A DNA stretch of 32,576 bases from Methanomicrobiales archaeon (GCA_017883495.1 JADGNL010000165.1:1-32576); one strand, 5' to 3'. Counted from the stretch's first letter, positions 1-32,576 are shown. Notes: generated by a model from the letters alone, not told the origin. A program made the numbers and translations.

Positions 1-1
1 C

Positions 2-127
2 GAGGGGATGTGCCGGGCGCTCGAGGCCGGCGTCCGGTTCGCGCACATCATCAACGGCAACACCGAGCACAATCTCCTCCTCGAGCTCTTCACCCGCGAC
101 GGCGTCGGGACGATGATCTTCGCCTGA
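2..127 (+). CDS. argB: acetylglutamate kinase, C-terminal fragment (start lies upstream of window)
   Basis: Frame 2 reads [41 protein letters not shown]-stop (TGA 125-127). This matches the conserved ArgB C-terminus HII(D/N)G..H.LLLE(L/I)FT..G(I/V)GT. It is not in the ORF track because no start codon lies in the window. Confidence 0.65.
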
Positions 128-206
128 GGCCCGTATCGAGCGGCTCCGGTGGAGACGCCATACTTTTATTATCCCTCCCCTGCAGCTGACTGATCGTCAT
201 GGGGTT

Positions 207-1427
207 GTGAGGGTCCATCCCGATCCGCGCTTGCCCGCAGCAGCCACGCCCGTTGCCGCACTCCTGATCGTCCTTCTTCTCGCTCCCCCGGCAACGGCCG
301 CGCTGATGGCGGACTTCGTTGCCGTGCCGTCCGACGGAGAGGCGCCCCTCACGGTCGTATTCACCGATCGTTCGTCGAGTACGATCTTCGGAGCTGCAGA
401 GAAGTGGACCTGGCTGTTCGGGGACGGATCGAGTTCGACCCTCCGGAACCCGACTCACCTCTACTCTGTGCCGGGAACCTATACGGTCCGCCTCGAAGCC
501 CAGGCGAACGTGGGCTCCGACGAGTTCACGGAGCAGGGAACCGTGGAGAAGACGGTCGTGGTTCGACTCCCGCTGAGAGCCTCGTTCGACTACCAGAACG
601 TCGGGCCCCTGACCGTTCAGTTCACCGAGACCTCGACCGGCGATGTCACTGGCCGGTCATGGTGGTTCGGCGACGGTGCAACCTCGGCCGCCCGGAATCC
701 GAGGCATACGTACGCCGGATCCGGTCCGTACACGGTACGGTTCGGCGTCCTTGGACCGGGGGACGAATTCCCCAGGTCGACGGCAGAGAGGACGGTCCTG
801 GTCGAATCCACCCCCTCCCGCTCCCCGACGACGATCCCCGTGACCTACCCGCCCTTCCTGATCCTGCATCCGACCGTGTCGCCGCAGAGCGACTCAGTCA
901 CGGTCGAGGGGAGCGTGAGCCCGGGCACTGCGGGGACGACCATCACCCGGATCACCTGGGACTGGGGCGATGGTGCGGTCGAGGACCACGACGTCCCGAA
1001 CACGCACACCTACGCCGAGGCCGGTTCATACGCGATCACGGTCACCGCATACCAGAACGACGGGGAATCCGCGACCCGGTCCGTGACGATCTCCATGCCC
1101 GGCCCGACCGGGACCACGATCGTGCAATCCCCGACGACCGCACCGCCGACGGTGACCGTGGCCACGGTCATCCCCACGGCGACTGACGTTCCGCCGCCGC
1201 CGGACTTCCCGTGGTGGCTCGTCGCGATCGTCGCCGTGGGCCTGCTCGCCGGCGGCGTCGCGGTCGTGAAGGGGTGGCCGGGCGTGTCCTCTCCGGAGGA
1301 GCCCGCGGTCCCCGGGCTGACGATCGAGCCCCGGGGCGGGCTGCGAAGGACGAATGTGGAAGAGGACCCGGGTCGGGATGCCCGGATCGAGATCGAGGTG
1401 CGGGGAGGGATTCGACGAGAGCGATAA
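207..1427 (+). CDS. membrane-anchored surface protein with three PKD domains
   Basis: Signal-peptide-like N-terminus (AALLIVLLLAPPATAA). Three PKD signatures: WTWLFGDGSSSTLRNPTHLYSVPGTYTVRL, WWFGDGATSAARNPRHTYAGSGPYTVRF and WDWGDGAVEDHDVPNTHTYAEAGSYAITV. A Pro/Thr linker is followed by a C-terminal TM helix WWLVAIVAVGLLAGGVAVV and a 52-aa basic tail. GTG start as in the ORF track. Confidence 0.85.
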   Translation: MRVHPDPRLPAAATPVAALLIVLLLAPPATAALMADFVAVPSDGEAPLTVVFTDRSSSTIFGAAEKWTWLFGDGSSSTLRNPTHLYSVPGTYTVRLEAQANVGSDEFTEQGTVEKTVVVRLPLRASFDYQNVGPLTVQFTETSTGDVTGRSWWFGDGATSAARNPRHTYAGSGPYTVRFGVLGPGDEFPRSTAERTVLVESTPSRSPTTIPVTYPPFLILHPTVSPQSDSVTVEGSVSPGTAGTTITRITWDWGDGAVEDHDVPNTHTYAEAGSYAITVTAYQNDGESATRSVTISMPGPTGTTIVQSPTTAPPTVTVATVIPTATDVPPPPDFPWWLVAIVAVGLLAGGVAVVKGWPGVSSPEEPAVPGLTIEPRGGLRRTNVEEDPGRDARIEIEVRGGIRRER

Positions 1428-1482
1428 GGAGCAGCAGAACGATCCGTTCGACCGGGCGGAGTTCGCGGCCGAGGTCGCGGGC

Positions 1483-2091
1483 ATGATGAAGGCGCGGGGG
1501 GAGGCCGAGCTCTCCGGTGTGGCCAAGTACCACCGCATGGCCGGTGTGCCGGCGAAGAAGGCGCTCGAGCTGGCCGCCCTCCAGGTTGCGGACACGCTGG
1601 TCCGGTACCTCTCGCAGGGCTGGATCAAGGCGACCGTCGAGGAGATGGAGGCCGCGGGCGGCGGGCCCGGCACGACGGCGTTCACCGTCGCTCCGGCAAG
1701 GCCGCTCCGCGTGGCCCTCCCGTCCTGGGACCAGTACGTCGAGTTCGTGGTCCGGGCGAACGGGTTCGAGCTGGCCCGCCCGAGCATCGACTTCCGTGTC
1801 GACCCGCGGATCGAGGTCATCGATGCTGCGCTCCGCCGCTGGCCCGACGGCGGATACGAGCTGACCCTCGGCAGGGCCCGGTTCGGCTGCCGGATCTTCC
1901 TCAAGCAGCCCGGGGGCGACCTGCTGATCGGCGAGCCGAAGACGCGGGAGTTTCAGTTCGCCGAGCCGATCTCGTTCGGCGGCAGCGGGCCGCCCGAAGA
2001 GGAGGAGAAGGTCTGCCCGTACGGGCTTGACGCGGCCTGTCCGCTCCGGACGGGCGCGGACGCGCAGAAGAGTGTGCCGAGACCGGAATAA
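1483..2091 (+). CDS. hypothetical protein (start uncertain; frame is open from 1354)
   Basis: High third-position G+C throughout. ATG 1483 is preceded by GAGGT at a 7-nt spacing. ATG 1354 and 1378 are alternative starts that would overlap the PKD gene tail. I recognise no family motif (MMKARGEAELSGVAKYHRMAGVPAKKALELAALQV...). Confidence 0.55.
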   Translation: MMKARGEAELSGVAKYHRMAGVPAKKALELAALQVADTLVRYLSQGWIKATVEEMEAAGGGPGTTAFTVAPARPLRVALPSWDQYVEFVVRANGFELARPSIDFRVDPRIEVIDAALRRWPDGGYELTLGRARFGCRIFLKQPGGDLLIGEPKTREFQFAEPISFGGSGPPEEEEKVCPYGLDAACPLRTGADAQKSVPRPE

Positions 2092-2274
2092 GGTCGGGTC
2101 ACTTCGCCTTCGCGGAGCGCCCTGCCACGGTCCCTCTCGGCCGTTCGGATGCGCTCCTGTCGCTCTTTCGCCGTTCCAGCCGTGGGCCGTTCTCCCCCGC
2201 GGCCCGACTGATAATACGGTGGACGTTGAGCGCCGCCACCCGGTGTTCGGTCGAAATATCGCCGTCCATTGTCT

Positions 2275-2877
2275 TCACCCCACCCGGATCGTGACGCCCG
2301 GGATGCCGCCGTTCGAGACCGCCCGGGCCGCGCCGAGCGCCTGCCGTACCTGGGCCTCGCTGACTGGCATGCCGGCCATCCCGAGCAGCTCCTGGAGCAT
2401 GATCGTCTGTTCCTGCTGGAAGGGCACGTTCACGGTCACGATGCCGTAGACGTCCCCTGAGACGGTGCCGTTGACGCGGACCGTGATCCGGTCCTGACCC
2501 GCCTGGACCGTCGCCAGGGCGGCATTGAGCAGGGCCTGGTTGTCGAGCGTGACCGGCACGGTCCTCGTGATCGACTGGCGGGCCGGAAGGGTGACGGGAC
2601 CGGTCCGCCCGTCCCCCAGGCGCCGCAGACCGCCGGCCTCGACCGAGGAGACCGTGAACGCGACGTCCTTCAAAGGAATATCGAACGAGTTCGGGTTCGT
2701 GACCTGGACCTCGACCTGGAGCGTCGTGTTCGCCGGCGTGAACGTCCCGACCCGGACACTCTCGACGGCGACCGTCGGTTGCGCGATGCAGCCGGCCGTG
2801 CCGGCGATCATAAGGATGGCGGCGAGAACGAGGACGGAGGTGAGATATCTGGGCACGGCACAGGCTCCTGCGTGCAC
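2275..2877 (-). CDS. LEA type-2 (LEA14 / NDR1-HIN1 / WHy-like) lipoprotein
   Basis: Signal peptide ending in the lipobox-like LMIAGTAGC. The core QVEVQVTNPNSFDIPLKDVAFTV matches the V.V.NPN.F.IP pattern typical of LEA_2 domains. Confidence 0.7.
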   Translation of the reverse strand: MHAGACAVPRYLTSVLVLAAILMIAGTAGCIAQPTVAVESVRVGTFTPANTTLQVEVQVTNPNSFDIPLKDVAFTVSSVEAGGLRRLGDGRTGPVTLPARQSITRTVPVTLDNQALLNAALATVQAGQDRITVRVNGTVSGDVYGIVTVNVPFQQEQTIMLQELLGMAGMPVSEAQVRQALGAARAVSNGGIPGVTIRVG

Positions 2878-2970
2878 GCTGGCATGCGCGCTGCTGATAG
2901 GAGCGGCTTCTACTTAAGGATATTCTCTGAGCATCCGATGGGTGCCGGTCCGCCCCATAACGGGACGATT

Positions 2971-3810
2971 TTAACGGCTCACCAGGCAGACCCAGCGGTC
3001 GTAGATCGGGTCCCGCTCGTTTTCGAAGATCTCGACCCCGCGGCCGGCTTCGACGGCCCAGCCGGCGACGAGGGCGGCCTCCGGCTCGGTCCCGAGTGTG
3101 ATCAGCGTCTCGTCCGAAAGCCCGACGAGCTGAAGGACGAGACTCCGCCAGAGCTCGTCGTTGAGCCCGGGGTAGCACTGGCCGACCATCAGGGCGAGTC
3201 CGACCGGGGCCGGCTCGACATAGTCGGTCGCGAAGGTCCCGTCGATGCAGCAGACCTCCTCGGGGAGGAGCCGTCCCTCGGCGAGCCCCCGCGCGATGAG
3301 GGCGGCGTCGTTGTCGTACGAGAGCGGCGCCATTCCGAGGGACCGGAGCACCGCGGCACCGATTCCCGACCCGCAGCAGGCGTCGATCGCGCGGGTCCCC
3401 TCTCGCGCGCCCCAGTGCTCGGCCACGAGATCCCTGGCCTTCGCGAATCGGTCCGGCGGCAGGTCGTTGGTCGCGGGCAGGACCTCGGCACGGATCCGCT
3501 CCGCGTAATAGGCGCGGACCGCCCGCGCCCAGACCTCGCGCGGCTCCTGGTAGATCTCGCCGCCGGTCTCCTCGAACCGTTCGAGCCAGATCACGGACGG
3601 CGTCCGGTAGAGGAAGGTCGCCGCGTGCCAGGCGTCGTCGTCGCGGAGCGCGATCGCGATCGGGTCGTCGTCCTCGTCCACGAGGAGGCGCCCGTCCGTC
3701 GCCTCGAGCTCCGGCGCGACCGAGGAGTAGAGTTCGTCGGTCAGTTCTGCAAAGCTCGGCTCGACGAACCGGAGCTCCGGCACCTCGATCAGTTCTGCGG
3801 CCGTCACCAT
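2971..3810 (-). CDS. putative class I SAM-dependent methyltransferase-like protein
   Basis: The ORF-track ORF 2971..3981 has an Arg/Ser-rich junk N-terminus. The plausible start is ATG 3810 (MVTAAELIEVPELRF...), 7 nt after the stop of the upstream gene. Motif-I-like AIDACCGSGIGAAVL lies in the C-terminal half. The N-terminal ~120 aa are unassigned. Confidence 0.6.
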   Translation of the reverse strand: MVTAAELIEVPELRFVEPSFAELTDELYSSVAPELEATDGRLLVDEDDDPIAIALRDDDAWHAATFLYRTPSVIWLERFEETGGEIYQEPREVWARAVRAYYAERIRAEVLPATNDLPPDRFAKARDLVAEHWGAREGTRAIDACCGSGIGAAVLRSLGMAPLSYDNDAALIARGLAEGRLLPEEVCCIDGTFATDYVEPAPVGLALMVGQCYPGLNDELWRSLVLQLVGLSDETLITLGTEPEAALVAGWAVEAGRGVEIFENERDPIYDRWVCLVSR

Positions 3811-3817
3811 CGCTGTA

Positions 3818-4660
3818 TCACGTCGCCCTGAGTATGCGCAGGCCCCCGGGGGCCCGCATGGTTCCGTCCACGAGCGCCCGCTCGTGCACGTCGATCGTTC
3901 GCCCGTCCAGGTCGCCGAGGACCCGTGCCCCCGACCCGACCTCGATCGTCCCGCCGCACGCGACCGTGCCGTGGACGACACTCTCCGGACCGATCACGAC
4001 CCGGTCCGCGGCCCGGATCGAGCCGAAGAGGATCGTATTCCTGCCGACCTCGACGACACGGCCCCGGACGTTGCCGTGGAGCCGGCAGTCCGAGCCGATC
4101 GCCATCTCGCCCGGCACCTCGAGCCGCTCCATGTCGAAGATCGCGCCCGGCGGGATCACGAGTGGCTCCTCCACGGGCGTCTCGTCGCCGCCGAGCACCT
4201 CGGTCATGAACCGGTCGACCTCGTCCTCGTGCTCGAAACGGAGCATGGCCATCAGGTAGAGCATGAGGTAGACGATCACCGGGAGCGGGTTGCGGATCTG
4301 GATCCAGCCCCGGGCCTCGAACCCCTGCTCGATCTTCACGTTGTCGCCGATGTCGAGGTCGCCCGCGACCGAGAGCCGGCCCGCGATCCGGACGCCCTCG
4401 CCGAGGTAGGCGTCCTCCTCGGTCCGGACGTCGCCGGCGACCTCGGTCCAGTTGCCGATCCGGACGTCGCCCGTGGCCGTCACGGCCCCGTTGACCCGGC
4501 AGAACTCGGCCACCACGACCTCGGCGCCGGAGAGGCCGTAGTCGATCCGGCAGCGGTCCCCGATCAGGATCGCGCGGTCCGTCATCAGCACGTGCTCCTG
4601 GAGCTCGGTTCCGTCGGGGATCGTGCACCGATCGAGGAGTGCGGGCGCGGTCTCGTCCAT
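3818..4660 (-). CDS. bactofilin-like (DUF583 polymer-forming) beta-helix repeat protein with a central hydrophobic segment
   Basis: Two blocks of short beta-helix repeats: VNGAVTATGDVRIGNWTEVAGDVRTEEDAYLGEGVRIAGRLSVAGDLDIGDNVKIEQG and IGSDCRLHGNVRGRVVEVGRNTILFGSIRAADRVVIGPESVVHGTVACGGTIEVGSGARVLGDLDG. They are separated by LPVIVYLMLYLMAML. Confidence 0.7.
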   Translation of the reverse strand: MDETAPALLDRCTIPDGTELQEHVLMTDRAILIGDRCRIDYGLSGAEVVVAEFCRVNGAVTATGDVRIGNWTEVAGDVRTEEDAYLGEGVRIAGRLSVAGDLDIGDNVKIEQGFEARGWIQIRNPLPVIVYLMLYLMAMLRFEHEDEVDRFMTEVLGGDETPVEEPLVIPPGAIFDMERLEVPGEMAIGSDCRLHGNVRGRVVEVGRNTILFGSIRAADRVVIGPESVVHGTVACGGTIEVGSGARVLGDLDGRTIDVHERALVDGTMRAPGGLRILRAT

Positions 4661-4681
4661 TATCGCATGCCGTACACTGTT

Positions 4682-5917
4682 TCAGGCCCCGTATTTATGA
4701 GACTTGCCGATCAGGTCGAGCAGGGTCGGCAGGAGGTCGCGGCCGCGGATGCGGTGGAGACCGCCCTCGGCGCAGCGGAACTCGTCGTACTTCGTCACAC
4801 GGTCGGGCCGGACCCCTTCGCCGCGGACCAGCACCGGGACCGGGTCGGCCGAGTGGTCCATGACCGTGCACGGCGTCGAGTGGTCGCCGCAGACGGCGAT
4901 CACAGTTTCCTGCAGGTCGAGGAACGGGGCGAGCGCTCCGTCGATCCGCTCGATGAAGTCGCGCTTCTGTTCGGCCTTGCCGTCGTGGCCGGACTCGTCC
5001 GCGCCCTTGATGTTCAGGAGCACGAACCCGTGGGTCTCGAGCGCGTCCACGACGGCCCGGACCTTCCCGTCCAGGTTCGTGTCGACCGAGCCGGTCGCGC
5101 CCTCGACATGGATCGTCTCGAGCCCGACGACCTTCCCGATCCCGGTGATCAGGGTCGCGGCCGCGACCACGGCGCCGGAGAGGCCGTACCGCTCGCCGAA
5201 CGGTTCGAAGTGGCCCATCCGGCCGGCGCCGCGGAGCAGCACCTCGTTCGCCGGCGGCAACCCTTGAGCGAGCCGCTCGCGGTTGAGCGGGTGGTTGAAG
5301 AGGATCGGCCGGGCCTGCCGGACGAACTCGTTCAGGACCGCCGCGGTCTTCACGTCCTCGGGCCGGACCGTCGTCGGTTCGAACCGCGTGGGCGCGACGC
5401 CCTCGTGCTTCGGGTCGTTCGAGCCGACCCCGTCGCCGAGCCCCGTGCCCTCGAGCGCGAGCGCGGCGCGGTGGCCGGCCCCAGAGACGAAGCGGAAGGA
5501 GACGCCGAAGGGCAGGAGATCGACACCGTCCTCGATCGCCTTCGAGAGCGGCTCCGTCCCGTGGATCCGGCCGGCGCGGCGGTCCGTGACGAGCCCGTCG
5601 GGGCCGAGGGTCGCGAAGTTCGCCCGGAAGCCGATCATGCCCGGGCGCATCCGGATCCCCGAGCCCTCGGCCTCGAGCGGCCCGCGGCCCGTGTAATACT
5701 CTTCCGGCGGGTACCCGAGCAGGGCCAGGTGCGAGGTGTCCGAGCCGGGCCGGATCCCCGGAGCGATCGTATCCATGATCCCGGTCGCGCCCTCGCGGGC
5801 CATGCGGTCGAGCACGGGCGTCCGCGCGGCCGAGAGCGGGGTCGCCCCGCCGAGGGCCGGGTGCGGCCGGTCGCCGATCCCGTCGAGGACGATCAGCAGA
5901 ATCCTCTGGGCGGTCAT
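4682..5917 (-). CDS. apgM: 2,3-bisphosphoglycerate-independent phosphoglycerate mutase, archaeal type
   Basis: RILLIVLDGIGDRP N-terminus, GSDTSHLALLGY, and VCGDHSTPC near the C-terminus. At 411 aa the length and motifs fit ApgM. Confidence 0.92.
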   Translation of the reverse strand: MTAQRILLIVLDGIGDRPHPALGGATPLSAARTPVLDRMAREGATGIMDTIAPGIRPGSDTSHLALLGYPPEEYYTGRGPLEAEGSGIRMRPGMIGFRANFATLGPDGLVTDRRAGRIHGTEPLSKAIEDGVDLLPFGVSFRFVSGAGHRAALALEGTGLGDGVGSNDPKHEGVAPTRFEPTTVRPEDVKTAAVLNEFVRQARPILFNHPLNRERLAQGLPPANEVLLRGAGRMGHFEPFGERYGLSGAVVAAATLITGIGKVVGLETIHVEGATGSVDTNLDGKVRAVVDALETHGFVLLNIKGADESGHDGKAEQKRDFIERIDGALAPFLDLQETVIAVCGDHSTPCTVMDHSADPVPVLVRGEGVRPDRVTKYDEFRCAEGGLHRIRGRDLLPTLLDLIGKSHKYGA

Positions 5918-5947
5918 CGGGTATGCGTGCGCGTTCGTGCGCCATAG

Positions 5948-6763
5948 ATGTGCCGGCCGCCATCTTTATCCGGCCCCGTGCCCACGGATTCTCACGTGAT
6001 CCTCGTCGTCTCGGACCTTCACGCCGGCCACCCGGATGCGGATGTTCCGGCGTTCCTCGAGTTCCTCGCGGCCTGCGAGTCGATCGACGGCGGCACGCTC
6101 GTCCTGCTCGGCGACATCTTCGACCTCTGGCGCCGCCGCAACGGGCCGCTCCTGGTCGAGCACGGCGGGCTCCTGGACCGGCTGGCCCGCCTCCGCGGCA
6201 TGGACGTCCGGTACCTGGTCGGGAACCACGACTACGCCCTCCTCGCGATCGCGGCGCGGTCCGCGGGGCGAGGGCCGTTTCCGATCGCAAGGCAGCTCCT
6301 CCTCGACGAGGGTGGCCGCACCACGCTCTTCATGCACGGGTACGAACTCGAAGTCTACGGCTCGCTCGAGCCCGTCTCGGTCGAGGCCTACGAGGCGTTC
6401 TCGGCCCGGATGTGCGCGGTCGGCGACCTCGGCGGGGCCGTGACGGGCCGCATCTACGACCTCTACGCACGCGGCCTCGACCTGGCCGGACGGCGCGAGG
6501 CCCTCCAGCGCCCCGCGCACGAGCGCCAGACCCTCGACGCGGCCGAGACCCTCGCCCGTTCGCCGGCCAGCCGGCTGCTGCTCGGCATCGGTGCCGGCGA
6601 CCGGCTCGTGTACGGCCACACGCACCGCGCCTCGGTCAGCGACGACGGCCTGACGGCCAACCCCGGCGCCTGGGTCGCGGACGGAGGCGAGAGCCGTACC
6701 TACCTCCGGATTGAAGACGACCGCGTGACCCTGCGCCGTTTCGGCCGGGATCCGTTTCCGTAA
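5948..6763 (+). CDS. metallophosphoesterase (LpxH-like calcineurin-type phosphoesterase)
   Basis: Motifs VVSDLHAGH, LLGDIFDLW, GNHD, MHGYE and GHTH. The start could instead be GTG 5996 (MILVVSDLHAG), which lies 26-32 nt downstream of a CTTTATC TATA-like box. Confidence 0.85.
   Translation: MCRPPSLSGPVPTDSHVILVVSDLHAGHPDADVPAFLEFLAACESIDGGTLVLLGDIFDLWRRRNGPLLVEHGGLLDRLARLRGMDVRYLVGNHDYALLAIAARSAGRGPFPIARQLLLDEGGRTTLFMHGYELEVYGSLEPVSVEAYEAFSARMCAVGDLGGAVTGRIYDLYARGLDLAGRREALQRPAHERQTLDAAETLARSPASRLLLGIGAGDRLVYGHTHRASVSDDGLTANPGAWVADGGESRTYLRIEDDRVTLRRFGRDPFP
5964..5970. promoter_or_regulatory. TATA-like box (CTTTATC) in the short apgM / phosphoesterase divergent spacer
   Basis: It is the only A/T-rich element between the divergent starts at 5917 and 5948/5996. 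Confidence 0.3.
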
Positions 6764-6775
6764 AAGAGGGGATGT

Positions 6776-7378
6776 TCAGGCTGCGACCGCGGGGGCGCGG
6801 CCGAGCAGCTTGGACTTGATCACTTCGATCCGCCGGACCGGGAAGACGGCACGCGCATCGGCCATCAGGTCCTTCGCGAGCCCGCCCGTGACCATGGACT
6901 CGACCACGGTCTTCCAGTCGTTCTCGGCGATGAAGGCCCCGACCCGCGCGAAGATCCGCTTCCGGATCTCGTGGATGTGCGACGAGTCGGCGGCCATCAG
7001 CGTGTAGCAGGTCACGGTCATGTGAACCCGGACGCCATCCTTGGTCGTGCCGACCACGTGCGCGTCGATCCGGCTCGAGCGCCGCTTCACGAGCGAGCGG
7101 AGGTAGTCCTTGGTCAGCTCGTGGCCGACGAACTCCGTGTAGGCCGCGTCGCCCGCGACCCGGTCGATCCGGAACTTCATCTTGACGTGCTGCTTGCCGT
7201 AGTCGTTGTTGATCTCGCCGAGGGTCGCGTTCATCACGCGCCCGATCATGTTCTCGGTGTCGGCCGAGATGGTTTCGCCGATGACGGCCGCATTGAAGGT
7301 CTCGGGGGCGTGGACCTTGTACCAGGTCTTCGCCTTCCACCCCTCAACGCGCCGTCCGGCCTGCTTCTTTCTTGCCAT
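6776..7378 (-). CDS. rps3ae: 30S ribosomal protein S3Ae (eS1)
   Basis: MARKKQAGRRVEGWKAKTWYKVHAPETF...GETI...KMKFRI. This is the characteristic archaeal S3Ae N-terminus, with a length of 200 aa. Confidence 0.95.
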   Translation of the reverse strand: MARKKQAGRRVEGWKAKTWYKVHAPETFNAAVIGETISADTENMIGRVMNATLGEINNDYGKQHVKMKFRIDRVAGDAAYTEFVGHELTKDYLRSLVKRRSSRIDAHVVGTTKDGVRVHMTVTCYTLMAADSSHIHEIRKRIFARVGAFIAENDWKTVVESMVTGGLAKDLMADARAVFPVRRIEVIKSKLLGRAPAVAA

Positions 7379-7392
7379 TCATTCACCTGTGG

Positions 7393-8913
7393 TTATACGA
7401 ATCTGAAGATCTCATGTGCATCGCCGAACCGCCGGCGGATCCCCGCCGGCCAGTCGTCGAGGTCGAAGCCCTTCTGTGCGAGGAACGCGGCGGTCCAGCG
7501 CTCGAGCCCGATCCCGGAGCAGCCCGACCAGAGGTCGCCGCCCGACTGGACTTTCACGTTGAACCCGCGCGGGTACTTGTCGCCGTTGACCGAGACGTTC
7601 TGGAACTCGAGCCAGGAGTCCGAGTAGGGGAGATAGGCCTCGTAGTCGGTCGTCCCGATCCGCTCCGAGGCGCCCTCGCCGCCGAGCATGCCCTCCTGGG
7701 CCATGAACCAGGGCGTGACCCTGGCGCTGCGCCACTCGAGCTCGAGCACCTCGTCGAAGAGGCGCCGGTACCGCTCGTGAAGCAGGTCGGCCGTCTCGAC
7801 CGTCTGCTCGGGCGTCCCGAGCCAGAGGAGCTCGATCCGATGGAACTCGTCCACGCGCTCGATCCCGTGGATGCCACCGGACTCGTACCGGTGGGAGGTC
7901 CCCGAGCGGTCGAAGACGCGGGCCGGCAGGCTGTCGTTCGTGAGGGTCGCCCCCCCCAGGAACGGCCAGAACGACGGGCACTGCGCATAGCAGAGCCCGC
8001 CGATCGGCCCGTCTATCTTCTCGCGAATCATGTCGACCGGGACCTCGCCCGTGACCTTGAAGTGGTCCGCGACGTCCTCCCAGTAGGCGGGGTCGCGGGT
8101 CTTCGGGACCGAGACGTAGTAGATCTCGGGGTAGACGCCCTTCGCGTGCCCCGACTTGACCCAGACCTCCCAGGGCACGAGCTTGGGGAAGATCATCTCC
8201 GCAAAGCCGAGCGGCCCGACGATCTCCTCGAGCACGAGCGCCTCGAAGGCCCGGAAGAGCCGGGTCGACTGGGGGCCGTGGATCCACTGGCCCCGCGAGA
8301 GGGCGTGCTTGATCCAGCCGCGCCGGATCATCTCCTGTGTCGGGTCCTCGCGGAACCGGAACCCGCGCTTGGGGGACTCGTACAGGAGCTCCCAGTGCTC
8401 GCCCTTGCCGCCGTACACGGCCGCCTCGGTCTTCTCCTCGACGAGCCGGATCAGCCGGTCGGGGATCCGGTTCTCGAGGTCGGCGGCCGTGACCGCGAGC
8501 TCGAGCACGATCCGGTCCGGCTCGACCTCGGCCGAGCGGACGAACGGGAGCGACGCGAGCAGGAGCCCCTCGGGCACCTCGCCCCGGAGCTCGACCCTGA
8601 AATGGACGACCACGATCTCGCGAAGGCCGATCCGGTGCCGGCCGAACAGGCCGGCGATCTGCTTTCTGAACCGGAAGAGCGCATCGTGGGCCCGGGTGTA
8701 CCCGCCGCTCTCGAACGTGACCGTGAGGACCGGCCCCGCGATCGCGTAGCCCGTGATCAGGCCGATCTCGTCGGTCGGGGCGTCCTTCGGAACACCCTTT
8801 CTGAAGATGACCGTGTTCGCCTCCTCGACGGCCCGGTCGAGCTCGGGCCGGAGCTCGTCGGGGATCTCCCGCGAGAAGATCAGGTCGGCCGTCAGGCCGA
8901 ATCGTGGCTGCAT
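7393..8913 (-). CDS. serS: seryl-tRNA synthetase, methanogen-type (atypical class II SerRS)
   Basis: The 506-aa product is collinear with my recollection of Methanosarcina barkeri methanogen-type SerRS. Shared stretches include GQWIHGPQS, MIFPKLVPWEVWVKSGHAKGVYPEIYYV, FDRSGTSHRYESGGIHGIERVDEFHRIE and LEFQNVSVNGDKYPRGFNVK. The ORF-track N-terminal 65 aa are Arg-rich junk. The true start is ATG 8913 (MQPRFGLTADLIF). Confidence 0.93.
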   Translation of the reverse strand: MQPRFGLTADLIFSREIPDELRPELDRAVEEANTVIFRKGVPKDAPTDEIGLITGYAIAGPVLTVTFESGGYTRAHDALFRFRKQIAGLFGRHRIGLREIVVVHFRVELRGEVPEGLLLASLPFVRSAEVEPDRIVLELAVTAADLENRIPDRLIRLVEEKTEAAVYGGKGEHWELLYESPKRGFRFREDPTQEMIRRGWIKHALSRGQWIHGPQSTRLFRAFEALVLEEIVGPLGFAEMIFPKLVPWEVWVKSGHAKGVYPEIYYVSVPKTRDPAYWEDVADHFKVTGEVPVDMIREKIDGPIGGLCYAQCPSFWPFLGGATLTNDSLPARVFDRSGTSHRYESGGIHGIERVDEFHRIELLWLGTPEQTVETADLLHERYRRLFDEVLELEWRSARVTPWFMAQEGMLGGEGASERIGTTDYEAYLPYSDSWLEFQNVSVNGDKYPRGFNVKVQSGGDLWSGCSGIGLERWTAAFLAQKGFDLDDWPAGIRRRFGDAHEIFRFV

Positions 8914-9113
8914 TGCTCCTCCGCAATCTGACAGTTCATCAGGTAGTCGTCCATCGTCGCGATGATCGAGCCGCACTCCCGTGCCGCGAGCCGGGCGACG
9001 ACCGCCCCGCCCTCGACCGAGGTCGAGCAGAGCAGGTGGTCGTCGGGGCCGAGCGCGGCGGCCACGCAGGCCGGGTGCACGTGACGGGTCGTGATCACGC
9101 CCTCGCACCTCAT
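8892..9113 (-). CDS. small Cys/His-rich hypothetical protein (73 aa)
   Basis: Its ATG overlaps the stop of the upstream DHH gene (ATGA at 9110-9113) and its stop lies 22 nt inside serS. By hand count about 9 of 10 codons end in G/C. It has 6 Cys and 4 His (CEGVITTRHVHPAC...HLLC...EC...NC...QCSH). No family recognised. Confidence 0.7.
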   Translation of the reverse strand: MRCEGVITTRHVHPACVAAALGPDDHLLCSTSVEGGAVVARLAARECGSIIATMDDYLMNCQIAEEQCSHDSA

Positions 9114-10312
9114 GGGCCGACCGCCTCCGCGAACGCGGCCGCGACCGCCGGGAATGCGTCGGCCGGCACGACCGCGCCGGCCCTGCGGGCGTGCCCGCCG
9201 CCGCTGCCGCCGACCTCGCCGGCGAGCTGCCGGAGCAGCGGGCCGAGGGGGACCGTGCCGTCGCCGCGGGCCGAGAGCCGGACGCCGCCGTCCGTCCCGG
9301 CCGCGACCAGGACCGGCCGGCCGAGCGGCCCGGCGAGCGCGGACGCGACGTCGCTCGCGAGCCGCGGGTCCTCGATCCGGAAGGCGATTGCAGCCTCCTC
9401 GACCGGGACAGCGGCCGCGATGGCCCCGATCACCAGGCGCCGGTGCTCCGCCGCGACCGCACGGGCCTCGGCGGCCGCGCCGGGGGCGCGGAGACAGACC
9501 GACGCGGCGAGCCCGCCTCGGCCGGCCTTGCCGCAGGCGTCGACCACGGCCGCAAGTGTCCGGGCATCACCCACGGCTTCGCGCGGCGTGAGCACCCGGT
9601 CTCCCCAGAGCGACTCGAGCGCGCCCGGCGCCGCCTCCCGGGCCGTGTCGAGCACGACGAGCGAGAGGAGGAGGTCGAGGGCCGGGCCCTCCTCGCCGAG
9701 CGAGGCGCGGAGGAGCTCGCGGACCCGGCCCGCATCCCCGGAGATTCCCGGGAGGTACGGGTCGATCGCGAGCTCGAGCTTCTCGGCGATGGAGTCGCCC
9801 GGGAGTGCGAGGCCGCGTTCGACTTCGAGCACGCCATTCGCGATCCCCTCGTTCAGGAGCTCCGCGTTCTCGGCCTCGAAAGCCTGGCCGTCGCCGATCA
9901 CGCCGGCCGCCGCGAGCCCCGCGAGGTCGCGGCAGTCCGCGAGCCGGTTCGCGACCATGTACGCGAGCGCGGACGTCGCGAGGACGCGTTCGCCGTCGAG
10001 CCCGTCGAGGTGGGGGTTCAGCACGGGGCCCTCCCCCATCGCGGCCGGCGCGTGGTGGTCGATGACCGCCACGTGGGCCGGCAGGTCGTCGATGCCGGCG
10101 CCGAGGTCGCAGAGCAGGGTCGGCACCCCGGGCTCGAGGACCGGCATCCGGTCCGCCACCCGGAGGCGGAAGCCGAGGCCCCGCCTCCAGAGCGCGTGAC
10201 AGACGAGCGAGGCCGCCGTGATCCCGTCCGCATCGTGGTGGCCCCAGACCTCCACGTAGGGCTGCTCCCCGAGGAAGCGGGCCATGCGTTCGGCGACGGC
10301 ATCGATCGTCAT
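9110..10312 (-). CDS. DHH-family phosphoesterase, archaeal RecJ/Cdc45-like
   Basis: DHH motifs GHHDADG and VIDHH, and DHHA1 motif GGSGGGHARRAG. It starts 5 nt after the rps15 stop. Confidence 0.85.
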   Translation of the reverse strand: MTIDAVAERMARFLGEQPYVEVWGHHDADGITAASLVCHALWRRGLGFRLRVADRMPVLEPGVPTLLCDLGAGIDDLPAHVAVIDHHAPAAMGEGPVLNPHLDGLDGERVLATSALAYMVANRLADCRDLAGLAAAGVIGDGQAFEAENAELLNEGIANGVLEVERGLALPGDSIAEKLELAIDPYLPGISGDAGRVRELLRASLGEEGPALDLLLSLVVLDTAREAAPGALESLWGDRVLTPREAVGDARTLAAVVDACGKAGRGGLAASVCLRAPGAAAEARAVAAEHRRLVIGAIAAAVPVEEAAIAFRIEDPRLASDVASALAGPLGRPVLVAAGTDGGVRLSARGDGTVPLGPLLRQLAGEVGGSGGGHARRAGAVVPADAFPAVAAAFAEAVGP

Positions 10313-10317
10313 TGTGA

Positions 10318-10776
10318 TTACCGCGAGAGCAGGATCTCGGCCGTCTCGGGCTTGTAGACCCAGCCGGCGGCCAGCCGCTTCGTCCCGACGTAATACTTGA
10401 CGAGGCGGCGGACCTTGGCCTCGGTCAGGTTGAGCTGCCGCTTGTTGTGGACATCGTTTTTGTTCTCAGCGAGATGCTTTCGCATCCCGAGGGCCTTCAC
10501 GATCAGGTTCCGCAGGTCTTCGGGGATCTCGGTCCCGAGGCCGTTCGCCTCGAGGATCTCGACGACCCGTCGTCCCGTCGCGAGTTTCACGTCGGGGACC
10601 GCGTACTGATCGCGGAGGATGGTTCCGATCTCGGCGCTCGACTTCTCCTTCCTGTTGAGGTCGATGACGAGCTGCTCGATCTCGGCCGCGTCGGTCGTTG
10701 ACCACGCGGGCGGGTCGTCCCGGTGGGGCCGGACCGATCCCGACTTGCCTCTCCGTCTCGCATGCATTCTTGCCAT
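10318..10776 (-). CDS. rps15: 30S ribosomal protein S15 (uS15, S15P/S13e)
   Basis: MARMHARRRGKSGSVRP...ILRDQYAVPDVK...HLAENKNDVHNKRQL...RLVKYY. The start at ATG 10776 lies within the longer track ORF. Confidence 0.95.
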   Translation of the reverse strand: MARMHARRRGKSGSVRPHRDDPPAWSTTDAAEIEQLVIDLNRKEKSSAEIGTILRDQYAVPDVKLATGRRVVEILEANGLGTEIPEDLRNLIVKALGMRKHLAENKNDVHNKRQLNLTEAKVRRLVKYYVGTKRLAAGWVYKPETAEILLSR

Positions 10777-10919
10777 AGTTCTACTCCGATACCGATTTGT
10801 CCCGAGAAGAGCAGCGATGAGACGCACGCTCCGTAATCCCAGAGCCCCTGAGGGCCGCACCGCGGGGGCGGCGCGTCGGACTTACCGGTGCTTCGTACAC
10901 ACGTCAGCGACGGTGCCGG

Positions 10920-10929
10920 TTTATATAAT
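10920..10929. promoter_or_regulatory. near-palindromic TATA box TTTATATAAT in the rps15 / lipoprotein divergent spacer
   Basis: Strongest A/T element in the 222-nt spacer. If it drives the rps15 operon, the leader would be about 115-120 nt. Confidence 0.35.
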
Positions 10930-10968
10930 CTCCCGGGCGGTTCTTAAGGCTGCCGACCATGGCCGAAA

Positions 10969-10978
10969 GATTATTATT
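10969..10978 (+). promoter_or_regulatory. TATA-like box GATTATTATT upstream of the lipoprotein gene
   Basis: It lies 21-30 nt upstream of ATG 10999, a spacing expected for a leaderless or very short-leader archaeal mRNA. Confidence 0.4.
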
Positions 10979-10998
10979 CCGGCGGCCTCCCGCTCAGT

Positions 10999-12435
10999 AT
11001 GGTACACTTTCGCACGGTTTCTCTCGCGGCCCTGCTGCTCGCGCTCGTCATGGCGAGCGCCGGGTGCACGTCCTCCTCGAACCAGGGAGGCGGGACCACC
11101 GGCTATGGCCCCCTGCAGACCTACTCGGACCAGGATCACCTCTTCTCGGTGCAGAAACCCCCGACCTGGACCGTCACGGTCGGGGACGATGTTCAGGTGA
11201 AGGCGCCCGCCGACGGGGCCCGGGTCGTCTTCCGCCCGCTCTTTCTCAGCGGGTCGTACCGGGACGCTTCGGCTTCGGCGATCGCCAACTACCTCGTGGG
11301 CCGTGACGCACAGAAGGTCTCGGGCTTCGCCATCACGTCGGTGCGCGAGACGACGGACGGCTCGATGCTCGAGCTCGTGGCGTCCTACGACCGCTCGGGC
11401 ACCCCGATGACCGGGGTCTACACGATCTTCGTGGACTCGCCGTACGCGATGTTCACCGGGTACGAAACGTCGCGCGCGACGTTCTCGAACAACGAACCCC
11501 TGCTGCGATCGATCGCGGGGAGTTTCGATATACTCCAGCCCGCCTCCTCCGGGGGGGCGACGTCCGCCACGATCGGGAGCAGCCTCGGCCCCCTGAGCGA
11601 ACGGCAGCTGGACGGGGGAGTGACGATGAAGATCCCCGCCGGATGGAGCCCGCAGGTCTTCCCGCTCTGCAGCGGCCTGATCGCGGCCGATCCCCGGAAC
11701 ACCCGCGGCGTGGTCTTCCTCAACGGCCTTCACAAGAACCCGGGGGCGACCCTGCCGCCGGGGGTGAGCCCCGAGGACTACCTGACGACCTACCTCCAGC
11801 AGGACTTCTCGACGATCTCGGGCGTGCGCATTCTCTCGTACGAGGACACGGACCTCTCGGCGTTGAATACGGGCTCGGTCACCGCCAAGGCGATGCGGGT
11901 ATCCTTCTCCAACAGCGGCACGCCGACGACGGGGTCGTTCATGGTCGGCACCTCGCAGGCCGGCGGCGGATACTTCACGGCGGTCGAGTACCTCTGGGGA
12001 GTCTACGCTCCGACGTCCGCCTGGGAAGCTGACGCCCCGATCCTCCTGGAGTCCTTCTTCTCGATCGACTATAGCCAGGCGACGATCGCCGGATGCAAGA
12101 ACGTCCTGGCCGCCTCCTGGGGCGGCGGCTCCCGCTCGGGCGGGTCGGGCGGCAGTTCGGGGAGCGATGCGCGCGAGCAGCAGCTCAAGGACTGGTACGC
12201 GAAGCAGGAGAACGAGGACATTTTCATGGAGAAGTTCACGGACTACACCCTCAACCGCGACCGGGTCTACAACCCCGAGACGGACCAGGTCTACACCGTG
12301 GACCAGAACTTCTACCAGTATTACGACACGCACCGGGAGCAGTACAAGCAGCAGAACATGGAGCAGCTGACCGACACCCAGTTCCGGAGCCACGTCGCGC
12401 TCGACGGAAATCTCCACATCGAACCGAACACGTGA
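10999..12435 (+). CDS. secreted lipoprotein of unknown function (two similar domains plus Gly/Ser linker and Tyr/Gln/Asp-rich tail)
   Basis: Signal peptide with lipobox LVMASAGC. There are two ~160-aa segments. Each opens with x-x-x-P-x-x-W (FSVQKPPTWTV; VTMKIPAGWSP) and closes with SF(D/F) (IAGSFDI; LESFFSI). GGGSRSGGSGGSSGS linker. Confidence 0.8.
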   Translation: MVHFRTVSLAALLLALVMASAGCTSSSNQGGGTTGYGPLQTYSDQDHLFSVQKPPTWTVTVGDDVQVKAPADGARVVFRPLFLSGSYRDASASAIANYLVGRDAQKVSGFAITSVRETTDGSMLELVASYDRSGTPMTGVYTIFVDSPYAMFTGYETSRATFSNNEPLLRSIAGSFDILQPASSGGATSATIGSSLGPLSERQLDGGVTMKIPAGWSPQVFPLCSGLIAADPRNTRGVVFLNGLHKNPGATLPPGVSPEDYLTTYLQQDFSTISGVRILSYEDTDLSALNTGSVTAKAMRVSFSNSGTPTTGSFMVGTSQAGGGYFTAVEYLWGVYAPTSAWEADAPILLESFFSIDYSQATIAGCKNVLAASWGGGSRSGGSGGSSGSDAREQQLKDWYAKQENEDIFMEKFTDYTLNRDRVYNPETDQVYTVDQNFYQYYDTHREQYKQQNMEQLTDTQFRSHVALDGNLHIEPNT

Positions 12436-12502
12436 GAAGAGACGGCCGTGCACCACGCATTCAGGGGCGCGGCGTGCGGTGCGTGCAAGCGGCGTCGGGC
12501 GA

Positions 12503-12910
12503 TCAGAGGTCCTTCGGCGGCCGGTGCCGCCCCCGTCTCCGCCGCTTACCCATCGAGAGGATGTCGACGCCGTAGAGCCCTTCCTTGCCCAGGCCGATCA
12601 CCATCTCGTCCGACTTCGAGAGCCGCTCGATGTTGATCTCGTACGACCCGGGCCCGGTGATCCGGATGGTCTCGATCGAGTCGTGAAGCGGGCGGGCGGG
12701 CTCCTCCGGAGCCTCGGGGATCTCGTGCACGTCCTCGGGCGGGGCCCCCTCCACGAGCGCCTCGAGCGGCGTCTCCTCGAGCACGTCGCGGTGCCGCTCC
12801 TCCGCCCGGACGTAGAGGAAGCGCTTGCCGCCGCAGCTCGGGCATCCGTGGAGGACGTCCTGCGAGCCGTCCTCGAACTCGCGCCCGCAGGTCGTGCACT
12901 TGTGCGGCAT
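12503..12910 (-). CDS. zinc-ribbon protein, DUF2072-like (OapC-like)
   Basis: N-terminal CTTCG-x14-CPSCG ribbon, an acidic/Pro linker and a basic tail. The start lies 2 nt after the stop of the DUF2073 gene. Confidence 0.8.
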   Translation of the reverse strand: MPHKCTTCGREFEDGSQDVLHGCPSCGGKRFLYVRAEERHRDVLEETPLEALVEGAPPEDVHEIPEAPEEPARPLHDSIETIRITGPGSYEINIERLSKSDEMVIGLGKEGLYGVDILSMGKRRRRGRHRPPKDL

Positions 12911-12912
12911 GG

Positions 12913-13278
12913 TTACCGGGATGAGACCCAGGCGCTGATAAGGTCTCGCTCCTTGCGAAGCATCTTGAGCTGATTCGCGGGGCCGATCACGGTCAGCCGG
13001 GAGGTCGGCTCGCGGCTCCCGAAGAGGCGGGCGAAGAAGCCGCCGCTCGTCGAGCGGGCGGGGTAGGTCTCCATCTCGATCCCCGAGAAGCCGTCGGGGT
13101 TGATCTCCATCATGGTCATCTCGATCAGCTTGCTCGACTCCTCGGGCGAGAGCCCCTTCTCCAGGACCACGATGTTGCCGGCTATCACCTCGTCGAGGAT
13201 CAGCCGGATCTTCTCCATCGAGGTGAGGCGCTCGAGCCGCTCTTCGGAGATCAGGTCCAGTTGTACTCCCTGAATCAT
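12913..13278 (-). CDS. DUF2073-like protein (OapB-like)
   Basis: 121 aa, MIQGVQLDLISEERLERLTSMEKIRLILDEVIAGNIVVLEKGLSPEE... It sits between the GTPase and the zinc-ribbon gene, as in the conserved archaeal triad. Confidence 0.75.
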   Translation of the reverse strand: MIQGVQLDLISEERLERLTSMEKIRLILDEVIAGNIVVLEKGLSPEESSKLIEMTMMEINPDGFSGIEMETYPARSTSGGFFARLFGSREPTSRLTVIGPANQLKMLRKERDLISAWVSSR

Positions 13279-13285
13279 CGCCGGA

Positions 13286-13930
13286 TCACCCGAAGAACTC
13301 GATCATCTTCTCGTAGAGCTCGTCCACATTCGTCCCCTCGAGGCCGGAGATGGAGATGACGGGATGCTGCGGGAACGCGGACTTGATCCGGCCCGGCGAG
13401 GCGTCGGGAAGGTCGATCTTGTTCGCGACGATCACCACGGGCAGATTCCGCGACTCGATGATCCCGACCATCATGATATTGACCTGGGCGAACGGGTCGA
13501 GGGTCGCGTCGAGCATGTAGATCACACCGTCGATATCCTCGCGGAGCCAGTGCATGGCCTCGGCCACCCCCTCGGTCGCCTCCCGCGCACGCTTGACCGC
13601 GTCCTCCTTCTCGATCCCGTATTCGGTGAACTCGTGGTAGTCGATCTTGGTCGTGACCCCGGGCGTGTCGACGATGTCGATCACGATCGAATCCCCGTGC
13701 GCGTTCGAGATGGTCACGTCCTCTTTTCGCCGGGCGCGCCGGGTCTCGTGGGGGATCTCCGAGACCGGGCCGAGCGCATCCCCGGTCCAGTCGCGGACGA
13801 TCCTGTTCGCGAGCGTGGTCTTGCCCGCGTTCGGCGGACCGTAGATGCCGATTCGCGACCGTCCCTTCTTGAAGAAGGCCCGCAAAAACCGTGAGAACCG
13901 TTTCCGTACCTTTGTCAGGATATTATCCAT
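13286..13930 (-). CDS. small GTP-binding protein (Era/EngB-like P-loop GTPase, OapA-like)
   Basis: G1 GPPNAGKT, G3 DTPG, G4 NKID. ATG 13930 (MDNILTKV) is preferred over the track GTG 13939. Confidence 0.88.
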   Translation of the reverse strand: MDNILTKVRKRFSRFLRAFFKKGRSRIGIYGPPNAGKTTLANRIVRDWTGDALGPVSEIPHETRRARRKEDVTISNAHGDSIVIDIVDTPGVTTKIDYHEFTEYGIEKEDAVKRAREATEGVAEAMHWLREDIDGVIYMLDATLDPFAQVNIMMVGIIESRNLPVVIVANKIDLPDASPGRIKSAFPQHPVISISGLEGTNVDELYEKMIEFFG

Positions 13931-13964
13931 GCAGCACACCGATCGATGATGGTAGAAATGTTAT

Positions 13965-13983
13965 GGCTCATGGATAATGAGCC
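13965..13983. promoter_or_regulatory. perfect inverted repeat GGCTCAT-GGATA-ATGAGCC in the divergent control region
   Basis: 7-bp arms and a 5-nt spacer. It lies 35-53 nt upstream of the GTPase start, next to an ATAACATTT TATA-like element on the minus strand. Confidence 0.35.
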
Positions 13984-14121
13984 CTTTGATAGCCCGCGCC
14001 GGCCATGCCCGACCTGGAGAACCCTTTTATCCGAAGGGGGCCTATTCAGTCTCGTCGGGCCGGAGAACGGCCCGAATTCCCGAAAAGACCGCGCAGAATC
14101 GATCTCGGAAAACTTTAATGA

Positions 14122-14129
14122 ACTATAAT
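14122..14129 (+). promoter_or_regulatory. TATA-like box ACTATAAT upstream of the CBS gene cluster
   Basis: It lies 34-41 nt upstream of ATG 14163. A GGGGGGAAG purine run (Shine-Dalgarno-like) lies ~6-14 nt before the ATG. Confidence 0.35.
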
Positions 14130-14162
14130 GACAGATACGCCAGAACAGGGGGGAAGCACCCG

Positions 14163-14726
14163 ATGAACTCGTCCGACGCCATGCACCTGGAGACCAGGGT
14201 ACAGCTCAAAGAGATGATGCGCCACAACCCGACGACCATCGATTTCAACGCCACGGTCGCCGATGCAGCCCGGGCCATGTGCCGCGCCGACGTCGGCAGC
14301 GTCATCGTGCTCGAGAACAGCCTGCCGATCGGCATCGCGACCGAACAGGACATCAACTGCAAGGTCGTGGCCCACGATCGCCGGCCCGGCGAAGTGCCGG
14401 TCGGCGATATCATGTCCACTCCCCTGATCACGATCGGCGCCGAGAAGTCGGTCTCGGAGGCGGCCTACATGATGGTCCGCCACGGAGTCCGCCGCCTCCC
14501 CGTGGTCGACGAGAATCATCAGGTGATCGGGATCGTGACCGTGCGGGATCTCCTGACTGTTGCGAACGAGATCAACGAGATCATGAACGATCTGATCACG
14601 ATCAACCGGGTCGACGACGGGTACGAGAGCGGAGTCTGCGATCGGTGCGGGCTGATCTCCTCGGATCTCATCCGGACCGACGGTCAGCACCTCTGCTCCA
14701 ACTGCCGCGCCGAGGAGCATCTCTGA
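14163..14726 (+). CDS. CBS-pair protein with C-terminal zinc ribbon
   Basis: Two CBS motifs (LKEMMRHNPTTIDFNATV...SVIVLENSLPIGIATEQDI; VGDIMSTPLITIGAEKSV...RRLPVVDENHQVIGIVTVRDLL) followed by CDRCG-x15-CSNC. An alternative ATG is at 14118. Confidence 0.85.
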   Translation: MNSSDAMHLETRVQLKEMMRHNPTTIDFNATVADAARAMCRADVGSVIVLENSLPIGIATEQDINCKVVAHDRRPGEVPVGDIMSTPLITIGAEKSVSEAAYMMVRHGVRRLPVVDENHQVIGIVTVRDLLTVANEINEIMNDLITINRVDDGYESGVCDRCGLISSDLIRTDGQHLCSNCRAEEHL

Positions 14727-15481
14727 TGAAGTCGGCAGCCGACCTCCTCTGCGAGGTTCCGCTGCTCTCCTCCGACGACCGGGCGACCCGGGCCCGATCG
14801 GTCCTCCGCGACGACCACTTCCGCGAGGCGCTCGTCGTGGACGGACGCGGCGCGCTCGCCGGGTACATCGATATCTCGGACATCCTCCGGGTCGGCGCGA
14901 CCCGATCGAACGTGACCGTGGACGGGTTCGTACGTGAGGCCCCGTCTGTGGGGCCCGACGCGAGCCTGGAGCGGGTTGGCGCGCTGCTGCGCGAGTACCG
15001 GACCGACTCGGTCGCGGTCGCCGGGCCGGACGGGCGCGTGCTCGGCGGGATCCTTCTCGCCGAGGTCTTTCCGATCCTGCTCTCCCGCCACGAGCCCCGG
15101 GGCCTGGTCTCGGAACTGATGTCGACCCGCGTCGTGACGGTCGAGGCGGACGACCCCGTCTCGCGGGTCCAGGCCCTGGTGCAGGAGAGCGGGTTCTCGG
15201 CCTTTCCCGTCCTCAAGCGACGGCAGCTCGTGGGCATGATCTCGCGACGGGACCTGCTCGCCTCGGGCCGGACCCGCCAGGGGACGGACGGGAAGCTCGC
15301 GGTCGAGGCCGTCATGACCACGCCCGCGATCGCGACCGCGCCGGACGCGGCCGTCCGCGATGCGGCCGCCCTGATCTGCCGGCACGATATCAGCCGACTT
15401 CCGGTCGTCGAGAACGGCCGCGTCGTCGGGATCATGGATCGTCACGACGTGCTGCGGGCGCTCGCGCTCGCCGTCGACTGA
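14726..15481 (+). CDS. four-CBS-domain protein (251 aa)
   Basis: The start overlaps the upstream stop (TGATG 14724-14728). Four CBS motifs, e.g. VSELMSTRVVTVEADDPV...FPVLKRRQLVGMISRRDLL and VEAVMTTPAIATAPDAAV...LPVVENGRVVGIMDRHDVL. The upstream part of the track ORF (from 14279) is out-of-gene junk. Confidence 0.88.
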   Translation: MKSAADLLCEVPLLSSDDRATRARSVLRDDHFREALVVDGRGALAGYIDISDILRVGATRSNVTVDGFVREAPSVGPDASLERVGALLREYRTDSVAVAGPDGRVLGGILLAEVFPILLSRHEPRGLVSELMSTRVVTVEADDPVSRVQALVQESGFSAFPVLKRRQLVGMISRRDLLASGRTRQGTDGKLAVEAVMTTPAIATAPDAAVRDAAALICRHDISRLPVVENGRVVGIMDRHDVLRALALAVD

Positions 15482-15490
15482 AGGTGACAC

Positions 15491-16438
15491 ATGCAGGGGA
15501 ACGGATTCAACCACAAGGCATCGGACCGGCTCCTCAAGATGCCGGGCAAGCTCGACCGCGGTTCGGTCGAGTTCGACTCTCGCGTGGCCCCGCACACGGG
15601 CGATATCATGGCGATCGCGACCACGAGGGTCGTCTCTGTCCCGCCGACGATGGCGATCATCGGAGCGGCCCGGACCATGACCGCCTGCGGGTTCCGACGA
15701 TTGCCGGTGACGGACCCCGGCACGCACCGCATGCGCGGGATCATGACCGCGTCCGACATCATCAACCTGCTCGGCGGCGGCGATAAGCAGACCCTGGTCA
15801 CGGTCAAGCACGGGGGCAATCTGCTCGCGGCCGTGAACGAGTCGGTCCGCGAGATCATGAGCGCCCACTACCTCTCGCTCAGGACCACGGAGACGATCGC
15901 CGACGCGCTCGCCCTGATCCTGGAGAAGAAGATCGGGGGGCTGCCGATCGTCGACGCCGACGAGACGCTCCGCGGGATCGTGACCGAGCGAGACGTGCTG
16001 CGCCTGCTCGGAAACGGGGCGAGCACGCTCGCGGTCGAGAACGTGATGTCGACCGCGCTGCGGGTGACCGCCCCCGACGCGACGATCGGGGCCGCGACGC
16101 ACGAGATGGGGCGATGCCGGTTCCGGCGCCTGCCCGTGGTCTCTGAGGACGTTCTCTTCGGGATCATCACGTCGACCGACATCGCCCGATACATGGGGAC
16201 CGGCGAGGTCTTCGACCGGCTCGTGACCGGGAACGTGGCGGAGGTGATGGACCTGCCCGTGCGGACCCTGATGAGGGGAGAGCTGATCACGACCACGCCC
16301 GAGGTCCCGATCACCGCGGCGGCGCGGGTCATGCTCGAGCGCGGAATCGGGGCCCTCCCCGTGATCGAGGACTCGCGCCTGATCGGCCTCGTCACCGAGT
16401 TCGACCTCGTCCGGGCGTTCGCGGAGGCGAGCTGCTGA
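15491..16438 (+). CDS. four-CBS-domain protein (315 aa, ~35-aa N-terminal extension)
   Basis: It lies 9 nt after the previous stop. Four CBS motifs, e.g. VREIMSAHYLSLRTTETI...LPIVDADETLRGIVTERDVL and VRTLMRGELITTTPEVPI...LPVIEDSRLIGLVTEFDLV. Confidence 0.88.
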   Translation: MQGNGFNHKASDRLLKMPGKLDRGSVEFDSRVAPHTGDIMAIATTRVVSVPPTMAIIGAARTMTACGFRRLPVTDPGTHRMRGIMTASDIINLLGGGDKQTLVTVKHGGNLLAAVNESVREIMSAHYLSLRTTETIADALALILEKKIGGLPIVDADETLRGIVTERDVLRLLGNGASTLAVENVMSTALRVTAPDATIGAATHEMGRCRFRRLPVVSEDVLFGIITSTDIARYMGTGEVFDRLVTGNVAEVMDLPVRTLMRGELITTTPEVPITAAARVMLERGIGALPVIEDSRLIGLVTEFDLVRAFAEASC

Positions 16439-17274
16439 TGCTGGCGTCCGACGTGATGTCCGCGCCGGTGCACGTGGTCGGGCCGAACGACTCGGCCGCC
16501 CACGCCCGGAATCAGATGATCCGGTTCCGGTGCTCCCGCCTGCCGGTCGTGGACGGCGACAGCCTCGCCGGGATCATCACCAAGAAGGACCTCGGGTATC
16601 GGCTCCGCCAGGCAGAGCCGACCTGGCGGCGCCGGCCGATCGACCGGGTGCCGGCGAGCCTGCTCATGACCCCCGACCCGGTCAGCGTCGCGGCCCACGC
16701 CGCGATCCGGACCGTTGCCGCGGCCATGATCGAGTACGGGATCAGCGGGCTGCCCGTGGTCGAGGACTGCACCCTCGTCGGGATCGTGACCAAGACGGAT
16801 CTGCTCGGCTCGGTCTCGGCCGAGCGGCTCGCGGCGACGGTCGGCGATCTGATGGGTGACGCCGTGACCATCTCCCGCTACCACTCGCTCGACCACGTGA
16901 TCGATCTGGCGAGCGAGCGCGACGACAAGCTCGTGGTGGTCAACAACGATGGGACGCTCGCGGGTATCATCACCGAGTCGAACCTCGCCTTTTATGAGTA
17001 CGTCGGCCGCGTGCCCGGCGAACCCGACCGCGACGTGACCATGCTCCGGCGCGATGACGAGGGACAGAAGACGCTCCGGTATGTACGCGACGTCTCGGCC
17101 ATCGCAGAGGACCTGATGAGCCGGCCGGTCGAGACCACGCCGCCCGGCGCTCCGATCGCCGAGGCGGTCCGGAGAATGCGAGAGAAAGGGATCAACAGCC
17201 TCGTCGTCGTCGAGGACGGCGACATCAAAGGCATTATCACGCGGGATGATATAATTAAGGGGGTTGCCACATGA
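16438..17274 (+). CDS. four-CBS-domain protein (278 aa)
   Basis: The start overlaps the upstream stop (TGATG 16436-16440). Four CBS motifs, e.g. ASDVMSAPVHVVGPNDS...LPVVDGDSLAGIITKKDL and AEDLMSRPVETTPPGAPI...LVVVEDGDIKGIITRDDII. Confidence 0.88.
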   Translation: MLASDVMSAPVHVVGPNDSAAHARNQMIRFRCSRLPVVDGDSLAGIITKKDLGYRLRQAEPTWRRRPIDRVPASLLMTPDPVSVAAHAAIRTVAAAMIEYGISGLPVVEDCTLVGIVTKTDLLGSVSAERLAATVGDLMGDAVTISRYHSLDHVIDLASERDDKLVVVNNDGTLAGIITESNLAFYEYVGRVPGEPDRDVTMLRRDDEGQKTLRYVRDVSAIAEDLMSRPVETTPPGAPIAEAVRRMREKGINSLVVVEDGDIKGIITRDDIIKGVAT

Positions 17275-17282
17275 AACAGACC

Positions 17283-17294
17283 TTATTTATTAAA
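17283..17294 (+). promoter_or_regulatory. TATA-like box TTATTTATTAAA, with AGGAG (17347-17351), ahead of the fifth CBS gene
   Basis: It sits in an 85-nt spacer that is AT-rich within an otherwise GC-rich locus. AGGAG lies 8 nt before ATG 17360. Confidence 0.45.
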
Positions 17295-17359
17295 GTTTCC
17301 TGGTAATTCAGAACATTCACCGACAGTCAAGGTAGGATGAAATAAGAGGAGAAAGAGTC

Positions 17360-18139
17360 ATGGTTAACCAGACTGTTTTTATTAAGGACATCATGTCCAG
17401 GCCTGTAACGATCGCGAAATCGGCGGTGATCACCGAGGCGCTCGACCGGATGCTCGACCAGGAGATCGACCCCCTGGTCGTGACCAACAACGGCGCGGTG
17501 ATCGGGACGGTCTCGCGCCGGGCGATCGCGGAGGCGATCGGATCGAAGCGGAGTGCGAACGTCTCGCCGAACCAGATCCACGTCGCGAACGTGGTCGAGG
17601 AGGAGTTCACCTCGGCCTACGGGGACGAGAACCTCGACGTCGTGATCCCGCTGCTGCAGACGTACAAGCTCGTGGTCGTGCTCGACGGCGAGCACCGGCC
17701 GATCGGCCAGGTGACCCGGGGCGACCTGCTCAAGGTGATGCGGCCCACGGGATCGGTCGATCAGGTGATGGAGAAGGTCGCGGTCGTCTCGCCCGACGAG
17801 CGCGTGGTCCACCTCCGGCGGCGCATGCTCGACGACGGCGCGAACCGCTACGTGGTCGCAAACGGGGCCGAGCTGCTCGGCATGGTGACCGAGACCGACG
17901 TGGCGCGCTCGATGGCCGCGTTCCGCGAGGACGTGGCCGATCGGTTCCAGGACCACCGGATCCGCAACCTGATCGTCAGCGACATCATGTCCACGCCGCT
18001 GATCTCGGTTCCGCCCGAGACGCGGGCCGCCGACCTGATCGAGACCATGCTCCAGCGCAAGATCAGCGCCGTTCCGGTCGTGGACAACGGACACGTCCTC
18101 GGTGCGGTCTCGCGGCAGAGCCTGGTCCAGGCTCTCTGA
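17360..18139 (+). CDS. four-CBS-domain protein (259 aa)
   Basis: Four CBS motifs, e.g. IKDIMSRPVTIAKSAVI...PLVVTNNGAVIGTVSRRAI and VSDIMSTPLISVPPETRA...VPVVDNGHVLGAVSRQSLV. Confidence 0.88.
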   Translation: MVNQTVFIKDIMSRPVTIAKSAVITEALDRMLDQEIDPLVVTNNGAVIGTVSRRAIAEAIGSKRSANVSPNQIHVANVVEEEFTSAYGDENLDVVIPLLQTYKLVVVLDGEHRPIGQVTRGDLLKVMRPTGSVDQVMEKVAVVSPDERVVHLRRRMLDDGANRYVVANGAELLGMVTETDVARSMAAFREDVADRFQDHRIRNLIVSDIMSTPLISVPPETRAADLIETMLQRKISAVPVVDNGHVLGAVSRQSLVQAL

Positions 18140-18270
18140 CCTCTTTTCGGATCGCGCTCTGTTCGTGAGCCTGCGCGCTCTTCCGCCACCGTACGGAGAG
18201 CGCCGCCGCCCGTTATTGCGAGATCACCGGACCTCGATCCGGGGTCGCCATCCGGCATTCCTTTCGAGCA

Positions 18271-18341
18271 AGCCCGGGGTGAGAATCGAACTCACATACT
18301 CCAATCTGCAGTCGGACGCATCGCCACTCTGCCACCCGGGC
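18271..18341 (-). tRNA. tRNA-Cys: tRNA-Cys (anticodon GCA), CCA not encoded
   Basis: The minus strand reads GCCCGGGTGGCAGAGTGGCGATGCGTCCGACTGCAGATTGGAGTATGTGAGTTCGATTCTCACCCCGGGCT. It has a 7-bp acceptor stem GCCCGGG/CCCGGGC, a 5-bp anticodon stem with loop CT-GCA-GA (G37), a T arm GTGAG-TTCGATT-CTCAC and discriminator U73, as expected for Cys. Confidence 0.93.
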
Positions 18342-18486
18342 ACGGGTGTGTTCACGATCGTGAAACTCCACAACGATCTACACCCTGCCGACGAATAAAT
18401 AACGACATGCCGGTAATAATTGCCGCAATCGGGACCGAGACGCGGCAGGGGCGGCGCCAATGGGGCGCCGAGGATCCTTCTTCGCG

Positions 18487-19266
18487 CTAGGCGTCGGGGA
18501 ACGGCGGCGCGCCGGCCACGCGCTCGGGATGCGTGTAGATGTTCATCCGGCCGGCCCGGACGAACCCGACGATCGCCAGCCCTCCCTTCGCCGCGAGCTC
18601 GACCGCGAGCGAGGTCGTCGCCCCACGCGAGACGATCAGCGGGATCCGGGCGCGCAGGCATTTCCTGGCCATCTCCGACGAGATCCGGCCAGTGCAGACG
18701 ACGAAGCAGCCGTCGGTCGTGACCCCGTTCAGAGCCGCGAACCCGATCACGCGGTCGAGCGCGTTGTGCCGGCCGATGTCCTCGACGAAGGTGACCACAC
18801 CGCCGTCGGCGCGGACGAGGCCCACGCCGTGGACACCGCCCGTGAGCCGGTGCAGCGGAGAGTTCAGAAGGTCTTTGACCGACGCGACGATCGTCTCCGG
18901 CGCGACCGCGAGGTCCGACGAGATCTTCGGGAGGCGGCGGGTGTCGAGGAACGAGGTCGTCCCCCCGCAGCCCGAGAGGACGCTCTTCTTCGAGAAGAGG
19001 AGCTTCTGCGGATTCTTCGTGATCACCTCGACCGAACTCTCGCGCTCGGCGAGCGCCTCGATCTCGTCGAGCGACTTGATCAGTCCCTCGGTCAGGAGAA
19101 AGCCGACCGCGAGCTCTTTGAGCATGGTCGGGCTCGTCATCATCGTCGCGGCCGTGCGGCCGTTCACGATCACGGAGACCGGGACCTCGTCGACGACCGG
19201 GTGGAGCACGGGCGCGTAATTCCCGTCCTCATACTTGATGCAGGGCAGTTCGTGATACATGGTCAT
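18487..19266 (-). CDS. fdhD: formate dehydrogenase accessory sulfurtransferase FdhD
   Basis: Motifs LTEG, SGCGG, DIGRHNALDR and VSRGATTS. The start ATG 19266 overlaps the stop of the cysteine desulfurase gene (ATGA 19263-19266). The long track ORF to 20076 is an off-frame extension. Confidence 0.9.
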   Translation of the reverse strand: MTMYHELPCIKYEDGNYAPVLHPVVDEVPVSVIVNGRTAATMMTSPTMLKELAVGFLLTEGLIKSLDEIEALAERESSVEVITKNPQKLLFSKKSVLSGCGGTTSFLDTRRLPKISSDLAVAPETIVASVKDLLNSPLHRLTGGVHGVGLVRADGGVVTFVEDIGRHNALDRVIGFAALNGVTTDGCFVVCTGRISSEMARKCLRARIPLIVSRGATTSLAVELAAKGGLAIVGFVRAGRMNIYTHPERVAGAPPFPDA

Positions 19267-20444
19267 CCCTGGCGGACCAGCTCGCCGACCGTGGCCGTGA
19301 GCAGGTCCACCTCCTCCTCGGTGTTGTAGAGGTACAGGCTCGCCCGGACCGCCCCCTCGGGGCAGCCGCAGTGCTCCATCAGCGGCTGGCAGCAGTGGTG
19401 GCCGGATCGAACGAGGACCTGGACGGCCTCGTCCAGGACATGCGCCACGTCGTGCGGGTGGTAGCCGTCCACGTCGAATGAGACCACACCGATCCGGGGG
19501 GTTCCGCCGTCCGGCCCGAGCACCCGAACGCCGTCGCAGGCGGCAAGGCCGGCGAGGAGTCGAGCGGTCAGCCGCTCCTCGTGCGCCCGGATCGCGTCCA
19601 TGCCGACCGCCTCGAGGTACTCGACGGCCCGGGCGAGCCCGAGGAGGCCCGAGACGTTCGGGGTTCCGGCCTCGTACCGTCCGGCGCCGGGCGCCGCCCG
19701 CACCTCTTCGTCCGAGACCGCCTCGACCATCCCTCCGCCGAGGAGCAGGGGCTCGATCACGGGCTCCTTCATCCAGAGCATCCCGGTCGCCATCGGCCCA
19801 AGCATCTTGTGCCCGGCGAACGCGAGGAAGTCGCAGCCCAGATCCGCGGCGTCGACGGGTCGGTGCGGCACGGACTGGGCGCCGTCCACGAGAATCCGGG
19901 CGCCGTGGTCGTGGGCGAGCCGTCCGATCGCCTTCACGGGCGCGATCGAGCCGAGCACGTTCGAGGCGTGCGTGACCGCGACGAGCCGGGTGCGGTCGTC
20001 GACCGCCTCCTCGAACGCCTCGAGAGGTACGGTGCCGTCGGGGAGCGGATCGAGCAGGGTCACCTCCACGCCGCACGTGCGAAGCCGGAGCCAGGGGAGG
20101 AGGTTCGAGTGGTGCTCGGCCCGGGTGGTCACGACCCGATCGCCGCGCTCCCAGGGGAGGCCGGCGGCGACCATGTTGATCGCCTCGGTCGTATTCTTCG
20201 TCGCAACGAGCAGCCCGTCCTCGCCGTGGACGAATCGCGCCACCGTCCGGTGGGCCTCCTCGTATCGGAGGGTGGCCATGCGGGCGAGTCGGTGCACACC
20301 GCGCCCGACGTTCGCCCGGTACTGGAGGTCGAACTCGCGGACGAGATCGGCGACCTGGACCGGCGTCAGGCTGACCGAGGCGCTGTCCAGGTAATGGAGA
20401 TGAGAGAGAAGGGGAAAATCGCTCCGACAGCCATCAATCGCCAT
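19263..20444 (-). CDS. cysteine desulfurase (class V aminotransferase, SufS/Csd-like)
   Basis: PLP-lysine context AFAGHKMLGP. TTRAEHHSNLLPW. C-terminal active-site region RSGHHCCQP. Confidence 0.88.
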   Translation of the reverse strand: MAIDGCRSDFPLLSHLHYLDSASVSLTPVQVADLVREFDLQYRANVGRGVHRLARMATLRYEEAHRTVARFVHGEDGLLVATKNTTEAINMVAAGLPWERGDRVVTTRAEHHSNLLPWLRLRTCGVEVTLLDPLPDGTVPLEAFEEAVDDRTRLVAVTHASNVLGSIAPVKAIGRLAHDHGARILVDGAQSVPHRPVDAADLGCDFLAFAGHKMLGPMATGMLWMKEPVIEPLLLGGGMVEAVSDEEVRAAPGAGRYEAGTPNVSGLLGLARAVEYLEAVGMDAIRAHEERLTARLLAGLAACDGVRVLGPDGGTPRIGVVSFDVDGYHPHDVAHVLDEAVQVLVRSGHHCCQPLMEHCGCPEGAVRASLYLYNTEEEVDLLTATVGELVRQG

Positions 20445-20815
20445 AGAGATCTCCGTATGGTCGTCGGGAAGAGATTAAGGGTTGCGCATGTCGGGGCCCC
20501 GTGCGTGGCGTCCTGTCTCGCGCTTCCCGCAGCGATCCGTACCGAGTCGGACGCCGATCGTGCTCGGGCCGAAAGGGATGCGGTCGTCCCCCCGCACGCG
20601 GAGCCGTGCCGGAGGACATCCCTGCTGCGGATCGACGCAGACAAGGTCGCGCGCTCTGCGCATGCAGCCGCCACAAGCTGGAAAAGCTCCGCGGAGGTGC
20701 CAAAGGGACCCGTCCGGCCGCGAACAATTCCATAATCCTAAATACTTATTCGATCAAGATTTAATCGAAACGGTGGGAAGGGACCGGGACCGGCGGCACG
20801 AGTCGCACGCATGGT

Positions 20816-21184
20816 ATGGTGGATCTGCCAGCGTCCCGGTACGCACCGGTGAATTCGATGAAGGAACGTGATCAGGGAATGGACCGGCGGGTCAGGGAGT
20901 TCGTCTCGCTCTCGCCGGACGGACGGATCTGGGGAGAGATCATCACCGAGCCGCTGCTGACGGTCGCACAGGTCGCAGCGACCCTGCAGATCAGGGAGAA
21001 ACTCGTCCGGAACCACATCAAGGAGAAGCGCCTGAAGGCCGTCAAGATCGGCAAGTACTGGCGGATCAAGCCCGAGGACCTGCACGGCTTCATCGAGGGG
21101 AACTCCTCGATCCGGACCGAGGCCCACCCGCACCTCTCCGAGCGGAGCGGGGTTGAGGACGGACTGATCAACACCGGCGCCTGA
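20816..21184 (+). CDS. helix-turn-helix DNA-binding protein (excisionase/MerR-type HTH_17)
   Basis: LLTVAQVAATLQIREKLVRNHIKEKRLKAVKIGKYWRIKPEDLHGFI is a typical HTH_17 segment. The start is uncertain (in-frame ATGs at 20816, 20858 and 20879). Confidence 0.7.
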   Translation: MVDLPASRYAPVNSMKERDQGMDRRVREFVSLSPDGRIWGEIITEPLLTVAQVAATLQIREKLVRNHIKEKRLKAVKIGKYWRIKPEDLHGFIEGNSSIRTEAHPHLSERSGVEDGLINTGA

Positions 21185-21194
21185 CGCGTCGGCC

Positions 21195-21202
21195 TTTTTT
21201 TT
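21195..21202 (+). terminator. oligo-T terminator (T8) after the HTH gene
   Basis: GGCC followed by TTTTTTTT, 11 nt after the stop codon. This is a typical archaeal intrinsic termination signal. Confidence 0.55.
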
Positions 21203-21261
21203 AGAAAAGTATCCGGGCCGGAGGCCCGCGGAACCGTGAAGGGGGAGGCGATGCCCCCCGG

Positions 21262-21669
21262 TTATTCCGCGTAGGGGACGTCCGGCACGAACTTCGTGCC
21301 GTAGTGGATCACGCCCGACTCCCCCTCGGTCCCGATCCGGCGGAAGACGGAGCGGACGCGCATCCCGATCCGCGCCTCGCTCACGTCCTCGACCACGACC
21401 TGCACGGTGACGCGCGGTCCCTCGTCGAGCCGGATGATCGCGAGCACGAACGGGGTCTGCTGCTCGAACGCGTCCGACGCCGACCGGATCACGGTGAAGG
21501 TCACCACCTCGCCCTTCCCCTGGAACCGGTACGGCTCGATCACGCCGGAGCGTCGACAGTCCGGGCAGAACGAACGCGGCGGGTAGAACCTGCGCTCGCA
21601 CGAGGTGCACTGCGTACCGATGAGGTTGTAGCGCTGCGGGATCTTGCGCCAGAAGCGCGGGACCGACAT
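21262..21669 (-). CDS. DUF35 OB-fold/zinc-ribbon protein (scaffold of the thiolase/HMG-CoA synthase complex)
   Basis: Rubredoxin-like CTSCERRFYPPRSFCPDC followed by an OB-fold region. The start lies 1 nt after the thiolase stop. Confidence 0.88.
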   Translation of the reverse strand: MSVPRFWRKIPQRYNLIGTQCTSCERRFYPPRSFCPDCRRSGVIEPYRFQGKGEVVTFTVIRSASDAFEQQTPFVLAIIRLDEGPRVTVQVVVEDVSEARIGMRVRSVFRRIGTEGESGVIHYGTKFVPDVPYAE

Positions 21670-21670
21670 C

Positions 21671-22837
21671 TCAGGCCCTCCCGAAGATATGGACCGCGAC
21701 CGAAGCCCCGGTGCCGCCGACGTTCTGGGTCATTCCGATCTCGGCGCCGTCGACCTGCCGCCGCCCCGCGTCGCCGCGGAGCTGCTGGACGATCTCGGCC
21801 ACCTGCTTGATCCCGGTCGCGCCGACAGGGTGGCCGCAGGCCTTGAGCCCGCCCGAGGTGTTGACCGGGATCCGGCCGTTGAGGGCGGTCTCGCCCTCCT
21901 CGGTCAGCCGTCCGGCCTCGCCCTTGGCGCAGAACCCGAGGTCCTCGATCGCGCAGATCTCGGCGATCGTGAAGCAGTCGTGCACCTCGACCAGGTCGAT
22001 CGCGGCGGGCGTGAGCCCGGCCATCTCGTACGCACGGCGCGCGGCCACGACCGTCGCATCGAGGGTCGAGATGTCCCGCCGGTCGTGGAGCGCGATCGTG
22101 TCCGAGGCCTGCGCCGTCGCGAGGACCTTGATCGGCGCGTCCGTGAACTCCCGCGCGCGCTCGAGCGGCGCGAGGATCACGGCCGCCGCCCCGTCCGTGA
22201 TAGGCGAGCAGTCGAAGAGCCGGAGCGGGTCCGCGACGAGCGGGGACCGGAGCACCGTATCGACCGTGATCTCGCTGTGGAACTGCGCGATCGGGTTGCG
22301 CGCTCCGTTGTAATGGTTCTTGACCGCGACCATGGCCAGCTGCTCCCTCGTCAGGGGGTAGCGGTGCATATAGTCGGTCGCGATCATCGCGTAGAGCCCG
22401 GGAAAGGTCGCGCCCACGAACCCCTCCCACTCGCGGTCCGCGGCGGCAGCGAGCGCGTCGACCGAGATCGAGGTCTCGACGTCGGTCATCTTCTCGACCC
22501 CGGCCGCCACCACGATCTCCTCGAGCCCCGAGGCGACCGCGATCACGGCCTGGCGGAAGGCGAGCGAGCCCGAGCAGCAGGCCGACTCGACCCGTGTCGA
22601 GGGAATGTGGCGCGAGGCCATGCCCGCGTAGTCGGCGATCAGGGCACCGACGTGCTCCTGCTCGACAAAGCGCCCGGCCGACATGTTGCCGACGTAGAGC
22701 GCATCGATCCGTTCGCCCGAGAGCTGTGCGTCCTCGAGCGCCAGGGCGCCCGCCTCGAGGAAGAGGTCGCGGAAGGAGGTCTCCCACTTCTCCCCGAAAG
22801 TCGTGCATCCGATTCCGATTACGGCGACGTCTCTCAT
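21671..22837 (-). CDS. acetyl-CoA C-acetyltransferase (archaeal thiolase)
   Basis: [16 protein letters not shown], nucleophile region [12 protein letters not shown]-terminal [14 protein letters not shown] and NVGGTGAS. The start ATG 22837 overlaps the HMGCS stop (ATGA). The 811-aa track ORF is an off-frame upstream extension. Confidence 0.92.
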
Positions 22838-23886
22838 CACTGCATCACGATCTTTCCCTTGTGTCTGGCATAGCGTGCGTAGTCGACATAGATCGGGTTC
22901 GACAGCAGCTGGCGAACCGTCGGAGCCCCGCCCCGCCGGAACGTCTCCGCCTCGATCGCGTCGGTCACCTCGATATCGAACGAGTCCGCGCCGGCCCCCG
23001 AGCCGAAGGAGGTGACGAAGATCCGGTCGCCCGGCTTCGCCATGTCGAGGGTCGCGGCCAGGCCGATCATCGTCGCCCCCGAATAGGTGTTGCCGAGGGT
23101 CGGCACCACGAGCCCGGGCTCGATCTGCTCGGGCGTAAACCCGAGCAGATGCGCGACCCGGCGCGGGAACTTCGCGTTCGGCTGGTGGAAGACGGCGTAG
23201 TCGTAGTCCGTCGCGCTCTTGCCGGTCTGCTCGAACATCAGCCGGGCCGCGCCCTGGACGTGCTTGAAGTACCCGGGGTCGCCCGTGAACCGGCCGCCGT
23301 GGCTCGGGTAGGTCTGACCCTCGCGCCGCCAGAAGTCGGGCGTGTCCGTCGTGAACGAGACCGTCCGGTGGATCTCGGCGATGGGGTCGCGGTTCCCGAT
23401 AAGGAACGCTGCGCCCCCGGCGGCCGCCGTGTACTCGAGCGCGTCCGAGGGCGCGCCCTGCGCGACGTCCGAGCCGATCGCGAGGCCGTACGTGACCATG
23501 CCCGCGCCGACGAGGCCCATGCAGGCCTGGATGCCGGCCGTGCCGGCCTTGCAGGCGAACTCGTAGTCGGCCGCGGTCATGTTCGGGGTCGCCCCGATCG
23601 CCTCGCCGACCGTGCACGCGGTCGGCTTGACCGCGTACGGGTGCGACTCGGACCCGACGTAGACCGCCCCGATCTCGGCGGGGTCGATCTCCCGCCGTGC
23701 GAGCGCGCCGCGGGCGGCCTCGACCGCTATCGTCGCGGTGTCCTCGTCGACATCGGGCAGCGACTTCTCGCGAACGCCGAGCCCTCCGATGATGTCCTGT
23801 GCATTGTCGCCCCAGACCCGGGCGATCTCCTCGAGTCGGATCCGGTACCGGGGGATGTATGCCCCGTAGGTGATGATGCCTGTCAT
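22837..23886 (-). CDS. hydroxymethylglutaryl-CoA synthase (archaeal)
   Basis: [27 protein letters not shown], catalytic Cys context EFACKAGT, and SFGSGAGA. Confidence 0.92.
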
Positions 23887-23964
23887 GCAGTCCCCTGTCT
23901 TCCGGCGGAGCCGGTGCCTGGTGTGTCTGAAATGGTAACTCCTGAAGTCGGTTTCGCCCGGCGC

Positions 23965-24675
23965 TTACCACTCGGTCGAACGCAGGGTCGCGATCAGCGA
24001 GTCGATCGGCGTCTGCGTGGTCAGCAACGTGATCCGATCGCGTTCGGCGAGCCTGGGCACGATTGGGTGGACCTCCTCGGGCGCGATCCCCTGCAGGACC
24101 ACGCACCGCGGTTTGAACGGTGTCACCCGGATCGCGACCATGGGCGATTTCCCGGTCGAGACCCCCGCGAAGATCAGCGCGCGCTCGGTCGACCAGCCGT
24201 AGATCCGGCTGAACTCATCGGACGAGAGCTGCAGGATCGCGTTCAGGCTGTTCACGACCGTGTACCCGAAAAGGGTCTGGTCGAGCGAGCCCGTGATCGG
24301 CTCGGCCTCGACGAGGTCGGCGAACCGACGGAGCGGCACGGGAGCCGCGAACTCGTGGATGTCGTGGATCACCTCGTCGTCGAGCTCGGCAAAGAGCATC
24401 CTGCCGAACCGCTCGATGTGCCGCCCGCCCCGGTCCTCGTCCATGGAGAGGATCGCGTCCACGATCTTCCCGACGACGGCCGTACCGGGGCTCTTGCGCC
24501 GGCCGCTCTCGTAGTCCGAGATGACCGAGGGCGAGACCTCGAGTCGGATGGCAAGGTCGGTCTGCGGAATCTCGAAGCTGAGCCTCCATTTCTTGAGGGC
24601 CCGGCCGGGTGAGTCCGAGAGCGTGATCTCTCCGGCCATCTTCTCGGCCAGTCGGTGCCGCAGCCCGGACTTCAT
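23965..24675 (-). CDS. XRE-family HTH transcriptional regulator with C-terminal uncharacterised domain (COG1709-like)
   Basis: HTH_3 segment [37 protein letters not shown] followed by a ~160-aa domain. Confidence 0.75.
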
Positions 24676-24697
24676 GCGGATCAGGTCTGCACCGGGG

Positions 24698-24710
24698 ATT
24701 AAATAATTAA
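24698..24710 (-). promoter_or_regulatory. A/T box (minus strand TTAATTATTTAAT) upstream of the XRE regulator gene
   Basis: It lies 23-35 nt upstream of ATG 24675 and is the only A/T-rich stretch nearby. Confidence 0.4.
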
Positions 24711-24902
24711 CGAATCGAGCTTCGACAGATCCCGTAGCTGCGGTCTTCCCGATGGAATATGAATGGCCCGGAGGCGCCGTATGCCACCGCCAGTGGCCCC
24801 GACCCTCTTCGACTTCGCCGACGCCGTCGCCCCATCAACCAGGTTTGATTCCCTCTTTCGCGCACCTGCCGTGTCTCAGGCCGATTCGTGCACGTGCTCC
24901 CT

Positions 24903-24921
24903 GTCGATACGTCGATATCGA
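24903..24921. promoter_or_regulatory. tandem GTCGATA repeat ending in palindrome TCGATATCGA (candidate operator)
   Basis: GTCGATAC-GTCGATAT-CGA. The 10-bp perfect palindrome is at 24912-24921, ~85 nt upstream of the rbkR-like gene. Confidence 0.3.
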
Positions 24922-25005
24922 GCGAAAACCCTGTCCCTCTGGCACGGCGGACGAGATCGCCGCTGCGAACAGTCCCGCCGCGAACCTCCGTAACAATCCA
25001 TAAAT

Positions 25006-25716
25006 ATGAAGCATCTCAAATTTGGTACCGTGACGATCGAGGCCGGGGACCTGGCGTGCCTGAAGGCGATCGCCCTGCTCGGCGGATGCCGGGGGCCGGT
25101 GTACGTCTCGTCCCAGTCGCTCGCGGGCGAACTCGGCATGAGTCCGCAGACCGCGTCCCGCCGCCTCCAGTCGCTCGAGTCCGCGCTCCTCGTCACCCGC
25201 TCGGTCCGCCCCGCGGGTCAGTACGTCTCGGTCAGCCGGGTCGGCGAGGAGGTTCTCCACCGGGAGTATTCGGACTACTGCCGGCTCTTCGGGGGCTCGT
25301 CCGGCGGGTTCGTGATGACCGGGCACGTCGTGAGCGGCGTGGGCGAAGGGCGCTACTACATGAGCCTGCCTGCGTATCGCGAGCAGTTCGCGGCCGTACT
25401 CGGCGAGGACCCGTACCCCGGAACGCTCAACGTCCGGCTCGACGGCGCGAGCGTGCCCGTGCGAAAGAAGCTCGACACTCTCGACTGGACGACAATCCGC
25501 GGCTTCATCGCGGAGGCGCGGACCTTCGGCGACGCCCGGGCCCTTCCCTGCCGGATCGGCGAGCACCGGTGCGCCATTGTCGTGCCGGGCCGGACCCACT
25601 ACCCCGAGGACATCGTCGAGGTGATCGCCGGGGTGCCCCTCCGCGAGGCCCTCGGTCTGGCCGACAAGGACCGCGTGACGGTCGAGGTGACGGATGAACG
25701 AGATGATGCAGCATGA
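25006..25716 (+). CDS. ribK: winged-HTH / CTP-dependent riboflavin kinase fusion (RbkR-type)
   Basis: N-terminal wHTH (SSQSLAGELGMSPQTASRRLQSLESALLVTR). The C-terminal archaeal riboflavin kinase core is GHVVSGVGEGRYYMSLPAYREQFAAVLGEDPYPGTLNVRL. Confidence 0.88.
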   Translation: MKHLKFGTVTIEAGDLACLKAIALLGGCRGPVYVSSQSLAGELGMSPQTASRRLQSLESALLVTRSVRPAGQYVSVSRVGEEVLHREYSDYCRLFGGSSGGFVMTGHVVSGVGEGRYYMSLPAYREQFAAVLGEDPYPGTLNVRLDGASVPVRKKLDTLDWTTIRGFIAEARTFGDARALPCRIGEHRCAIVVPGRTHYPEDIVEVIAGVPLREALGLADKDRVTVEVTDERDDAA

Positions 25717-26414
25717 TTGACGAGGCGCTTGCCGCGCTGCGGGATGGACGGTTCATCCTGCTCTACGACTTCGACAACCGCGAGGGAGAGACCGACTTTG
25801 CCATCCGCGCGGACGCGGTGACGCCCGCACACCTGCGGCAGATGCGCAAGGACGGCGGCGGGCTGATCTGCTGCGCGGTTCCGCACGAGGCGGCCGAACG
25901 GCTGGGCCTGCCGTTCGCCCACGACGTGCTCGAGGCGGCCGGTGTCGGCGTGCGCGACCACGTTATCCCGTACGACCGGAAGAACCGCTCCTCGTTCTCG
26001 CTCTGGGTCAACCACGCCTCGACCTTCACGGGGATCACGGACAACGATCGTACAACCACGATCAACGCGATCGCCGATCAGGTGAAGCGAGCTCTGGCGG
26101 GAGAAGAGACCCGGTTCTTCGACGAGTTCCGGCTGCCGGGCCACGTCCCCATCCTCCGGGGAGCCGACGGTCTCATCGCTCGCCGGTGCGGCCAGACCGA
26201 GCTCTCGCTCGTGCTCGCCCGGATGGCCGGGATCACCCCTGCTATCGTGGTCTGTGAGATGCTCGACGACGAGAGCGGCATGGCCCTCCGGAAGGCGGAC
26301 GCGCGGGCCTACGGCGAGGCGCACGGAATCCCGTTCCTCGAGGGGCGCGAGGTCGCGGACCGCTGGACCGGACCGGCCGCATGCGGCGGCTCGGCCGCTC
26401 CGGCCGCCCGATAA
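25713..26414 (+). CDS. ribB: 3,4-dihydroxy-2-butanone 4-phosphate synthase
   Basis: DFDNREGETDF, GGLICCAV, LPGHVPIL, RRCGQTELS. The start overlaps the upstream stop (ATGA at 25713-25716). Confidence 0.9.
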   Translation: MIDEALAALRDGRFILLYDFDNREGETDFAIRADAVTPAHLRQMRKDGGGLICCAVPHEAAERLGLPFAHDVLEAAGVGVRDHVIPYDRKNRSSFSLWVNHASTFTGITDNDRTTTINAIADQVKRALAGEETRFFDEFRLPGHVPILRGADGLIARRCGQTELSLVLARMAGITPAIVVCEMLDDESGMALRKADARAYGEAHGIPFLEGREVADRWTGPAACGGSAAPAAR

Positions 26415-26462
26415 TCTTCGAGATTACGACCCTCGTTGGTCCCATGTTGCCCTATACTGTCC

Positions 26463-26468
26463 TTTTTT
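26463..26468 (+). terminator. oligo-T tract (T6) after ribB
   Basis: CC-TTTTTT 49 nt after the ribB stop, followed by an ATGCATAAATAC A/T box. Confidence 0.4.
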
Positions 26469-26497
26469 GTCATAATGCATAAATACGAAGGGAGCCG

Positions 26498-26893
26498 ATG
26501 GCGGGCTTGGACCAGGAGGAACGTTCGATGTCGACCAATCAGCCCGCTTCACCAGAGCAGAAATTTCGCACGATCCGCACCGCACACCGCGACAACGCGC
26601 AGATCGACTACCTCGTCGGTCTCCTCTCCGACGACAATCCCGGCAACCGCTGGAAGGCAGCCCAGGCGCTCGGGCGCGTCCAGGATCCCGCTGCCGTCGA
26701 CGCCCTGCTCCAGGCGCTCTATGACGACGACTGGCGCGTTCAGCAGAAGGCGATCTGGGCCCTCGGTGCGATCGGCGACTCCCGGGTCATCGGGCCGCTT
26801 CGTCGGCGCTACGCCGAGGTCGACGAAGGGCTCCGGGAGCTGATCACGGACGCCCAGGAACTGATCCGGAGCCGGATGTACCGGCCCGGGTGA
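26498..26893 (+). CDS. HEAT-repeat (PBS-lyase HEAT-like) protein
   Basis: DDNPGNRWKAAQALGRVQDPAAVDALLQALYDDDWRVQQKAIWALGAIGDSRVIGPL gives two canonical repeats. Because an A/T box lies only ~15-20 nt upstream, the second ATG (26528) may be the true start. Confidence 0.75.
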   Translation: MAGLDQEERSMSTNQPASPEQKFRTIRTAHRDNAQIDYLVGLLSDDNPGNRWKAAQALGRVQDPAAVDALLQALYDDDWRVQQKAIWALGAIGDSRVIGPLRRRYAEVDEGLRELITDAQELIRSRMYRPG

Positions 26894-26905
26894 TACATCT
26901 ATTAT

Positions 26906-27514
26906 TCAGAGTGCCGTGGCTGTGTACGCGGCGCCGAGCGCGACCATGGCGATGCCGCACCCACCGAGGAGCAGCCGGTAGGCGCGGTCCGGCAGAAACG
27001 CGGAGCCGCGGGCGACCGCGGCGCCGACCAGCAGGAGCCAGGCGAGGTCGGCCGTTCCGTGCCCGGCGAGAAAGAGGACCGCATCCGCCTGGCTGCTCGC
27101 CAGCGCGCCGGCCAGCAGGGCGCCCCCGAGCGTGGCCCACCAGAGCCAGAAGTAAGGGTTCGCCACCGAGGTGAGCACGCCCGCGAGGAACGGCCCGACA
27201 CGTTCCGGGCCGGCGGACGGCACGAGGCTCGCGCTTCGGGCGCCATGCACGGTGAGAAGCACGAAGCCGACGAGGGCCGTGCCGCCGACGACTGCGATCC
27301 CCGCGCGGTGCGAGAGGACGAGCGGCGCTACCCCGAGCACGAGCGCGACCGCGAGTACGCCCTCGACCAGGAGGTGCCCGGCCGCGACCCGGCCGCCCAC
27401 GAGGGGACCGTGCCTGACGGCCCCCGAGATAGTGGCGAGCAGGGTCGGCCCGGGCGCGAGCGCGCCCGAGAGGCCAACGCCGAACCCGAGCAGAAGCGAC
27501 TCGACGGACTGCAT
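26906..27514 (-). CDS. LysE/RhtB-family amino-acid exporter
   Basis: Multi-TM protein with an N-terminal LGFGVGLSGALAPGPTLLATI motif. The start is set at ATG 27514 (MQSVESLLLGF). Confidence 0.8.
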   Translation of the reverse strand: MQSVESLLLGFGVGLSGALAPGPTLLATISGAVRHGPLVGGRVAAGHLLVEGVLAVALVLGVAPLVLSHRAGIAVVGGTALVGFVLLTVHGARSASLVPSAGPERVGPFLAGVLTSVANPYFWLWWATLGGALLAGALASSQADAVLFLAGHGTADLAWLLLVGAAVARGSAFLPDRAYRLLLGGCGIAMVALGAAYTATAL

Positions 27515-27621
27515 GGGCGTGCTTGATATTGGCCGGGCCACAATGAAAAACTGGCGTCGATGATAGGGCTGGGGATCACGAGAGGGGCCGGGGCGGCGGA
27601 CGCGAACGGGCGCGGGAGCAG

Positions 27622-28881
27622 ATGAGCGGCGCCTCCCTTCCGCCGGTCACGGTCGCGCTCGACCCCGGCGTGGCGGCCTGGTCGCTCCGCCGGCTCCTTC
27701 GGCGTGTGGGTTCCGCGCTCGACACGCCTCCGCTCGACCCGGTCCTGGCGGTCACGCGGCCGTTCGAGCTCGGGGACGGAGGCAGGCTTCGGGCGGTACG
27801 CGCTGCGGTCGAGACCGCGATCCCCGATGCACTCTGGCTCGCGTACGCCCTCGACGGGTTCGCCGCAGGCCCGGGCGGGACCGTCGGGCTCGCTCTCCGA
27901 CCCTCACCCGCCCTCGCGGCGGCCGCCGCCGCGATCGAGTCGGCTCTCTCGGCGGTCGCCGCCCCCGCGGACCTGCCGGACGAACGGTTCCTCGTCCCGG
28001 TTGCCCGCGGGCTGGACCGGCGGGCTCACCGCGCCGCGATGCGAACGCTGGGCCTTGCCCGCCCGCCATGGTATCGACGGCTCCTCGCCCCCCTCGAGGC
28101 TGCCGGCTCCGTCGCTCCGCTCCCGTCGCCGCTGCGTCTGTTCGAGGCGCTCCGCCTCCTCGTCCTCGTCGGCGGCAGCCCTGCGGCCGGGTACGACCTT
28201 CCCGCCAGGCGCTGGCTCAGCCGGATCGAGCTCCGCGATCGGGCCATCCAGGCGACATCCCTGCGCACCTACCGCCGGGCACGGGGAGTCGAGCTCGCGG
28301 CCCCGGGGGGGCATTCCCGCGGCGAGACTTGGCTCCTCGCCGACCTCCACCTCGGCCATCCCGGGATCGCGCTCTACGCAGCCCGGCCCTTCCTCGCGTC
28401 CGACGTCGGCGAGATGAACCGGGTCCTGATCGGGAACTGGCACCGCACCGTCGCGCCGGGGGACCGGGCCCTCGTGCTCGGCGACCTCTGCGCCGGCCCC
28501 GACCCCGGCGCTTACCGGGCGGCAGTCGGAGCGCTCTCTGGCCGGCTCGAACTCGTCCGCGGCAACCACGACCCCGAGCTCGGGCTGGCCCGTTCGGTCA
28601 CGTTCGAGGCCGGCGGTCACCGGTTCCTCGGGGTCCACGACCCGGCCGACGCCCCGCCGGAGTTCGACGGTTGGGTCGTTCACGGCCACCTCCACGACAG
28701 CGACCTCCGCCGGTTCCCGTTCTTCGACCCGGTGGCGCGGCGGGTCAACGTCTCGGTCGAGACGGCCGGATTCAGCCCGGTCCCGCTCTCGCAGGTCTGC
28801 GATCTGATCTCGGCAGAGACCGGGCCGGTGCTCATCAGGGAGGTCGAACCGGCTCTCATCGCCGATGCGCCCTCCTTATAA
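27622..28881 (+). CDS. two-domain protein: N-terminal Ala/Arg/Leu-rich domain (possibly degenerate 2H-phosphoesterase-like) plus C-terminal metallophosphoesterase
   Basis: C-terminal motifs from about aa 235: LLADLHLGH, VLGDL, RGNHD, VVHGHLH. The N-terminal 234 aa have no catalytic motif I can recognise. GGGAG lies 4 nt before the ATG. Confidence 0.8.
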   Translation: MSGASLPPVTVALDPGVAAWSLRRLLRRVGSALDTPPLDPVLAVTRPFELGDGGRLRAVRAAVETAIPDALWLAYALDGFAAGPGGTVGLALRPSPALAAAAAAIESALSAVAAPADLPDERFLVPVARGLDRRAHRAAMRTLGLARPPWYRRLLAPLEAAGSVAPLPSPLRLFEALRLLVLVGGSPAAGYDLPARRWLSRIELRDRAIQATSLRTYRRARGVELAAPGGHSRGETWLLADLHLGHPGIALYAARPFLASDVGEMNRVLIGNWHRTVAPGDRALVLGDLCAGPDPGAYRAAVGALSGRLELVRGNHDPELGLARSVTFEAGGHRFLGVHDPADAPPEFDGWVVHGHLHDSDLRRFPFFDPVARRVNVSVETAGFSPVPLSQVCDLISAETGPVLIREVEPALIADAPSL

Positions 28882-28957
28882 GGCTCCAATACATCTCTTC
28901 TTAAAGCCTGGGGTCCCATACTGAGAAGCAGTTTTCCCAAGCTGTTGGAAAAGTATC

Positions 28958-29122
28958 ATGTACAACTCGAATTTTGGCGGTCGTTCGGACCGCCCACGTG
29001 AGATGACCAAGGTCGTCTGTTCAGACTGTGGAAAGGAGTGCGAGGTCCCGTTCAAGCCGACAGAGGGCCGCCCGGTCTACTGCCAGGACTGCCTCCCGAA
29101 GCACCGGCGCCCCCGGTTCTGA
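28958..29122 (+). CDS. small CxxC-x17-CxxC zinc-ribbon protein (54 aa; below the ORF-track cutoff)
   Basis: Hand translation: MYNSNFGGRSDRPREMTKVVCSDCGKECEVPFKPTEGRPVYCQDCLPKHRRPRF-stop. CSDC-x17-CQDC with the F.P..GRPVYC..C pattern of the CxxC-x17-CxxC family. It is followed by a T-rich terminator. Confidence 0.75.
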   Translation: MYNSNFGGRSDRPREMTKVVCSDCGKECEVPFKPTEGRPVYCQDCLPKHRRPRF

Positions 29123-29125
29123 TCT

Positions 29126-29147
29126 CCTCCTTTCTTACACCTTTTTC
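29126..29147 (+). terminator. T-rich terminator CCTCCTTTCTT-ACAC-CTTTTT
   Basis: It starts 4 nt after the stop of the small zinc-ribbon gene. Confidence 0.5.
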
Positions 29148-29272
29148 GTACCCCTGAAACGGGCATCGCCAACTTCAATCGCAGCTCGCTCCTCCTTTTC
29201 CACGATGTCGAGCGTACGCTCCGCGGGACGAACCGACGGGTATTTTACCATGGGCTTGATATTCTAATACCG

Positions 29273-30502
29273 ATGGCTTCGCTCTCAATGAGGACGGCAT
29301 TGCTCGTCCTCGGTCTCTCTCTCGTCCTCATAGCCCCCTGTCTGGCGGCGACGCCGGTCGGGGGCTCGGTCGGTGTCTTCATGGTGAAGTGCCCGGTCGA
29401 CGGCGCGAAGGTCTGGTTCGACAACGACTACAAGGGCCAGATCGCGAACGGCATCCTCACGGTACCGGTCTACGCCACAGGGACGCCTTACCAGACCTAC
29501 CGTGTCGAGGCGGACGGCTACGAGCCGTTCCTCGGGATGATCCCCGACTACCCCACCGGCGGCGGCATCGTGACCCTCCAGGTGGACCTGCAAAAGTCCC
29601 CCATCGGCGGCAACATGGGAACGATCCAGTTCACCGCGAACGTCGAGGGAGCCTACGTCTACCTCGACGGCGAGTTCCAGGGCGTCATCCAGAACGGCGT
29701 TCTCATGGACTCGGTCTACGTGACGGGCACACCCTTCCGGAGATACACGGTCCAGGCCCCGGGCTACCTGACCGCGAGCGGCGCGCTCCCGCGAATGCCG
29801 GCGGCCGGCGAGATCGTCACCGTTCCGGTGACCCTCACTCCGCGCGCCACCCCGACCCCGATCGGCGGCGACCGCGGGGCGTACCTGATCCTCTGCCCGG
29901 TCGACGGGGCGATGGTCTCGCTCGACGGCGACAGCGTGGGCACGATCCAGAACGGCGAACTCTTCGCCCCGGTCTACGTGACGGGAACGCCCTACAAGAC
30001 CCTCCGCATCACCGCCAGCGGGTACAGGCCCTACTCGGCCCCGATCACGCAGTACCCGTCCGCGGGCCAGGTCGTGAACCTCTACGCGGTCCTCGACCCC
30101 GTCACGCCCACGCCGACGCCCTCGCTGATCGGCGGGGACATGGGTTACTACCTGGTCCACTCGAACGCCGAGGGCGGTCGAGTCTACTTCGACAGCGACT
30201 ACAAGGGTAACATCACGAGCGGCGTCCTGAACGTCCCGGTCTACACGACGGGCACCCCGTACCGGACCTGGTCCGTGGTGAAGGAAGGCTATGCGACCTT
30301 CAACGGGACGATCAGCACCTACCCGTCCAAGGGCCAGACCATCGACCTCCAGGCTACCCTGACTCTCCTCCCGACCACGGCGCCGACAACGAACGCGTCG
30401 ACCGCGGTCCCGACCACGACCAAGTCCCCGCTCTCCGGGCTCTGCATCGCGGGCGCGCTCCTATCGCTCGCGGCCCTCGGGTTCGCGGGCCGGCGGCACT
30501 GA
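29273..30502 (+). CDS. secreted protein with four tandem PEGA domains and a C-terminal membrane anchor/sorting signal
   Basis: Signal peptide LVLGLSLVLIAPCLAA. Four ~82-89-aa repeats each have (P/L)xGG, a PEGA-like box (PVDGA, VEGA, PVDGA, AEGG), VY(A/V/T)TGTP(Y/F) and a GY box. A Thr/Pro linker is followed by the TM segment LCIAGALLSLAALGFAG and an RRH tail. Confidence 0.85.
   Translation: MASLSMRTALLVLGLSLVLIAPCLAATPVGGSVGVFMVKCPVDGAKVWFDNDYKGQIANGILTVPVYATGTPYQTYRVEADGYEPFLGMIPDYPTGGGIVTLQVDLQKSPIGGNMGTIQFTANVEGAYVYLDGEFQGVIQNGVLMDSVYVTGTPFRRYTVQAPGYLTASGALPRMPAAGEIVTVPVTLTPRATPTPIGGDRGAYLILCPVDGAMVSLDGDSVGTIQNGELFAPVYVTGTPYKTLRITASGYRPYSAPITQYPSAGQVVNLYAVLDPVTPTPTPSLIGGDMGYYLVHSNAEGGRVYFDSDYKGNITSGVLNVPVYTTGTPYRTWSVVKEGYATFNGTISTYPSKGQTIDLQATLTLLPTTAPTTNASTAVPTTTKSPLSGLCIAGALLSLAALGFAGRRH
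29354..30364 (+). repeat. four tandem coding repeats (PEGA units) starting at about 29354, 29600, 29858 and 30125
   Basis: Unit boundaries were derived by hand from the recurring (P/L)(V/I)GG ... VYxTGTP ... GY ... L pattern. The units are diverged, not identical. Confidence 0.75.
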
Positions 30503-30505
30503 CCG

Positions 30506-30525
30506 CCTCCTTTCTTTTCTTTTCC
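30506..30525 (+). terminator. T-rich terminator CCTCCTTTCTTTTCTTTTCC
   Basis: It starts 4 nt after the PEGA gene stop. It shares the 11-mer CCTCCTTTCTT with the terminator at 29126. Confidence 0.5.
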
Positions 30526-30614
30526 CGCAACGGGAATCGGTCGCGGCGATACGCGATGCGCCCGGAGCGTCAAGAACCCTATGTTTAAGAGAGCCGACCG
30601 ACGACGTATACGAA

Positions 30615-31355
30615 ATGACAGATCAGCCCAAACCGAAAGGCGGGCGGAACCAGTCCGTCAAGCGGAAGAACCCGCCGAAACCGGCCGAGGAGCCGGGGAC
30701 TGCGCTCTGGAAGAAGGTCCTCTTCGTCTCGGTGGGCGTCCTCTTCGTGGTCCTGATGGTCGTCTCCTCGATGGGGTCGAGCTGGCTCAACGTCTTCCAG
30801 ACGGTCAAGCCCGGTGCCGTCGTCATGACCGACGTGACGATCCGCGACGATCAGAACCGGCCGGTCCTGACCACGAGCGAGACCATCTACTCGGCCGCGA
30901 TCAAGGAGAACCGGACGGTCTTTCTGGCCTCGCCGTTCACGGTCGATGCCGGGCTGGCCTATACCGATCCCGTGATGACTGTCCCGATCATCGCCCCCCA
31001 GAGCGGCGTGAACTACACGCTCTTCGGGGAGGAGTATAACGCGATCGCGACCGGCGTGGTCGGCATGCACCCCAGCGGCACGAAGACGGTCCCGCTCGAT
31101 ACCAACGTGACCGAGGAGCGGAACTACACGGCCGAGGAGTTCGACCAGCTCGGCGGCGACTTCGGCAACACCTCGATCGGCGACGAGATGGTCCTCTCGT
31201 TCGTCGAGAACCCGGAGGCGCTCTACAGCAACACCACGACCCCGACCTACGCGCTCCGCACGACCCACGTCGTGAACCGGACCGAGGACTCGGTCACGCT
31301 CTCGTTCAGCCTCGCCACGGCGGACCTGACCCTCTCGCAGGTCCGGTCGCAGTAA
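30615..31355 (+). CDS. single-pass membrane protein of unknown function, sequon-rich ectodomain
   Basis: Basic N-terminus and TM helix VLFVSVGVLFVVLMVVSS. The ~190-aa external part has seven N-x-S/T sequons (NRT, NYT, NVT, NYT, NTS, NTT, NRT). A TTTAAGA box lies 24-33 nt upstream of the ATG. Confidence 0.75.
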   Translation: MTDQPKPKGGRNQSVKRKNPPKPAEEPGTALWKKVLFVSVGVLFVVLMVVSSMGSSWLNVFQTVKPGAVVMTDVTIRDDQNRPVLTTSETIYSAAIKENRTVFLASPFTVDAGLAYTDPVMTVPIIAPQSGVNYTLFGEEYNAIATGVVGMHPSGTKTVPLDTNVTEERNYTAEEFDQLGGDFGNTSIGDEMVLSFVENPEALYSNTTTPTYALRTTHVVNRTEDSVTLSFSLATADLTLSQVRSQ

Positions 31356-31357
31356 CC

Positions 31358-31363
31358 TTTTTT
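31358..31363 (+). terminator. oligo-T terminator (T6)
   Basis: TAA-CC-TTTTTT immediately after the stop at 31353-31355. Confidence 0.5.
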
Positions 31364-31426
31364 CAAGATCTCCCGGAGCGAATCGATCAGGTTATCCCCC
31401 CGGCGTCCGATCTGGAAATCGGGATC

Positions 31427-31927
31427 ATGAAGACCATCATCGTCTACCACTCGTTCTCGGGGGTCACCCGCGGCATCGCCGAGCGGGTGCGGACCGCGAG
31501 CGGCGGCGACCTCGTCGAGGTCCGCCCGACGCAGCCGTACTCGAAGCTGACGGCATACACGCTCGGCGGATTCCGGGCCCGCGGCAGGAAGGCCGACGCG
31601 GTCGAGCCCGCGTCGATCGACGTCTCGGCGTACGACCTGATCGTCCTGGGCACGCCCGTCTGGGCGGGCCGGGCGACGCCGGTGACGAACGGCGCCGTCG
31701 AGGCGCTCGTCGGAACGGAGGGCAGGAACGCGGTGCTCTTCGCGACCTGCGGCTCGCAGACGGGCGATACCCTTCCGCAGCTCAGGGACGCGCTCGCCGC
31801 AAAGGGTGTCGCCGTGATCGGCGAGTTCTCGTTCTCGGCGAAGGAACTCCAGGACACCCGGAAGGTCGAGGCGCTGATCGCCCGGGTCACGGCGGGGGAC
31901 GAAGCGCCGACCGCCGTCGGGAGCTGA
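31427..31927 (+). CDS. flavodoxin-family protein
   Basis: MKTIIVYHSFSGVTR N-terminus (FMN phosphate loop-like), YDLIVLGTPVWAG, and a length of 166 aa. Confidence 0.8.
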   Translation: MKTIIVYHSFSGVTRGIAERVRTASGGDLVEVRPTQPYSKLTAYTLGGFRARGRKADAVEPASIDVSAYDLIVLGTPVWAGRATPVTNGAVEALVGTEGRNAVLFATCGSQTGDTLPQLRDALAAKGVAVIGEFSFSAKELQDTRKVEALIARVTAGDEAPTAVGS

Positions 31928-31934
31928 GGAGTTC

Positions 31935-32576
31935 TCAGCTCCCGGTCAGGCCGCGGGCGAGCAGGGCGTTCCGAAAGAAGGCCGGAACGCGCTGCCCGTA
32001 CTCGTCGGGGTGGCCGGCGAGCGCTCCCGTGTGGTCCACGTCCGGCACGACCCAGAGCTGGGCGCGGTTCCCCGCGACGGCCGCGAAGCGCGTGTTGTAC
32101 GCGACCTCCTTCGGCTCTCTGCCCGAGGCGATGAGGAGGAGTCGGACGTCCGGCGCACCAGCGATCGAGTCGACGATCGGGACGGGCGGGGCGTCGCCCG
32201 TGAAGAGGCCGGTGGCGGCGTAGACCAGACGCGGGTACCCGCTGTGGGGAAGGTCGTCGAGCCCCGGAAGGGCCAGGTACTCCGCGGTCGACCGGTAGGT
32301 CGCGCCCTCGCTCGCGACGGCGCCGAGCGCCGGCGTCGCGTTGAGCGCGCCGAGCAGCACCTCGCCGCCGAGCGAGAGCCCGAGGCCGCCGATGGCCCGG
32401 ACCCCGTCCTGCCCCTGGAGGTACGCGACAGCCGCCTGGACGTCATGCGTCCCCTCCCAGCCGAAGGCGTTGCCGTGGCCCCCGCTGGCGCCGTGACCCC
32501 TGAGGTCGATCGCGAGCACGCCGTAGCCGGCGTCACGGAGCATGGACGCGTGCGCCCGGACGCCCTCGCGCGAGTC
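31935..32576 (-). CDS. alpha/beta hydrolase (dienelactone-hydrolase-like), N-terminus outside window
   Basis: The reading frame stays open to the window edge upstream of the track Met (…DSREGVRAHASMLRDAGYGVLAIDLRGHGAS…). Nucleophile elbow GLSLGG and C-terminal catalytic His context VPDVDHTG. Confidence 0.75.
   Translation of the reverse strand, partial: DSREGVRAHASMLRDAGYGVLAIDLRGHGASGGHGNAFGWEGTHDVQAAVAYLQGQDGVRAIGGLGLSLGGEVLLGALNATPALGAVASEGATYRSTAEYLALPGLDDLPHSGYPRLVYAATGLFTGDAPPVPIVDSIAGAPDVRLLLIASGREPKEVAYNTRFAAVAGNRAQLWVVPDVDHTGALAGHPDEYGQRVPAFFRNALLARGLTGS

Follow-up and report, generated by a model that had tools for sequence, protein, structure and literature searches.

A probable sriABCD ribosome-hibernation operon headed by a CBS/zinc-ribbon gene in an uncultured Methanoregulaceae archaeon

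Four consecutive genes encoding CBS proteins (genes 2 to 5 of a five-gene cluster) very probably constitute the sriABCD ribosome-hibernation operon of an uncultured Methanoregulaceae archaeon, as judged from the sequence. The cluster was analyzed within a 32,576-nt stretch of DNA, hereafter the window. SriA to SriD have been described in Methanosarcina acetivorans (PDB 9ZNF/9ZNG/9ZNI; Nissley et al., Nat Commun 2026; PMC13454478). The CBS gene cluster is thus largely explained as a new member of a system already described, and although the first-pass annotation could name no described system of such an architecture, one exists, as genes 2 to 5 correspond to sriABCD (PMC13454478).

Organization of the cluster and orthology of genes 2 to 5

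The following features were considered:

12503-13939, minus strand: oapC/oapB/oapA (= arvC/arvB/arvA), assigned by Pfam
13940-14162, no strand: divergent intergenic region between oapA and gene 1, from an alignment of 11 Methanoregulaceae intergenic regions
14163-14726, plus strand: gene 1, CBS pair plus Cys4 zinc ribbon, ORF of 187 aa
14726-15481, plus strand: gene 2, sriA orthologue, ORF of 251 aa
15491-16438, plus strand: gene 3, sriB orthologue, ORF of 315 aa
16438-17274, plus strand: gene 4, sriC orthologue, ORF of 278 aa
17271-17359, plus strand: window-specific insertion at the sriC/sriD junction, from an alignment with loci L001, L003, L007 and L010
17360-18139, plus strand: gene 5, sriD orthologue, ORF of 259 aa

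Third-codon-position GC was 0.80-0.94 in the frames of genes 1, 3, 4 and 5; the frame of gene 2 fell outside the filter applied. PF00571 (CBS) was the sole Pfam family in each of the five genes, with 2, 3, 4, 4 and 4 stretches at E<=0.01 and a fourth stretch in gene 2 at a relaxed threshold. This agrees with the earlier count of 2+4+4+4+4, that is 18 motifs, one of them weak, and with the earlier description of CBS proteins devoid of an effector domain. Direct reading of the sequence likewise bore out the one-base overlaps (TGATG, 14724-14728 and 16436-16440), the 9 nt that separate genes 2 and 3, and an 85-nt spacer at 17275-17359 that carries AGGAG ahead of gene 5. Genes 2 to 5 are indeed clearly diverged paralogues (23-35% identical to one another). 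The synteny check that had been proposed for the five genes yielded an identical order in 67 of 80 related loci, those without some of the genes being mostly truncated contigs, and because of this repetition the arrangement is not due to chance.

Orthology was assigned with the clade criterion of the Sri work, the closest M. acetivorans Sri protein (PMC13454478), applied here via best matches. Genes 2 to 5 matched the ribosome-bound chains of 9ZNF/9ZNG/9ZNI one-to-one: gene 2 matched 9znf_4 (SriA; E 5.7e-33, residues 5-246), gene 3 9znf_5 (SriB; E 2.5e-72), gene 4 9zni_6 (SriC; E 1.4e-50) and gene 5 both 9zni_7 and 9zng_7 (SriD; E 5e-42), with cross-matches of only 1e-9 to 1e-17. An all-against-all BLAST of genes 1 to 5 with the cluster of M. 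siciliae, used as a stand-in for M. acetivorans (~95% identity, a figure from SriA), gave a clean diagonal of 126, 132, 242, 177 and 147 bits and off-diagonal scores of at most 67. Besides the 67 Methanomicrobiales loci, the sri gene order was found in Methanosarcina, Archaeoglobi and metagenomic lineages. Orthology, gene order, coupling and conservation of the cluster were thus directly observed.

Compared with the M. acetivorans operon (MA4648-4651), the window shares the A-B-C-D order on one strand, the one-to-one best matches, the SriB extension, the SriC loop and an MA4647-type gene immediately upstream. It differs in spacing, as its genes overlap or lie 9 nt apart (sriC/sriD excepted) whereas the Methanosarcina spacers are ~300-400 nt long, and in the coupling of gene 1 to sriA, MA4647 being reported as not co-transcribed with sriA. 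Identity to the Methanosarcina Sri proteins is only 33-42%, and the low value for SriA (33%) counts against the assignment to sri.

That the cluster merely consists of tandem duplicates of generic CBS proteins without joint function, for instance regulators of unrelated enzymes, is barely credible. CBS modules are ubiquitous (at E<=0.001, gene 1 has 40,686 matches among library representatives) and NCBIfam returned generic sub-threshold matches only; however, in distant orders every paralogue is represented at its position by an orthologue of its own, and these orthologues have been seen on ribosomes at specific sites. A generic origin is contradicted both by this orthology, which is one-to-one, and by the published structures.

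A further point that counts against sriABCD is the sriC/sriD junction, where an insertion uncouples sriD from sriC. Here an imperfect direct repeat of 21 nt (17275-17295 and 17366-17387) brackets ~92 extra bases. The insertion comprises what is left of the ancestral sriD start (mini-ORF 17271-17306, MKQTLFIKVSW*), inserted sequence and an AGGAG that serves as a new Shine-Dalgarno sequence. The insertion was not found in 83 related loci (L001-L083), and sriC and sriD instead share an ATGA overlap in 73 of 75 related loci. The separate spacer and AGGAG ascribed to gene 5 are therefore present, but peculiar to this genome, and its supposed TATA-like box, which lies within the insertion, is a leftover of duplicated sriD 5' coding sequence and not a conserved promoter. 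Upstream of gene 1, a TATA-like block, GGAAAACYTTAATGAACTATAATGAC, is conserved among the 11 aligned regions at 14107-14132, 31-56 nt before the ATG, as is a G-run Shine-Dalgarno sequence at 14147-14155; the blocks within 13940-14162 may function as a promoter.

Predicted ribosome binding and nucleotide control

In M. acetivorans, the Sri proteins, encoded in the order sriA-D, inhibit translation in vitro, and a sriABCD deletion strain loses 30S subunits and recovers slowly (PMC13454478). Their binding sites were determined by cryo-EM and the factors bind as pairs: SriA/SriB at the 50S A/P sites, peptidyl-transferase centre and exit tunnel, and SriC/SriD in the 30S mRNA channel and at the 16S 3' end. 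The sites of the two pairs overlap on the ribosome, which makes them mutually exclusive (PMC13454478). SriC and SriD are also called ARC-P and ARC-A, and their control by AMP and ATP has been shown in Methanolobus in a preprint (bioRxiv 10.64898/2026.01.19.700304).

Ribosome binding and nucleotide control of the products of genes 2 to 5 are drawn from this published work on orthologues. By analogy, the four four-CBS paralogues would silence and protect idle ribosomes. From homology with the M. acetivorans structures, SriA (gene 2) is predicted to occupy the A/P tRNA sites of the 50S subunit, and SriB (gene 3) to reach both the peptidyl-transferase centre and the exit tunnel with its N-terminal extension. 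SriC (gene 4) would fill the 30S P/E sites and sequester the 3' end of the 16S rRNA, and SriD (gene 5) would block the 30S A site, mRNA channel and decoding centre, the SriA/B and SriC/D pairs presumably sitting on different ribosomes. Adenine nucleotides in the CBS clefts probably govern binding, AMP retaining and ATP releasing the factors as in ARC; nucleotide regulation has been demonstrated solely for the SriC/SriD orthologues of Methanolobus, in one preprint, and this too counts against the sri reading. The ribose-binding motif G-h-h-(T/S/D)-x-x-(D/N) is present in 13 of the 18 CBS modules, and of the adenosyl ligands suggested earlier, adenine nucleotides are the likely ones.

The gene 3 product carries a 39-aa N-terminal extension ahead of CBS1, in which D12, L14-M17, G19, K20, D22-G24, F28 and S30 are invariant in 12 Methanomicrobiales sequences. 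The Sri work defines long SriB proteins by more than 15 residues aligned to M. acetivorans SriB 27-56; gene 3 belongs to these, its phmmer alignment starting at residue 47 of that protein and its residues ~2-35 aligning with the extension of M. siciliae SriB in MAFFT. The extension is ~20 residues shorter than that of Methanosarcina SriB, which counts against sri. The gene 4 product has a 34-aa loop at ~190-223, the counterpart of the 35-aa, positively charged 30S-binding loop of M. acetivorans SriC (191-225), with the GQKTxRYV motif kept; its net charge of 0, versus +5 in Methanosarcina SriC, is another point against.

Several known CBS systems resemble the cluster in part. ARC-P and ARC-A of Methanolobus are orthologues of SriC and SriD according to the Sri authors, on whose statement this likeness rests (PMC13454478); on the 30S subunit they hold AMP, and ATP releases them (bioRxiv 10.64898/2026.01.19.700304). 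ARC was described as a two-factor system, whereas the window adds SriA, SriB and the zinc-ribbon protein. Dri of Pyrobaculum calidifontis (PDB 9E6Q) and HibA/AHA (PDB 9SR9) are further CBS-based archaeal hibernation factors (PMC13324472, PMC12934967). Dri is a single 655-aa fusion with lobes homologous to SriA and to SriC (gene 4 matches 9e6q_3, E 1.2e-19), whereas the window encodes its CBS proteins separately; in none of them did Pfam detect the HPF/RaiA domain that HibA carries. The stand-alone four-CBS protein MJ1225 of M. jannaschii (PDB 3KH5/3LFZ), rightly named earlier as a relative, comes nearer to gene 3 than any other structure from before 2026 (E 2.5e-53, alignment 40-311). Unlike gene 3 it is devoid of the N-terminal extension that enters the ribosome, and would therefore belong to the 'SriB-short' class of the Sri paper. 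Similarity to AMPK gamma, whose four tandem CBS motifs bind AMP/ATP via Thr/Asp pairs, is weak (E ~1e-8 to 1e-11). AMPK gamma works with kinase alpha and beta subunits, whereas the Sri target is the ribosome, with no such partners; Pfam revealed no kinase or beta-subunit gene among the genes at 207-7378, 7393-12435, 12503-13939 and 18487-25716.

The neighbouring OapABC/ArvABC genes

The first-pass annotation regarded the output partner of four-CBS archaeal proteins as not known and proposed that the divergent GTPase/DUF2073/zinc-ribbon genes provide it. As genes 2 to 5 are orthologues of ribosome-binding Sri factors, the missing effector would instead be the ribosome (PMC13454478). The three divergent genes are OapABC/ArvABC (MMR_HSR1/Arf-like GTPase, PF01926/PF00025; OapB, PF09846, 4.3e-46; OapC, PF09845, 2.2e-37), a GTPase system linked experimentally to extracellular-vesicle formation in Haloferax (PMC10927574). 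They share the GTPase-DUF2073-DUF2072 order with Haloferax volcanii (PMC10927574) and are a syntenic neighbour outside the CBS cluster, not shown to be part of the CBS system; they are not known to be linked to Sri.

The idea that all five CBS proteins form one hetero-oligomeric adenosyl-ligand sensor with OapABC/ArvABC as output is very improbable and already largely refuted. It draws on a divergent adjacency kept in two classes (at least 66 Methanomicrobiales loci and 3 loci from some Archaeoglobi), with a short intergenic region of 115-270 nt to gene 1. However, the GTPase genes were not beside sri in the Methanosarcina loci examined, where Sri function was demonstrated and the proteins act directly on ribosomes, and they lie upstream of just 2 of 54 diverse CBS-zinc-ribbon loci, being absent from the other 52. 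Adjacency was thus borne out in part of the lineages only, and the proposed output role was not. One five-subunit complex is also unlikely because SriA/B and SriC/D are mutually exclusive on the ribosome; of the earlier argument for a defined hetero-oligomer rather than random paralogues, the hetero-pairs stand and the single complex does not.

The CBS/zinc-ribbon leader gene

Gene 1 encodes a CBS-rubredoxin-like protein of the TA0289 type, orthologous to MA4647 of M. acetivorans. Among Methanosarcina proteins it matched the MA4647-like protein best (126 bits), with the Sri proteins at 60 bits or less. The N-terminal CBS pair (2 Pfam stretches) is followed by a C-terminal Cys4 ribbon (C159, C162, C178, C181). 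The cysteine pairs and the x15 spacing were described correctly before, but the motif reads CDRC-x15-CSNC and not CDRCG-x15; Cx2C-x15-Cx2C is invariant in 74 gene 1 orthologues and in ~40 representatives at the 50%-identity level. The two-domain plan is shared with TA0289 (PDB 1PVM/2QH1, 'CBS-rubredoxin-like protein, Fe2+-bound') and ST2348 (2EF7). The AF2 model (pLDDT 81 overall, 56-83 in the C-terminal part) matched TA0289 in Foldseek (2qh1_A, E 5.9e-13, TMq 0.62, 175 aligned columns of 187) and ST2348 (E 1.1e-13). At the sequence level the match to the TA0289 type had an E of 3.4e-16, with 24% identity to TA0289, from which gene 1 differs in domain orientation (whole-chain rmsd ~10 A). The ribbon alone gave no significant PDB sequence match.

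Gene 1 is a conserved leader gene of the cluster, translationally coupled to sriA in Methanomicrobiales, and might act as a sensor or regulator. Alternatively, it may be an independent CBS-rubredoxin-like redox or nucleotide-binding protein unrelated to Sri, located upstream by inherited gene order only, a reading that we consider quite possible, if tentative. In exponentially growing M. acetivorans no reads spanned MA4647 and sriA, and recombinant Sri proteins bind ribosomes without MA4647 (PMC13454478); moreover, sri-like genes are missing downstream in 17 of the 66 informative CBS-zinc-ribbon loci. On the other hand, the gene 1 stop overlaps the sriA start in 66/66 Methanomicrobiales loci, and Methanosarcinales, Archaeoglobi and several further lineages likewise have the gene just upstream of sriA and co-directional with it; survival of bare gene order over such distances is rare. 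In a diverse metagenomic sample, sri-like genes lie directly downstream of the gene 1 family in 49 of the 66 informative loci (74%) whatever the composition of the cluster, in sets as varied as AB, D, ABCD and A. No link of the gene 1 family to hibernation was found in the literature searched. With the rest of the cluster largely explained by sriABCD, the leader gene is the remaining lead, as a possible sensor or regulator.

Five CBS genes and their relation to the Sri system

The 32,576-nt window derives from an uncultured Methanoregulaceae archaeon (best related genome locus L001, CAVSRL010000024, 95% SriB identity) and its GC content is high, about 62-78%. Reading of its ORFs confirmed five consecutive plus-strand CBS genes:

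14163-14726, + strand: gene 1, 187 aa
14726-15481, + strand: gene 2 (sriA), 251 aa
15491-16438, + strand: gene 3 (sriB), 315 aa
16438-17274, + strand: gene 4 (sriC), 278 aa
17360-18139, + strand: gene 5 (sriD), 259 aa

Genes 1/2 and genes 3/4 overlap by one base (TGATG), genes 2/3 are separated by 9 nt, and gene 5 is preceded by an 85-nt spacer containing AGGAG. PF00571 is the sole Pfam domain in the five products, with 2, 3, 4, 4 and 4 stretches at E<=0.01 and the fourth stretch of gene 2 detected at a relaxed threshold. Gene 1 further carries the cysteine motif CDRC-x15-CSNC. NCBIfam gave generic, sub-threshold CBS matches only for the five proteins, and an Rfam scan of the window returned nothing besides one tRNA.

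The first-pass annotation had taken these genes for a hetero-oligomeric ligand sensor for which no described system could be named. The five-gene observation is real and is explained by work published in 2026: the cluster is another sriABCD ribosome-hibernation system, in Methanoregulaceae. Sequence searches of the PDB returned 9znf_4 for gene 2 (5.7e-33), 9znf_5 for gene 3 (2.5e-72), 9zni_6 for gene 4 (1.4e-50), and 9zni_7 and 9zng_7 for gene 5 (5e-42). These matches pair one-to-one, every cross-match being weaker by many orders of magnitude. The entries 9znf, 9zng and 9zni represent SriA-SriD of Methanosarcina acetivorans (MA4648-4651; Nissley et al., Nat Commun 2026; PMC13454478). All-against-all BLAST against the sri cluster of M. 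siciliae (L081) gave 132, 242, 177 and 147 bits on the diagonal for SriA-D and at most 67 bits off it.

In M. acetivorans, the four four-CBS proteins SriA-D are encoded in a single operon, each of them inhibits translation in vitro, and the sri deletion strain is depleted of 30S subunits and recovers late from prolonged stationary phase (PMC13454478). SriA and the N-terminal extension of SriB occupy the A/P sites, the peptidyl-transferase centre and the exit tunnel of the 50S subunit, SriD occupies the A site, mRNA channel and decoding centre of the 30S subunit, and SriC the P/E sites and the 16S 3' end (PMC13454478). Sri genes were found in 1,636 of 6,968 archaeal species, with the syntenic order sriA-D in 529 (PMC13454478). 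The Methanolobus orthologues of SriC/SriD, ARC-P/ARC-A, carry AMP in their CBS pockets while on the ribosome, and ATP releases them (preprint 10.64898/2026.01.19.700304).

Measured against these data, the sensor reading stood in part. Defined hetero-pairs are borne out by the orthologues, as SriA/B and SriC/D pair on the ribosome; one five-subunit sensor is not, since the two pairs exclude each other on one ribosome (PMC13454478). The proposed adenosyl ligands agree with the AMP/ATP control of ARC-P/ARC-A and with the presence of a ribose-binding motif, G-h-h-(T/S/D)-x-x-(D/N), which 13 of the 18 CBS modules in genes 1-5 contain. The suggested relationship to MJ1225 was likewise recovered, this being the nearest to gene 3 among the older structures (2.5e-53). 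The match begins at gene 3 residue 40, and MJ1225 therefore is without the ribosome-entering extension. The SriB protein of the window has a 39-residue extension ahead of CBS1, which is strongly conserved within Methanomicrobiales.

SriC of the window (16438-17274) has a 34-residue loop at residues ~190-223, equivalent to M. acetivorans SriC 191-225, in which the GQKTxRYV motif is kept. Despite its full length, the loop has a net charge of 0, compared with +5 in M. acetivorans, where it contacts uS11 and the 16S 3' end; a less positive loop sets apart the 'SriC-short' proteins (PMC13454478). Taken together, the sequence matches make it highly probable that genes 2-5 act as Sri hibernation factors, and by analogy with the orthologues their products would bind ribosomes under nucleotide control.

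The sriC/sriD junction is unusual. An ATGA overlap joins the two genes in 73 of 75 related loci. The window holds about 92 extra bases here (within 17271-17387), with the opening sriD codons repeated on either side as an imperfect 21-nt direct repeat (17275-17295 and 17366-17387). As a result, sriC is coupled to a 10-codon remnant ORF (MKQTLFIKVSW, followed by a stop), and a new AGGAG precedes today's sriD start. What had been read as a 'TATA-like box' ahead of gene 5 is this duplicated sriD coding remnant. The inserted sequence was not found in any of the 83 related loci compared (L001-L083); it may have arisen by duplication or recombination, or be a footprint left by a small element.

The CBS-rubredoxin-like leader gene

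Gene 1 lies outside the described set of four. Its CBS pair matches TA0289 (1PVM/2QH1; 3.4e-16) and also ST2348 (2EF7) in sequence searches of the PDB. An AlphaFold2 model (pLDDT 81) matched ST2348 with E 1.1e-13 and TA0289 over 175 of 187 columns (E 5.9e-13, TMq 0.62). The zinc ribbon alone found no significant match in a sequence search of the PDB. The TA0289 structure is titled 'CBS-rubredoxin-like protein in its Fe2+-bound state'. Proudfoot et al. (J Mol Biol, 2008) reportedly characterised TA0289 and found no physiological function for it. MA4647, directly upstream of the M. acetivorans sri genes, is of the same type: the Methanosarcina protein ends in GICESC-x15-CENC, and it and gene 1 are reciprocal best matches (126 bits versus at most 60 for Sri proteins). 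Because of this reciprocity and the TA0289 sequence and fold matches, gene 1 is assigned as a TA0289-type orthologue of MA4647.

The first-pass annotation had proposed comparing gene order across archaeal genomes. A SriB-anchored genome scan yielded 80 loci (61-95% SriB identity), from Methanomicrobiales only; wider taxonomic breadth was supplied by a metagenome scan and by a Methanosarcina SriA sequence reconstructed with the PDB alignment. All five genes occur in order in 67 of the 80 Methanomicrobiales loci, the remainder being mostly truncated contigs, and the order recurs in Archaeoglobi. Within Methanomicrobiales, gene 1 was found wherever upstream room exists, once frameshifted (L053) and once interrupted by Ns (L027). 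Its stop overlaps the sriA start in 66 of 66 loci (ATGA 55, TGATG 11), and the four cysteines with their x15 spacing show no variation among 74 sequences.

Gene 1 was also searched against 1.8 billion representative proteins, and the CBS-zinc-ribbon hits were turned into a profile for a further search. This profile, built from 40 representatives, was swamped by four-CBS proteins, as the scores of two CBS pairs add, leaving six usable true hits. These six full-length proteins were picked blind to context, and all six are encoded directly upstream of sri-like genes: three from Archaeoglobi (Ca. Mnemosynella) and one from a further lineage precede sriABCD, one precedes a SriA-like gene only and one a SriD-like gene only. 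The metagenome scan with the CBS-zinc-ribbon alignment gave 80 diverse loci (36-52% identity to the query), 66 of them informative. At least one sri-like four-CBS gene follows directly on the same strand in 49 of these 66 (74%), with the compositions AB 18, D 17, ABCD 5, ABC 1, A 4, B 2 and C-first 2 (types by best BLAST hit and thus approximate). Unrelated genes follow in the other 17, roughly 26%, among them an amidohydrolase in two loci and Mut7-C RNase plus AMMECR1 in one (L096, L117 about 6600-8000; L166 6608-7756). The contexts of two top-scoring four-CBS singletons (ANME-1, Bathyarchaeia) held nothing informative on gene 1. On a Methanophagales (ANME-1) contig (L090:2815-7816), a stand-alone four-CBS gene lies directly 3' of mcrBGA, with no CBS-zinc-ribbon gene nearby.

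Gene 1 is the leader gene of sri clusters whatever their composition, and in Methanomicrobiales it is translationally coupled to sriA. This tight and widespread linkage is the part not yet described; no paper in the literature searched ties a CBS/zinc-ribbon protein to hibernation. We tentatively propose, at a little less than even confidence, that the MA4647/TA0289 family is a functional part of the Sri hibernation system, a fifth component hitherto undescribed. Such a nucleotide-sensing, possibly redox/iron-sensing partner would time the binding of Sri proteins to ribosomes and their departure; alternatively, it might itself bind the ribosome.

The divergent GTPase triad and further neighbours

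The triad divergent from gene 1 had been put forward as the output of the CBS cluster. By Pfam it comprises OapA (MMR_HSR1/Arf-like GTPase), OapB (PF09846) and OapC (PF09845). The same operon, renamed arvABC in Haloferax volcanii, drives the production of extracellular vesicles that contain RNA, and its genes remain together in most archaea having ArvA (PMC10927574). The divergent adjacency was seen at every Methanomicrobiales locus with enough upstream sequence and at three Archaeoglobi loci; this oapCBA(arvCBA)/CBS-zinc-ribbon-sriABCD layout (window 12503-14162; L084-L086 6400-8000) is common to two lineages at class-level distance, and is therefore more than a one-species accident. It is lineage-restricted: in Methanosarcina an RPA-like gene is found upstream in place of the triad, and of 54 diverse CBS-zinc-ribbon loci with sufficient sequence on that side, 52 lack the triad there. 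Since Sri proteins moreover act on ribosomes without the triad, its role as output was rejected. Shared regulation of the triad and sri in some lineages is still conceivable. An association with replication origins, an idea derived from the name 'origin-associated protein', was set aside.

The oapA/gene-1 intergenic region (13940-14162) contains three blocks conserved among 11 Methanoregulaceae: about 45 nt beside oapA, CCTTTTATCCGA, and GGAAAACYTTAATGAACTATAATGAC 31-56 nt ahead of the gene-1 ATG. They are probably the two divergent promoters.

Further upstream, a translation- and replication-related block (6776-10860) is syntenic in related genomes and encodes ribosomal proteins S3Ae and S15, a methanogen-type seryl-tRNA synthetase (tRNA_bind_4 and class II core) and an archaeal RecJ-like DHH nuclease. 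The stretch 10999-12435, flanked by the S15 and oapC genes, encodes a 478-aa protein with a hydrophobic N-terminal segment; the protein matched nothing in Pfam or NCBIfam and is conserved (65-93%) in the closest relatives only.

The region 3' of sriD (window 18140-20815; L001-L014) is variable among close relatives. Some have an HTH_17 (excisionase-type) gene within about 230-300 nt after sriD and others 1-6 kb inserted; the distance between sriD and a tRNA-Cys gene (18271-18341 of the window, - strand) ranges from 131 nt to 6.5 kb, and FdhD and cysteine desulfurase are downstream in some relatives only. This part of the genome may be a hotspot for integration or rearrangement. The gene immediately 3' of sriD in Archaeoglobi and several metagenomic lineages encodes an Rnl3-type RNA ligase (PF09414 and PF18330 Lig_C) and often overlaps sriD:

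L084 (Archaeoglobi), 11943-13079: RNA ligase gene after sriD
L085 and L086 (Archaeoglobi): RNA ligase gene after sriD
Locus L087, 12000-13133: RNA ligase gene after sriD
Loci L142, L160 and L165: RNA ligase gene after sriD

In Methanosarcina it is one gene further on (L081:15725-16897), and sriD is not followed by it in the Methanomicrobiales loci or in the window, where genes as far as 25716 were scanned. The ligase is possibly another gene with a functional link to the sri cluster.

Implications for archaeal ribosome hibernation

The chief value of these results is negative. An apparent orphan five-gene sensor is a recently described archaeal ribosome-hibernation system, and therefore should neither be pursued as a new signalling complex nor be tied to the neighbouring GTPase. 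What remains on the positive side is the CBS-rubredoxin-like family (TA0289, ST2348, MA4647), whose crystal structures are almost two decades old, which has no assigned function, and whose genes are linked to sri in several archaeal orders. Should the gene 1 family regulate hibernation, it could couple the energy or redox state of the cell to the storage of ribosomes by methanogens and related organisms, which are energy-starved for much of their life.
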